Source of the DNA: Octopus sinensis
Taxonomy: Eukaryota
DNA: 64,000 nucleotides
Reading direction: 5' to 3'
Assembly (NCBI RefSeq): GCF_006345805.1
Contig: NC_043026.1
Span: 62,001 to 126,000 of the forward strand
How positions within the stretch are numbered: position 1 is the first letter of the stretch; every line of letters starts with the position of its first letter. Under the pieces are notes generated by a model. The model was given only the letters and a program-made list of their open reading frames with translations. It did not search any database and had not been told where the DNA came from. Positions 1-64,000 of this stretch are shown here, piece after piece. The position numbers were made by a program, and so were the translations under genes.

Positions 1-594
1 AAAGAATTCTATCCGCGGCAAACCGCTGTGAGATTCATGGCCTGCCCCAAATTGTTGCCCTTGTGGAAAAAGATTTGAAACCATTGTTATTAATTCTTTT
101 TATAATAAGTTTTGCTGGAACTCCTAGAATCTTGCATGCCACCCATCCTTTCAACTACAACATGATTTCAAAACATCCCTATTTTCGTTTGACTTCATTA
201 TTTCGACTTGATACCAGTCACATAAGCCGGTCCAATCTTCTATTTCGGGGATTATCTAAAAAGTATTTGTAAGATTTGTAATACTTTCCTTCCGCGGAAA
301 AAAAACTGTAACGCCGTGCAGCGTTTCTAAAAGTAGCTCGATACATATGAAGGGTGCGATGGGTAAATTGTCGTATTTCACTCTGGCAGAGATTTGGAAA
401 TGATATGCTGTACTGCCTGACATTTGCGGTGAAAGTCCAATACGAACATTTCAGAGTCTTTCGGTGTGTGTCTGAGGACAGTACAATCTGAGGACACATG
501 TACTGAGAGTGATAAAAATCAAACATCCAGTCAACAGGAACGTGAAAAATAGAGTAACAGTTTTTGAAATGTCTTTGCAGCTTTTATTAATAAA

Positions 595-687
<93 letters not shown>

Positions 688-744
688 GGGAGTATAGCTC
701 CAAACTTACAGGGAAAAATTCCCTGTATAAATATATAAAATAAA

Positions 745-1570
745 ACCACTATTATGAGATAAAACCACTATTATGCAACTCAAACAGTGATAGACATAAA
801 CCAACAAATACACAAATAACAAATAATATAACTATAATTAATATAATATATATATATTTTTTATTTTTATTTTTTTTAATGATAAATATAAATATAAATA
901 TAATGTAATAAGAAATAAGTAAAATATAATAAATAAAAACACTTATATTTATCATTAAAAAAAATATATATTATATTACAATTGCAGCGTGGAAGGTGTT
1001 TGTAAGCCATTTAAGAAACACACAAAAGCTGTTCGATTCACTTCAACATTTAAGTTTAATTTGTCAAAATATTTTCGTCGCTTTGAGACCGCGACCTGTT
1101 CACTGACAAAAATCCGTGCTGAATAAGGTTTATATATATATAGACAATTGCAACGTGGAAGGTGTTTATAAGCCATTTAAGAAACACACAAAAGCCGTTC
1201 GATTCACTTCAAAATTTAAGTTTAATTTGTCAAAATATTTTCGTCGCTTTGAGACCGCGACCTGTTCACTGACAAAAATCCGTACTGCATCAAAAATCCG
1301 TGCTGAGATGCAGGTCGCGGTCTTAAAGTGACGAAAATATTTTGACAAATTAAACTAAAATATTGAAGTGAATCGAACGGCTTTTGTGTGTTTCTTAAAT
1401 GGCTTACAAACACCTTCCACGCTAAAATTGTTTTCGTTTCAGCACACGATCTCAGATCAAATAACTTGCTATGCAGGTACATCTCCTATATTATATTAAT
1501 TATATTTATATTATTTGTTATTTATGTATTGGTTTATGCCTATCACTGTTTGAGTTGCATAATAGTGGTT
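745..1570. repeat. Composite foldback repeat: gagataaaaccactatt family inverted ends enclosing two direct and one inverted ~140-bp unit
   Basis: Ends at ~755-810 and ~1520-1580 are reverse complements. The same family occurs at 26945-27150, 27335-27600 and 40420-40890. Confidence 0.6.
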
Positions 1571-1680
1571 TTATCTATAATTCATATATATATTGAGAAA
1601 CCGACGGGTAAGATCGTCTGTAATGCATGTATAAAACTGTACACTTTGATCAATGTTATATATATTACATATTATGTGCT

Positions 1681-1713
<33 letters not shown>

Positions 1714-1734
1714 ATTCTTATATTCTTTTATCGT

Positions 1735-2097
1735 TTCAGTCATTTCACTGCGGTCATGCAGGAGCACCGCCCTTAGTCGAGCAAATCGACCCCAGGACCT
1801 ATTTTTTGTAAGCTTAGTACTTATTCTATCGGTCTTTCATACCGAGCCGCTAAATGACGAGGACGTAAACACAACAACATCGGTTGTGAAGCGATGTTGC
1901 CGGGACAAACACAGACACACAAACATATACATATATTATATATATACGACGGGATTCTTTCAGTTTCCGTCTACAAAATCCACTCACTGGTCGGCCCGAG
2001 GCTATAGTAGAAGACACTTGCCCAAGGTTCCGCGCTATGGGACTGAACCCAGAACCATGTGGTTGGTAAGCAAGCTACTTACCACACAGCCACTCCT
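1735..2097 (-). mobile_element. SINE of the ggagtggctgtgtggtaag family (other copies ~6111-6460, 6620-6745, 10048-10345, 14270-14600, 17940-18552, 29265-29685, 52330-52680, 56340-56640)
   Basis: Recurrent head ggagtggctgtgtggtaag..ggttccgggttcagtcccactgcgtggcacc, internal TA/TG tract, and conserved tail cagtcatttgactgcggccatgctggagcaccgcc. Confidence 0.75.
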
Positions 2098-2441
2098 GAG
2101 CCTATATATATTATTTGTGCATTAAGTCTACCATTTGTTTCTTGTTTAGAAAACATCGTAATATCTTAAGAAGTTTTCAAGCCGATGACATGGTGAATGT
2201 CTCCATTTAGTATTAAAAGACAAAATGGACACGAGCAATTTTCCTTCATTTGATCATCATGAAAAATTGTTAAGATATTAAGCTATATTCATGACATGAA
2301 ACCATCGGTAGTCTTAATAGAAATAAAGAACTTTTATTCACCAAAGTGATGTTGAGAACTCATTCTAATTGCTCAACATTTGCTCCAATATGTGTATATA
2401 CACACACACACACACACACGCACAGACACACACACATATTA

Positions 2442-2482
<41 letters not shown>

Positions 2483-2650
2483 TTATTATTATTATTATTA
2501 TTTCTTTACATGCAAAGAAATGATGGAGTAAATGTGGAGTGGACATTAGGGTAAGAATGACCAATAAAACAGCCGTTAAATTAGCTTGATCAATTTAACT
2601 TGATCCATTTATGCGTGTTTGTCTGTTATATATTTACTCTTACTTTTCAG

Positions 2651-2814
2651 GTGAAACTGGTGATTTATAAAAACCAAACACCTGTTGTGACTATGATTTT
2701 TGATGGACGAAATTCAAACCTTGAAAGCTGGTTCTCTCATGCAAACTTGAAAAGTTCTCCATGGGATGACCTATCTTCAGCCAACCCAAAGTTTTTCCAA
2801 ATGAAGGGAGTTTT
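2651..2814 (+). CDS. Paralogue A, coding exon 3 of an uncharacterised secreted PAN-like-domain protein (VKLVIYKNQTPVVTMIFDGRNSNLESWFSHANLKSSPWDDLSSANPKFFQMKGV)
   Basis: Acceptor ttttcag before 2651 and donor gtatgt at 2815. 164 nt, phase 0 to 2. Same length and boundaries as the homologous exons in C and D. Confidence 0.85.
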
Positions 2815-3956
2815 GTATGTTTTAAATATACTCTTCTGTTTCGCTATGTAGAGACGTAATATACCAAAAGCACTTTACGCACGCTACTAATATATATATA
2901 TATATATCTGTTTCTTAACACTATATATTTATTCACGATATTTTCTTGAAGCGACCAAAGCATTTCCAGGCTTTCACTATAATATCTTCATTGAATATGA
3001 TATACAGAGTACAAATTTGAACTACATCTGGTTCCCTCACTAATAATGAAATATAATATATCCAGCCTGTCGGCTGATTTGTGAACCCTGCTGATTTCTT
3101 AATTATAATTGTCCTGAATCATTAGAGACTAAATTTGATTTGGTATGGGGTTGCTGGTGGGTACTTACTGCTGATGATATTCAAAGTAGTAGAGATACAT
3201 ATTTAGCAATTCCATCGCAGCTGCTAGATGCTATTTGTCTATTACTGGGGCATTTCTGTAATTTTTAACACTGCACTTCTATATAAGTCGCTTTCTGGAT
3301 ACGAATAACGAAGTTTTCCGATTTCAACAGTGTATCTACATTAAGTGGCCTGTTTTAAAGTGGGGAAACACGAAAATATACATTCACCTTAAAATGTATG
3401 CTATAACTAGTTTTACTTGCGCGTGTTCGTTTTTAAATATTCTTTATTCCATTATATTATTTCTCTTAATTACCAGAATCCATTGCACGCTTATTTTCCT
3501 AATTTGTTTAACAAGGGAAAATGTTATGGTTGTTATATTTGTGGCGCTTTTTCTTACAAATTTTAACTGAAGTCTACTCCGTGTGTAATTTCTTATTTCT
3601 TTGCGTAATTGTACGAGTGTATTTCTGTGTGAGTGTGTGTGTGTCTGCGTGAATGCGTTCCTACGTGTGTGTGGGTGCGTATGCGTGTGTTCACGCACCT
3701 ATGTTGTAAGATAGATCCCGTTGTGAATTTACTTTCTGCCTAATCAAAGAAATCGATTGACGGCTGTTGGAGCCGTCACTACAGATTTTAACAGACTGGT
3801 ATAGATGTCTTTGTATCGTACCTGACGTGTATATACACTCTCGACAGTCCAGTTACTGCAATATTTGTCCTGAGATAGCATTTGTTTTCTCTCATTGTCC
3901 ACTCAGGGAAAATACTACAGCAACTAGTCTATCGACTGTGTGTATATCCTTTCAAT

Positions 3957-4284
3957 GTGAGGGCGCGTGGCTTAGTGGTTAGGGCATTCGGCTCATGATC
4001 GTAAGGTTGTGAGTTCGATTCTCGGCGACGCGTTGTGTCCTTGAGCAAGACACTTTATTTCACGTTGCTCCAGTCCACTCAGCTGGCAAAAATGAGTTGT
4101 ACTTGTATTTCAAAGGGTCAGCCTTGTCACTCTCTGTGTCACGCTGATTATCCCCGAGAACTACGTTAAGGGTACACGTGTCTGTGGAATGCTCAGCCAT
4201 TTGCACGTTAATTTTACGAGCAAGCTGTTCCGTTGATCGTATCAGCTGGGACCCTCGTCTTCGTAACCGGCGGAGTCTTTTTAG
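3957..4284 (+). mobile_element. tRNA-derived SINE in intron 3 of A, with an 11-bp target-site duplication
   Basis: A-box (gtggcttagtggttagg) and B-box (gagttcgattc) head. TSD atcctttcaat at 3946-3956 and 4285-4295. Empty site in B near 20450. Confidence 0.85.
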
Positions 4285-4423
4285 ATCCTTTCAATATGAT
4301 ACACAAATGGCTATTTTAAATAAATACTGGTTCAAATGTGTACATCGAACATAATGGTATATTTAATAAATGTTTATATTTTCTCATTCTGAAACCCAAA
4401 CGAATTTCTCTCCAACTTTATAG

Positions 4424-4587
4424 CGGTGTACGTCGCTTCTATATAACGAACCACAACGGTGGCTGTTCTGTTGAGAGTGGCTGGCTAGCCCTAAACGAAG
4501 CTGGAGTATACTGTGCATATGATAAAATGAATCACTTCCCTGCAATTCGTTATTCTGATGCAAAATCGAGAACCATCTGGAACAACG
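4424..4587 (+). CDS. Paralogue A, coding exon 4 (GVRRFYITNHNGGCSVESGWLALNEAGVYCAYDKMNHFPAIRYSDAKSRTIWNN)
   Basis: Acceptor ctttatag and donor gtaagt at 4588. 164 nt, phase 2 to 1, in frame with exons 3 and 5. Homologues in B, C and D. Confidence 0.85.
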
Positions 4588-5089
4588 GTAAGTGATGCTT
4601 CCATTTTATGTCTTTCTGTGTCTCTGTCTTCCCCCTCTCTCTCTCTCTTTCTCCCTATCTATATGTCTGTCAATCTCCCTGTCTAGCTATCTGTCTATCT
4701 ATCTATACACGATCCCTATTGATCGGCCCCATTTTCCTTTTTTTTTTTCACGATCCCTTTTGATAGGAATTCGACCCTTCTTTTTTTTTCTCCTTCTCTT
4801 GTTCCCCAAAAGAAAAGCACTACTTTATATTTTGCCCCGTCTGTGTCTAGCCCCTGCGTGGCCAATAAATAAATCGATTCTCAATGTGAGTAGTAATTGC
4901 AGCCAATCAGCCTGATCCAACTGATTTATGATCAAAGGTGTTCTGACCATGACCCACCTGGATATTTCCCATTACACTATGTGTAGACTTGGCTGCAATT
5001 TCTAGTAATTCGAGTGACCACCTTTAAAGCCCTCCCACGATATATTTGAATGTCTTTTTGTTGTTGATGTTGTTATTTGTTACTTGCAG

Positions 5090-5145
5090 GTTATGCATTA
5101 GCAGACTCCATGGCCATATTCATCCGCCTGAGGCAGCAGAACTAA
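5090..5145 (+). CDS. Paralogue A, terminal coding exon 5 (GYALADSMAIFIRLRQQN*)
   Basis: Acceptor tacttgcag. The phase-1 join gives an open frame to TAA at 5143-5145. Conserved in all four copies. Confidence 0.8.
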
Positions 5146-5244
5146 CCTAGCACATGATACCCATTGATACTATTGTTGTTGTTAACGCCCATCCAATCCA
5201 GCTGACCACCACTAGTGATCCGCATAGGTCAAGTAATACCTGTT

Positions 5245-5250
5245 AATAAA
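5245..5250 (+). promoter_or_regulatory. Candidate polyadenylation signal AATAAA of paralogue A
   Basis: 100 nt after the stop codon. The same hexamer lies in homologous sequence in B (19467-19472, -), C (51405-51410, +) and the diverged D (60900-60905, -). Confidence 0.5.
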
Positions 5251-5892
5251 GAATCCATAAAAAATATTGGTGATCTTTCGTATTGAGTCGACAATTTATA
5301 AGCAGGCTTCTTCGGTAATTTCTGTGAACACGTGATCTCTTGTCAACTGCGTGCTTCTTCTGTCTGACGTGTCGAAGTGGAAGGGGAAGCTAATGGACCT
5401 ACGTCTGTGTGTGTGTGTGCGTGCTTCTTTTTGTGTGTGTGTGAGTGCTTGTTCTGTTTTTATGTATTTATGGGTGTGGAATGTAGATATAAAAGCCTTG
5501 CGTATTTTTTCTTACCTGCTTCATGTGTTTAAGTAAAATCTGCAAATTTCCAAAAAGAAAACAAGATCGACGTCGAAAAAGCCATCTCAGTTATAGTACA
5601 CAGGCACACACACACAAGAACAAACTCATACAATCATACACTCGTTAGCTTCTTCTTCCTCTTCGACACGTCAATCAGAACAAGCACGCAGTTGGCAAGA
5701 CAACACGTGCTCACGGAAACTAACGAATATTTTGTTTTCATTCGTCTACTCAAAACGAAGCTATGCCAAACTATTCCATCCAACATCGGTCTTTTGAGTT
5801 GTCATTCTCTTTCTCTCTCTCCAGGGACAGAACTGTTTTTGTTATTGTTCCAGGTCACATCTGACCATAAATATGCATGCGTGTGTGTATGA

Positions 5893-5930
<38 letters not shown>

Positions 5931-6533
5931 GTGTGTGAACTTCTTTATTTGTATTAAAGCTACCAATGGTTTCAGGTCATGAAAAGATCGTTGTATCTTA
6001 AGAATTTTTCAAGGCCATCACATGAAGGAACAGTTTTCGCCTCCATTTTGTGTTATAAACATAAACGGAGAAAAAAACCATGTGATCGGCTGGAAAAATT
6101 GTTAAGATAGGAGTGGCTGTGAGATACGTACCTTGCTTACCAGCTACATGGTTCCGGGTTCAATATCACTGCGTGGCGCCTTCGGCAAGTGCATTCTACT
6201 GTATCCTCAGGCCGAACAAAGTCTTCTAAGTGGATTTGCTAGACGGAAAGTGAAAGAAGCCCGTCGTATATATATTGAGTGTGTGTCTGTGTGTCTGTGT
6301 TTGTCCCCCCAACATCGCTTGACAACCGATGCTGGTGTGTTTACGCCCCGGCAACTTGGCGGTTTAAAGTACTAGGCTTACAAAGAAGAAGTACTGCGGC
6401 AGTTTTGCTCGACTAAAGGAGCTGCCACAGCATGGCCGCGTTCAAATGACTGAAACATAAGAGTAGAAGAATAAAAGAATATTTTCTAAACATGAATAAA
6501 ATGGTAGCATTAATGCTTCAATAATATGATTAA

Positions 6534-6620
<87 letters not shown>
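6534..6620. repeat. (TAGA)n microsatellite (homologues 18067-18158 and 52754-52918)
   Basis: Directly visible; length differs between the three duplicated copies. Confidence 0.95.
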
Positions 6621-9294
6621 CAACAGACTTCTTTCAGTTTCCGCCAACCAAACCTACTCACAAGGCTTTGGTCGGCCAGACTCGAAGATATTTGCGAAAG
6701 TTGCCCCGAAATGGGACTCAACATGGAACCAAGTGGTTGGTAAGCAAATAAGTAACTTTGTAATTACAAGAGTAAAAATTATCAAATAATTATTTAGTAG
6801 TTGTGAGCATGCGAATTTACAGTCAGAAGACATAAATACTTTTAAATATAATAGTATATGAAATATACGCGGAGTGATAAGTATCATGTGGATTTCTTAC
6901 ATGCTAAAAATAGCAGTCAAAGTCTAAAACCACGAAAGAATATTCTTACATTAAAGCACGTTGATTTGTAATCAAGCAACACATTTGAGTGAATAAAAAT
7001 ATAGTAAACCTTATACTCAAGGGTTTCACTATTAAAGACAAAATAAATCATTTAATGAAATAATTTATTGATTAATTAATTTTCTATAGCTCGTCGGAAA
7101 GGTCGCTAATTAAATGCATAAACATAAAACTGCAATACATATCGAAAACACAAATTAAACAGATGCGCACTCTGGTCCATGTTTATGCATCATTGATTCA
7201 TCTCAGAATGCCCGCAAACAATGTGCAACATATACATATATATATATATACATGTATATAATATTTGTGACTTGGAACCAGTGAAAGGATAATTAAACTA
7301 TAGCATTTAACACCAATTCAAAGCCAAACAGTGTTAAACAATGTGTGTGTATGCCTTTTGTTTGTAATTAAAAAGTGCACTGATAATTTCTGTGATACAT
7401 GTAGAAACACGCAGGGAGAAGTTGGTGAAAACTGTTCTTGTTACAATGTTTCGAAATCGATAACCAAGTCACGTGGAAATGTTGATAGAGGCAAGAGTGC
7501 TTACGTGATTAATTGATGTTAAATGAAGAGGTATCTTTTGAGATGGCAACTAGGAAGGATTTAAATCGATTGTGTACGAATGCCGAACTATGAGAAAATC
7601 CGCATTGACGAATGCCTTTCTACAATGTAAGTCTTAGTCTAAGCGGAGAAGGAACACACACGAGGACGGAAAGTCTTTCCTGTAGATGTCACACGTGTAT
7701 GACGAAAGATTCATGGATAATGGCCATGAGTTAGAATAAGAACAGTAGTAAACGAGTGAAGAGCGAAGATATGGTGCGTGTGTTTATTTGGCAAATAAAC
7801 AAGAACAACGACAGTAATTTTATTCAGCTGAATACACGTTATTGATTGGTTGAAATTACCGAAATACGACAACTTTAACGTGAAATAACTTCGTAAATAT
7901 AAGTTTTTCTCCAAAATGCTGAGAGTAAAATATGTTTTATATGACACATTCTATCAGTGTCCGAAGTTTCAAAGTGTTTAGTTGCGAAAAAATTAATTTC
8001 TAAATCTGTAGGTCAAAAGGTAAAGATCCTATAACGAGATAATAAATAACGTCCTCGCAAATCGTTGTACTCAAGATACACAATACTTGTACTTACACTC
8101 GACAATACGCAACTCTCGGCTTTACACAGCTCACCGACTCTCCTTTTCTTTATTTGGCACCCAGGCCTTAACAGAGAGGGGACAACAAAAGGACAGACAG
8201 AACACAACAAATGGGGACAAAAAATATGCAGCGAACGCAAAATGAAAAAATGTATAATGAAATCGATCCTGATGAAATGGCTGCATGAGCCCCACTCCGA
8301 TTCTTTATTTAGGCACTCGGCAACTAACACGGAGGGGACACTACAAGGACAGACACAACACCACAGTGGGGACAATAAACATAAAACGAATGAGCATGAC
8401 TATTATATAATAATGAAAGATGAATGGTTGCAGGAGCCCCACTCACAAGCAGTACCATTTAACTGTTAATTTAGACAATTTTTTAGTTTTCTTTTTTCTT
8501 TTTGCATTTTCTTTCCCATTTAAAAAAAAATCTATTTCCTTCATTTTTTCTTTCTTATTTTTTCTTCTCTTTTTACCTTTTTAAAGGACTCCTCTATTAC
8601 CATTCATTAGGGGCATTAATTCCTCGTATTTATCTTCTTTTGGTAGTTGCTCAAATTAAATTTCTTTCCCCAAAGGGTTCACATAGTCCTTTCAACCTTT
8701 TATACCTTTCCTTGTCAATCGCCACACCCTTGATGTGTTCCAGCTAACGTTCAGCTGGCAATCCTATTCTTATGGCACCTTTGAATTTCCTTATTTTTCG
8801 CTCTATGTCGGTGCTTTTCACATATATTACTACAATCCACTTTTTCTTATTAGTAATTACTTGGTTACGCTCCGGACATGGGCGGTCCTGGCTATTCGTT
8901 TCCCTTCGTTCCTCCGTCTGTACATAACCATAACCGTCCACGATTATATTTTCTAATCTATGTAGCGATACTTCTGCTGGGGTATCGGCCAGTTCATCGG
9001 TACCTCCTCTATTTACTCAATTTTGCACCGTTGACACGACTGGAGCGGCATCACGTGATGTAGAAACTATGTTAGCATGAATACCTTTGGCAGGCTGAAC
9101 CATTTTGTGCACGTGCTCGAGAATATCACGATGCCAAATATTCTCCATTTTCAAATATAATATTCAGTTCTAGGAAAACCAATTTCCTTTAAGGGGATCG
9201 AAAACATCCCATTTTCCACCGGTTCTTCAGTTAAATACCCAATATGATAGAGAAAGATTTATCAAAACTAAAAAGGGTATATATTCAATTTTGA

Positions 9295-9947
9295 AGCACT
9301 CCGTCGGTTACGACAACGAGGGTTCCGGTTGATCCGAATAAACGGAACAGCCTGCTCGTGAAATTAACGTGTAAGTGGCTGAGCACTCCACAGACACGTG
9401 TACCCTTAACGTAGTTCTCGGGGATATTTAGCGTGACACAGAGAGTGACAAGGCCGGCCCTTTGAAATACAGGTACAACAGAAGCAGGTAGTAAGAGAGA
9501 GAGAAAGTTGTGGTGAAAGAGTACAGCAGGGATCACCACCATCCCCTGCCGGAGCATCGGATGGAAGCACTCCGTCGGTTACGACGACGAGGGTTCCGGT
9601 TGATCCGAATCAACGGAACAGCCTGCTCGTGAAATTAACGTGTAAGTGGCTGAGCACTCCACAGACACGTGTACCCTTAACGTAGTTCTCGGGGATATTC
9701 AGCGTGACACAGAGAGTGACAAGGCCGGCCCTTTGAAATACAGGTACAACAGAAGCAGGTAGTAAGAGAGAGAGAAAGTTGTGGTGAAAGAGTACAGCAG
9801 GGATCACCACCATCCCCTGCCGGAGCCTCGTGGAGCTTTAGGTGTTTTCGCTCAATAAACACTCACAACGCCCGGTCTGGGAATCGAAACCGCGATCCTA
9901 TGACCGCGAGTCCGCTGCCCTAACCACTGGGCCATTGCGCCTCCACA
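9295..9947 (-). mobile_element. tRNA-derived SINE with a tandem duplication of its 3' ~270 bp (copies at 14699-15070 + and 55585-56240 -)
   Basis: Head ggaggcgcaatggcccagtggttagggcagc...ggtttcgattccc. The body shares ccccgagaactacgttaagggtacacgtgtc with the 3957 SINE. Confidence 0.8.
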
Positions 9948-10178
9948 TATATTCAATATAGATAGATTAAAAGGATAGAGAGAATTACAATTTTCATGTT
10001 TTAATCTTAATTTATTAACATTATAATATACTTATACTATAGGCGCAGGAGTGGCTGTGTGGTAAGTAGCTTACTTACCAACCACATGGTTCCGGGTTCA
10101 GTCCCACTGCGTGGCACCTGGGGCCGACCGAAGCCTTGTGAGTGGATTTGGTAAATGGAAACTAAAAGAAGCCCGTCG

Positions 10179-10219
<41 letters not shown>

Positions 10220-11058
10220 TTGTGTTTGTCTCCCCAACATCGCTTGACAACCGATGCTGGTGTGTTTCCGTCCCCGATACATAGCGGTTCGGCGAAAGAG
10301 ACCGATAGAATAAGTACTCGGCTTACAAAGAATAAGTCCCGTGGTCGATTTGCTCGAGTAATGGGCGGTTTTCCATTAGACAAATTATTAACATTAGTTA
10401 TCTCCCTTGCATCCTGTTGAAGCTCAAGTTTCGAACTGTACTGCTTTTTTATGTAAATAATTTTTGCTGTTAACATGGTCCGATTTGAATTTTTTCTTCT
10501 ACGGAAGGAAGAGCAAGCCTTCTTCTGTCATACTCTCAATTTTGGTCAACCCCACTGCGTAACTGGTACTTAATTTATCGACCCCGAAAGGATGAAAGGC
10601 AAAGTCGAACTCGGTGGAATTTGAACTCAGAACGTATCGGCAGACAAAATACGGCTACGCACTTCGGCCGGCGTGCTAACGTTTCTGCCAGCTCGCCGCC
10701 TTTACTGGCTTTAATATACTTAACGTTATCCCTTTAACTTGCTTACGAATGGCGGAATATAAAACGAACAGGTTTCACCAGTTTCAGACTGCAGTTTAAG
10801 ACGGGGTGTACACCTTTTTAAGTGTGCGTGTCTCTGATGTATATTCATGTATTTCTTTTTATTTGCATATGTTTATACTGTTTTCACTCATCCTTTTTCA
10901 CTGTGTCTGTGTGTTCGTTCATTGTTTCCCTCTCTTTTTCTTTCTATCCTTTTTATTCCTCTTTCCTTCTACTCTTTCTATTCTTGCCTCCTTTTCTACT
11001 TCTATAACCAAGTCATCAACACCTCACACCACTACCACTCCTCCTAAACTTTACTCAA

Positions 11059-11431
11059 TCTCTCTATATATAAACGGCAGTTTGTCTGTGTGTGTTTCTG
11101 TGTGTCTGATACGTTGTACCCTCACCCTGACCACGGCTTTCAACCGATTCTGATGAAACTTGACACACACATAGCCCAATGTCATAATTCAAAACTAACG
11201 CAGCGAAAATTTTGAAAAGTTCCCCCAGTTCTGAAAAAAATCGATAAATTCGACATGGGGTCGAGAATCAGAAACACAAACCACAGACTGTCTAGGGGAC
11301 GCAACTCGACCTTTTTAACTAAAAAAAAAATTTACCATCATTTTTTTTCCATTTTTTGGCTTTAAGTCTCTAAAAATGCCTTATAGTTATTTCCCTTACA
11401 AACCCGAGCAACGCCGGGCGATACTGCTAGT
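11059..11431 (+). mobile_element. Non-autonomous Helitron-like element (copies 57343-57713 + and 38576-38970 -)
   Basis: Starts tctctctatatataaa and ends cccgagcaacgccgggcgatactgctagt (TC...CTAG termini). The same terminus appears reversed at 38576. Confidence 0.55.
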
Positions 11432-11443
11432 ACTTATTATATG

Positions 11444-11850
11444 TGAGCTGGCAGAAACGTTAGCACGCCGGGCGAAATGCTTCACGGTATTTCGTCTGCC
11501 GCTACGTTCTGAGTTCAAATTCCGCCGAGGTCGACTTTGCCTTTCATCCTTTCGGGGTCGATAAATGAAAGTACCAGTTACGCACTGGTTTCGATGTAAT
11601 CGACTTAATACCTATGTCTGTCTTTGTTTGTCCCCTCTGTGTTTAGCCCCTTGTGGGCAATAAAGAAATAGGAAATAGATATTTCGTCTGCCGCTACGTT
11701 CTAAGTTCAAATTCCGCCGAGGTCGGCGTTGCCTTTCATCCCTTCGTGGTCGATAAATTAAGTACCAGTTACGCACTGGGATCCATGTAATCGACTTAAT
11801 CCCTTTGTCTGTCCTTGTTTGTGCCCTTTGTGTTTAGCCCCTTGTGGCTA
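11444..11850 (+). mobile_element. SINE of the gagctggcagaaacgttagc family with a tandemly repeated body (other copies ~10553-10705 -, 13925-14075, 44316-44850, 48945-49095, 57727-58140)
   Basis: Recurrent ctacgttctgagttcaaattccgccgaggtcgactttgcctttcatcc..gtaccagttacgcactgg unit. Two units here and about four at 44316-44850. Confidence 0.75.
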
Positions 11851-12472
11851 ATAAATAAAAATAATATTATATGTTTCTATCATTAACTCGGCTCTTCTTC
11901 CTCTATATTCCCTCTCTTTCTTTATCTCTCTCTCTCTCTCTCTCTCTCTTATTCTTCCCATACTCTGTCTTTTTCTCTTTCCTTTCATTCCTTCTTGATT
12001 TATCGGTTTACATTTCGTTCCAAGTTGTTAATAGAAACACCAGAAGCCTGTCACTGGGTGTCTGTGTTTGTTTGGCCCCTTGCAGGGCTATATTCGGCCC
12101 CACAAACAATGGGCGTTTTAATCACATACAACTAAGCAAGATGGCGGAGAGCATCTTCAAAGAGTTAAAAAGAATAAACTGGCTCTCTCGCAGGTGACTG
12201 CTGAAGATTTCCCTCCCCTACACGTATATAAACAAATAATTTATGTGCATCACTTTGAAGAATTTACTCGAACAAATCGACCGAAGACTTATTCTATGAA
12301 GTTCATTCTATCGGAATGTCGAGTCTCTAAGTTACGGGGACGGAGACACACCAACAATAGTTGTGAAGCAAACGCCACAACACACAAACAAACCAAAAGG
12401 AACACGCTCGCACGCATATCACACACACATACACACACAAACACGCTCATCCTCACACATATACCCACAGAC

Positions 12473-12517
<45 letters not shown>

Positions 12518-12699
12518 ACATATACATTGTTTTGTTAAAACCGAAAAACCTTCAGAAAACTCTGACCCAGGCTTTCACGTGACCGTTCATTAGACAGTTA
12601 GGATAGCTCGGAATAATTAAATTATGTGAGTACATATATATCACAATGCGAGATCTGATCAAAACGTATCGGGACTGCTGCTATAAAGAGGAAACTACA

Positions 12700-13060
12700 A
12701 CACACAGGAATTCAGGATTTCATCTCCTTCGAAGTATTTCTCTTCTGAAGCAACACAATTTATGAAGCATCGTTTCAGTCGTCAGGAACATCCCTGGAAT
12801 TCATTTCTGAGGATAGCGAGCATCTACCTCGTCGAATTCTCTAGGATTTTCTCGACATCTTCAAATCTTTTGGGCCTTCCACTACGAAGACCTTGGTTCC
12901 GGTGTCATAGCAACAGGCACAAGGTCTTCACCTGTAATGACGTTTTTCAAATGACTTCCTAGACACAACCAAATAGATTCTGCACCGCTGACAGCCTTTC
13001 TTCTTCTTGGGACAACCACACTCAAGACACTTTACTTCTAAACACTGCTATCAACAACGG
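12700..13060 (-). mobile_element. Internally deleted mariner transposase remnant (copy at ~58975-59330)
   Basis: The minus strand reads LKNVITGE..CYD.PETKV.S.WK..RPK joined directly to a C-terminal RFEDVE.I.ENSTR.MLAI.RNEFQGC..RLKRC..CVASEEKYFEGD, which resembles mariner DD34D transposase with the catalytic core missing. Confidence 0.55.
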
Positions 13061-13305
13061 AAGTTAGTGGAAACTTTATAACCACCGTGAATGATCACCA
13101 TATTTCATTCTGTAACTGCCACCTCTGAAGTGTGCAGTGTTACATAATAGATCGGACTCTTACCTAACATTCCATTGAACCCATAGTGACAAAACGATGG
13201 GTTAGATCGTCTCTAATATATGTATAAAACTGTACGTATTATATATATATATATATATACATTAAATATATTATGTATATTATATATGTATGGATATATA
13301 TGTAT

Positions 13306-13372
<67 letters not shown>

Positions 13373-13384
13373 ATACATAATATA

Positions 13385-13845
13385 TATATACAACTTATAA
13401 ACAAGGGCAAAAGAAATAATTATCATGCCAAATATGCGGAAAATAGACAAATCTTGTTCACTTCCGGACTCTCTCACTCTATGAGAGTTTTCAGTCCGAT
13501 CGCACGTGTCTCGAGGTGTGCTGGAGAATTTCTATTTTGGATATTTTTGTGGTACTTAAGTATGCTCATGACTTAATGTTTGCTTCTTCCATGGGTATAA
13601 GTAAGTATTTCATTTATTTCTTACGGTATTTATCGCTGACGAGGAAAAAATTGTTATGAATTAACTCTGAAATTGGGAGCGATATGATATTAACGGAATT
13701 TTTTAGAAATTTCTGTCGGCTTACTTCGAGACACGTGCTTATAGCAATAACTTATATGGTTAGTGATGATGTGTCTATTTTCGGCATATTTCGCATTAGG
13801 ATTTTTCTTTTCCCTTGTTTATAAGTTGTTTATAAATTTAACCTT
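13385..13845. mobile_element. MITE-like element with ~60-bp imperfect terminal inverted repeats (copy 59826-60290)
   Basis: acaacttataaacaagggcaaaagaaa..aaatatgcggaaaatagaca is mirrored by tgtctattttcggcatatttcg..ttttcccttgtttataagttgt. Confidence 0.6.
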
Positions 13846-14401
13846 TAAAGTTATTTTTCAATATGCTGCCATTCGTAAGCAAGTTAAAGGGATAACGTTA
13901 AGTATATTAAAGCCAGTAAAGGCGGCGAGCTTGCAGAAACGTTAGCACACCGGCCGAAGAGCGTAGCCGTATTTTGTCTGCCGATACGTTCTGAGTTCAA
14001 ATTCCACTGATGTCAACTTTGCTTTTCATCTTTTCGGTGTCGATAAATTAAGTACCAGTTACGCAGTGCGGTTGACCAAAATTGAGATTATGACAGAAGA
14101 AGGCTTGCTCTTCCTTCCGTAGAAGAAAAAATTCAAATCGGACCATGTTAACAGCAAAAATTAATTACATAAAAAAGCAGTACAGTTCGAAACTTGAGCT
14201 TCAACAGGATGCAAGGGAGATAACTAATGTTAATAATTTGTCTAATGGAAAACCGCCCATTACTCGAGCAAATCGACCACGGGACTTATTCTTTGTAAGC
14301 CGAGTACTTATTCTATCGGTCTCTTTCGCCGAACCGCTATGTATCGGGGACGGAAACACACCAGCATCGGTTGTCAAGCGATGTTGGGGAGACAAACACA
14401 A

Positions 14402-14442
<41 letters not shown>

Positions 14443-17108
14443 CGACGGGCTTCTTTTAGTTTCCATTTACCTAATCCACTCACAAGGCTTCGGTCGGCCC
14501 AAGGCTATAGTAGAAGACACTTGCGCCAGGTGCCACGCAGTGGGACTGAACCCGGAACCATGTGGTTGGTAAGTAAGCTACTTACCACACAGCCACTCCT
14601 GCGCCTATAGTATAATTATATTATAATGTTAATAAATTAAGATAAAAATATGAAAATTGTAATTCTCTCTATCCTTTTAATCTATCTATATTGAATATAT
14701 GTGGAGGCGCAATGGCACAGTGGTTAGGGCAGCGGACTCGCGGTAATAGGATCGCGGTTTCGATTCCCAGACCGGGCGTTGTGAGTGTTTATTGAGCGAA
14801 AACACCTAAAGCTCCACGAGGCTCCGGCAGTGGATGGTGGTGATCCCTGCTGTACTCTTTCACCACAACTTTCTCTCTCTCTTACTTCCTGCTTCTGTTG
14901 TACCTGTATTTCAAAGGGCCGGCCTTGTCACTCTCTGTGTCACGCTGAATATCCCCGAGAACTCCGTGTCTGTGGAGTGCTCAGCCACTTACACGTTAAT
15001 TTCACGAGCAGGCTGTTCCGTTGATTCGGATCAACCGGAACCCTCGTTGTCGTAACCGACGGAGTGCTTCAAAATTGAATATATACCCTTTTTAGTTTTG
15101 ATAAATCTTTCTCTATCATATTGGGTATTTAACTGAAGAACCGGTGGAAAATGGGATGTTTTCGATCCCCTTAAAGGAAATTGGTTTTCCTAGAACTGAA
15201 TATTATATTTGAAAATGGAGAATATTTGGCATCGTGATATTCTCGAGCACGTGCACAAAAAAGGTTCAGCCTGCCAAAGGTATTCATGCTAACATAGTTT
15301 CTACATCACGTGATGCCGCTCCAGTCGTGACAACGGTGCAAAATTGAGAAAATAGAGGAGGTACCGATGAACTGGCAGATACCCCAGCAGAAGTATCGCT
15401 ACATAGATTGGAAAATATAATCGTGGACGGTTATGGTTATGTACAGACGGAGGAACGAAGGGAAACGAATAGCCAGGACCGCCCATGTCCGGAGCGTAAC
15501 CAAGTAATTACTAATAAGAAAAAGTGGATTGTAGTAATATATGTGAAAAGCACCGACATAGAGCGAAAAATAAGGAAATTCAAAGGTGCCATAAGAATAG
15601 GATTGCCAGCTGAACGTTAGCTGGAACACATCAAGGGTGTGGCGATTGACAAGGAAAGGTATAAAAGGTTGAAAGGACTATGTGAACCCTTTGGGGAAAG
15701 AATTTTAATTTGAGCAACTACCAAAAGAAGATAAATACGAGGAATTAATACCCCTAATGAATGGTAATAGAGGAGTCCTTTAAAAAAGTAAAAAGAGAAG
15801 AAAAAATAAGAAAGAAAAAATGAAGGAAATAGATTTTTTTTTAAATGGGAAAGAAAATGCAAAAAGAAAAAAGAAAACTAAAAAATTGTCTAAATTAACA
15901 GTTAAATGGTACTGCTTGTGAGTGGGGCTCCTGCAACCATTCATCTTTCATTATTATATAATTGTCATGCTCATTCGTTTTATGTTTATTGTCCCCACTG
16001 TGGTGTTGTGTCTGTCCTTGTAGTGTCCCCTCCGTGTTAGTTGCCGAGTGCCTAAATAAAGAATCGGAGTGGGGCTCATGCAGCCATTTCATCAGGATCG
16101 ATTTCATTATACATTTTTTCATTTTGCGTTCGCTGCATATTTTTTGTCCCCATTTGTTGTGTTCTGTCTGTCCTTTTGTTGTCCCCTCTCTGTTAAGGCC
16201 TGGGTGCCAAATAAAGAAAAGGAGAGTCGGTGAGCTGTGTAAAGCCGAGAGTTGCGTATTGTCGAGTGTAAGTACAAGTATTGTGTATCTTGAGTACAAC
16301 GATTTGCGAGGACGTTATTTATTATCTCGTTATAGGATCTTTACCTTTTGACCTACAGATTTAGAAATTAATTTTTTCGCAACTAAACACTTTGAAACTT
16401 CGGACACTGATAGAATGTGTCATATAAAACATATTTTACTCTCAGCATTTTGGAGAAAAACTTATATTTACGAAGTTATTTCACGTTAAAGTTGTCGTAT
16501 TTCGGTAACTTCAACCAATCAATAACGTGTATTCAGCTGAATAAAATTACTGTCGTTGTTCTTGTTTATTTGCCAAATAAACACACGCACCATATCTTCG
16601 CTCTTCACTCGTTTACTACTGTTCTTATTCTAACTCATGGCCATTATCCATGAATCTTTCATCATACACGTGTGACATCTACAGGAAAGACTTTCCGTCC
16701 TCGTGTGTGTTCCTTCTCCGCTTAGACTAAGACTTACATTGTAGAAAGGCATTCGTCAATGTGGATTTTCTCATAGTTCGGCATTCGTACACAATCAATT
16801 TAAATCCTTCCTAGTTGCCATCTCAAAAGATACCTCTTCATTTAACATCAATTAATCACGTAAGCACTCTTGCCTCTATCAACATTTCCACGTGACTTGG
16901 TTATCGACTTCGAAACATTGTAACACAAACAGTTTTCACCAACTTCTCCCTGCGTGTTTCTACATGTATCACAGAAATTATCAGTGCACTTTTTAATTAC
17001 AAACAAAAGGCACACACACACACATTGTTTAACACTGTTTGGCTTCGATTTGGTGTTAAATGCTATAGTTTAATTATCCTTTCACTGGTTCCAAGTCACA
17101 AATATTAT

Positions 17109-17169
<61 letters not shown>

Positions 17170-17171
<2 letters not shown>

Positions 17172-17430
17172 TGATTGATTGATTCTAGTTTCAGCTCATG
17201 AGCAGTGGCCAAGCTGGGGCACCGCCATTCGGTGTTGCTACATGGTTTTACCTCACGAAAGCTTTTTAGCAACTGCCATTTGGTGCATGAGAGAGTTCGA
17301 TGCAGCTGCCCTCATCTGCACCTCCTGCCGTGAAGTTGGTTCATCTGGGACACCTGACAGGAAGAGATCCAGTTTCATTTTAAAGATATCTGCATCCACC
17401 CCATGCAGGTCTCTTAGGTTCTTCGGGAGG
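17170..17430 (-). mobile_element. CR1/Jockey-group LINE 3' fragment inserted in a TA tract, specific to the B arm
   Basis: ORF 17253-17465 LPKNLRDL...FKMKLDLFLSGVPDEPT...RAAASNSLMHQ resembles a LINE ORF2 C-terminus. Absent at the homologous TA tracts near 7240 and 53530. Confidence 0.65.
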
Positions 17431-18065
17431 ATATATATATATATATATATATATATGTTGCACATTGTTTGCGTGCATTCTGAGATGAATCAATGATGCA
17501 TAAACATGGACCAGAGTGCGCATCTGTTTAATTTGTGTTTTCGATATGTATTGCAGTTTTATGTTTATGCATTTAATTAGCGACCTTTCCGACGAGCTAT
17601 AGAAAATTAATTAATCAATAAATTATTTCATTAATTGATTTATTTTGTCATTAATACCGAAACTCTTGAGTATAAGGTTTACTATATTTTTATTCACTCA
17701 AATGTGTTGCTTGATTACAAATCAACGTGCTTTAATGTAAGAATATTCTTTCGTGGTTTTAGACTTTGACTGCTATTTTTAGCATGTAAGAAATCCACAT
17801 AATACTTTTCACTCAGCGTATATTTCATATACTATTATATTTAAAAGTATTTATGTCTTCTGACTGTAAATTCGCATGCTCACAACTACTAAATAATTAT
17901 TTGATAATTTATACTCATGTAATTATAAAGTTACTTATTTGCTTACCAACCACTTGGTTCCATGTTGAGTCCCATTTCGGGGCAACTTTCGCAAATATCT
18001 TCGAGTCTGGCCGACCAAAGCCTTGTGAGTAGATTTGGTTGGCGGAAACTGAAAGAAGCCCGTTG

Positions 18066-18152
<87 letters not shown>

Positions 18153-18732
18153 CTATCTAATATTATTTGAGCATCAATACTACCCTGTTATTCATGTTTA
18201 GAAAATATTCTTTTATTCTTCTACACTTATGTTTCAGTCATTTGAATGCGGCCATGCTGTAGCAGCACCTTTAGTCGAGCAAAACTGCCGCAGTACTTAT
18301 TCTTTGTAAGCCTAGTACTTTAAACCGCCAAGTTGCCGGGGCGTAAACACACCAGCATCGGTTGTGAAGCGATGTTGGGGGGACAAACACAGACACAGAG
18401 ACACACATTCAATATATATACGACGGGCTTCTTTCACTTTCCGTCTAGCAAATGCACTTAGAAGGCTTTGATCGGCCTGAGGCTACAGTAAAATGCACTT
18501 GCCAAAGGAACCATGTAGCTGGTAAGCAAGGTACGTATCACACAGCCACTCCTATCTTAACAATTTTTCGAGCCGATCACATGGTTGTTTTTCTCCATTA
18601 AGGTTTATAACACAAAATGGTGACGAAATCTGTTCCTTCATGTGATGGCCTTGAAAAATTGTTAAGATACAACGATCTTTTCATGACCTGAAACCATTGG
18701 TAGCTTTAATACAAATAAAGACGTTCACACAC

Positions 18733-18792
<60 letters not shown>

Positions 18793-19076
18793 ATGCATAT
18801 TTTTGGTCAGATGTGACCTGGAACAACAACAAACCAGTTCTGTCGCTGGACAGAGACAAAGAGAATGACAACTCAAAAGACCGATGTTGGATGGAATAGT
18901 TTGGCATAGCTTCGTTTTGAGTAGACGAATGAAAACAAAATATTCGTTAGTTTCCGTGAGCACGTGTTGTCTTGCCAACTGCGTGTTTTTTCTGATTGAC
19001 GTGTCGAAGAGGAAGAAGAAGCTAATGAGTGTATGATTGTGTGAGTTTGTTCTTGTGCGCGCGTGCTTGTTCACGT

Positions 19077-19125
<49 letters not shown>

Positions 19126-19571
19126 ATAACTGTGATGGCTTTTCGACGTCGATCTCGTTTTCTTTTTGGAAATTTACAGATTTTACTTACGCACATGAAG
19201 CAGGTGAGAAGAAATACGCAAGGCTTTTATATCTACATTCCACACCCATAAATACATAAAAACAGAACAAGCACTCACACACACACAAAAAGAAGCATGC
19301 ACACACACACAGACGTAGGTCCATTAGCTTCCCCTTCCACTTCGACACGTCAGACAGAAGAAGCACGCAGTTGACAAGAGATCACGTGTTCACAGAAATT
19401 ACCGAAGAAGCCTGCTTATAAATTGTCGACTCAATACGAAAGATCACCAATATTTTTTATGGATTCTTTATTAACAGGTATTACTTGACCTATGCGGATC
19501 ACTAGTGGTGGTCAGCTGGATTGGATGGGCGTTAACAACAACAATAGTATCAATGGAAATCATGTGCTGGG

Positions 19572-19627
19572 TTAGTTCTGCTGCCTCAGGCGGATGAATA
19601 TGGCCATGGAGTCTGCTAATGCATAAC
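19572..19627 (-). CDS. Paralogue B, terminal coding exon 5 (GYALADSMAIFIRLRQQN*)
   Basis: Reverse complement of A exon 5 with the same acceptor and TAA. Confidence 0.78.
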
Positions 19628-20136
19628 CTGCAAGTAACAAATAACAACATCAACAACAAAAAGACATTCAAATATATCGTGGGAGGGCTTTAAAGGTGGT
19701 CACTCGAATTACTAGAAATTGCAGCCAAATCTACACATAGTGTAATGGGAAACATCCAGGTGGGTCATGGTCAGAACACCTTTGATCATAAATCAGTTGG
19801 ATCAGGCTGATTGGCTGCAATTACTACTCACATTGAGAATCGATTTATTTATTGGCCACGCAGAGGCTAGACACAGAAGGGACAAATATAAAATAGTGCT
19901 TTTCTTTTGGGGTCAAGAGAAGGAGAAAAAAAGAAAGAAAAAAGAGGGGTCGAATTCCGATCAAAAGGGATCGTGAAAAAAAAAAAAGAAAATGGGGCCG
20001 ATCAATAGGGATCGTGTATAGATAGATAGACAGATAGCTAGACAGGGAGATTGACAGACAGATAGATAGGGAGAAAGAGAGAGAGAGAGGGGGGAGACAG
20101 AGACACAGAAAGACATAAAATGGAAGCATCACTTAC

Positions 20137-20300
20137 CGTTGTTCCAGATGGTTTTCGATTTTGCATCAGAATAACGAATTGCAGGGAAGTGATCCATTTC
20201 ATCATATGCACAGAACATTTGATCTTGAACTACGGCTAGCCAGCCACTCTCAGAAAGACAGCCATCGTTGTGGTTCGTTATATAGAAGCGACGTACATTC
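20137..20300 (-). CDS. Paralogue B, coding exon 4 (NVRRFYITNHNDGCLSESGWLAVVQDQMFCAYDEMDHFPAIRYSDAKSKTIWNN)
   Basis: Acceptor ctttgtag, donor gtaagt, 164 nt. Homologous to exon 4 of A and C. Confidence 0.82.
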
Positions 20301-21477
20301 CTACAAAGTTGGAGAAGAACTCGTTTGGGTTTCAGAATGAGAAAATATAAACATTTATTAAATATACCATTATGTTCGACGTACACATTTGAACAAGTAT
20401 TTTATTAAAATAGCCATTTGTGTATCATATTGAAAGGATATACACACAGTCGATAGGCTAGTTTCTGTAGTATTTTCCCTGAGTGGAGTATGAGAGAAAA
20501 CAACTGCTATCTCAGGACAAATATTGCAGTAACTGGACTGTCGAGAGTGTATATACACGTCAGGTACGATACAAAGACATCTATACCAGTCTGTTAAAAT
20601 CTGCAGTGACGGCTCCAACAGCCGTCAATAGATTTCTTTGATTAGGCAGAAAGTAAATTCACAACGGGATCTATCTTACAACATAGGTGCGTGAACACAC
20701 GCATAAGCACGCACACACACGCACGAACGCATTCACGCAGACACACACACACTCACACAGAAATACACTCGTACAATTACGCAAAGAAATAAGAAATTAC
20801 ACACGAAGTAGACTTCAGTTAAAATTTGTAAGAAAAAGCGCCACAAATATAACAACCATAACATTTTCCCTTGTTAAACAAATTAGGAAACTAAGCGTGC
20901 AATGGATTCTGGTAATTAAGAGAAATAATATAATGGAATAAAGAATATTTAAAAACGAACACGCGCAAGTAAAACTAGTTATAACATACATTTTAATGTG
21001 AATGTATATTTTCGTGTTTCCTCACTTTAAAACAGGCCGCTTAATGTAGATACACTGTTGAAATCGGAAAACTTCGTTATTCGTATCCAGAAAGCAACTC
21101 ATATAGAGGAACAGTGTTAAAAATTACAGAAATGCCCCAGTAATAGACAAATAGCATCTAGCAGCTGCGATGGAATTGCTAAATATGTATCTCTACTACT
21201 TTGAATGTCATCAGCAGTAAGTACCCACCAGCAACCGCATACCAAATCAAATTTAGTTTCTAATGATACAGGACAATTATAATTAAGAAATCAGCAGGGT
21301 TCACAAATCAGCAGACAGGCTGGATATAGTATATTTCATTATTAGTGAGGGAACCAGATGTAGTTCAAATTTGTACTCTGTATATCATATTCAATGAAGA
21401 TATTATAGTGAAAGCCTGGAAATGCTTTGGTCGCTTCAAGAAAATATCGTGAATAAATATATAGTGTTAAGAAACAG

Positions 21478-21560
<83 letters not shown>

Positions 21561-21586
21561 TATATATATACATATATATAAGTATG

Positions 21587-21621
<35 letters not shown>

Positions 21622-21622
21622 C

Positions 21623-21702
<80 letters not shown>

Positions 21703-21750
21703 CTTATATATATGTATATATATATTTATATATATATATATATATATATA
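21478..21750. repeat. Expanded (TA)n tract abutting the Penelope end (only ~9 units at the homologous site near 2890-2907)
   Basis: Directly visible. Confidence 0.9.
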
Positions 21751-24700
21751 ACGGGAAGGTTTATGAAAATAAACAAAAGACGAAGGCAGGTGTAGTACAA
21801 ACAAATAATGTATTACTATGGCGCTGAGGAATAGAAATAAAGGAGAGAAAAAATTGCATGTAGGGGCTAACGATTCAACATGGCGTTCTGATTTCAGAAG
21901 TCAGAGATCGGAGGTCAAACGTTAGAGGTCAGACGTTAGACACTAGAGGGATAGTAGGGGAGATAACAGGGTAAAGTGACCGCGCTCCAACCTGAAGGTG
22001 CGTGTGTGCATAAGAGAGTATGTATGTGCATGTGGAAGAGGGCTGGTGGTTTGGACGTGTGTATGTATGTATGATGTGATGTGTAATGTCGTATGGTGTA
22101 GTGTAGTGTGGTGTTGGGGAGAGGGAGAGGGGAGAGGGGGGAGGAGAGCAGGGGGCGAGGGGAGAGGAGGGGGCGAGGGGAGGACGAGGGAGAGGAGAAG
22201 GAAGGAGAGGAGAAGATGAGAAGGAGGAGGGGAGGAGAAGAAAGGGGAAGGGGAGGAGAAGAAAGGGGAAGGGGAGGAGAATGGAAAGAGAAAGGAAGAA
22301 GAGAGGGGAGAGGGAGAGGAGGATGAGGGGAAGAGAAGGGGAGTGAGGGAGCAGAGAGAAAGAGAGAGGGGGAAGAGGGAAGAAGAAAGAAGAAAGAAGA
22401 AGAGGGAAGAAGGGAAAGGAGGGAAAGTGGAAAGAGAAGAAAGGAAAGGAGAGAAAGAGAGTAGGGGTGAAAAGATGAAGGACTGAAGAGAAGTAGGAGT
22501 CGGGGAGGTTAAATGAAAAAGTGGGGAGAGTTGAGACTAAATGGCGTGAAAGAGCGAAGAGAGAAGATTAATCCCTGTTCACTGCGCAAACAGGAATCCG
22601 GATGGGCTCTGTGCAAGGACAATCCGAACACAGACAGGTGTTCCAAGGAGTTACCGGTGGAACGGAAACGGCGTGAGAGCGGTGTATCGTTGGCAAGGCG
22701 GATGTCTCGGATGTGTTCCGCGAACCGGTCAGCCAAGCGGCGTCCCATTTGTCCGATGTACATGGAATGGCAGAGAGAGCAGGAGATGCAATAGATAATA
22801 TTGCTGGAGGTGCTGGTGAAGGAGTCGAGGATGCGATCAGGTCGATGATGGGTGCCAGTGAGGAGGGTGGTGTTGGAGAGGTAAGGGCAAGTGCGGCAAC
22901 ATGGCGGGAGCAGGGGAACGAGCCAGGTTGGGAGGTAGGGTCAGGGAAGAAGCTGTGGACCAAGAGGTCTCGTAGGTTATGGGCTCGTTTGAAAGAGGGT
23001 AGGGTTGGTTAGGGAAGAGGTGTGAAGTGTACGGGTCAGACTGGAGATGCCGGAAAGCTCGAAGAATGGTGCGTTGGAGAGGTAGGGTGGTGGGGTGGTA
23101 AGTGAGGGGAAAAGGGAGGCGGGAGACTGCAGGGCGGGTTCGAGGGGAGAGAGCAGATGCACGGTCTACAGAACGTTCTCTGGCAAGGGCGGTGTGGATA
23201 GTGGTGAGGGGATATCCACGTAGGATGAAGTGGCGAGCCATGAGTTGAGACTGAGTCTTAAAGTCATGGTCGTCACTACAGAGCCTACGTAGACGGAGGA
23301 ATTGAGAATAGGGGATGGAAAGCTTAGTGTGTTTGGGGTGGGAGGAAGAGAAGTTTAGGTATGAGTGTGAGTCTGTGTGTTTGTAGTGAATGGAGGTGGT
23401 AAGAGTGGAGTGATGAATGCTGACCGAAATGTCGAGGAAGGAGACAGAGGTGTAGGAGATAGTGGAGGTGAAGTGGAGGGCAGGATGGAAGGATTGAACG
23501 AAAGAGAGAAAGAATCTAGATGTTCACGGGAGAGTGAGGTGGCACCGATAATATCGTCAATGTAACGACCGTATAGTTCGGGAGTGGGACCAGTGAAATT
23601 AGAGAATATTTGGGCCTCAACATAGCCAACGAACAGGTTCGCATAGTTGGGGCCCATTCGCGTTCCCATGGCCACTCCCGAGAAATGTTGGTAGAAACAG
23701 TTAAGAGAAAGGACAATTTCGGCCAGACGAATGAGTGTGGAGGTGTCGGGTTCAGGGTTGGGGCGGAGGTCGAGAAAGTGTTGAAGTGCCCGCAGTCCTT
23801 CGTGGTGAGGGATGACGGTATAGAGGCTCTGGATGTCCATAGTAAAAAGGATATTGGAGGAGCCGGGAGGAAAGGAGAAAGAGTTGAAAAACCGGAGAGC
23901 ATGGTTTGTATCGTGGATGTGGGAGGGAAGAGACGCCACTAGGGGGGCAAGGACACGGTCGAGGTATTTTGAGATGAGCTCCGTGGGGCAGTTACAGGCG
24001 GAGACGATGGTGCGGCCAGGGTTGTTGCGTTTGTGGATTTTGGGGAGGAAGTAAATTGTGGGGGTGCGTGGGGTTCGCACAATGAGGTTGGATTCCGTGT
24101 GGGGGAGACGGGAGGACGAGATGAGGTCGTGGACAGTAGAGGATACCGTCTCTTGGTAGCTAAGCGTGGGGTCAAAGGACAGAGGGGAGTAGAAGGAGGT
24201 GTCATTGAGTTGGCGGAGCGCCTCAGCCCTGTAGAGGTCAACGTGCCACACCACCACAGCTCCACCCTTGTCAGCCGGTTTGATGACAATGTCAGCGCGC
24301 CGTTGGAGGGAACGAAGAACCGAGAGTTCAGCCGGGGAGATGTTGAGGCGGCGGTGGCGCCTGGAGAAGTTGAACCGCTCCAACGCACGCTGACAGGCAC
24401 CCGCGTAAAGATCCACTGCTAGGAACTGGCCGGGGGCAGGCGTCCACAGGGATGGTCGGCGGCCCAGGTCAGTGAAGCAGTCCTCATCGTTGGATGCGGA
24501 TGGTATGTCGCGGAAAACGCACCCAACCGGACGCGCGCGCACAAAGTGAGAGGGATGAAACGCAGACCCCTACTGAGGACGGAGCGTTACGCACTAACAA
24601 CAGACGGAAGTGGAGAAGAGGTGGATGGAATAGAAGTAGAAGGGGTGAATGGAATAGGAGTAGGAGGGGTGGTAGGGCTGGTGGAGGTCTGAGGGGAGGG

Positions 24701-25996
24701 AGTGGGGAGGTGTGTGGGGGTGGTTAGGAGGGACAGTGGGGTTAGATGTGGGTGGGTGGAGCCTATCAAGAGGGGAGAAGGGTAGTGGAGTTGGGTGTGA
24801 TTGAATAGAGGAGTGATTGGGATTTACGAAGTTTGGTATTGGAAAGAAATTGATGGAAGAGGTGATTTAAATGGATAATGAAGCGCAACGTGTTTTGAGC
24901 ATGGAAAGGCGGCAGAAAGAAGAAAAAGATGGAAAAAGCAGGAGGGAGAAGGCATTCGATGGTATGTAGTTGAGAGAGATTGGAGCGAATAGTGGCACGC
25001 ATAAGGCGGTAAGATGTGAAGCGGAGTATGGGTAAGATGGAAGAAGCAGAGTGGAGAGCAGGGTGGAAATGGAGGCGGAAACCTTTAGGGATGAGGCGGT
25101 GATATAGGCAGCGGCTTAGAAAAGAGACGTGGCTAGAGAAGCGGTTTTTTTAAAAAGAAGCAGAGAGAGGTTAATGGACGGCTGATAGCAGTTTAGAGGG
25201 AGTAGACGGAGGAAATCTTTCAAACGATGGTGGATAGTGAGGAGGTAGGATTTATAATCCGGCATGGTGGAATAGCGAAAAAAAAGAGAGAGAGGAAAAA
25301 AGGGGAAAAGGGGGGAAAAAAACAAACGTTCGAAAAAAGAAAAAATCGTTCGAAAAAACTAGATAAAAAAAAGCGGTAGGAGCAGAAAATAAAGGTGAAG
25401 AAGATGGGACAAATAGAAAAAGGAAAGAGAGGAAGCAGAGAGAGAGGGAGGCAAAAAAAACGGGGTGCAAGCAAAGAAAACAGAGTATGGACATCCAGAG
25501 AAGGAAGAAACTACAGAAAGGACAAAAAAATACAGGAAATTGTGGAAGTATGAAATGAATGTAAAAAAAAATAAATGAAGATAATCTATGAGAAAATAAA
25601 ACGAAAGGGACAGTATATACGAACAAGTTCAAGGTTGAAAGTTCAATGTTAAAAATGTATAGACGTCGTGGTATATTTTAAGGATTTCACATCAATAACA
25701 AAGTCACTTTGATCCGTGAAGGAGAGGTGCAGTCAGAAGGCAGGTATCCTTAGAGGTAAAACAATCCAATGGAAAGGTAAGAGTTGGTAGAATATAGGAT
25801 AAAAGTGTGACCACGTGAGCGCGTGATATATAACAGGAAGGTTTATGAAAATAAACAAAAGACGAAGGCAGGTTTACGAAAATAAACAAAAGACCAAGGC
25901 AGGTGGAGTACAAACAAATACTGTATTAATATGGCGCTCAGGAATAGAAATAAAACAAGTCTTTTACATTCGAGCCTACGCTCTTCGACAGAAAGA
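21751..25996 (-). mobile_element. Penelope-like retroelement, near full length but degenerate (RT plus GIY-YIG endonuclease, terminal direct repeats)
   Basis: ORF 23355-24542 has IKPADKGGAVVV, FLPKIHK..PGRTIVS, MDIQSLYT, GVAMGTRMGPNYANLFV and RYIDDI. ORF 22509-22763 has MYIGQMGRRLADRFAEH (GIY-YIG type). The repeat ggaaggtttatgaaaataaacaaaagacgaaggcagg occurs at both ~21753 and ~25836. Frameshifts and stops are present. Confidence 0.9.
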
Positions 25997-26559
25997 TACG
26001 TTTATATATTTGTTGTGCAAGATATTTTATGTGAAGTCGTGTGTTGAAACAGATATTGTTATCTTTCGGAATGGTCATTTTGCCAGTTTAGCCAATAAAT
26101 AAGAAAGAAGAAAACAAAAGATCACTGATGTGGTCACAGGAGTGTGACGAAAGAACTCTGGCCGAAATAAGATTAAGATTAATGTAAAAATAAATAACAC
26201 TAAAGCAAAATAACACCAAATATAAAGTGCGTGTGTTTTTATTGGCTAAACTGGCAAAATAACCATTCCGAAATATAACAATATAAATATATCTATATCT
26301 ATATCTATATCTATATATATATATTGATCAACAGAAGAGTCCAGAGTAATCCATAGGAAGAAGAGGTACAATCGGAGTGTAGAAAGTCCAAAAGAGAATC
26401 CGTCAAGGGTAGAAAGGTAGAAAGTCTAGTGGAGAAGTTTGTGGGTGATGAGAGGAGACAGGATCAACTGGTGTTGTATCCTCACTCCTCCGGCGAAGTG
26501 GCTAGCGATGTAGCCACTACACACATTTTTCTCTCTTCTTGTTTCCTTCTGTGTTCCTT

Positions 26560-26672
26560 TCCGTGGAAGAGCGTAGGCCCGAAACGTTAAAGACTTTTTC
26601 AATTCCCGAGCGTTATACTAATACATCTGTTTGCTTTCTACACCATCTGCCTTCGTCTTTTTTGTAAATTCT

Positions 26673-26730
<58 letters not shown>

Positions 26731-26910
26731 CGGGAAGTTTTATGAAAATAAACAAAAGACGAAGGCAGGTGGAATACAAACAAACAATTGTATTAGTATG
26801 GCGCTCAGGAATAGAAATAAAACAAGTCTTTTACGTTTCGAGCCTACGCTCTTCGACAGAAAGATACACAGAAAAGAAACAAGGAGAGAAACAAGGACAG
26901 AAAAAAAATG
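26560..26910. repeat. Inverted pair of Penelope terminal-repeat-derived sequences around a TA microsatellite
   Basis: 26560-26680 is approximately the reverse complement of 26729-26870, which matches the repeats at 21751 and 25836. Related copies occur near 31040-31170 and 40200-40400. Confidence 0.65.
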
Positions 26911-27243
26911 CGTGCAGAAGCAAGCGAATCAACATGTAAAATATGAATTAGAGATAAAACCACTATTAGGCAACTCAAACAGTGATAGACATAAGCCAAT
27001 ACATAAATAACAAATAATATAAATATAATTAATATAATATATAATATTTATATATATATAAAATTTTTATTTATTTATTTTTTTTTAATAATTTTTAAAA
27101 TTATTTTTTTATTACTTTTGAGTTGCCTAATAGTGGTTTTATCTCATATGCATATTTTATATATTTATACTGTGAAATTTAATTTAATCCTAAATCTAAT
27201 TTTTCCCTGTAAGTTTAGAACCAAACTCCCTAATATTATTATT

Positions 27244-27331
<88 letters not shown>

Positions 27332-27598
27332 GAGTTAGAGACAAAACTACTAGTATGCAACTAAAACAGTGATAGACATAAACGAATACATAAATAACAA
27401 ATAATATAACTATAATTATAGTTATATTATTATATTATTAATTATATTATTTGCTATTTATGTATTGGTTTATGTCTATCACTGTTTGAATTGCCTAATA
27501 GTGGTTTTATCTCTAATTCATATTTTATATATTTATACTATGAAATTTGATTTAATCTTAAATCTAATTTTTCCCTGTGGGTTTAGAGCTATATTCCC

Positions 27599-27635
<37 letters not shown>

Positions 27636-27676
27636 ATGTGCGTATGAATGCGCATAAAGATCGTTTATGCACCTAC

Positions 27677-27855
27677 CTCATCGATTGGAAGACGGGTCCA
27701 GATATCAAGAAAAGGATGTCTGAAGAATTTGGGACAAAAGGTACCATTGCATTCGTACACATTCCAGGTTGAAGGACTTTCTATATTCATAAATGAATTA
27801 TAGACTTTCGAACCAGCTCCCATTGATATGGCATATGTTTTAATCCACTGGCTGT
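27677..27855 (-). CDS. Paralogue B, coding exon 2 (SQWIKTYAISMGAGSKVYNSFMNIESPSTWNVYECNGTFCPKFFRHPFLDIWTRLPIDE)
   Basis: Not in the ORF track; read by hand. Acceptor atttcag, donor gtaggt, 179 nt, phase 1 to 0, no stop codon. Homologous to 45369-45546. Confidence 0.85.
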
Positions 27856-27859
27856 CTGA

Positions 27860-27916
<57 letters not shown>

Positions 27917-28439
27917 TGATTGGAAGTGTTATCATGTACATTGTTTTGTCTTGGTATAAAAGATGGGCTACAGCAAATATTCTGCTCAATACCACAGATT
28001 TGCTTGTCAGTTGTTTGACCTTAACCAGTTGAGCATGTCCCTTAGTGGCTGACGATATGTGCATCTCTGATCACGAGCAGAAGTAGTGGGGGAGCATCAT
28101 AGCCATGTGTTGAGAGGGATTCTTTGGGGTTTGAATAATTCACCTCTGGAAACATGGGTGGTTCTTTCAACATCCTTAAACAACCCTTATTCAGGGACCT
28201 TTTGAGCGGATGGGCTACTCAACCTGAAGAAAATTCTAACTGGGCCCCACCTGCAAGGTCATGTGCTGTTTATCTTGATATGAGATCACCATGTCGCGCA
28301 CATATGGTTGTGATGCATGTGCCTGGTGTACCTTTATCAGACGGGTAGTCATGATGGGTATATTGGGCTTCGTATATTTTACCCCAGTGTCACTTTGATG
28401 GCATGCACTGCTCTCTCACTCAATAATAATAATAATAAT

Positions 28440-29250
28440 AATAAGCTGCGTAAATACCAAATTAAAAATACAAGGTCTACCTGAGCTAAAAGAACAGCTA
28501 AAGATAGCCTCACCATAGCACAAAGAATCCACCGGTATGAGAAACGCCAACGAAACAAACCAACAATACAAAAGCTTCCACCAAGAACTTGGCAAAAAGA
28601 AAATAGAGATGAAAACAGTAGAAGAAGCGGAAGGATTTTGGAAAGAAATATGGTCGGGGAAGGAACAACCACAGAAAAGATATACCAAAACAACAAGCAC
28701 AGCACCTGAACAATTCTGGGCTCCTATTACAAGTGAAGGGGTCACCAAGGCACTGCAAATCTAAGCTGCTGGAAGGTACCTGGGCACGACAAGATCCCTA
28801 AATTCTGGGGTTAAAATATCAAACAAGAATACATAAAACGCTGGCTGCAAATATTAAGGAAATACTAGCAAAGCCAGAGACAATCCCCGAATATTTCACA
28901 GAAGGGAAAACTATCCTAATTCCCAAATCCACTGATAGAGCAAACTGACAAAATTAAAGACCGATAACTTGTCTCCCTATAATTTACATAGCCTTTACAG
29001 CAATAATATCGCAGAGAATGGGTAAAAATCTGGAAGACAACACCCTGTTGTCAGAAGAGTAGAAGGGATGTTGCAAGGGTTCATACGGCTGTAAAGATCA
29101 GCTACTTACCAATAAATCCATAACTGAAGACAGCAGCAGCAGAAGAAGAAGCATCTAAGTATGGCTTGGATCGATTATCGAATGGTTTTTGATAGTATTC
29201 CTCACATATGGATGCTAGAAACACTAGCCATGAACAATGTAGCACAAATT
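28440..29250 (+). mobile_element. Degenerate non-LTR retrotransposon RT fragment (R4/Dong-like) in intron 1 of B
   Basis: Interrupted frames read FWKEIWS, W K VPG.DKIP, FTEGKT.LIPK, RPITCLP.IY, GC.KGSYGCKDQL and SMAWIDY..FDSIPH.W. Confidence 0.75.
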
Positions 29251-29460
29251 TCTTTTTTTTTTACTTGTTTCAGTCATGTGACTGCGGCCATGCTGGAGCA
29301 CCGCCTTTAATCGAGCGACTCGACCCCGGGACTTATTCTTTTGTAAGCCCAGTACTTATTCTATCGATTTATTTTGCCGAACCGCTAAGTGACGGGGACA
29401 TAATCACACCAGCATCGGTTGTCAAGCAATGCTAGGGGACAAACACAGACACACACACAT

Positions 29461-29524
<64 letters not shown>

Positions 29525-29790
29525 GACAGGCTTCTTTTCAGTTTCCGTCTACCAAATTCACGCTCACAAGACTTTGGTCGGCCCGAGGCTATAGTAGAAG
29601 ACACTTGCCCAAGGTGCCACGCAGTGGGACTGAACCCGGAACCATGTTGTTGGTAAGGAAGCTACTTACCACACAGCCACTCTTGCACCTATAACCATAA
29701 AATAGATATAATATTCTATGAATAAATGGCAGACACATGCTACAGCGCCACTACTAATAAATAATTGAGTTTGGCCCAGTCCCGCAGAGA

Positions 29791-30683
29791 CGTCGTTATA
29801 ATGTGGGACATAAGCAATTACGTCGTTATAATGTGGGACATAAGCAATTACGTCGTTATAATGTGGGACATAAGCAATTACGCCGTTATAATGTGGGACA
29901 TAAGCAATTACGTCGTTATAATGTGGGACATAAGCAATTACGTCGTTATAATGTGGGACATAAGCAATTACGTCGTTATAATGTGGGACATAAGCAATTA
30001 CGTCGTTATAATGTGGGACATAAGCAATTACGTCGTTATAATGTAGGACATAAGCAATTACGTCGTTATTATGTGAGAGATAAGCAATCACGTCGTTATA
30101 ATGTGGGACATAAGCAATTACGTCGTTATAATGTGAGACATAAGCAATTACGTCGTTATAATGTGGGACATAAGCAATTACGTCGTTTATAATGTAGGAC
30201 ATAAGCAATTACGTCGTTATAATGTGGGACATAAGCAATTACGTCGTTATAATGTGAGACATAAGCAATTACGTCGTATAATGTGAGACATAAGCAATTA
30301 CGTCGTTATAATGTGGGACATAAGCAATTACGTCGTTATAATGTGGGACATAAGCAATTACGTCGTTATAATGTAGGACATAAGCAATTACGTCGTTATA
30401 ATGTGGGACATAAGCAATTACGTCGTTATAATGTGGGACATAAGCAATTACGTCGTTATAATGTGGGACATAAGCAATTACGTCGTTATAATGTAGGACA
30501 TAAACAATTACGTCGTTATAATGTGGGGCAAAAGCAATTACGTCGTTATAATGTGGGACATAAGCAATTACGTCGTTATAATGTGAGACATAAGCAATTA
30601 CGTCGTTATAATGTGGGACATAAGCAATTACGTCGTTATAATGTGGGACATAAGCAATTACGTCGTTATAATGTGGAACATAA
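29791..30683. repeat. 30-bp minisatellite, about 30 copies of cgtcgttataatgtgggacataagcaatta
   Basis: Head-to-tail units with rare substitutions and two single-base indels; no spacers. Confidence 0.97.
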
Positions 30684-31302
30684 CAATGGCGACGGAGTTT
30701 CGTAGCCCCCACAGCCACTGATATGTAGTAGCGGGACGTAGCAGTGGCGACGAGGATTCATAGCTCCCACTGTATAACGGTGTCGTTATAACAGTGGTAA
30801 CGAGGTTACGAACCCTCGTAGGAGTGTCGAAACGGAAGCCCCACGTTCAAGAAAAATGAAAGAAAGTTTGAAGGATTCGAACCCTGACACAGAATTAAAC
30901 TTCACAGACGGCGACGAAATATAATATACACTCAGTGATACACACACACACCACACACACACACACACACCCCCACACCACAACACACACACACACACAC
31001 ACACACACGAAAAAAAACAAAAAACGAAGACAGTGGTGTACAAAACAAACAAAATGTATTATATAACGCTCTGGAATTGTAAAAGTCTTTTACGTTTCGA
31101 GCCTACGTTCTTCTACAGAAGGGATACAGAAAAAAAACAAGGAGAGAAACAAGGAGAGAAAAAAATATGTGTAGTGGCTAACGATCTATCATGGCGACTG
31201 GCGACACACATATATATATACTTTATTTAAAGCATATTACTCTACCGCTGGTATTTGAGTACTCTTTTTTCCACCTTGTTTCACATTTATGTGTTTACTC
31301 CG

Positions 31303-31411
<109 letters not shown>

Positions 31412-31729
31412 CATTTTTCACCGTGTGTGAAGTTTAATTCTATATTCGATGTCCAGTACTCGATTGTTCAAAGTTATGTTGCAAGCGGTCCGATCCGTAA
31501 GCAGCTCTCTCCCCTATTTTCTCTATCAACGCAAAGCCGTTTTAAAAAAAAATTAAAAACGATGTCTAGGCAACGTCAGTTCAACTCTGCCAAAAGATCG
31601 TTAGATGTCTTTCATCACAAACGCTTATCTCCCCTCAACCAGATTTTGAAGTTTCATTCAGAAAATATTCTAAGTCCTCTCCCTTCATTATATCTTTCAC
31701 TCTGTGTGAAGTGTAATATATATACAGGT

Positions 31730-32330
31730 TGATTGGAAAGTAACTCCCTATTTTAAAATGCTTATAATTTATATATTAACTATAAGTTTTTTCTCAAATT
31801 TGTAGTGTATGTTGTTTAATGTATGGGAATTGATTCCATGTTGTTTTGTTTCAGACTGATTATTTTGTTTGAAATTTAGAAGCCCTACAAACATGGCTGG
31901 ATGCCTTACTGTGCCCAGCTAGCTGCACATTACGAAGTTTAGATATCAGTTGTTCAAGTGCAAAGATGGTGGGGGACCATTAGAGGAAGACATGCTCAAG
32001 TTGATGCAAAGATAATCAAGAAATGCCATGCAAAATTCATGACTACAGGATTTGTAGCTGATACTTGAAGTGGTCGTCCTTCCAATTCATCAAGGTCTGC
32101 ATGACTGGCTGGCCAGAAGCCCTGATTTAACACCCTGTGATTTTGGGTTTTGTTAAAGGAGGAAGTCTTCTCTACCAAACCGATGACTTTGGAAGAACCT
32201 GAAGGGTGAATACGAGACGTTATGTCTTTCATTCCACAAGACTTCCTGATGAAATCAGTTGATGTGGTTCCCAGGTGGTTTGAGAAGCTGGTGGTGAATG
32301 CTTATTCCTATATCAAATTTTAAATAAAAT
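31730..32330 (+). mobile_element. Tc1/mariner remnant
   Basis: Begins tacagg. Near 32100-32300 it reads DWLARSPDLTPCDF..GFVKEEVFSTKPMTLEEL..IRDVMSFIP, the WPxxSPDL motif region of a DDE/DDD transposase. Confidence 0.7.
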
Positions 32331-32723
32331 TCCCTGCTATACACTTTCTTTATATATTCGTTTTTTCTAAAAATTGTAGTTAATAAATAAATTATTAGTA
32401 TTTTAAAATACTAAATTCTTAGGTATAAAAAAGAGGTGGAACCTCTGAACGCAACAACAGTATGAAAGAGATATGGTTTAAAAAGGGAATGTTTGCAGTA
32501 ACTCGACAAAGACTAAGTGAACAAGAAAGACAAAATTGAAATGCTGGTTAACAGCAATAGAAACAATAATATCAGCAACAATATGGTTTCGAAATCTTGG
32601 CCAGCAATTTCGAGGGTAGATGAGTAAGTCGATTTCATCGACCGCTGATGTTCAACTGGTACTTTGATCTGACCGAACAATGTAAAAATAAGTCAACAGT
32701 AATAATAAAGAAGATTCACTTAC

Positions 32724-33053
32724 TTCTATAGAAGGAAATCTCGTTCTCGTTATTCGTGCTGACGACTGTCATTATATTTTCGGTGAGTAATTCTTACAAG
32801 CATGGCTGACTTTGTTGTAAGTGAAATATTGCGATTGGCTCCTCTGAGCGAGCGCGGTGCAGTCGAGTAGGTTTCGTGTTGAGAAGAATTGTTCTGTTGG
32901 AGGTGTCCCAATATAATCATAGGAATAACCAGGCCCCAAACGTTTGTAGTAAGCGTCATCACATTTCTGACCTGAGGTGACAGCCAGGATTGTTGTAAGA
33001 GCTAACAGCAGCACTTCCATTGCAGCAGGACGGGTAAAAGGAAACAGGGACAT
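32724..33053 (-). CDS. Paralogue B, coding exon 1: signal peptide plus PAN/Apple-like module (MSLFPFTRPAAMEVLLLALTTILAVTSG-QKCDDAYY...DCTALAQRSQSQYFTYNKVSHACKNYSPK-[-1 nt]-IMTVVSTNNENEISFYR)
   Basis: ORF 32772-33053 aligns end to end with exon 1 of C. Hydrophobic N-terminus; donor gtaagt at 32723-32718. 330 nt versus 331 in C; the missing base is in the T-run at 32777-32780. Confidence 0.8.
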
Positions 33054-34959
33054 TCTTGGCTTTGAGATTATTAGAGGGAGACAGAAAGGGAAACAAATGG
33101 CGTGAAAGAAAGAACGAATGGGATGGGGAGAGCTATGAGGAGATTCAGCAAGGAGACAAGATGAATTTTAATAAATAAAGATGGAACGGGGAAGAGAAAG
33201 ATAGAAAGGGTCGCAAAGCGTGAAAGAGTAGCAGAAAAATATCCTGAAAAAGAAGAGAGAGATACAATGAGAAGATGGAGAGTGTTTGTGCGTGAGTGGA
33301 AGAATGTTTGGAAGAGAAAACGAAAAAAGAAGAAATTAAAATTTAGAAACATGGTCTTGGGAAGGCCTTTAAATTGCATTCAGTACGGGGCCCCTAATTG
33401 GAAATTTCCAGGGTTTCAAAGAGTTTAGAATCGTCTCTTAACCAGTGTTGTTCGAGGGTCTTATCTGACCCGCAGCAGAAGTACTCGTCAAGGCCCCAGC
33501 TAGTATGCACGTATTATTGTATCTGTGAATGTGTTACCTCGATTGGGGATGGCCTGTTACTAAACAAATGCAACAGAAACAAACTGGATGTTGTAGCCAT
33601 AACTACATTATGACTTAACAAATGATGAGATGGTCACATTTGGAATACTTTAGATCATAGCTCTGTTGGATCAGAGTTGATCTGGTGATTAAACACGGTC
33701 ACAAACTCTTGCTCACTTCACAATGCGCGCTTACAGACACACTCACCTCCCAATCATAATACATACGCGCGCAAATAAAGCAGAATGCGATAAGAAAAAA
33801 CACTTACTTTCACTGAGGTGCAGGGCCGCCCCTACACTTTAGGTGGTTATGTGAGGACTTCTAGTCAGGACTGTTCATTAAGGGCACGGCTTCTTTCTGC
33901 TCTCCTTCCTGTCTTCTATTGTAAATACTTTCTTCTATTAACCACAGTAGAGTCTACAGATATCAGGACTTTTCATAAATGCCAGAACTGACCACTGCTG
34001 TCTGTCCTTTGTTCTCTTATCTATTTCACCTTCAGACTTAGGCTAGTCTACAAATTACCAAAACTCGCAGACTTCCCAAAAAACACAGTACCAACCACTC
34101 AGATATATATTGTTTACTAATATGCCTGTATTTCTCGAGAAGAGTGAAAATACACCAAACTTTTCAATACGTCTTCTTTGTTACAACGAATAAAAGAAGT
34201 TCTTGAGCGGAGAAATGCGCTTCACGAAACATACAGAAGATACGCCTGTGTAGTTGTTGAAGTCGTTCCGATGTTAGCAGTAATGCAGCTCTGGTGTTTT
34301 TGATACTGACGTTGCATTATTAATACCTGGTGATGGGGTGATGTGATGTTGGTGTTTTTGTAGGTGGAGATATGAAAGCTGAACGTTGAAGTTCGCATGA
34401 CCGAATCTACCATTAAAGAAAATCATTCAAATCAATCACCATAGATGATACAACGTAAACATATTTCTGAGTCACTGCCATCACTTATGTGTGTCTGTAT
34501 ATATATATATATATAAAGAAATGAAAAAATGGAGTTGAACGACGATTTAACAAAATTCCTTTATTCCCGACATATGTTTCGAAGACTGCATATTCCTAAT
34601 TTCGTAGCTTCTTGAGGTCCATACATCCTTGCTTATGAAAGACTGAATGCTTTCTGAATCGAGAGATGTCAGCTGGGAGCTGTGGGAATGTGGTGATTCC
34701 TGCTGGAGTCTCGAAGGTGCCCCTTGAAAGTCTATAGGAATATGCAGTCTTCGAAACATATGTCGAGAATAAAGGAATTTTGTTAAATCGTCGTTCAACT
34801 CCATTCTTTCATTTATTTGTATTAAAAAAACACACAAATTTCCACACGAAAGCACGTGATCGCTGCCCTTGGCATGTAGCTTCAACCGTGTTTTTCTGAC
34901 TTGAATTTGCTACCCGGTTATCGGTTAACCGAATTATCCATACTAGGATAATTCATTCA

Positions 34960-35001
<42 letters not shown>

Positions 35002-35009
35002 CATATACC

Positions 35010-35093
<84 letters not shown>

Positions 35094-35369
35094 CGCTGGA
35101 GCGAAGTCTTCCATTTAAGGAAATCATTCAAATCATTGAAATCAATCACCATGGATGATGAAAAGTAAACATATTTCTGGATCGATACACTCTCTATTTC
35201 AACTGTAACGCAAACTGCTTTAATAAGTTTCACATATATGTCTTTACATGTATCATGGCAATTAGCGGTGCTTCCTAATTAAAAACTATGTGTGTGTGTA
35301 TTTGTGTGTGCGTGCGCATGTGTGATAGTGTGTGTGCACGCATATGTGTGAGTGTGTGTGTGTGTGTGT

Positions 35370-35431
<62 letters not shown>

Positions 35432-35435
<4 letters not shown>

Positions 35436-36200
35436 AGGGTATCCCCAAATCAGGGCAAACAAATTTTTCACTATTTCCATAGCAAGATATTTATATATTT
35501 CGGGAGTGAGCGTTGCAATGCAATGGAAAATGAAACACATTTACGATATGACAACATTTATTCGATATAACCACCTTTGTTTCGAATCACAACCTTAAAT
35601 CTACGTGTGAATGCTTCACACGCAGCACGCAGCAGTTTTTTGGAATCGAGCCCATTCCTGGCACAGATGCCGAGAGAAGCATCAGAACTGCTCGAGAGCC
35701 TCGGACCCAAATTGGACCAAACAGAAAAACTCCAACGAGTTGACATCGTAGATTCTTGAGGTCCATACATCCTTACTTATGAAAGACTGAATGCTTTCTG
35801 AATCGGGTGTTGTGTCTGCTTGGAGCTGTGGGAATGTGCAGATTCCTGCTGGAGTCTCGAATGTGCCCCTTGAAAGTGCTCATCAGCCCATAGAAACGGT
35901 TCAGCTACCTGAATGTCGCTAATGTATTGCTGGGAATTCGTTTCAACATCCGAGGTCACAAAAACGAGAGGAGACCTTCCAGTAGCTGTCACAACAGTCC
36001 AAACCTCAAGTGACAGTGGATTTGGACGTCGATTTGCGGGTCTAATCTCGATAGAGCCAGATACACTCTAAGGTCGGTCATTCTGGTTGTTTACTGTCTG
36101 TCCGACGCCAAATCCCTTTTCATCTGCACGCGTGCCTTCAGCAATCTGACGCAGGATGAGATGATTTCTCTCCTGTCTCGAATTCTCTTGCGTCGGTTCA
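35432..36200 (-). mobile_element. Tc1/mariner remnant with one terminal repeat
   Basis: tacagggtatcccc terminus at 35432. ORF 35777-35992 has PLVFV...NSQQYISDI..W..EHF...QQESAHSHSSKQTQ; ORF 35558-35770 has FSVWS...LRAACEAFTRRFKVVIRNKGGYIE. Confidence 0.75.
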
Positions 36201-36359
36201 TAAATTTATAAAAAAAAATATTCCAGACGTTCAAGCTTTTAATAATTGAATTCTTTATTAACTGTTACATATCTAATTACTAAGCAGCTTTCTCCATTAT
36301 CATATAGGTACGCACACAAACACACACACACACACACACACACACCACACACATATATA

Positions 36360-36391
36360 TATATATATACATACATACATACATGCATACA

Positions 36392-36425
<34 letters not shown>

Positions 36426-36454
36426 CATACATACATACATACATTCATACATAC

Positions 36455-36485
<31 letters not shown>

Positions 36486-36486
36486 C

Positions 36487-36517
<31 letters not shown>

Positions 36518-36538
36518 CATACATACATACATACATAC

Positions 36539-36569
<31 letters not shown>

Positions 36570-36590
36570 CATACATACATACATACATAC

Positions 36591-36621
<31 letters not shown>

Positions 36622-36674
36622 CATACTTACATATATACATACATACATACATACATACATACATACATACATAC

Positions 36675-36705
<31 letters not shown>

Positions 36706-36738
36706 CATACATACATACATACATACATACATACATAC

Positions 36739-36769
<31 letters not shown>

Positions 36770-36896
36770 CTACATACATACATACATACATACATACTTA
36801 CATACATACATACATACTACATACATACATACATACATACATACATACATACATACATACATACATACTTACATACATACATACATACATACATAC

Positions 36897-36927
<31 letters not shown>

Positions 36928-37147
36928 CATACATACATACATACTTACATATATACATACATACATACATACATACATACTTACATACATACATACATAT
37001 ACATACATACATACATACATACATACATACATACATACATACATACATACATACATACATACATACATACATACATACTTACATATACATACATACATAC
37101 ATATACATACATACATACATACATACATACATACATACATACATACA

Positions 37148-37177
<30 letters not shown>
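36360..37177. repeat. (ACAT)n microsatellite, about 800 bp
   Basis: Directly visible, with recurrent ACTT and ATAT interruptions. Confidence 0.97.
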
Positions 37178-37178
<1 letters not shown>

Positions 37179-37189
37179 GTCTACTATAC

Positions 37190-37720
37190 ATCATCTTGTA
37201 TTTCCTCAATGATCTATTCACACCTTGGGCTTCTGCTCCAAAAACCAGGACATAAAATCAAGCGAAACAGCATATATTCTTACTGAAAAATCAAGTTAGA
37301 TTGTATACCAAGGATGAAAACCAGTCGCATGTCTGGGTTCTGTTGGAAAAAGTTCTCCAGAAACAATTTTTTTATTAAAGAAAAAACATTTCCGCCTCAT
37401 AATTCTGTACACCTGTCTAACCAAATGTTTACAAATCGCAACGTATTCTGACACTTTTTTACCTCCAGTATTTCCACAGACTTTGCTCTGATGAAATTTC
37501 TTGTCTAGTAACTCCTCTCAAAACCTTCAAACGTGTCCCCCATTTCTCTTTTAAATACGCATCGTTTCCCTGTTGAGCTTCCTGTCAGTCTTAAGTGCTT
37601 TTATTCCCACAGTTTCTTTCCTCAAACTACTGCTCTCTCGAACTCACTAAAATCGTCTTCGTTTCCTTTGCTCTATGATATTCGGTCCATTAAGCTTTGT
37701 CGATCAACCGGTTTTGAATA
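37190..37720 (+). mobile_element. CR1/L2-group LINE 3' fragment
   Basis: ORF 37533 reads HRFPVELP...YSHSFFPQTTALSNSL.SSSFPLLYD, resembling the SFFPRT..LWNSLP C-terminus of LINE ORF2. Confidence 0.55.
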
Positions 37721-37868
37721 TGTGGGCTCCTTTCCTTTCCTCCTTCGTAGTCCCTTGTACTACGCTGGTCTCAAACCTTGTTTGGGACACAATCGTATAA
37801 AAATACATCATGTGGTCTATGTAAGATACAGGAACGAGCTGGATTCGATCGATCTTGAAACTTTTGCT

Positions 37869-37934
<66 letters not shown>

Positions 37935-38984
37935 GTGCTACATTTCTATGTTGTTTTTCAATCTATTTAAGCTTCAATAAATACAACCATGTATTGAACC
38001 TATGACATCAATGATTCTCCTGACTGCTGAGTTTAATCGAACTTATCGATTTAAGCATTGAAATCTTTTTTGCTGCCCAAACATGAATCTCTGTAACTGA
38101 GTGCGAATTGTATTAACAGTAAACAACATAAGAATGAATTCAACCAACCAACCTCATCTGGTGACTGTCAGTCGATATATAAGCACGAACCTCTTAGACG
38201 TAATACTGTCAGCTTGAACTAAATTAATTTACTGAACTGATTTTTTGCTCTAACATTTTCATTTATCAATATTGTTTCATGTGCCGACACACCATTAGAT
38301 ATTGTACACCATTACAAATCGTACAACATAGTTATTAGCTTTTAAGCGATGTGTTGAATGTGGCTTAAAACTGAGCAACATGTCTACAAAATCCATACTC
38401 GTGGCTTCATTTTAATCTTGTCATTTTCCAAATGATTTTCTGGTAATATTTAATGTTTTCCATTACTCACAAGAGTTGTGTTTCCTAGGGCAACGAAAAG
38501 ACAACACACTTCAGTATAGAAAATAATCTATATTACAACAAATACATATATACATACATTCGTACTTATATACACACTAGCAGTATCGCGCGGCGTTGCT
38601 CGGGTTGTAAGGGAAATAACTATATAAGCATTTTTAGAGAGTTATAGCCAAAAAAGAGCAAAAAATGCATTAAAAATTGAAAAAAAGTTAAGGTAAATTT
38701 TTTTAAATCGTTGACACATCGTAGATATTTTTAGAGAGTTACTTCCCTTATATAAAAGCGAAAAAAATGCATTAAAATGGAAAAATATGATGGTAAATTT
38801 TTTTTAAATCGTAGACTCATCGTAGACGCACGTTAATACACAGAAGGGCTCGATATGAATCACGACTATAAGATACCCGCTTTTGGTTAAACTGCACCGC
38901 AAAATGTGGGAGTAGTTAGGAATCTAAATCGTAGGAGACAGACACACAACTTCACTCTTATATAAAGATGCTTTTTTTTTTCAG

Positions 38985-39298
38985 TCATAGAGTTAGATTT
39001 ATGAAGGTTTTCAGTAGAAAATCCTTCGAATTCTGACTCGCTGCTTGATATAATGAAATTCGTATCCATTTTTTGTCAGAATTACAAATTTTGAAAACAC
39101 AATAGGAACAAATTTCGGAAAAAAATCTCCCGTAATTCACGGAATTAAAATTACACTTCGATTTTTGTACAAAACTGTAGTTGAAGTGTTTACGAAGTAT
39201 AATACGTGTTTTCACGAATGTACTAAAGAGATTTGCTCTGATATTCTCATTTAAATATGAATAGGTAAATTCGGGCGGCTTGGTAACGAAAGGGTTAA
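38985..39298 (-). mobile_element. piggyBac-like element end
   Basis: TTAA-CCCTTTCGTTACC terminus at ~39298 followed by MDTNFIISSSESEFEGFSTE, an acidic N-terminus like that of piggyBac transposases. Confidence 0.4.
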
Positions 39299-40915
39299 AC
39301 GGATGCATACATTTATTAATCTCTTATTATAATAACTATATATAAGTGTCGTCTGTTTATACATAAACACTGTTTCATACTGCAATTATATATACATATA
39401 TCTATATATAATATTATATAATAAAATATATACAGAGTAAAATAAAAACCAATTTACCTTTTCTGTCCGTCCGTGTGTCTTTGCAAATGTTTGGAATGAT
39501 AAGTGAGTTGTGTTTTGGCGCCTTTTTTACTAATAACAAACACACACGTGTTTGTATGTAGTTGTATGTGTATGTAGTTGTATGTAGTTGTATATGTATG
39601 TGTATGCGTGTGTGTGAGGAATGACACACACACACTCACACACGCACACATGTACATCAATGCTTTCGGAGTGATATGTTAAAATATTGAGTTTTCTCGA
39701 ATTTTGTCTTAATCGGTGGTAAAATTGAAAGAAATTTTTTATGGCATCACCCACTGAAGTACTCTGAAAAATCATGGGTACACTCTAATTGAAGAAATTG
39801 TGTGAGGAGTAAATCGTTATGTATTTATTTGTTTCTGTTTGCTGTGTTTTATTATTTTTTGAGTAGTGGTTTAAATACTTTCAGTTTAGTCTTCCTCAAA
39901 TCACTCTGTCGCTATTTACTTTCATTTTATTCGTTGCACACTGTGTGTGTGCGTTTGCGTGTGCTGTAAACCAGACTAAGAAAAGCATTTGACATACACA
40001 CCAGAATGTGAGTTTTCTGTAAATTTTGCTTAATTGGAGTTTAAATTTTAAAAACTGGACCTGGCATGACCCGATGCATTCTACTCTTAAAAATGCTAGG
40101 TAAATTATAATTGAAGAAATCCTATATTGTAGATTTGTATAACTCCCAAAGGGAGGCAGATAAAATCTGCCTTTTATAATAAGAGATACATATGTGACCT
40201 CGTGTGTACCATTGGCGATTTTTTCCTCTGTCTTCCTTTCTCTGGATCTTTCCTTCTCCTATGTTTCCGACGAAGAGCTCCGCGCGAAACATTAAACACT
40301 CCTGCTTCCCTTCTTTCCTGAGCGTCCAATAATACTATATTTGTTCCACGTCCTCGCGTTGTTGTGTTTTTTTGTGTTTTCTTGTTTGGATTAACAATAT
40401 ATATACATATATATATTTATAATAATAATAATATTAGGGAGCAAATCCAAATTTACAGGGAAAAAAATTAAATTTAGGATTAAATTCTAATTTCGCAGTA
40501 AAAATATATATATTAAATTAGAGATAAAACCACTATTAGGCAAATCAATCAGTGAAAAACATAAACCAAAACAGAGAAATAAAATTAATTAATATAAAAT
40601 ACATAAAATATAAAATTCAAAATTAAATTATTTAAATTTAAAATTGAAAATTAAAAAAAAAATTTTTTTTATTATTGATTTGTACTTATAAATATATATA
40701 TATATAAATTTATAAATTTATAAGTATAAATTAATAATTAATTTTTAAAAATTTTTTAATTTTAAATTTAAATAATTTAATTTTGAATTTTATATTTTAT
40801 ATATTTTATATTAATTAATTTTATTTCTATGTTTTGGTTTATGTTTTTCACTGATTGATTTGCTTAATAGTGGTTTTATCTCTAATTTAATATATATATT
40901 TATATATACATATAC

Positions 40916-40989
<74 letters not shown>

Positions 40990-42077
40990 GCGTCACATCA
41001 AACGCACCAACACCACTGACACAACCAACAAGAATATCGAACACATCCCATCGAATGTGCATTTAGGTATCTAATGGGCTCAGTGAAGTGTGACTGTTCG
41101 TATTCATGTGAGACACTAGTTTAGTTCCGTGCAGGTGAAGTCATAATATTATTAATGACAAGTGTTGCTCTCACTGTGTATGTTATTGACCATTATATAG
41201 AGTTGTCGTATCTGCTGATACTGGTGACAGAAGCGAGCAGTATTGCTATCAGTGAACAGTTCGAAAACCTGCGCTCCGGTTTCACTTGTAGAGACAGTGG
41301 TAATATTGTCATCTGTAGGAACTCTGGATTGATATCTGGAGACAGTGCCGACATCTGTGGTAATTCTGGAAGCAGAAGATAATATTCCTTCTACCATAAA
41401 CACAAGGTCTGAAATTTTGTAGGAAAGGGCTAGTTGATCATATGAACCCCACTGCTCAGCTACTACTTGTTTTATTGAGCCTGAAAGGAAAAAAGGATAA
41501 GTCGGCCTCTGTAACATTTGAATGCAGTGAACAATATTGGCATTCGTAGGGGTCCTGACTTGACATCTAGAAACAGTGGTGACGTCTGTGGTAATTCTGA
41601 AAGCGGAATTTGTGGACATCCTTCATATTTTGTGGCATTATATTCATAAGTGGACGGTCATCCGAGGAGAGGACATTACTGAACGGTCATAGTGGACAGA
41701 CCTGACGTTTCTCGTTGCCCAGGAATAGCAAAATCACTGCGTCTACCCACAACAAAGGTAAGATTACATTTGGGCGTGTGAGTGTGTGTGTGAGAGAGAG
41801 AGAGAGAGCCTATTTTCTTCCCCTCTCTATGCTCTCCTCTCCCCTACTGCTTTCTATGTTTCTCACTCTCTCTCCGATGACTCTCACTCTCTTTTATCTG
41901 TTAATCTTTCTTTTTACATCTGTCCCCTTATCCCTTTCTCTGTCCCCTTATACCAGGATCGATTTCTCCCTATTTCTATCTCTCTATCAATTACTCTACA
42001 GTCTCTTTCTCTTTACCTCTCCCACTTTTGAATTCTGTCTTCCTCTCATCTCTCTCTAAATTTTCTCCCTCATCTTC

Positions 42078-42127
<50 letters not shown>

Positions 42128-42191
42128 GCACACATACACATGCGTACACAAATATTTACATGTATAGTCCTCTTCTGATTCTAGAGCCAAG

Positions 42192-42522
42192 ATGTTCCAG
42201 TTTCCTTCTACCATTCCAACCGTGACCACAGTGCTGCTATTAACTCTTACTACAATTCTGACCGTTGCCTCAAATCGGGAAATTTATACAGGCAGCTACA
42301 AATCTTTGGCTCCTGGGTATTCCTACCGTTACCTTCAGGAACCTCCGACAGAACAATTCTCCTCCACTCGATGTCTACTGAAATGTGTCGCAATTTCTCT
42401 AAGCAGCCAATCGGAATTCTTCACTTACAACAATGTCAGCCGTGTTTGTAAGAATTACTCACCGAAATATATCATGACAGTTGTCAGCACGAATGACAGC
42501 AACGAGATGTCCTTCTACAGAA
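42192..42522 (+). CDS. Paralogue C, coding exon 1: signal peptide plus PAN/Apple-like module (MFQFPSTIPTVTTVLLLTLTTILTVAS-NREIY...KCVAISLSSQSEFFTYNNVSRVCKNYSPKYIMTVVSTNDSNEMSFYR)
   Basis: ORF 42192-42530 with a hydrophobic N-terminus. Donor gtcagt at 42523, at the same position as the gtaagt donor of B. 331 nt, phase 1. Confidence 0.82.
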
Positions 42523-42689
42523 GTCAGTGAATTATTATTACTATTATTATTTTTCATTATCATCATGATTAATTCCGCCGAGGTAACTTTCTTTTTCATA
42601 TGAATCGACTCTCTTCTGCGTGTATATAGATCATTTTTTATATGCCATTTTCCTCTGCTTCGATACAGTCCTGACAACAGATCAAACTT

Positions 42690-43200
42690 GTCCCACCCTT
42701 TCTTCTGGACGAGTACAGCCTATTGGTATCACTCTTCGTGTGAAAGGCTCCGTGTACTCTCAACATTTTTCTGGTCATGCTATTCATTTTCTTCATTTAT
42801 CTCTTTTGCCGTTTTATAATTACCGATCCATAACGAAGTGATGCTATTGCCACGTATTAACTGCTTGGATTTTATTGCATTCATTCAATTTTGAGCGAAA
42901 CACATACCCCAGTCTTCGGAAATTCTCCATCTTCTGTTGGTCTTTCATCGCTTTTGCCATTATCTCGTTGAACTCTAGTGCACCAAGGTATTTGCATCCT
43001 TCCGTTTCAATTTGCTTCATCAAGTCTCTGTTCGGTACTTTAATCCCTGTTAGGGAGTGTCCCCTTTTGTCTCTTTTTAAATAGATTATTCCTCATTTCT
43101 TAAGTCCAAATTCCATTCTAATATCAGTATTAAAACAGGGCACCTTGTTCACCAAGGAACATCTTTGCTATCCATTTTTTAATCATTCATGAAGAGAAGG
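42690..43200 (-). mobile_element. Degenerate non-LTR RT C-terminal fragment (R4/Dong-like) in intron 1 of C
   Basis: The minus strand reads DIRMEFGL.K, IETEGCKYLGALE, SKLNECNKIQAVNTW and LRYGS across stops and frameshifts. Confidence 0.65.
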
Positions 43201-43509
43201 TGGCTAATTGTTTGGGAGTTTTCCTTTAGTTAGTACCCTCAGGTATCACGCAGAAAACGAAAAGCACCAGAAATAGGTGGTCTACGGTTACAGGTGTTGA
43301 TAACGTTAATTCTCCTTTTTCCTCATTAATACGAGCTATTATTGTTATAATTATCATTGATAGTAATAATATATTTGTACGTACCTGACGCGTGTGTCAC
43401 ATTTAAGAGAAAGAAATTAAATATTGTAAAACTAAATCTCAGGAAGAGGTTTGAGACCACCACCTATCTGCTTTATTATTATTTATCAACACCCATGCCT
43501 ACTGGACCA

Positions 43510-43900
43510 CAGACGTAACAACGCTCTCAATGAGAAAATTAGGTTACGAGCGTCTTAAATATCCAGCTCGAAATACTGAATGTAGGAAATGGAAGAAGAT
43601 TGATCACTTTTCAAAAGTATGTAGGTCTAAATATTCAGTTACTGCATCAATTCAAACTGATACGGTTGCTTCTGTTCTCTCTGCGTTGCACGCGTCGATG
43701 ATAGAAATATCTATAAATGGATTTTCGTGAAAACTCACTCGGACACTGGAAGATTGGAAAACTTCCTTTCAAAATCTGTGGTTAAATCTCTTCGGCTTCC
43801 TACTTCTCCATATAATGGTACTATATCGATGGCTGCAGCTAATTTAAAGTCGTCTGTCAAAGCATGCTGCAAACTAAATATAACTCGGATCTTTTCGGCG
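43510..43900 (+). mobile_element. Ty3/gypsy LTR-retrotransposon gag zinc-knuckle plus protease remnant
   Basis: ORF 43530-43730 has (C)PARNTECRKWKKIDHFSKVCRS (decayed CCHC knuckle). ORF 43727-43975 has SDTGRLENF (DTG aspartic-protease-like). Confidence 0.6.
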
Positions 43901-45296
43901 TTCACACCATGTAAGAATATCTCCAGAACGGTCATGGGCATTCTTAAATATTTAACTGTTTCTAAACGTTTTTAAGGCAGGGGGCGAGTGTTGTAATTTT
44001 GCTGGATTTGAACCTGTTAGGTGGTGCGTTGTATCACTCTATATAGCAGGTAAACATCTTCATTTATTTGACATTTATCAAGTGGACTACTCGTTTTCTT
44101 TTCTTCTAGTATACTTGTAAGAAAAAGCCAAAGTTCACGGTTCATGGTTAAAACTGACGCTTTCCTACTATATTGGTACAAACATACGTACCTACTTAGT
44201 TACTTACATACCTATTTATACACATACACACTTACTGTTTACTGCAATGATTTGGTTCACTAGATCGGTGAAAAATTCTTTTAAAGTTGTTAATATTTTC
44301 AGAGGGGAAAGCAGCAAACTGGCAGAAACGTTAGCACGCCGGGTGAAATTCTTAGCGGTATTTCGTCTGCCGCTACGTTCTGGGTTCAATTTCCGCCGAG
44401 GTCGCCTTTGCCTTTCATCATTTTGATGTCGATTAAATAAGTACCAGTTACGCACTGGGGTCGATATAATTGACTTAATCCGTTTGTCTTTCCTTGTTTG
44501 TCCTCTCTGTGTTTAGCCCCATGTGGGTAGTATAGAAATAGGTATTTCGTCTGCCGCTACGTTCTGAGTTCAAATTCCGCCTAGGTCGATTTGTCTTTCA
44601 TCATTTTGGGGTCGATTAAATAAGTACCATTTACACACTGGGGTCGATGTAATCGACTTAATCCGTTTGTCTATCCTTGTTTGTCCTCTCTGTATTTAAC
44701 CCCTTATGGGTAGTAAAGAAATAGGTATTTCGCCTGTTGACTCGTTCTGAGTTCAAATTCCGTCCAAGTCGACTTTGCCTTTCATCCACTCGGGGTCGAT
44801 AAATTAAGTACCAGTTCAACACTGGGGTCGATGTAATCGATTCATGGCCTCCCCAAAATTGCTAACCTATGTTCTCCAAAAACTTCTGTTCTGGCTGCAT
44901 CTAAATGATTTTGTAGTCCCTTGTTAAATTATGCTTTATCATGTCCATTTTGTATTTGTTCCTTTAGCTTAATTTTTTTCCTCTGCATTCAATACTCCAT
45001 CATTCCCGACACTAGCAAGGTTTCAATTCGCTCTCCTCGCATACAGACAAACAGTGTCTGTACGTGGATGATGGGCTCCATGCATCTTTAGAAGCTTTCT
45101 CGTTTTCCTGTCCATCTCCTATACCTCCTCCTCTCTTCAGTTCAGGATGCCAACGCCATACCCAGCTCTGAAATGGCGCGAAAGTTCTTTGCCGAAACTA
45201 TGCTACTGGCATCGAGTTTTGAAGCCAATATTGCCATGATTATTACTGCTGCTTCTGCTGCTGCTGCTGCTACTGCTACTACTACTGCTACTACTA

Positions 45297-45338
<42 letters not shown>

Positions 45339-45368
45339 TTGTTGTTGGTATTATTATTATTATTTCAG

Positions 45369-45546
45369 GTAGCCAATGGATTAAAACATATGCCTTATCA
45401 ATGGGAGCTGGTTCGAAAGTCTATGATTCATTCCTGAATATAGGACTTCCTTCAACCTGGAATGTGTACGAATGCAGAGGTGCCTTTTGTCCCAAATTCT
45501 TCCGGCATCCTATCCTGATTTCTGGAACTATCTTCCAATTGAGGAG
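45369..45546 (+). CDS. Paralogue C, coding exon 2 (SQWIKTYALSMGAGSKVYDSFLNIGLPSTWNVYECRGAFCPKFFRHPIL-[-1 nt]-DFWNYLPIEE)
   Basis: Acceptor atttcag, donor gtacgt at 45547. 178 nt versus 179 in B; one G is missing near 45517 (ctg-at-ttc versus ctt-gat-atc in B). Confidence 0.82.
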
Positions 45547-46699
45547 GTACGTATGCATACACATACACGCGCACACAAATGCATATTATTATTTCCATAA
45601 TAACAGTAATAATGATAAACAAATATTTAGATTAATTCAGTTATGTGTGTCACATTTTTGACCTGTAAAAATTATTTATTGGGAAGGCGAAGCAGTGTTG
45701 TGAAGAATTTTATCTGCGGCAAACCGCGGTGAGATTCATGGCCTGCCCCAAATTGTTGCCCTTGTGGAAAAGATTTGAAACCATTGTTATTAATTCGTTT
45801 TATAATAGGTTTTGCTGGAGCTCCTAGAATCTTGCATGCGTAGCAAGCTTGCTGTTTGCAGCCTACGGTGCTATGCTACCCGTCCTTTTCATAGACAAAA
45901 GACTTTCCTTATTGGGAATGACGAGTGAATAAACGACAAAATCGATGAAATCTCCTTAGGATTCATGACTGGTAAAAGTCTTATTCATGCATGTGGACCT
46001 CGGTGGCTCTCGAATTATTTTGTCATTCTTTTTGTGATATGGCAAGATTGAGTTACAAACAAACCTTGAAGGAAGAGCGAAGCCAGAAAACTGTCAGAAC
46101 CCAGATTAAGAGCAGTAAATAAGATTAGCTAGAACACATCTCGTGAAAACCTCTTTCTGATAACACCAGGTAAACCGTCCGATGAATATCCCAAGGGAGA
46201 CAAGCGTGACAAATCAAAATCAACGTGGAAAATTTCTACAGAAACTGAAGAAGTATCAGGCGGTTATACCTGGGGGAAACTATAACTTATTGCCAAATTT
46301 AGAGACAGAATTCTAATGGAACTAAGAAGGCATGTCGTCGGGTGTTTTTCCGCTGTATGTCTAACTACTAAATTCAGCGTTTCAGTGTGTTCTCTCCGGG
46401 CTACACATTTTGGGTGGGAATAAATTTTAGTTGATTAATTCAACAAGCTGTGTTTAGCAGACAATGATATATCAAGCACTAATTAATATAAAAATATTGC
46501 TAGTACATATAATTTTATCTCTTATCTCTTTGTAATAATAATATATTATTAATATATTGGACGCCTTGAAAGATCGTTAGCTCCTACACGCATTTTTTTC
46601 TCTCCTTTTTATTTTCTCCTTTTCTCTCCTTTTTTCTCTCTCCTTGTTTCTCTCCTTGAGAAATAATATATTATTAATATATTATTTAAAAATATATAT

Positions 46700-46760
<61 letters not shown>

Positions 46761-46828
46761 ATGGAAGCGCAATAGCCCAGTGGTTATGAAATATTTCTTT
46801 TATATGTTTATATATGTTTTATATACAT

Positions 46829-46876
<48 letters not shown>

Positions 46877-47619
46877 GTTAAAGATTACAACAAACGTCAA
46901 AGCATCTCAAGTCATATACATTTGACTATCCTCTATATCGGAAATTTACAATAGCTCCATAACTACCGTCTCGGCTACAACCTCGGAGCCCTAGTAATCC
47001 GTTACAGCACTTATCTAGCGTACCTAATCGTTTAGCTCACACGTGAACTAAACCTCCATAATCGTGTGTCTGTATATATACATATATATATGCTATTTAT
47101 ATATCAATATATATTAATCTATCTATATATGCACATATGCATACGCACACATACCCACATGTACATTTTCGAGGATAGGGTAATTAATTTTTGCTCTTAT
47201 ATTTATAAAGTGTTTATATATACTGTTGTGTCTGGGGAGAGTCATTCTCCTCTGATGCCTTAGAATTTAACACACACCGGAAAAATTTCAACATATTTCA
47301 TTATTTTTCTAAAATTTCGTTGCGTCTTGCAACCTTTTCAATAGTTTTGTTTATACATACATACATCACGTGATCATGTGGCCGACCAGACCATGAAATG
47401 TTGTTACACATCGCTGGTCCAATGCGTTCGTATTATTTTAGCTTTTGAATGACGCCACCCCGCTGGCTAAGCGAGCAGGCTAACAGAAAAGAGAGTGGGA
47501 GAAAGAGTGGTGAAAGAGTACAGCCTCGTGGAACATTTTAAGGTGTTTTCGCTCAATAATATATATATATGTATATATATATATACATATACGTACACAA
47601 ACACACGCACGCACACACA

Positions 47620-47660
<41 letters not shown>

Positions 47661-47987
47661 GCACATACAAACATATGTACATGTTGAAGCAAAGAGATTT
47701 TTTATTCTGCCGCCCATACATAAATGTCCCAATAGAATTACCAAAGGTTATAACCAAATCATAAAAGGTAAAAGAGAAGGAACTTACTAACGAACTAAGT
47801 TGCCTATGTGACTTTTGAGTACACTATACACTAAAAGGCTGCACGTATATTAATACTACGAACATTCCCTTTTTACAAGAACATCAGCCCTAAAGCATAC
47901 GCATATTTTCCATATGTTTTACCCCCAAATCTCTCGTCGTTTGGCAACACCTCCAGCAAGGTAGACGGAAACTGAAAGAAGCGTGGC

Positions 47988-48061
<74 letters not shown>

Positions 48062-48270
48062 TTTATTTAAAGCAGCAGAAAATTTAACAAAACCTGTTAC
48101 TCTGAGTTTCCCATTGCCGTTCACCGGCCAGTTCGGCAACGGGGAAACTCAGAGTTACAGGTTTTGTTGAATTTTCTGCTGCTTTAAATAAAGCATATTA
48201 CTCTACCACTGGTATTTGAGTACTCTTTTTTCCACCTTGTTTCACATTTATGTGTGCACTCCGGTGTATA

Positions 48271-48310
<40 letters not shown>

Positions 48311-48606
48311 TTAACTGTAACTTAAACCTTTCACGTAATGTTGATCACTCATTCTAATTGCTCAACATTGGATCCAATATGTGTATACACACACACACGC
48401 ACAGACACACACGCACAGACACACACACACAGATATTGTCATAATTATTATTATTGTTTCCTTACATGCAAAGAAATGATGGAGTAAATATGGAGTGGAC
48501 ATTAGGGTAAGAATGACCAATAAAACAGCCGTTAAATTAGTTTGATCAATTTAACTTGATCCATTTATGTGTGTTTGTCTGTTATATATTTACTCTTACT
48601 TTTCAG

Positions 48607-48770
48607 GTGAAACTGGTGATTTATAAAAACCAAACACCTGTTGTGACTATGATTTTTGATGGACGAAATTCAACCCTTAAAAGCTGGTTTTCTTATGTAA
48701 ACTTGAAAAGTTCTCCATGGGATGACCTATCTTCAGCCAACCCAGAGTATTTCAGGATGGAAGGAATAAA
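48607..48770 (+). CDS. Paralogue C, coding exon 3 (VKLVIYKNQTPVVTMIFDGRNSTLKSWFSYVNLKSSPWDDLSSANPEYFRMEGI)
   Basis: Acceptor ttttcag, donor gtaagt at 48771. 164 nt, phase 0 to 2. Confidence 0.85.
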
Positions 48771-48845
48771 GTAAGTTCTAAATATACTTTTCTTTTTCTC
48801 TTTGTAGAAACGTAATATACCAAAAGCACTTTACGCACGCTACTA

Positions 48846-48906
<61 letters not shown>

Positions 48907-50112
48907 GTTTCTTAACACTATATATTGATTCACGATATTTTCTTGCGCCGAGGTCTACTTTGCCTTTCATCCTTTCAGGGTCAATAGATTATGTACCAGT
49001 TACGCACTGGGGTCGATGCAATCGACTTAATCTATTTGTCTGTCCTTGTTTGTCTCCTCTGTGCATAGCCCCTTGTGGGTAGTAAATAAATAGATATTTT
49101 CTTGAAGCGACCAAAGCATTTCCAGGCTTTCACTATAATATCTTCATTGAATATGATATACAGAGTACAAATTTGAACTACATCTGGTTCCCTCACTAAT
49201 AATGAAATATAATATATCCAAACTGTCGGCTGATTTGTGAACCCTGCTGAATTCTTAATTATAATTGTCCTGTATCATTAGAGACTAAATTTGATTTGGT
49301 ATGCGGTTGCTGGTGGGTACTTACTGCTGATGACATTCAAAGTAGTAGAGATACATATTTAGCAATTCCATCGCAGCTGCTAGATGCTATTTGTCTATTA
49401 CTGGGGCATTTCTGTAATTTTTAACACTGCACCTCTATATGAGATGCTTTCTGGATACTAATAACGAAGTTTTCCGATTTCAACAGTGTATCCACATTAA
49501 GCGACCTGTTTTAAAGTGGGGAAACACGAAAATATACATTCACCTTAAAATGTATGCTATAACTAGTTTTACTTGCGCGTGTTCGTTTTTAAATATTCTT
49601 TATTCCATTATATTATTTCTCTTAATTACCAGAATCCATTGCAAGCTTAGTTTCCTAATTTGTTTAACAAGGGAAAATGTTATGGTTGTTATATTTGTGG
49701 CGCTTTTTCTTACAAATTTTAACTGAAGTCTACTTCGTGTGTAATTTATTATTTCTTTGCGTAATTGTACGAGTGTATTTCTGTGTGAGTGTGTGTGTGT
49801 CTGCGTGAATGCGTTCGTGCGTGTGTGTGCGTGCGTATGCGTGTGTTCACGCACCTATGGTGTAAGATAGATCCCGTTGTGAATTTACTTTCTGCCTAAT
49901 CAAAGAAATCTATTGACGGCTGTTGGAGCCGTCACTACTGATTTTAACAGACTGGTATAGATGTCTTTGTATCGTACCTGACGTGTATATACACTCTCGA
50001 CAGTCCAGTTACTGCAATATTTGTCCTGAGATAGCATTTGTTTTCTCTCATTGTCCACTCAGGGAAAATACTACAGCAACTAGCCTATCGACTGTGTGTA
50101 CATCCTTTCAAT

Positions 50113-50440
50113 GTGAGGGCGCGTGGCTTAGTGGTTAGGGCATTCGGCTCATGATCGTAAGGTTGTGAGTTCGATTCCCGGCGACGCGTTGTGTCCTTGA
50201 GCAAGACACTTTATTTCACGTTGCTCCAGTCCACTCAGCTGGCAGAAATGAGTTGTACTTGTATTTCAAAGGGTCAGCCTTGTCACTCTCTGTGTCACGC
50301 TGATTATCCCCGAGAACTACGTTAAGGGTACACGTGTCTGTGGAATGCTCAGCCATTTGCACGTTAATTTCACGAGCAAGCTGTTCCGTTGATCGTATCA
50401 GCTGGGACCCTCGTCTTCGTAACCGGCAGAGTCTTTTTAG
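50113..50440 (+). mobile_element. Same tRNA-derived SINE in intron 3 of C
   Basis: TSD atcctttcaat at 50102-50112 and 50441-50451. Near-identical to 3957-4284. Confidence 0.85.
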
Positions 50441-50579
50441 ATCCTTTCAATATGATACACAAATGGCTATTTTAAATAAATACTGGTTCAAATGTGTACA
50501 TCGAACATAATGGTATATTTAATAAATGTTTATATTTTCTCATTCTGAAACCCAAACGATTTTCTCTCCAACTTTATAG

Positions 50580-50743
50580 CGGTGTACGTCGCTTCTATAT
50601 AACGAACCACAACGGTGGCTGTTCTGTTGAGAGTGGCTGGCTAGCCCTAAACGAAGCTGGAGTATACTGTGCATATGATGAAATGAATCACTTCCCTGCA
50701 ATTCGTTATTCTGATGCAAAATCGAGAACTATCTGGAACAACG
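50580..50743 (+). CDS. Paralogue C, coding exon 4 (GVRRFYITNHNGGCSVESGWLALNEAGVYCAYDEMNHFPAIRYSDAKSRTIWNN)
   Basis: Acceptor ctttatag, donor gtaagt, 164 nt. Two nucleotide differences from A exon 4. Confidence 0.85.
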
Positions 50744-51243
50744 GTAAGTGATGCTTCCATTTTATGTCTTTCTGTGTCTCTGTCTCCCCCTCTCTCTCTC
50801 TCTCTTTCTCCCTATCTATATGTCTGTCAATCTCCCTGTCTAGCTATCTGTCTATCTATCTATACACGATCCCTATTGATCGGCCCCATTTTCCTTTTTT
50901 TTTCACGATCCCTTTTGATCGGAATTAGACACTTCTTTTTTCTCTCCTTCTCTTGTTCCCCAAAAGAGAAGCACTACTTTATATTTTGCCCCTTCTGTGT
51001 CTAGCCCCTGCGTGGCCAATAAATAAATCGATTCTCAATGTGAGTAGTAATTGCAGCCAATCAGCCTGATCCAACTGATTTATGATCAAAGGTGTTCTGA
51101 CCATGACCCACCTGGATATTTCCAATTACACTATGTGTAGACTTGGCTGCAATTTCTAGTAATTCGAGTGACCACCTTTAAAGCCCTCCCACGATATATT
51201 TGAATGTCTTTTTGTGTTGTATGTGTTTATTTGTTACTTGCAG

Positions 51244-51299
51244 GTTATGCATTAGCAGACTCCATGGCCATATTCATCCGCCTGAGGCAGCAGAACTAA
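51244..51299 (+). CDS. Paralogue C, terminal coding exon 5 (GYALADSMAIFIRLRQQN*)
   Basis: Acceptor tacttgcag, TAA at 51297-51299. Confidence 0.8.
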
Positions 51300-51752
51300 C
51301 CCAGCACATGATATCCATTGATACTATTGTTGTTGTCGTTGTTAACACCCATCCAATCCAGCTGACCACCACTAGTGATCCGCATAGGTCAAGTAATACC
51401 TGTTAATAAAGAATCCATAAAAAATATTGGTGATCTTTCGTTTTGAGTCGACAATTTATAAGCAGGCTTCTTCGGTAATTTCTGTGAACACGTGATCTCT
51501 TGTCAACTGCGTGCTTCTTCTGTCTGACGTGTCGAAGTGGAAGGGGAAGCTAATGGACCTACGTCTGTGTGTGTGTGCATGCTTCTTTTTGTGTGTGTGT
51601 GAGTGCTTGTTCTGTTTTTATGTATTTATGGGTGTGGAATGTAGATATAAAAGCCTTGCGTATTTCTTCTCACCTGCTTCATGTGCGTAAGTAAAATCTG
51701 TAAATTTGCAAAAAGAAAACGAGATCGACGCCGAAAAAGCCATCTCAGTTAT

Positions 51753-51803
<51 letters not shown>

Positions 51804-52752
51804 ACGTGAACAAGCACGCGCGCACAAGAACAAACTCACACAATCATACACTCATTAGCTTCTTCTTCCTCTTCGACACGTCAATCAGAAAAAACACGCA
51901 GTTGGCAAGACAACACGTGCTCACGGAAACTAACGAATATTTTGTTTTCATTCGTCTACTCAAAACGAAGCTATGCCAAACTATTCCATCCAACATCGGT
52001 CTTTTGAGTTGTAATTCTCTTTCTCTCTCTCCAGGGACAGAACTGTTTTTGTTATTGTTCCAGGTCACATCTGACCATAAATATGCATGTGTGTGTTGTG
52101 TGTGTGGTGTGTTTGGTGTGTGTGTGTTGTGTGTGTTGTTGTGTGCGTGTGTGTGTGAACTTCTTTATTTGTATTAAAGCTACCAATGGTTTCAGGTCAT
52201 GAAAGATCGTTGTATCTTAACAATTTTTCAAGGCCATCACATGAAGGAACAGTTATCGCCTCCATTTTGTGTTATAAACATAAACGGAGAAAAAAACCAT
52301 GTGATCGGCTGGAAAAATTGTTAAGATAGGAGTGGCTGTGAGAGACGTACCTTGCTTACCAGCGACATGGTTCCGGGTTCAATACCACTGCGTGGCGCCT
52401 TCGGCAAGTGCATTCTACTGTAGCCTCAGGCCAAACAAAGTCTTCTAAGTGGATTTGCTAGACGGAAAGTGAAAGAAGCCCGTCGTATATATATTGAGTG
52501 TGTGTCTGTGTGTCTGTGTTTGTCCCCCCAACATCGCTTGACAACCGATGCTGGTGTGTTTACGCCCCGGCAACTTGGCGGTTTAAAGTACTAGGCTTAC
52601 AAAGAATAAGTACTGCGGCAGTTTTGCTCGACTAAAGGAGCTGCCACAGCATGGCCGCGTTCAAATGACTGAAACATAAGAGTAGAAGAATAAAAGAATA
52701 TTTTCTAAACATGAATAAAATGGTAGCATTAATGCTTCAATAATATGATTAA

Positions 52753-52885
<133 letters not shown>

Positions 52886-52886
52886 T

Positions 52887-52918
<32 letters not shown>

Positions 52919-55900
52919 CAACAGACTTCTTTCAGTTTCCGCCAACCAAACCTACTCACAAGGCTTTGGTCGGCCAGACTCGAAGATATTTGCGAAAGTT
53001 GCCCCGAAATGGGACTGAACATGGAACCAAGTGGTTGGTAAGCAAATAAGTAACTTTGTAATTACAAGAGTAAAAATTATCAAATAATTATTTAGTAGTT
53101 GTGAGCATGCGAATTTACAGTCAGAAGACATAAATACTTTTAAATATAATAGTATATGAAATATACGCGGAGTGATAAGTATCATGTGGATTTCTTACAT
53201 GCTAAAAATAGCAGTCAAAGTCTAAAACCACGAAAGAATATTCTTACATTAAAGCACGTTGATTTGTAATCAAGTAAACACTTTGAGTGAATAAAAATAT
53301 AGTAAACCTTATACTCAAGGGTTTCACTATTAAAGACAAAATAATCATTTAATGAATAATTTATTGATTAATTAATTTCTATAGCTCGTCGGAAAGGTCG
53401 CTAATTAAATGCATAAACATAAAACTGCAATACATATCGAAAACACAAATTAAACAGATGCGCACTCTGGTCCATGTTTATGCATCATTGATTCATCTCA
53501 GAATGCACGCAAACAATGTGCAACATATACATATATATATATATATACATGTATATAATATTTGTGACTTGGAACCAGTGAAAGGATAATTAACTATAGC
53601 ATTTAACACCAATCAAAGCCAAACAGTGTTAAACAATGTGTGTGTATGCCTTTTGTTTGTAATTAAAAAGTGCACTGATAATTTCTGTGATACATGTAGA
53701 AACACGCAGGAGAAGTTGGTGAAAACTGTTCTTGTTACAATGTTTCGAAATCGATAACCAAGTCACGTGGAAATGTTGATAGAGGCAAGAGTGCTTACGT
53801 GATTAATTGATGTTAAATGAAGAGGTATCTTTTGAGATGGCAACTAGGAAGGATTTAAATCGATTGTGTACGAATGCCGAACTATGAGAAAATCCACATT
53901 GACGAATGCCTTTCTACATGTAAGTCTTAGTCTAAGCGGAGAAGGAACACACACGAGGACGGAAAGTCTTTCCTGTAGATGTCACACGTGTATGATGAAG
54001 ATTAATGGATAATGGCCATGAGTTAGAATAAGAACAGTAGTAAACGAGTGAAGAGCGAAGATATGGTGCGTGTGTTTATTTGGCAATAAACAAGAACAAC
54101 GACAGTAATTTTATTCAGCTGAATACACGTTATTGATTGGTTGAAGTTACCGAAATACGACAACTTTAACGTGAAATAACTTCGTAAATATAAGTTTTTC
54201 TCCAAAATGCTGAGAGTAAAATATGTTTTATATGACACATTCTATCAGTGTCCGAAGTTTCAAAGTGTTTAGTTGCGAAAAAATTATTTTCTAAATCTGT
54301 AGGTCAAAAGGTAAAGATCCTATAACGAGATAATAAATAACGTCCTCGCAAATCGTTGTACTCAAGACACACAATACTTGTACTTACACTCGACAATACG
54401 CAACTCTCGGCTTTACACAGCTCACCGACTCTCCTTTTCTTTATTTGGCACCCAGGCCTTAACAGAGAGAGGACAACAAAAGGACAGACAGAACACAACA
54501 AATGGGGACAAAAAATATGCAGCGAACGCAAAATGAAAAAATGTATAATGAAATCGATCCTGATGAAATGGCTGCATGAGCCCAACTCTGATTCTTTATT
54601 TAGGCACTCGGCAACTAACACGGAGGGGACACTACAAGGACAGACACAACACCACAGTGGGGACAATAAACATAAAACGAATGAGCATGACTATTATATA
54701 ATAATGAAAGATGAATGGTTGCAGGAGCCCCACTCACAAGCAGTACCATTTAACTGTTAATTTAGACAATTTTTTAGTTTTCTTTTTTCTTTTTGCATTT
54801 TCTTTCCCATTTAAAAAAAATCTATTTCCTTCATTTTTTCTTTCTTATTTTTTTCTTCTCTTTTTCCCTTTTTAAAGGACTCCTCTATTACCATTCATTA
54901 GGGGTATTAATTCCTCGTATTTATCTTCTTTGGGTAGTTGCTCAAATTAAATTTCTTTCCCCAAAGGGTTCACATAGTCCTTTCAACCTTTTATACCTTT
55001 CCTTGTCAATCGCCACACCCTTGATGTTTCCAGCTAACGTTCAGCTGGCAATCCTATTCTTATGGCACCTTTCAAATTCCTTATTTTTTCGCTCTATGTC
55101 GGTGCTTTTCACATATATATTACTACAATCCACTTTTTCTTATTAGTAATTACTTGGTTACGCTCCGGACATGGCGGTCCTGGCTATTCGTTCCCTTCGT
55201 TCCTCCGTCTGTACATAACCATAACCGTCCACGATTATATTTTCCAATCTATGTAGCGATACTTCTGCTGGGGTATCGGCCAGTTCATCGGTACCTCCTC
55301 TATTTACTCAATTTTGCACCGTTGACACGACTGGAGCGGCATCACGTGATGTAGAAACTATGTTAGCATGAATACCTTTGGCAGGCTGAACCATTTTTGT
55401 GCACGTGCTCGAGAATATCACGATGCCAAATATTCTCCATTTTCAAATATAATATTCAGTTCTAGGAAAACCAGTTTCCTTTAAGGGGATCGAAAACATC
55501 CCATTTTCCACCGGTTCTTCAGTTAAATACCCCATATGATAGAGAAAGATTTATCAAAACTAAAAAGGGTAATATATTCAATTTGAAGCACTCCGTCGGT
55601 TACGACAACGAGGGTTCCGGTTGATCCGAATAAACGGAACAGCCTGCTCGTGAAATTAACGTGTAAGTGGCTGAGCACTCCACAGACACGTGTACCCTTA
55701 ACGTAGTTCTCGGGGATATTTAGCGTGACACAGAGAGTGACAAGGCCGGCCCTTTGAAATACAGGTACAACAGAAGCAGGTAGTAAGAGAGAGAGAAAGT
55801 TGTGGTGAAAGAGTACAGCAGGGATCACCACCATCCCTGCCGGAGCATCGGATGGAAGCACTCCGTCTTTACGACGACGAGGGTTCCGGTTGATCCGAAT

Positions 55901-56473
55901 CAACGGAACAGCCTGCTCGTGAAATTAACGTGTAAGTGGCTGAGCACTCCACAGACACGTGTACCCTTAACGTAGTTCTCGGGGATATTCAGCGTGACAC
56001 AGAGAGTGACAAGGCCGCCGGCCTTTGAAATACAGGTACAACAGAAGCAGGTAGTAAGAGAGAGAGAGAAAGTTGTGGTGAAAGAGTACAGCAGGGATCA
56101 CCACCATCCCCTGCCGGAGCCTCGTGGAGCTTAGGTGTTTTCCGCTCAATAAACACTCCAACGCCCGGTCTGGGAATCGAAAACCGCCGATCCTATGACC
56201 GCGAGTCCGCTGCCCTAACCACTGGGCCATTGCGCCTCCACATATATTCAATATAGATAATTAAAAGGATAGAGAGAATTACAATTTCATGTTTTAATCT
56301 TAATTTATTAACATTATAATATACATATACTATAGGCGCAGGAGTGGCTGTGTGGTAAGTAGCTTACTACCACCAACCACATGGTTCCGGGTTCAGTCCC
56401 ACTGCTTGGCACCTGGGGCCGACCGAAGCTTTGTGAGTGGATTTGGTAAATGGAAACTAAAAGAAGCCCGTCG

Positions 56474-56510
<37 letters not shown>

Positions 56511-58205
56511 TTGTGTTTGTCTCCCCAACATCGCTTGACAACCGATGCTGGTGTGTTTCCGTCCCCGATACATAGCGGTTCGGCGAAAGAGACCGATAGA
56601 ATAAGTACTCGGCTTACAAAGAATAAGTCCCGTGTCGATTTGCTCGAGTAATGGGCGGTTTTCCATTAGACAAATTATTAACATTAGTTATCTCCCTTGC
56701 ATCCTGTTGAAGCTCAAGTTTCGAACTGTACTGCTTTTATGTAAATAATTTTTGCTGTTAACATGGTCCGATTTGAATTTTTTCTTCTACGGAAGGAAGA
56801 GCAAGCCTTCTTCTGTCATACTCTCAATTTTGGTCAACCCCACTGCGTAACTGTACTTAATTTATCGACCCCGAAAGGATGAAAGGCAAAGTCGAACTCG
56901 GTGGAATTTGAACTCAGAACGTATCGGCAGACAAATACGGCTACGCACTTCGGCCGGCGTGCTAACGTTTCTGCCAGCTCGCCGCCTTTACTGGCTTTAA
57001 TATACTTAACGTTATCCCTTTAACTTGCTTACGAATGGCGGAATATAAAACGAACAGGTTCATCACCAGTTTCAGACTGCAGTTTAAGACGGGGTGTACA
57101 CCTTTTTAAGTGTGCGTGTCTCTGATGTATATTCATGTATTTTCTTTTATTTGCATATGTTTATACTGTTTTCACTCATCCTTTTTCACTGTGTCTGTGT
57201 GTTCGTTCTGTTTCCCTCTCTTTTTCTTTCTATCCTTATTATTCCTCTTTCCTTCTACTCTTTCTATTCTTGCCTCCTTTTCTACTTCTATAACCAAGTC
57301 ATCAACACCTCACACCACTACCACTCCTCCTAAACTTACTCAATCTCTCTATATAAACGCGGCAGTTTGTCTGTGTGTGTTTCTGTGTGTCTGTTACGTT
57401 GTACCCTCACCCTGACCACGGCTTTCAACCGATTCTGATGAAACTTGACACACACATAGCCCAATGTCATAATTCAAAACTAACGCAGCGAAAATTTTGA
57501 AAAGTTCCCCCAGTTCTGAAAAAAATCGATAAATTCGACATGGAGTCGAGAATCAGAAACACAAACCACAGACTGTCTAGGGACGCAACTCGACCTTTTT
57601 AACTAAAAAAATTTACCATCATTTTTTTTTCCATTTTTTTGGCTTTAACTCTCTAAAAATGCCTTATAGTTATTCCCTTACAAACCCGAGCAACGCCGGG
57701 CGATACTGCTAGTACTTATTATATGTGAGCTGGCAGAAACGTTAGCACGCCGGGCGAAATGCTTCACACGTATTTCGTCTGCCGCTACGTTTCTGAGTTC
57801 AAATTCCGCCGAGGTCGACTTTGCCTTTCATCCTTTCGGGGTCGATAAATGAAAGTACCAGTTTACGCACTGGTTTCGATGTAATCGACTTAATACCTAT
57901 GTCTGTCTTTGTTTGTCCCCTCTGTGTTTAGCCCCTTGGTGGGCAATAAAGAAATAGGAAATAGATATTTCGTCTCGCCGCTACGTTTCTAAGTTCAAAT
58001 TCCGCCGAGGTCGGCGTTGCCTTTCATACCTTCGTGGTCGATAAATTAGTACCAGTTACGCCTGGATCCATGTAATCGACTTAATCCCTTTGTCTGTCCT
58101 TGTTTTTGCCCTTTGTGTTTAGCCCCTTGTGGCTAATAAATAAAAATAATATTATATGTTTCTATCATTAACTCGGCTCTTTTCCTCTATATTCCCTCTC
58201 TTTCT

Positions 58206-58241
<36 letters not shown>

Positions 58242-58765
58242 CTTCCCATACTCTGTCTTTTTCTCTTTTCCTTTCATTCCTTCTTGATTTATCGGTTTAC
58301 ATTTCGTTCCAAGTTGTTAATAGAAACACCAGAAGCCTGTCACTGGGTGTCTGTGTTTGTTTGGCCCCTTGCAGGGCTATATTCGGCCCCACAAACAATG
58401 GGCGTTTTAATCACATACAACTAAGCAAGATGGCGGAGAGCATCTTGAAAGAGTTAAAAGAATACTGGCTCTCTCGCAGGTGACTGCTGAAGATTTCCCT
58501 CCCCTACACGTATATAAACAAATAATTTATGTGCATCACTTTGAAGAATTTACTCGAACAAATCGACCGAAGACTTATTCTATGAAGTTCATTCTATCGG
58601 AATGTCGAGTCTCTAAGTTACGGGGACGGAGACACACCAACAATAGTTGTGAAGCAAACGCCACAACACACAAACAAACCAAAAGGAACACGCTCGCACA
58701 CATATCACACACACATACACACACAAACACGTTCGTCCTCACACACATACCCACAGACATACACA

Positions 58766-58796
<31 letters not shown>

Positions 58797-59756
58797 TATA
58801 CATTGTTTTGTTAAAACCGAAAAACCTTCAGAAAACTCTGACCCAGGCTTTCACGTGACCGTTCATTAGACAGTTAGGATAGCTCGGACTAATTAAATTC
58901 TGTGAGTACATATATATCACAATGCGAGATCTGATCAAAAAGTATCGGGACTGCTGCTATAAAGAGGAAACTACAACACATAGGAATTCAGGATTTCATC
59001 TCCTTCGAAGTATTTCTCTTCTGAAGCAACACAATTTATGAAGCATCGTTTCAATCGTCAGGAACATCCCTGGAACTCATTTCTGAGGATAGCGAGCATC
59101 TACCTCGTCGCATTCTCTAGGATTTTCTCGACATCTTCAAATCTTTTGGGCCTTCCACTACGAAGACCTTGGTTCCGGTGTCATAGCAACAGGCACAAGG
59201 TCTTCACCTGTAATGACGTTTTTCAAATGACTTCCTAGACACAACCAAATAGATTCTGCACCGCTGACAGCCTTTCTTCTTGGGACAACCACACTCAAGA
59301 CACTTTACTTCTAAACACTGCTATCAACAACGGAAGTTAGTGGAAACTTTATAACCACCGTGAATGATCGCCATATTTCATTCTGTAACTGCCACCTCTG
59401 AAGTGTGCAGTGTTACATAATAGATCGGACTCTTACCTAACATTCCATTGAACCCATAGTGACAAAACGATGGGTTAGATCGTCTCTAATATATGTATAA
59501 AACTGTACGTATTATATATATATATATACATTTAATATATTATGTATATTATATATGTATGGATATTAATTAATAAGGGTGAGAGAATTAGATACTAATT
59601 TAATAGTATATCTATTCAACACCAAGTGGCCTAGTGCTCCGAGAAACCTGGATTATTATAATATTTTAATATATTATAATATTTTTACAAAATAAATATA
59701 AGAGAGTGGTCACTATAGGCTCACTCTCTTATATTTATTTTGTATGGATATTATAT

Positions 59757-59810
<54 letters not shown>

Positions 59811-60388
59811 AATATACATAATATATATACAACTTATAAACAAGGGCAAAAGAAATAATTATCATGCCAAATATGCGGAAAATAGACAAATCGTGTTCAC
59901 TTCACTTCCGGACTCTCTCACTCTATGAGAGTTTTCAGTCCGATCGCACGTGTCTCGAGGTGTGCTGGAGAATTTCTATTTTGGATATATTTGTGGTACT
60001 TAAGTATGCTCATGACTTAATGTTTGCTTCTTCCATGGGTATAAGTAAGTATTTCATTTATTTCTTACGGTATTTATCGCTGACGAGGAAAAAATTGTTA
60101 TGAATTAACTCTGAAATTGGGACCGATATGATATTAACGGAATTTTTTAGAAATTTCTGTCGTCTTACTTCGAGACACGTGCTTATAGTAATAGCTTATA
60201 TGGTTAGTGACGATGTGTCTATTTTCGGCATATTTCGCATTAGAATTTTTTCTTTTCCCTTGTTTATAAGTTGTTTATAAATTTAAACTTTAAAGTTATT
60301 TTTCAATATGCTGGCCATTGAGAGAATTTTTTTTGAAAATTCTATCCTATATTAGATGTAAATATATATATGTATATATGTATATATA

Positions 60389-60470
<82 letters not shown>

Positions 60471-61107
60471 ATGTGATATATTGTTTGTGTCATAAGTCTA
60501 CCTTTTGTTAATATTTAGAATATATCGCAATACCTTACAAATTTTCAAACCGATCACATGTTATCTCTCTCCATTTTCGTTTAAAACACAAAATGGAGAC
60601 GAACGCTGTTCCTTCATTTGATCCCCTTGAAAAATTGTTGAGGTATTAAGCTATTTTCTTCACGTGAAACCATAAAGAGACTTAATACAAATATAGAATA
60701 TTTATTCACAAATGCGATGTTAAACACTCACTCTAATTGTTTGACATTTACGACAATATGTATATACACACATAAACACGCTCGCACACACACATATCTG
60801 GTCAGACGTGAAATGGAACAATAACAACAACGGCTGGAAAGAGAGAGAGAAAATCACAACTTCAAAGACCGATGTTGGACAGAATATTTGTATGGATTCT
60901 TTATTAACAGATAATACATGGCGTGTGTGCATCACTAGTGGTGGTCAGCTAGATTGGCTGAACGTGAACAACAACAACAGCTGGAAAGGCAGAAAGAGAA
61001 TCACAACTTCAAAGTGATAATACTTGACGTGTGTGCATCACTAGTGGTGGTCAGCTAGATTGGGTGAATGTGAACAAAAACAACAACAACAATAGTGTCA
61101 ATGGATA

Positions 61108-61175
61108 TCATGGGCCGGGATATTCCTGCTGCCTGAGGCTGATGAATATGGCCATGGAGTCTGCTATTCCATAAC
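61108..61175 (-). CDS. Paralogue D, terminal coding exon 5 (GYGIADSMAIFISLRQQEYPGP*)
   Basis: Acceptor tacttgcag, TGA at 61110-61108. Four residues longer than A/B/C. Confidence 0.78.
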
Positions 61176-61508
61176 CTGCAAGTAACAATAACAACATCAA
61201 TAACCAAAGGAATTGAAATAAATCGTGGAAAGTCCTCCTACGCGCTCGCTCATATTAATAGAAATGGCAGCCAAATCTCCACAAAGTGTAATGGGAAACA
61301 TACAGGTGGGTCACGGTCAGAACGCTTTAGATCATAAATTAGTTGAATCAAGGCTGATTGGCTGCTGTACAATAAGTACAAAAATAACTTCTGCAATTAC
61401 TACTCACATTAAGAGAGAGAGAGAGAGAGTGAGCGAGTGAGAGACAGAGAGAGAATGGGGAAAGCGACACAGAGAAAGTCACAAGCACAAAATGAAAACA
61501 TCACTTAC

Positions 61509-61669
61509 CGTCGTTCCAGATGACACTCGAGCTTGCATCAGAATATTGAATTGCAGGGTAACGAACCAGGTTCTCATATGCACAGGATCCTCCTGCATAT
61601 TCAATTATTTGTAGCCAGCCTTCATCCCTCGTACAGTCACCGATTTCCGATATAAGGAAGCGACGAACA
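61509..61669 (-). CDS. Paralogue D, coding exon 4 (VRRFLISEIGDCTRDEGWLQIIEYAGGSCAYENLVRYPAIQYSDASSSVIWND)
   Basis: Read by hand. Acceptor ctctacag, donor gtaagt, 161 nt (one codon shorter than A/B/C), open frame with both cysteines kept. Confidence 0.83.
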
Positions 61670-62246
61670 CTGTAGAGTTGGAAAAATACTTATTTGGGTT
61701 TCAGAATGAGAAAATATAAGCATTTAATAAATATAACATTGTGTCCCATGCACACATTTGAATTAGTCTGTAGTTAATTAAAATAGCCATTTGTGTATCA
61801 TATTTAAAGTATAAACACACTGTCAATAAACTTGTTACTTTAGTAGTATAATCTCTGAGGAAACATCTCCTATGTATTTGCTTTGTTTCGAATAATAAAT
61901 ATCGGTGACACGAAAATTCGTTCCAGCAGCGGACAATGACAGAAAAAGAGGTTATCTCAGGGCAAATATTGCAGTAACTGGCCTATCGGGAGTGTGTCTA
62001 CGTTAGGTATGATATATAGACGTCTATTCCACTCTATTAGAATCTGTATTGACAGCTCCAAAAGCCGTCTATAGAATCCTTTTCTCAGACTGAAGTTATA
62101 TTCACAACGAGATCAAGAAAATATCGTGAATAAATATATAGAGTTTAAAAAACAGATTTGTATTTGTACCATAAGAAAAGTGCTTTTAGCACAATACGAC
62201 AATACGTCTCTACCTAGTGAAAGAGAAAAAAATATTGATAACATAC

Positions 62247-62410
62247 CTAAATCCTAAATATGCGAAATAACCCGGGTTGGCTGAAGATAGGTCATCCCAT
62301 GGAGAACTTTTCAAGTTTGCATAACTGAACCAGTTATTATATCTTGAATTTCGTCCATCAAATATCATAGTCACCACAGCTGTTTGGTTTTTATAAATCA
62401 CCAGTTTCAC
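62247..62410 (-). CDS. Paralogue D, coding exon 3 (VKLVIYKNQTAVVTMIFDGRNSRYNNWFSYANLKSSPWDDLSSANPGYFAYLGF)
   Basis: Acceptor ttttcag, donor gtatgt, 164 nt, within ORF 62210-62410. Exons 1-2 would lie beyond the window end. Confidence 0.85.
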
Positions 62411-62517
62411 CTGAAAAGTAAGAGTAAATATATAACAGACACATACACACGCACAAATAGATCAAGTTCTATTGATCGAGGTAATTTAACAGCTATTTCA
62501 TTGGCTACGAGCCTAAA

Positions 62518-62549
<32 letters not shown>

Positions 62550-62599
62550 TCTCTAAATACTCTGGAAGAGTTCAATATCCTCCTGAACAACCTACACCC

Positions 62600-63554
62600 A
62601 TCTCTCCAATTTACAAAGGAGATGAGTAGTACCAAATACCATTCCTAGATATAATGGTAATTAAAAAAGACACCACCATCACCACAGATATATACTATAA
62701 CACACAGACACACATCAATACCTAAATTTTAAGTCGTGCCATCCACCACATAAAAACGTAACATCCCATACTGCCTAGCCAGAAGAATTTGTACCATTGT
62801 AGAAGATGCAAATATCAGGAACAAACGCCCAATAGAACTAAGAGAATTTTTGCTCAAACAAAAATACCCATCTCTACTTATAGAAAATGGCATACAGCGG
62901 GCTATAAAAATACCCATACAACAACTTAGGACAACCCAACGAAGAGGAAAACAAGTCATACCATTCATAGTGACACGCAACCCATGTCACCAGAACATCT
63001 TCAACATTGCCAAAGCAAACCTACCAATCATTGCCCAAAGTAATGAATTAAAAGACGTAATCACGGATCGAGCTATGGTGCTTAGTAAAAGACAGCCTAA
63101 AAACTTGAAAACATTACTAACAAAGGCAAAATTTGACCTTAGCAACAAAGACCAAACATTCACGGTATCTAAATGCAATGATAGCCGATGTGGCACATGC
63201 CAATTCATACATACCGGTCAATATACAAACACAAAAACCGGGAAAATATTCACAAACGCGAATATGAACTGCAAAAGCAGAAATTTAATTTACTGCATCA
63301 AATGCCCAAATTGTGAAGAAATATATGTAGGTCAGACGGGAAACGCACTATCAGAACGCTCACGTGTACACCGGCAACAGATTAGAGACCCAGAGGTCCG
63401 TCAGATACCTTTGAGTAACCACCTGGCAACATGTGGCCGGAAAATGTATATAATATTTCCGTTCTACAAATTACACAGCCCAAGTGAAATCGAGAGGAGA
63501 ATCAGAGAAAAGAATTTTATTGATAAATTCGAACCCAAGCTAAATAAGCAATAA
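62600..63554 (+). mobile_element. 5'-truncated Penelope-like element (RT C-terminus plus GIY-YIG endonuclease) in intron 2 of paralogue D
   Basis: IPFLDIMV..TDIYYKHTDTHQYLNFKSCHP upstream of ORF 62850-63554, which has PKNLKTLLT, KCNDSRCGTC and NLIYCIKCPNCEEIYVGQTGNALSERSRVH. Confidence 0.9.
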
Positions 63555-64000
63555 TAATAATACTTAGAGGTACTACTTCTACTGCTACGACCATGACCAC
63601 TAACAACAACAACAATACTAAAGGTGATCAAGATGAAGGTAGCAGGAAAATTATCTTATTTAGGGTTAAAAGTTCTATTGCCACCACCATCACCACTAGC
63701 AACAATAATTAAGGTGCTGACGATGATGATGACAATTGAAATATAAAAATATAAAAATCTCTGACAAAGGATATTTACAACATTTCTAAAAATAACCCTA
63801 CAATTGCTGCTTCGGCCAGGGTCAAGAAACAGGACTCTTGACATGTCCAACAAAGCGTGATGCCTAAACCAATCAGCTCAACCAACCAATCAGCTTAAGT
63901 AATTGAGTGATACTACACACTGATTGGTCAGAATACAGTTTAAAAAACCTAGCACTCTGGAGCCTACTCAGCTGTATTTATAGCACAGAATCAATCATCT

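What the first reader, a model, noticed from the sequence alone, without database searches (positions are those of the whole stretch)
20137..20300. Exon 4 of A vs B: 14 changed codons, none synonymous, clustered between the two cysteines
Codon-by-codon comparison of the 54 whole codons gives G>N, G>D, S>L, V>S, L>V, N>V, E>Q, A>D, G>Q, V>M, Y>F, K>E, N>D and R>K, with no synonymous-only change. Nine of these lie between the cysteines (CSVESGWLALNEAGVYC in A/C, CLSESGWLAVVQDQMFC in B, CTRDEGWLQIIEYAGGSC in D), while C, GWL and C stay fixed and the flanking introns look far more similar. This is the pattern expected of a hypervariable binding loop under diversifying selection on a fixed scaffold.
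Basis: partly seen in the sequence, partly recalled or inferred. Interest (0 to 1): 0.75.

Follow-up and report, generated by a model that had tools for sequence, protein, structure and literature searches.

The report
Mosaic hypervariable exon, octopus gene family
The all-replacement divergence in this exon is real, but about half of it is sequence shared with another gene copy, so it mainly shows patchy gene conversion in a fast-diversifying, uncharacterised octopus secreted-protein family, not a fresh burst of selected mutations.

Summary
Window 20137-20300 (- strand) is exon 4 of copy B of a five-exon Octopus sinensis gene. Against copy A (4424-4587) it has 14 changed codons, all non-synonymous, nine of them between two invariant cysteines. 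That is 22/164 differences, against 3.3% in about 3.7 kb of flanks.

From an (AT)n repeat in intron 3 onwards, A, B and C are 96-98% identical, because an 8-11 kb block was recently homogenised. 5' of the repeat they are old paralogues. The contrast between exon and introns therefore comes largely from the flanks.

At 15 of the 29 sites that set B apart, B carries the base of a fourth paralogue, E (LOC118768584), which lies elsewhere on the same chromosome. One such stretch is the last 30 intron bases plus the first two exon bases. Point mutation cannot produce this sharing; it indicates patchy gene conversion or retained older sequence. Only 5-9 bases are unique to B.

dN/dS for A-B is 3.6 but not significant (p=0.17). 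Across 32 octopod proteins, exon 4 is the most variable exon, and the A/B sites are its most variable columns on a fixed C/GW/C/P/Y scaffold. Diversifying selection is plausible but unproven. The family has no Pfam or PDB match.

The parts
20137..20300 (-). Exon 4 of copy B (the finding). Phase is 1 nt + 54 codons + 1 nt, and both splice sites are intact.
20299..20330 (-). Tract in B made of the last 30 nt of intron 3 plus the first two exon bases. It is identical to paralogue E (L005) and differs from A/C at 6 positions. This is the clearest exchanged or retained patch.
   Evidence: (run of 6 consecutive B=E sites, permutation p 0.002)
20213..20233 (-). 21-nt tract covering codons 23-29 (LNEAGVY in A, VVQDQMF in B). 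11 of 21 bases differ. Codons 23, 24 (GTT) and 27 (CAA) are E-type. Codons 25, 26, 28 and 29 differ from both A and E (the base changes in 25, 28 pos 1 and 29 are seen in none of seven other paralogues). No template is present in the window.
20253..20257 (-). Codons 15-16, just after the first cysteine (SV in A, LS in B). These positions differ in every paralogue examined.
20154..20404 (-). Full extent of the divergent island in B, equivalent to A 4320-4570. About 12% differs from A/C. Sequence on either side is 97-99% identical to A/C.
4424..4587 (+). Exon 4 of copy A (LOC118768575, protein P0158). The block A 4285-4584, which includes all but the last 3 bases of this exon, is identical in the O. 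vulgaris orthologue (L001).
50580..50743 (+). Exon 4 of copy C. It differs from A at 2 nt (K>E and one synonymous change).
61509..61672 (-). Exon 4 of copy D, an old paralogue. It is 26.7% different from A in the exon, against about 17% in the flanking introns.
19572..19627 (-). Exon 5 of B (GYALADSMAIFIRLRQQN*). It is identical to A and C and unlike the GYGIADSMAIFISLRQQEYPGP* of D and E. This shows that B's 3' half is A-type.
13861..21495 (-). B arm: an inverted copy of A 2890-10760 at 93-98% identity. The junction with the A unit is also present in the O. vulgaris assembly.
2890..13873 (+). A unit 3' block. It is homologous to C 49093-60319 at 96-98%, and its first 7.9 kb is homologous to the B arm.
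21478..21750 (.). (AT)n microsatellite in intron 3 of B. A shorter (AT)n sits at the same place in A, C, D, the O. vulgaris copy and L004. It marks the 5' boundary of the homogenised block. In this assembly exon 3 is absent beyond it.
27677..27855 (-). Exon 2 of B, from an older lineage (84% nt identity to C exon 2).
32724..33053 (-). Exon 1 of B (signal peptide plus a cysteine-containing N-terminal region). It has a 1-nt deletion in an A5 run relative to the alternative scaffold L004, which reads through.
3946..4284 (+). SINE-like insertion in intron 3 of A, and at about 50102-50440 in C. It has a 15-bp target-site duplication ATCCTTTCAAT(G/A)TGA. B has the empty site, 35 nt from the start of the divergent island.
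   Evidence: ARAGORN finds no tRNA

Best explanation
Exon 4 of copy B is a paralogue mosaic inside a recently homogenised block.

The window comes from a tandem array of an octopod-specific family of small secreted proteins on Octopus sinensis chromosome CM016888.1. Genes A and C face their neighbours B and D tail to tail.

An 8-11 kb segment was homogenised among A, B and C before the O. sinensis / O. vulgaris split. It starts at an (AT)n repeat in intron 3 and runs through exons 4 and 5 into the downstream DNA. B received it as an inverted copy. This gave B an A-type 3' half attached to an older, different 5' half.

Inside that block, about 170-250 bp centred on exon 4 of B (20154-20404) was not homogenised, or was converted again. 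It carries short tracts of the sequence type found in paralogue E, interleaved with A-type sequence and a few B-specific changes.

Paralogues of this family differ almost only at replacement sites in this exon. Any exchanged patch therefore looks all non-synonymous.

Shown here: the block structure, the sharing with E, and the family-wide hypervariability of the exon.

Inferred: the patchy conversion mechanism, and that the variability of the two loops tied by the Cys-Cys pair is kept by diversifying selection on a ligand-contacting surface.
For: 1. Block structure. A 2890-3960 matches B 21495-20425 at 97.2%. A 2937-13297 matches C at 96-98%. Immediately 5' of the (AT)n, A matches C at only 81% and A matches B (L004) at 89%. 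The A/B inverted junction (window 13699-14389) is 99% conserved in O. vulgaris.

2. B is chimeric.
- Its 5' flank and exon 1 region is closest at the DNA level to paralogue E (88-92% nt).
- Exon 3 (on L004) is closest to C (dS 0.08; 0.20 to A).
- Exon 5 is A-type, not the D/E type.

3. Sharing with E. At 29 sites where B differs from A=C, E has B's base at 15. About 7% would be expected for independent mutations (binomial p = 1e-10).
- There is a run of 6 consecutive B=E sites at the acceptor (permutation p = 0.002).
- The last 30 nt of the intron plus the first 2 exon bases are identical in B and E, and A differs at 6 of those positions.
- Codons 24 (GTT) and 27 (CAA) match E entirely.

4. 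The divergent island extends into the intron: 7/139 B-private differences against 1.3-1.4% outside, and 4 differences in the 24 nt next to the exon (Poisson p = 0.004).

5. The ratio of A-B to A-E divergence differs between the exon (22 vs 33) and the flanking intron (10 vs 50) (Fisher p = 0.007).

6. Both A-type and B-type states recur in other paralogues, and patchy private clusters occur elsewhere in the block.

7. Family variability: the entropy results, and exon 4 more diverged than introns between A and D (26.7% vs about 17%).
Against: - Synonymous divergence between A and B in exon 4 is low (1.5 changes, dS 0.047). Relative to A-E (dS 0.24), this is the same ratio as in the introns. If the whole exon were an old unconverted piece, about 6 synonymous changes would be expected (Poisson P(<=2) = 0.06). 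So the old material must be confined to short patches, or part of the excess really is new replacement change.
- 5-9 bases (codons 12, 15, 16, 25, 26, 28, 29) are found in no other sampled paralogue, or only one. All are non-synonymous. They exceed the flank rate (P(>=7) = 0.03).
- B is not markedly closer to E than to A over the whole exon (31 vs 22 differences).
- No donor for the B-specific bases was found.
- Only 9 of more than 40 paralogues could be compared at the DNA level.
Confidence: 0.6

Rival explanations
1. One reading: after a recent duplication, point substitutions in the inter-cysteine loop of B (and A) were driven to fixation by diversifying selection. Introns and synonymous sites drifted at the neutral rate.
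For: - There are 14 replacement and 0 purely synonymous codon changes. NG86 gives dN 0.169 and dS 0.047, so omega is 3.6.
- pN of 0.151 is 4-5 times the intron divergence.
- Scaled to A-E, synonymous depth equals intron depth.
- The changes cluster between the cysteines (p = 0.001) and fall in the family's most variable columns.
- 5-9 changes are unique to B and all are non-synonymous.
Against: - Half of the distinguishing bases, including 4-6 intronic ones and whole multi-base codons, are identical to paralogue E (p = 1e-10). Independent mutation or convergence does not explain that.
- omega > 1 is not significant (Fisher p = 0.17). For the B-unique changes, P(all 7 non-synonymous) = 0.20.
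- Multi-nucleotide clusters inflate such tests.
- In this assembly B lacks exon 3.
Confidence: 0.2
2. Assembly or polishing artefact. The B arm is really A-like throughout, and reads from other paralogues (E-like and others) were mis-mapped during consensus polishing. That would write paralogue-specific patches into the exon.
For: - The mosaic of short paralogue-type patches inside a 97% identical repeat is what cross-mapped polishing produces.
- The same assembly shows single-base indels in exon 1 of B (an A-run, compared with L004) and exon 2 of C.
- There is a structural discrepancy with scaffold L004 around exon 3.
- No annotated protein anywhere carries the B-type exon.
Against: - Several B bases occur in none of the sampled paralogues.
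- The patches keep an open frame and intact splice sites.
- The inverted arm itself is confirmed by an independent O. vulgaris assembly.
- Similar patchiness is not seen in exon 5 or most of the arm.
Confidence: 0.08
3. Relaxed constraint or a local mutational burst. B is a dead fragment, and the clustered multi-base changes come from error-prone repair linked to the inverted duplication, or from neutral decay.
For: - B has no exon 3 and a frameshifted exon 1 in this assembly, and a reverse-transcriptase remnant in the intron.
- The changes include dinucleotide and complex clusters.
Against: - Neutral decay would give the flank rate (1.3-2.2%), not 13%. It would also include synonymous changes and indels.
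- There is no stop or frameshift in exons 4-5.
- The sharing with E is templated, not random.
- Scaffold L004 carries intact exons 1-3 of the same gene, annotated as LOC118761864.
Confidence: 0.07

Closest known systems
Tandem multigene recognition families diversified by interlocus gene conversion plus selection on binding loops. Examples are MHC class I/II peptide-binding exons and Biomphalaria FREPs (comparison from general knowledge).
   Same: - It is a tandem array of paralogues.
- One exon is far more variable than the rest, on an invariant Cys/Trp scaffold.
- Short tracts are shared between otherwise divergent paralogues.
- Flanks are homogenised while the variable patch stays distinct.
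- Replacement changes predominate.
   Different: - No ligand, tissue or immune role is known.
- omega > 1 is not statistically established here.
- The diversity is germline between paralogues, with no evidence of allelic or somatic diversification.
- The protein fold is different and undescribed.
Accelerated evolution of secreted toxin or effector genes in which exons diverge faster than introns. Examples are snake venom PLA2 and conotoxins (comparison from general knowledge).
   Same: - These are small secreted cysteine-containing proteins in a lineage-specific expansion.
- Exon 4 is more diverged than the neighbouring introns between old paralogues A and D (26.7% vs about 17%).
- omega is about 1-2.5.
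   Different: - For the A-B pair the exon/intron contrast is mostly produced by homogenised flanks and exchanged tracts.
- There is no evidence that the family is a venom component.
Fibrinogen-related domain (FReD; ficolins, angiopoietins, FGL1)
   Same: - The AlphaFold model of protein A (pLDDT 91.7) finds fibrinogen-like domains as most of its top Foldseek hits, including the best six.
- A Cys-x4-GW(L)-x9-Cys element recalls the disulphide-bridged GWW loop of the FReD ligand-binding P subdomain. That resemblance is from memory.
- Relatives occur in extracellular mosaic proteins.
   Different: - The Foldseek E-value is only 0.014 and TM is 0.36-0.41. No hit reaches E <= 0.001.
- There is no Pfam Fibrinogen_C match in any of 81 members.
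- The profile finds no PDB sequence match.
- The domain is about 150 aa, against about 220 aa for a FReD.
- One distant relative (P0042) carries this domain and a true Fibrinogen_C domain side by side.

Membership tests
Fibrinogen-related domain (Pfam PF00147) | Sequence match to the Fibrinogen_C profile | tested here: not met
   hmmscan of 81 family members at E <= 0.1 gave no Fibrinogen_C hit. P0158, P0160, P0182, P0008 and P0174 also gave none.
Fibrinogen-related domain (Pfam PF00147) | Same fold as solved FReD structures (TM > 0.5, significant Foldseek E-value) | tested here: inconclusive
   The best hit is 7tz2_B (FGL1) with E 0.014, probability 0.80 and TM 0.36/0.32. Most of the top 50 hits are FReDs, but none reaches E <= 0.001.
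Fibrinogen-related domain (Pfam PF00147) | Ca2+ site and ligand pocket next to the disulphide-bridged loop of the P subdomain | not testable with these tools
   Model coordinates are not returned. The motif resemblance is only a recollection.
PAN/apple-domain proteins | Pfam PAN_1/PAN_3/PAN_4 match in the N-terminal cysteine-containing region | tested here: not met
   10 of 81 relatives match PAN_1 (best E 1.5e-7). The octopus proteins P0160, P0182, P0008 and P0174 give no hit even at E <= 1.
Pfam DUF7922 | Profile match over the ~150-aa domain | tested here: inconclusive
   The only hit is a whole-protein hit in the four-repeat relative P0006 (E 1.3e-7, no single stretch passing). There is none in the octopus proteins.
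Gene family under diversifying selection with interlocus gene conversion | Short tracts shared between otherwise divergent paralogues (mosaic structure) | tested here: met
   15 of 29 B-specific sites match E. There is a 32-nt identical tract at the acceptor. The run test gives p 0.002 and the binomial test p 1e-10.
Gene family under diversifying selection with interlocus gene conversion | dN/dS significantly above 1 at the variable sites | tested here: inconclusive
   NG86 omega is 3.6 for A-B (Fisher p 0.17), 0.95-2.5 for the other exon-4 pairs and 0.5-2.4 for exon 3. No site-model test was possible, because CDS was available for only 9 paralogues and recombination is present.
Gene family under diversifying selection with interlocus gene conversion | Variable residues concentrated at particular positions on a conserved scaffold | tested here: met
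   Entropy per column in 32 octopod proteins: exon 4 is 2.01 bits against 0.99-1.30 for the other exons. The changed sites average 2.77 against 1.75 bits (p 0.0016). C145, W151, C161, P170 and Y174 are invariant.
Gene family under diversifying selection with interlocus gene conversion | Variable residues form one exposed surface that contacts a ligand | not testable with these tools
   Only secondary structure is returned. The changed residues lie in the loops 141-148 and 156-161 that flank strand 149-155, and at 165-167 and 180. No ligand is known.

The most novel reading that the evidence does not exclude
The octopod array encodes a germline repertoire of secreted recognition proteins built on an undescribed, distantly fibrinogen-like ~150-aa domain. 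Its disulphide-tied loops (exon 4) would be kept diverse by shuffling of short tracts between tandem paralogues under diversifying selection. That would make it a cephalopod counterpart of gastropod FREPs or of MHC-type patchwork diversification, for example in immune, mucus or chemotactile recognition.
Probability: 0.2. Interest if true: 0.7.

Novelty: new member of a known kind. Interest (0 to 1): 0.4.

Why it matters
Cephalopods have no adaptive immunity, and their lineage-specific gene expansions are mostly unexplained. This work defines a large, unannotated, tandemly arrayed secreted family:
- more than 40 protein clusters in Octopus and Argonauta;
- a domain present in 825 clusters across invertebrate mosaic extracellular proteins;
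- no Pfam, PDB or literature match.

Variability in the family is concentrated in one exon and is reshuffled between paralogues. That makes the family a concrete candidate for a recognition repertoire.

The case is also a caution for scans. An exon that diverges only by replacements between near-identical introns can arise from block homogenisation plus patchy conversion. It does not need a burst of positive selection. Tests such as M7/M8 give false positives under such recombination.

Tried and rejected
- I searched the window for a template of the 21-nt and 27-nt B tracts, allowing up to 3 mismatches. Only the tract itself was found. A local template-switch origin was dropped.
- I asked whether D is the donor. 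D matches B at only 6-7 of 29 sites, so it was rejected.
- I tested the idea that the whole exon is an unconverted old piece. This was rejected as stated because synonymous divergence is too low. Only short patches fit.
- Pfam scans of the exon peptides, of full proteins and of 81 relatives found no family for the domain.
- A profile search of PDB sequences found nothing.
- ARAGORN found no tRNA in the SINE-like insert.
- Five literature searches, including gene IDs and DUF7922, found nothing on the family.
- Attempts to reach the O. vulgaris orthologue of B failed. L001 ends 0.5 kb into the B arm.
- The look-up of P0158 found no record.
- The P0160 and P0159 gene ranges were too long to return DNA.
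- A global A-D alignment failed across intron 3. It was replaced by segment alignments.
- No annotated protein with the B-type loop exists in the protein collection.

Full report
**1. What is at the coordinates**

Window 20137-20300 read on the minus strand is an exon with an intact acceptor (TTTGTAG|G) and donor (AACG|GTAAGT). It holds one base, 54 codons and one base, and encodes NVRRFYITNHNDGCLSESGWLAVVQDQMFCAYDEMDHFPAIRYSDAKSKTIWNN.

tblastn finds three more copies:
- A at 4424-4587 (+);
- C at 50580-50743 (+);
- D at 61509-61672 (-).

- 14 changed codons, none purely synonymous;
- 21 base differences in the 162 nt of whole codons, plus the first exon base;
- nine changed codons in the 15 codons between the two cysteines (hypergeometric p = 0.001).

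The exon differs from A at 22/164 positions. About 3.7 kb of aligned non-coding flank differs at 122/3667 (Fisher p = 1e-7).

**2. What gene this is**

Exons 3-5 of A translate exactly to Octopus sinensis LOC118768575 isoform X3 (P0158). Exon 1 of C (42192-42521) is 100% identical to the N-terminus of LOC118768578. The window is therefore O. sinensis chromosome CM016888.1.

The gene has five exons:
- exon 1: signal peptide plus a cysteine-containing N-terminal region;
- exon 2: ..QWIKTYAISMGAGSKVY..PIDE;
- exon 3: VKLVIYKNQ..;
- exon 4: the finding;
- exon 5: GYALADSMAIFIRLRQQN*.

The family is an octopod expansion. More than 40 clusters at 90% identity come from O. sinensis, O. bimaculoides, O. 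vulgaris and Argonauta. All are named 'uncharacterized', and a typical member is 296 aa.

A profile of the ~150-aa C-terminal domain finds 825 clusters at 50% identity. Many are in mosaic extracellular proteins carrying ZP, EGF, TSP1 or TIG domains, or weak PAN matches.

No curated family covers the domain:
- Pfam gives nothing for the octopus proteins.
- The only Pfam signal is a marginal DUF7922 hit in one distant relative.
- A profile search of PDB sequences finds nothing.
- Five literature searches found no paper.

An AlphaFold model of P0158 is confident (pLDDT 91.7, pTM 0.87). Most of its top Foldseek hits, including the best six, are fibrinogen-like domains, but the matches are weak (E 0.014, TM 0.36-0.41, none at E <= 0.001). 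I treat this as a lead and not as family membership.

**3. Why the introns look so similar**

Self-comparison shows an 8-11 kb block shared by three loci:
- A 2937-13873 matches C 49093-60319 at 96-98%.
- An inverted copy of A 2890-10760 forms the B arm at 21495-13861, at 93-98%.

The 5' edge of the block is an (AT)n microsatellite in intron 3, which all copies possess. Immediately 5' of it the same genes are old paralogues:
- A-C identity is 81%.
- A-B identity is 89%, where B's exon 3 comes from scaffold L004.
- Exon 3 has dS of 0.14-0.20.

The junction between the A unit and the inverted arm (window 13699-14389) is 99% conserved in the independent O. vulgaris assembly (L001). The arrangement is therefore real and predates the split of the two species.

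B is chimeric:
- Its 5' flank and exon 1 region is closest at the DNA level to paralogue E (88-92% nt).
- Its exon 3 is closest to C (dS 0.08).
- Its exon 5 is A-type, whereas genes in the same array position (D, E) end GYGIADSMAIFISLRQQEYPGP*.

The low divergence of the introns is thus a product of recent homogenisation. It is not a neutral yardstick of the age of the exon-4 differences.

**4. The divergent block is a mosaic, not a set of new substitutions**

The elevated divergence starts in the intron:
- There are 7 B-private differences in the 139 nt 5' of the exon, against 1.3-1.4% further out.
- Four differences fall in the 24 nt next to the exon (Poisson p = 0.004).

Paralogue E (LOC118768584; L005, CM016888.1:37292-57962) is about 20% different from A in the flanking introns. 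Even so, at the 29 sites where B differs from A=C, E carries B's base at 15. For independent mutations about 7% would be expected (binomial p = 1e-10).

The sharing with E comes in tracts:
- The last 30 nt of intron 3 plus the first two exon bases are identical in B and E, and differ from A at six positions. This is a run of six informative sites (permutation p = 0.002).
- Codons 23-24 (GTA GTT) are E-type.
- Codon 27 (CAA) is E-type.
- Codons 34, 36 and 49 are E-type.

With seven further paralogues (D, E, L006, two genes in L002, two in L003) the remaining sites sort as follows:
- Several A-type states are unique to A/C.
- Several states of both types recur in other family members.
- Only 5-9 bases (codons 12, 15, 16, 25, 26, 28, 29) are peculiar to B.

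The ratio of A-B to A-E divergence is significantly different in the exon (22:33) and in the flanking intron (10:50) (p = 0.007).

The most economical reading is as follows. A patch of about 170-250 bp (B 20154-20404) either escaped the homogenising event or was converted again from an E-like paralogue. This left an interleaved A-type/E-type exon.

Similar but weaker private clusters occur elsewhere in the block. This fits pervasive short-tract exchange in the array.

**5. What remains of the selection argument**

Nei-Gojobori estimates for exon 4:

| Pair | dN | dS | omega | Note |
|---|---|---|---|---|
| A-B | 0.169 | 0.047 | 3.6 | Fisher p = 0.17 |
| A-E | - | - | 0.95 | |
| A-D | - | - | 1.7 | |
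| B-D | - | - | 2.5 | |

Exon 3 gives omega of 0.5-2.4. None of these values is individually significant.

- Synonymous divergence A-B is low. Scaled to A-E, it matches the introns. So the old material must be confined to short patches, or some replacement excess is genuinely recent.
- The B-unique changes (7-10) exceed the flank rate (P = 0.03 to 0.001), and all are non-synonymous, although P(all 7 non-synonymous) = 0.20 under neutrality.
- Between the old paralogues A and D, exon 4 is more diverged (26.7%) than its introns (about 17%).

- In 32 octopod proteins, exon 4 is the most variable exon (2.01 bits against 0.99-1.30).
- The 14 A/B sites are among its most variable columns (2.77 vs 1.75 bits, p = 0.0016).
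- R134, F136, C145, G150, W151, C161, P170 and Y174 are fixed or nearly so.
- In the model, the changed residues lie in the loops 141-148 and 156-161 on either side of strand 149-155 (SGWLALN), and at 165-167 and 180.

Coordinates are not returned. I could not test whether these residues form one surface or whether C145-C161 pair.

**6. Status of copy B**

In this assembly:
- B has no exon 3.
- It has a 1-nt deletion in an A5 run of exon 1.
- It has a reverse-transcriptase remnant in the intron at 22.1-26.0 kb.

Scaffold L004 is 98.85% identical to window 41882-28418. It carries intact exons 1-3 of the same gene, annotated LOC118761864 (partial), and ends 220 bp after exon 3. B may therefore be intact in one haplotype, or the 21.5-26 kb interval may be misassembled.

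No annotated protein in the collection carries the B-type exon.

An assembly or polishing chimera cannot be excluded from one assembly. I give it about 8%.

**7. Verdict**

- The exon is the hypervariable, scaffold-anchored part of a rapidly diversifying secreted family.
- However, the striking exon/intron contrast in the A-B pair is chiefly the signature of block homogenisation plus patchy paralogue exchange.
- Positive selection is not demonstrated.

The pattern is a new member of a known kind, namely tandem recognition-type families shaped by gene conversion. It occurs in a family and domain that appear undescribed, and that is the main source of interest.

Noticed in passing
window 45369-45546 (+), around 45514-45518: Exon 2 of copy C has a 1-nt deletion relative to B, L004 and family proteins (..FRHPIL then frameshift to ISGTIFQLRR; the correct frame resumes as DFWNYLPIEE). 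C may be a pseudogene, or this may be an assembly indel. NCBI nevertheless uses C's exon 1 for LOC118768578.
   Followed up: partly
window 21500-27674 compared with L004 16400-26279: The interval between exons 2 and 4 of B differs structurally from the alternative scaffold. Exon 3 is present in L004 (25895-26058) but absent in the window. A roughly 4-kb retroelement-like segment (window 22072-25999, RVT_1 28 bits) matches L004 21095-25032 at only 82%, and in the opposite orientation relative to the gene.
   Followed up: partly
window 29790-30687 (also L004 11204-12098): There is a tandem array of about 15 copies of a 60-bp unit at about 96% identity, inside intron 1 of B. It is open in several frames (for example HYNDVIAYVP repeats).
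   Followed up: no
window 3946-4284 and about 50102-50440: A 339-bp SINE-like insertion with a 15-bp target-site duplication is present in A, C and the O. vulgaris copy. B has the empty site. Its 5' end looks tRNA-derived by eye (box A/B-like), but ARAGORN calls no tRNA. Related copies seem to lie at 9293-9830.
   Followed up: partly
window 36246-37290: There is about 1 kb of imperfect short tandem repeat with strong negative GC skew (-0.47 in the 36-38 kb bin). It translates as an endless TYIH repeat.
   Followed up: no
window 42192-42521 and public annotations (P0160, P0159, P0004): Public gene models in this array are unreliable. LOC118768578 and LOC118768579 span 243 kb and 101 kb and join exons of different paralogues. 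The O. vulgaris model P0004 starts with an out-of-frame translation of exon 1.
   Followed up: partly
window 4285-4584 compared with L001 16814-17113: The A-type exon 4 and the adjacent 139 nt of intron show zero differences between O. sinensis and O. vulgaris over 300 nt. The surrounding sequence differs by about 1-2% (P about 0.03). This suggests constraint on the A-type exon.
   Followed up: no
window 1-64000 and L005, L006: The array seems to be built of units about 46 kb long, each holding a convergent (tail-to-tail) gene pair: A and B, then C and D. E and LOC118768580 are further genes of the B/D position type, at 37-58 kb and 221-237 kb on the same chromosome.
   Followed up: partly
window 5500-5700: About 14 substitutions private to the window's A copy cluster next to a CA-microsatellite length difference. 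B, C and the O. vulgaris copy all differ from A here. This is another patch of locally discordant history.
   Followed up: no

What the first reader, a model, noticed from the sequence alone, without database searches (positions are those of the whole stretch)
42192..51299. Hidden five-exon gene for an unnamed secreted protein, present as four paralogues (A+, B-, C+, D-)
The ORF track shows only disconnected pieces. Joining them by splice sites gives a phase-consistent gene (331/179/164/164/56 nt; phases 1,0,2,1; 894 nt = 297 aa plus stop once one base is restored). The protein has a signal peptide, a PAN/Apple-like module and a ~185-aa C-terminal domain with Trp/aromatic motifs and two cysteine pairs. 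Exon sizes and splice sites are conserved in all copies, including the diverged D, which argues for a real gene. From memory, a similar C-terminal domain occurs in uncharacterised mollusc and other invertebrate proteins, but I know no name or function for it. A locally amplified, secreted, variable two-domain protein could be a lectin-like or pathogen/prey-recognition family, or a gland-secreted effector; that is inference.
Basis: partly seen in the sequence, partly recalled or inferred. Interest (0 to 1): 0.82.

Follow-up and report, generated by a model that had tools for sequence, protein, structure and literature searches.

The report
Octopus Apple plus fibrinogen-like secreted gene family
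The five-exon gene is real, but this copy is broken by one missing base; it belongs to an amplified Octopus sinensis family, already in RefSeq as "uncharacterized protein", that joins a PAN/Apple module to an unnamed invertebrate domain which is most likely a very diverged fibrinogen-related (lectin-type) domain.

Summary
Exons 42192-42522, 45369-45546, 48607-48770, 50580-50743 and 51244-51299 have canonical AG/GT sites, phases 1,0,2,1, and junction codons that match intact relatives. The window is Octopus sinensis GCA_006345805.1.

Copy C, the finding, has a 1-nt frameshift in exon 2. RefSeq therefore splits it: exon 1 goes to a 243-kb model (LOC118768578) and exons 3-5 to a 113-aa model. Copy B has lost exon 3 and has a frameshift in exon 1. 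Copy D has a 161-nt exon 4.

The N-terminal domain is PAN/Apple by fold (AlphaFold2 pLDDT 87.5; Foldseek probability about 1.0 to the HGF N domain) and by Pfam hits in orthologues. The C-terminal 185 aa has no Pfam or PDB sequence match, yet it defines a large family (983 clusters at 50% identity) in molluscs, nemerteans, echinoderms, hemichordates, amphioxus and Myxococcota.

Some relatives carry a canonical fibrinogen A-subdomain running straight into this domain at "GGGWT". Foldseek's only hits for the domain are weak matches to fibrinogen-related domains (FReDs). Variation among octopus paralogues is concentrated in loops around a conserved disulfide. The best reading is a secreted, lectin-like binding protein; no function has been tested. 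The gene is not hidden or new, but the domain assignment is.

The parts
42192..42522 (+). Copy C exon 1 (331 nt): start codon, hydrophobic signal-like segment, PAN/Apple module; ends in phase 1
   Evidence: ATG, GT donor. Translation is identical over 110 aa to the N-terminus of RefSeq LOC118768578 isoform X1, P0173.
45369..45546 (+). Copy C exon 2 (178 nt; 179 in relatives): start of the FReD-like domain (SQWIKTYA... CxxxFC ... HPILDFW)
   Evidence: AG acceptor and GT donor present.
45505..45525 (+). Site of the 1-nt deletion relative to paralogues (frameshift), inside the most conserved motif of the family
   Evidence: Alignment with B exon 2. The two reading frames change over here. Intact copies exist (P0214, P0166, P0173).
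48607..48770 (+). Copy C exon 3 (164 nt)
   Evidence: E 1.6e-19. Its internal Met at 48649 is the start of a separate 113-aa RefSeq model.
50580..50743 (+). Copy C exon 4 (164 nt): hypervariable loops around the Cys239-Cys255 pair
   Evidence: E 1.1e-17; highest entropy among 20 paralogues.
51244..51299 (+). Copy C exon 5 (56 nt) with stop codon
   Evidence: The 17 aa are identical in A, B and C.
51405..51410 (+). AATAAA polyadenylation signal 106 nt after the stop. Copy A has one at 5245, 100 nt after its stop.
2651..5145 (+). Copy A exons 3-5 (2651-2814, 4424-4587, 5090-5145) = RefSeq LOC118768575. Exons 1-2 lie upstream of the window.
   Evidence: The 127 aa are identical to P0001/P0214.
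19572..33053 (-). Copy B, degenerate: exon 1 33053-32724 (330 nt, frameshift), exon 2 27855-27677 (179 nt), exon 3 absent, exon 4 20300-20137, exon 5 19627-19572. A retroelement lies in the long intron.
61108..62410 (-). Copy D exons 3-5 (62410-62247, 61669-61509 = 161 nt, 61175-61108), open frame ending ...QQEYPGP*. Exons 1-2 lie beyond the window end.
48434..60319 (+). Arm of a recent segmental duplication (92-98% identical to 2479-13873; inverted copy at 21495-13861) that carries the 3' halves of A, B and C

Best explanation
Window 42192-51299 is copy C of a tandem and inverted cluster, on a 15.1-Mb Octopus sinensis contig, of a lineage-expanded five-exon gene family.

Shown:
- Each intact member encodes a protein of about 297 aa. 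It has an N-terminal hydrophobic signal-like segment, then a cysteine-poor PAN/Apple module (exon 1), then a domain of about 185 aa (exons 2-5).
- Copy C as assembled has one frameshift in exon 2. It is therefore either a young pseudogene or an assembly indel error.
- Copy A (LOC118768575) is the intact neighbour, and copy B is a decayed copy.

Inferred, fairly well supported:
- The 185-aa domain is a very diverged fibrinogen-related domain (FReD), consisting of the B and P subdomains without the A subdomain.

Inferred by analogy only:
- The protein is secreted and N-glycosylated and acts as a soluble binding, lectin-like recognition protein.
- PAN supplies a protein or carbohydrate docking module.
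- The loops around the conserved Cys239-Cys255 pair, which correspond to the ligand-binding P subdomain of ficolins, FREPs and tachylectin-5, form a binding site that has diversified among paralogues.
For: Gene:
- Splice sites are canonical and phases fit.
- Profile hits per exon are E 1e-10 to 5e-20.
- RefSeq has intact members of 293-297 aa, including XP_036371235.1 for copy A.
- The RefSeq model coordinates map exactly onto 42192 and 48649-51299.

PAN:
- AF2 model of the intact paralogue P0166 has pLDDT 87.5 and pTM 0.82.
- Foldseek hits the HGF NK1 N domain at probability 0.97-1.0, rmsd about 3 A over 85-90 residues.
- PAN_1 scores 28.1 and 29.5 bits in Mytilus and Gigantopelta orthologues.

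FReD link:
- Animal proteins P0104 and P0155 have the order signal peptide, PAN, EGF, then "VYCDQ..GGGWT". Myxococcota proteins P0059/66/67/80 also carry that segment.
- In the Myxococcota proteins P0059, P0067 and P0080, Pfam Fibrinogen_C positions 2-61 match that segment (E 6e-16 to 6e-20). My own FReD profile matches it in both the Myxococcota and the animal proteins (E 5e-7 to 2e-4).
- The match overlaps and runs directly into the family domain, which scores E 1e-33 to 5e-50.
- hhalign gives 91.9% probability for that part.
- Every Foldseek hit that covers the C-terminal domain is an FReD or an intelectin: FGL1 probability 0.75, and TM up to 0.40 per target.
- PAN plus canonical FReD architectures exist in snails, limpets and a coral (PMC7588048; P0339).

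Extracellular role:
- The domain co-occurs with TSP1, F5/8C, C-type lectin, Sushi, EGF, VWD, ZP and SUEL domains.

Diversification:
- Entropy among 20 octopus paralogues peaks at residues 212-228, 232-243 and 247-262. It is lowest at 146-170.
Against: - No Pfam Fibrinogen_C hit at E<=10 in any octopus or mollusc member.
- No PDB sequence hit with the family profile.
- hhalign of the A-less family profile against an FReD profile is not significant. The significant part of the bridged alignment stops after the "GGWT" strand.
- Foldseek scores for the C-terminal domain are weak (E 0.02-0.2). I could not search with the domain alone.
- The FReD signature "WW..C..sNLNG" is absent.
- No expression data, ligand or literature was found for any member.
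- dN/dS among the window copies is 0.5 to above 1, with strongly mosaic dS. This fits relaxed constraint plus gene conversion as well as it fits diversifying selection.
- Copy C itself may make no protein.
Confidence: 0.6

Rival explanations
1. Copy C is an intact, expressed gene, and the single-base frameshift in exon 2 is a long-read assembly indel error rather than a biological lesion.
For: - Everything else about C is intact: eight canonical splice sites, no stop codon in either reading segment, and a poly(A) signal.
- The lesion is a single missing base in a short run.
- B's exon 1 lesion is also a 1-nt deletion.
- A near-identical but in-frame B-type exon 1 exists on an unplaced scaffold (P0013).
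- From my own knowledge, this assembly was built from PacBio continuous long reads, which are prone to indel errors.
Against: - A and C are recent duplicates, about 97% identical including introns. A young pseudogene would look just as intact.
- The cluster clearly does produce dead copies, since B lacks exon 3.
- RefSeq did not model C as one read-through gene. It split it into two models.
Confidence: 0.4
2. The C-terminal domain is an independent, so far undescribed fold. Only the short N-terminal module seen in some relatives ("C..G.Y.idP...VyCDm..GGGWT") is shared with fibrinogen-related and fibrillar-collagen C-propeptide domains.
For: - Profile-profile significance is confined to that module.
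- The same segment also hits Pfam COLFI.
- There are no sequence hits to any solved structure.
- Foldseek TM is at most 0.40.
Against: - In true FReDs the "GGWT" strand is part of the central B-sheet, not a separable module.
- The family profile starts exactly there, with matching order and length.
- All structural neighbours of the domain are FReDs or intelectins.
- A greedy extension of the alignment is colinear to the last strand and places the family Cys pair on the FReD "NCA..GWW..C" disulfide, though with no statistical confidence.
Confidence: 0.2
3. The family is a structural or adhesive extracellular component, for example of mucus, egg coat or matrix, rather than a recognition lectin.
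For: In other phyla the domain sits in matrix-type mosaics: VWD+ZP, TSP1 arrays, an ADAMTS-like protein, a SVEP1-like protein and an adhesion GPCR.
Against: - The octopus proteins are small two-domain proteins with no polymerising modules.
- Variation concentrates in a few loops rather than being spread evenly.
Confidence: 0.25
4. The family is a gland-secreted effector, for example salivary and directed at prey.
For: Only generic features support this: the protein is secreted, small, amplified and variable.
Against: - The same 297-aa architecture is conserved in filter-feeding bivalves, grazing gastropods and a nemertean.
- There is no similarity to any toxin family in Pfam or PDB.
- There are no tissue data.
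Confidence: 0.07

Closest known systems
Fibrinogen-related domain (FReD) recognition proteins: ficolins, tachylectin-5A, snail FREPs, FGL1, angiopoietins
   Same: - Secreted proteins with a C-terminal globular domain of about 190-220 aa.
- Relatives of the octopus domain keep the canonical FReD N-terminal segment up to "GGGWT".
- A conserved Cys pair flanks a "GW" motif in the distal half.
- The best structural neighbours are FReDs.
- The family has expanded in a mollusc, with variable distal loops.
   Different: - No Pfam or PROSITE FReD match in octopus members.
- The A subdomain is missing.
- No "WW..C..NLNG" motif.
- No recognisable calcium-site "D.D.D" motif by eye.
- There is an extra CxxxFC pair.
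- Ligand binding is untested.
PAN/Apple plus FReD mosaics of molluscs and cnidarians (Biomphalaria FREP1 with PAN/Apple, some Lottia FReDs, Oculina P0339)
   Same: An N-terminal PAN/Apple module is combined with a fibrinogen-type globe in one secreted protein (PMC7588048).
   Different: Those proteins carry canonical FBG domains recognised by Pfam, often with IgSF or coiled-coil spacers. Here the globe is the diverged, A-less form, and the PAN module has lost most of its cysteines.
PAN/Apple modules of HGF/plasminogen N domains, prekallikrein/factor XI and apicomplexan AMA1/MIC proteins
   Same: The fold of residues about 30-110 is the same (Foldseek probability 0.97-1.0). The helix-to-hairpin cysteine pair is retained.
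   Different: The octopus module has only 2-3 cysteines and scores below the Pfam threshold (12.2 bits against 21.4).
Intelectins and fibrillar collagen C-propeptide (COLFI)
   Same: Both are diverged relatives or partial look-alikes of FReDs. Intelectins appear among the Foldseek hits, and COLFI matches the A-like segment of the bacterial members.
   Different: Neither has detectable sequence similarity to the octopus domain itself.

Membership tests
Unnamed PAN + 185-aa-domain family (octopus LOC118768575-type; Crassostrea LOC105339732-type) | Significant profile match over the whole C-terminal domain | tested here: met
   Exon-wise E-values are 1e-10 to 5e-20 in the window. Copy A is identical to P0214. 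There are 983 clusters at E<=1e-3.
Unnamed PAN + 185-aa-domain family (octopus LOC118768575-type; Crassostrea LOC105339732-type) | Length of about 297 aa, with signal segment, PAN, then the domain | tested here: met
   The conceptual product of C is 297 positions with X at the frameshift. Orthologues are 296-298 aa in Octopus, Crassostrea, Mytilus, Gigantopelta, Potamilus and Lineus.
Unnamed PAN + 185-aa-domain family (octopus LOC118768575-type; Crassostrea LOC105339732-type) | Uninterrupted reading frame | tested here: not met
   Copy C has a 1-nt frameshift in exon 2. Copy B has a frameshift and lacks exon 3. For copy A only exons 3-5 lie in the window: they read through without interruption and are identical to the 297-aa RefSeq product. 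Its exons 1-2 lie outside the window and were not read here.
Fibrinogen-related domain (Pfam PF00147 Fibrinogen_C) | Pfam model match at or above the gathering score | tested here: not met
   No hit even at E<=10 for window pieces or octopus and mollusc members. Only Myxococcota relatives match, and only over model positions 2-61.
Fibrinogen-related domain (Pfam PF00147 Fibrinogen_C) | A subdomain ("C..G.Y.I.P...VYCDM..GGGWT") contiguous with the globe | tested here: not met
   Absent in octopus, where PAN is followed directly by "QWIKTYA". Present in relatives P0104, P0155, P0115 and P0059/66/67/80.
Fibrinogen-related domain (Pfam PF00147 Fibrinogen_C) | FReD fold of the B and P subdomains | tested here: inconclusive
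   For the C-terminal half, the Foldseek hits of the whole-protein model are almost only FReDs or intelectins. Scores are E 0.02-0.2, probability at most 0.75 and TM at most 0.40. No domain-only search was possible.
Fibrinogen-related domain (Pfam PF00147 Fibrinogen_C) | Signature "W-W-x-x-C-x2-[GSA]-x2-N-G" and the P-domain disulfide | tested here: inconclusive
   The signature is absent (the family has "GC..D.GWL.V....C.WE"). A greedy hhalign extension puts the family Cys pair on the FReD "NCA..GWW..C" pair, but with zero posterior confidence.
Fibrinogen-related domain (Pfam PF00147 Fibrinogen_C) | Calcium site and ligand (acetyl-group or peptide) pocket | not testable with these tools
   Needs model coordinates or an experiment.
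PAN/Apple (Pfam PF00024 PAN_1) | Pfam match at or above the gathering score (21.4 bits) | tested here: not met
   There is no hit for the exon 1+2 piece of copy C. The octopus paralogue P0166 scores 12.2 bits, E 0.17. Orthologues P0085 (28.1 bits) and P0082 (29.5 bits) do meet it.
PAN/Apple (Pfam PF00024 PAN_1) | PAN fold (a helix packed on a curved sheet) | tested here: met
   Foldseek hits the HGF NK1 N domain at probability 0.97-1.0, rmsd 2.8-4 A over 85-91 columns. It also hits AMA1 and the PAN-bearing Colletotrichum copper oxidase. The model is of paralogue P0166, whose exon-1 product is nearly identical to that of C.
PAN/Apple (Pfam PF00024 PAN_1) | Four to six conserved cysteines | tested here: not met
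   There are only Cys61, Cys65 and Cys86 in C, and two in most paralogues.
Secreted protein | Cleavable N-terminal signal peptide | tested here: inconclusive
   A hydrophobic core at residues 7-26 (Kyte-Doolittle score up to 2.26) is followed by "VAS|N". No SignalP-type predictor was available.

The most novel reading that the evidence does not exclude
The cluster could be a diversified recognition repertoire, an octopus counterpart of snail FREPs. Three mechanisms might generate variety:
- Hypervariable P-like loops.
- Mosaic gene conversion between paralogues.
- Long-range splicing of alternative PAN first exons onto the FReD-like exon sets of distant copies.

The splicing idea rests on two RefSeq observations. 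The 243-kb model starts at exon 1 of copy C, and LOC118768576 isoforms X1 and X2 share exons 2-5 but differ in exon 1. In that reading, a copy with a dead exon 2 still contributes a usable PAN cassette.
Probability: 0.1. Interest if true: 0.8.

Novelty: new variant of a known kind. Interest (0 to 1): 0.45.

Why it matters
- The gene itself is not a discovery. RefSeq already holds it, unnamed.
- What is new is a name and a testable hypothesis for a large uncharacterised extracellular domain family. It has about a thousand clusters at 50% identity across lophotrochozoans, echinoderms, hemichordates, amphioxus and some Myxococcota, and no Pfam model.
- If the domain is a diverged FReD, then FReD-type recognition proteins in invertebrates are undercounted by domain-based surveys.
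- Octopus, for which few humoral recognition families are described, would then have a locally amplified, loop-variable PAN-FReD-like family to test in immunity or other extracellular recognition.
- The locus also shows how one frameshift in a young duplicate makes automatic annotation chain exons across 243 kb.

Tried and rejected
- **Pfam and PDB sequence searches.** The two halves of C gave nothing in Pfam or PDB. The family profile against PDB sequences gave only noise, namely TTK kinase at E about 0.4.
- **First AlphaFold run.** A 9-sequence octopus-only alignment gave pLDDT 49 and was unusable. A 71-sequence alignment fixed this.
- **hhalign against fibrinogen.** The family profile against a single human fibrinogen gamma sequence gave nothing. 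It proved sound: it retrieved fibrinogen gamma chains at up to 97% identity. Against a 71-sequence FReD profile, only the A-like segment of the bridged profile was significant, and the A-less profile was not.
- **Word-indexed search with a diverse alignment.** It returned only octopod proteins, so I took taxonomy from cluster look-ups instead.
- **Context look-ups.** The look-up of P0001 was not on record.
- **dN/dS.** The values of 0.5-3.6 rest on small counts, and dS is mosaic (0.04-0.78). I judged them uninformative about selection.
- **Literature.** Searches by LOC, XP and UniProt identifiers and by domain words found nothing on this family.
- **UniProt automatic names.** "SLH domain-containing" and "Farnesoic acid O-methyl transferase domain-containing" are attached to two octopus members. 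Pfam did not reproduce them, and I disregard them.
- **tRNA.** ARAGORN found no tRNA.

Full report
**1. The observation**

The window is metazoan DNA, rich in microsatellites, with GC about 0.37. They measure 331/178/164/164/56 nt.

Copy B's exon 2 is 179 nt, and copy C lacks one base relative to it. With 179 nt the phases are 1,0,2,1 and the CDS is 894 nt. The codons that span the junctions (FYR|S-SQW, PIEE|VKLV, EGI-N-GVRRF, WNN-G-YALADS) reproduce the sequence of intact relatives.

I did not put a base back. The two reading segments were searched apart, or joined with X.

**2. Copies in the window**

tblastn, blastn and a six-frame scan with the family profile give this inventory:

| Copy | Strand | Exons found | Notes |
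|---|---|---|---|
| A | + | 3-5 (2651-2814, 4424-4587, 5090-5145) | Exons 1-2 lie left of the window |
| B | - | 1 (33053-32724), 2 (27855-27677), 4 (20300-20137), 5 (19627-19572) | Exon 1 is 330 nt, its own frameshift; no exon 3 |
| C | + | all five | 1-nt frameshift in exon 2 |
| D | - | 3-5 (62410-62247, 61669-61509, 61175-61108) | Exon 4 is 161 nt, in frame; stop four codons later |

There are no further copies.

Self-comparison shows that the 3' halves of A, B and C plus about 8 kb downstream are recent segmental duplicates:
- 2479-13873 matches 48434-60319 in direct orientation at 92-98% identity.
- 2890-10760 matches 21495-13861 in inverted orientation at 94-98% identity.
- A and B therefore form a palindrome centred near 12.3 kb.

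B's homology to A ends 76 nt short of where exon 3 should end. That point abuts an (AT)136 run and a GC-rich retroelement block. So B is a decayed hybrid copy.

**3. Source and existing annotation**

The three A exons translate to 127 aa identical to the C-terminal part of RefSeq LOC118768575 of Octopus sinensis. Isoform X1 of that gene (XP_036371235.1, P0214) is 297 aa.

Exon 1 of C is identical over 110 aa to the start of LOC118768578 isoform X1 (P0173). In GCA_006345805.1 that gene model spans 243 kb. Inside it, at offsets 6457-9107 from its first codon, lies a separate 113-aa model. Those offsets equal window 48649-51299, which is C exon 3 from an internal Met, plus exons 4 and 5.

So the pipeline recognised all the exons but could not join them across the frameshift. 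The gene family is thus annotated, without a name, in O. sinensis, O. vulgaris, O. bimaculoides and Argonauta. At least a dozen loci lie on this contig, several of them intact at 293-297 aa.

**4. The N-terminal domain**

AlphaFold2 on the intact paralogue P0166 with a 71-sequence alignment gave pLDDT 87.5 and pTM 0.82. Foldseek against the PDB matches residues about 30-110 to several PAN-bearing structures:
- The PAN/Apple N domain of HGF NK1, at probability 0.97-1.0 and rmsd about 3 A.
- AMA1.
- The PAN-bearing Colletotrichum copper oxidase.

Pfam PAN_1 is above threshold in the Mytilus and Gigantopelta orthologues. In octopus, where only two or three cysteines remain, it is sub-threshold.

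**5. The C-terminal domain**

It has no Pfam match and no match to PDB sequences. A profile of nine octopus sequences nevertheless finds 983 clusters (50% identity level) at E<=1e-3 and 549 at E<=1e-10.

Cluster look-ups place these in the following groups, all labelled "uncharacterized":
- Bivalves and gastropods.
- The nemertean Lineus.
- Crinoids and a starfish.
- Saccoglossus and Branchiostoma.
- Myxococcota.

The 296-298-aa PAN-plus-domain architecture is conserved in molluscs and Lineus. Oyster members occur on intron-free contigs of about 1.2 kb assembled from sequencing runs, which suggests transcription.

In larger proteins the domain is tandemly repeated up to four times. It sits beside TSP1, F5/8C, C-type lectin, Sushi, EGF, VWD, ZP, SUEL, kringle, ADAMTS and adhesion-GPCR modules. 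It is therefore an extracellular module.

**6. Link to fibrinogen-related domains**

Three lines of evidence point to FReDs.

(a) All Foldseek hits that cover the C-terminal half are FReDs or intelectins: fibrinogen fragment D, FGL1, ANGPTL3/6, angiopoietin-2, ficolins and MFAP4. The scores are weak, at E 0.02-0.2, probability at most 0.75 and TM at most 0.40 per target.

(b) Several relatives carry a canonical FReD N-terminal segment that runs into the family domain.
- In Myxococcota proteins P0059, P0067 and P0080, Pfam Fibrinogen_C matches model positions 2-61 (E 6e-16 to 6e-20). The family profile starts inside that match, at "GGGWT", and runs to the end of the domain (E 1e-33 to 1e-44). 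P0066 has the same segment but was not scanned with Pfam; my own FReD profile matches it (E 1e-6 to 3e-6).
- Animal proteins P0104 and P0155 have the order signal peptide, PAN, EGF, "VYCDQ..GGGWT", then the family domain. The overlap between the two profile matches is the same.

(c) hhalign of a bridged profile against an FReD profile gives 91.9% probability for that segment. A greedy extension is colinear to the last strand. It puts the family's "C..D.GW...C" on the FReD "NCA..GWW..C" disulfide, but with no confidence.

The A-less profile alone is not significantly similar to FReDs.

I read this as a very diverged branch of the FReD superfamily. In the octopus-type proteins the A subdomain is absent and a PAN module precedes the globe. 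I put this at about 0.7. The rival, a new fold behind a shared N-terminal module, I put at about 0.2. PAN combined with canonical FReDs is already known in Biomphalaria, Lottia and a coral (PMC7588048).

**7. Variation and selection**

Among 20 full-length octopus paralogues, entropy is lowest in the exon-2 motif "CxxxFCPNFFRHPILDFW..LPI.EVKLV". It is highest at residues 212-228, 232-243 and 247-262, which are the loops around Cys239-Cys255 encoded mainly by exon 4.

Within the window, dN/dS is 0.5 to above 1, but dS itself varies from 0.04 to 0.78 between segments. This points to mosaic gene conversion, so I make no claim about selection.

**8. How it most likely works**

- **Shown:** a five-exon gene family; two-domain products; the PAN fold; an extracellular domain family; one broken and one decayed copy in the window.
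- **Inferred:** FReD-superfamily membership; secretion, from a hydrophobic N-terminus, five sequons and extracellular partner domains.
- **By analogy only:** a soluble lectin-like binder. Its specificity would lie in the variable P-like loops, with PAN acting as a second docking module.

There are no expression, ligand or literature data.

**9. Status of copy C**

It is either a young pseudogene or an assembly indel error. I rate these at roughly 55:45; only reads can decide.

**10. Verdict**

"Hidden" and "novel gene" are overstated, because RefSeq already has the family. The useful new result is the domain assignment and the breadth of the unnamed family. Interest is moderate.

Noticed in passing
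window 2479-13873, 48434-60319 and 13861-21495: A recent segmental duplication of about 11.4 kb (92-98% identity, direct) plus an inverted arm (94-98%). The 3' halves of A and B form a palindrome centred near 12.3 kb. A 134-aa ORF with no Pfam match is carried along in three copies (8065+, 15895-, 54356+).
   Followed up: partly
window 22000-26000, ORF 23355-24542 (-): A GC-rich (0.47-0.53) block with strong purine skew lies inside B's long intron. It holds a 395-aa reverse-transcriptase ORF (RVT_1 28.1 bits, just under the cutoff). This is probably the retroelement insertion associated with loss of B's exon 3.
   Followed up: partly
window 62850-63554 (+): A 234-aa ORF with a GIY-YIG endonuclease domain (27.9 bits) lies in D's intron 2. 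With the RT ORF above, it suggests Penelope-like retroelements.
   Followed up: partly
window 3963-4032 (+): A borderline Rfam tRNA hit (29 bits, at threshold) that ARAGORN does not call. It lies in an insert of about 324 bp in intron 3 that A and C share and B lacks. It is probably a tRNA-derived SINE, and it marks A and C as the youngest duplicates.
   Followed up: partly
window 29790-30687; also 36246-37286 and 21478-21750: A minisatellite of 30 copies of a 30-bp unit (95% matches) in B's intron 1; a simple repeat of about 1 kb with GC skew -0.47 between B and C; and an (AT)136 run.
   Followed up: no
RefSeq models around window 42192; P0213 and P0209: LOC118768578 isoform X1 begins at C's exon 1 but spans 243 kb to reach another copy's exons 2-5. 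LOC118768576 isoforms X1 and X2 share exons 2-5 but have different first exons. This is either exon chaining by the annotation pipeline among near-identical paralogues or real long-range alternative splicing.
   Followed up: partly
proteins P0059, P0066, P0067, P0080 (Myxococcota MAG and environmental contigs): Large bacterial surface-type proteins (TIG, FG-GAP, MopE and CarboxypepD_reg domains) end in two or three tandem copies of a complete FReD-like domain of this family. This raises a possible inter-kingdom transfer.
   Followed up: partly
protein P0013 (O. sinensis unplaced 26-kb scaffold) versus window 32724-33053: A B-type copy with an in-frame exon 1 and an exon 3 exists on an unplaced scaffold. 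It may be an alternative haplotype or a further paralogue of the decayed copy B.
   Followed up: no
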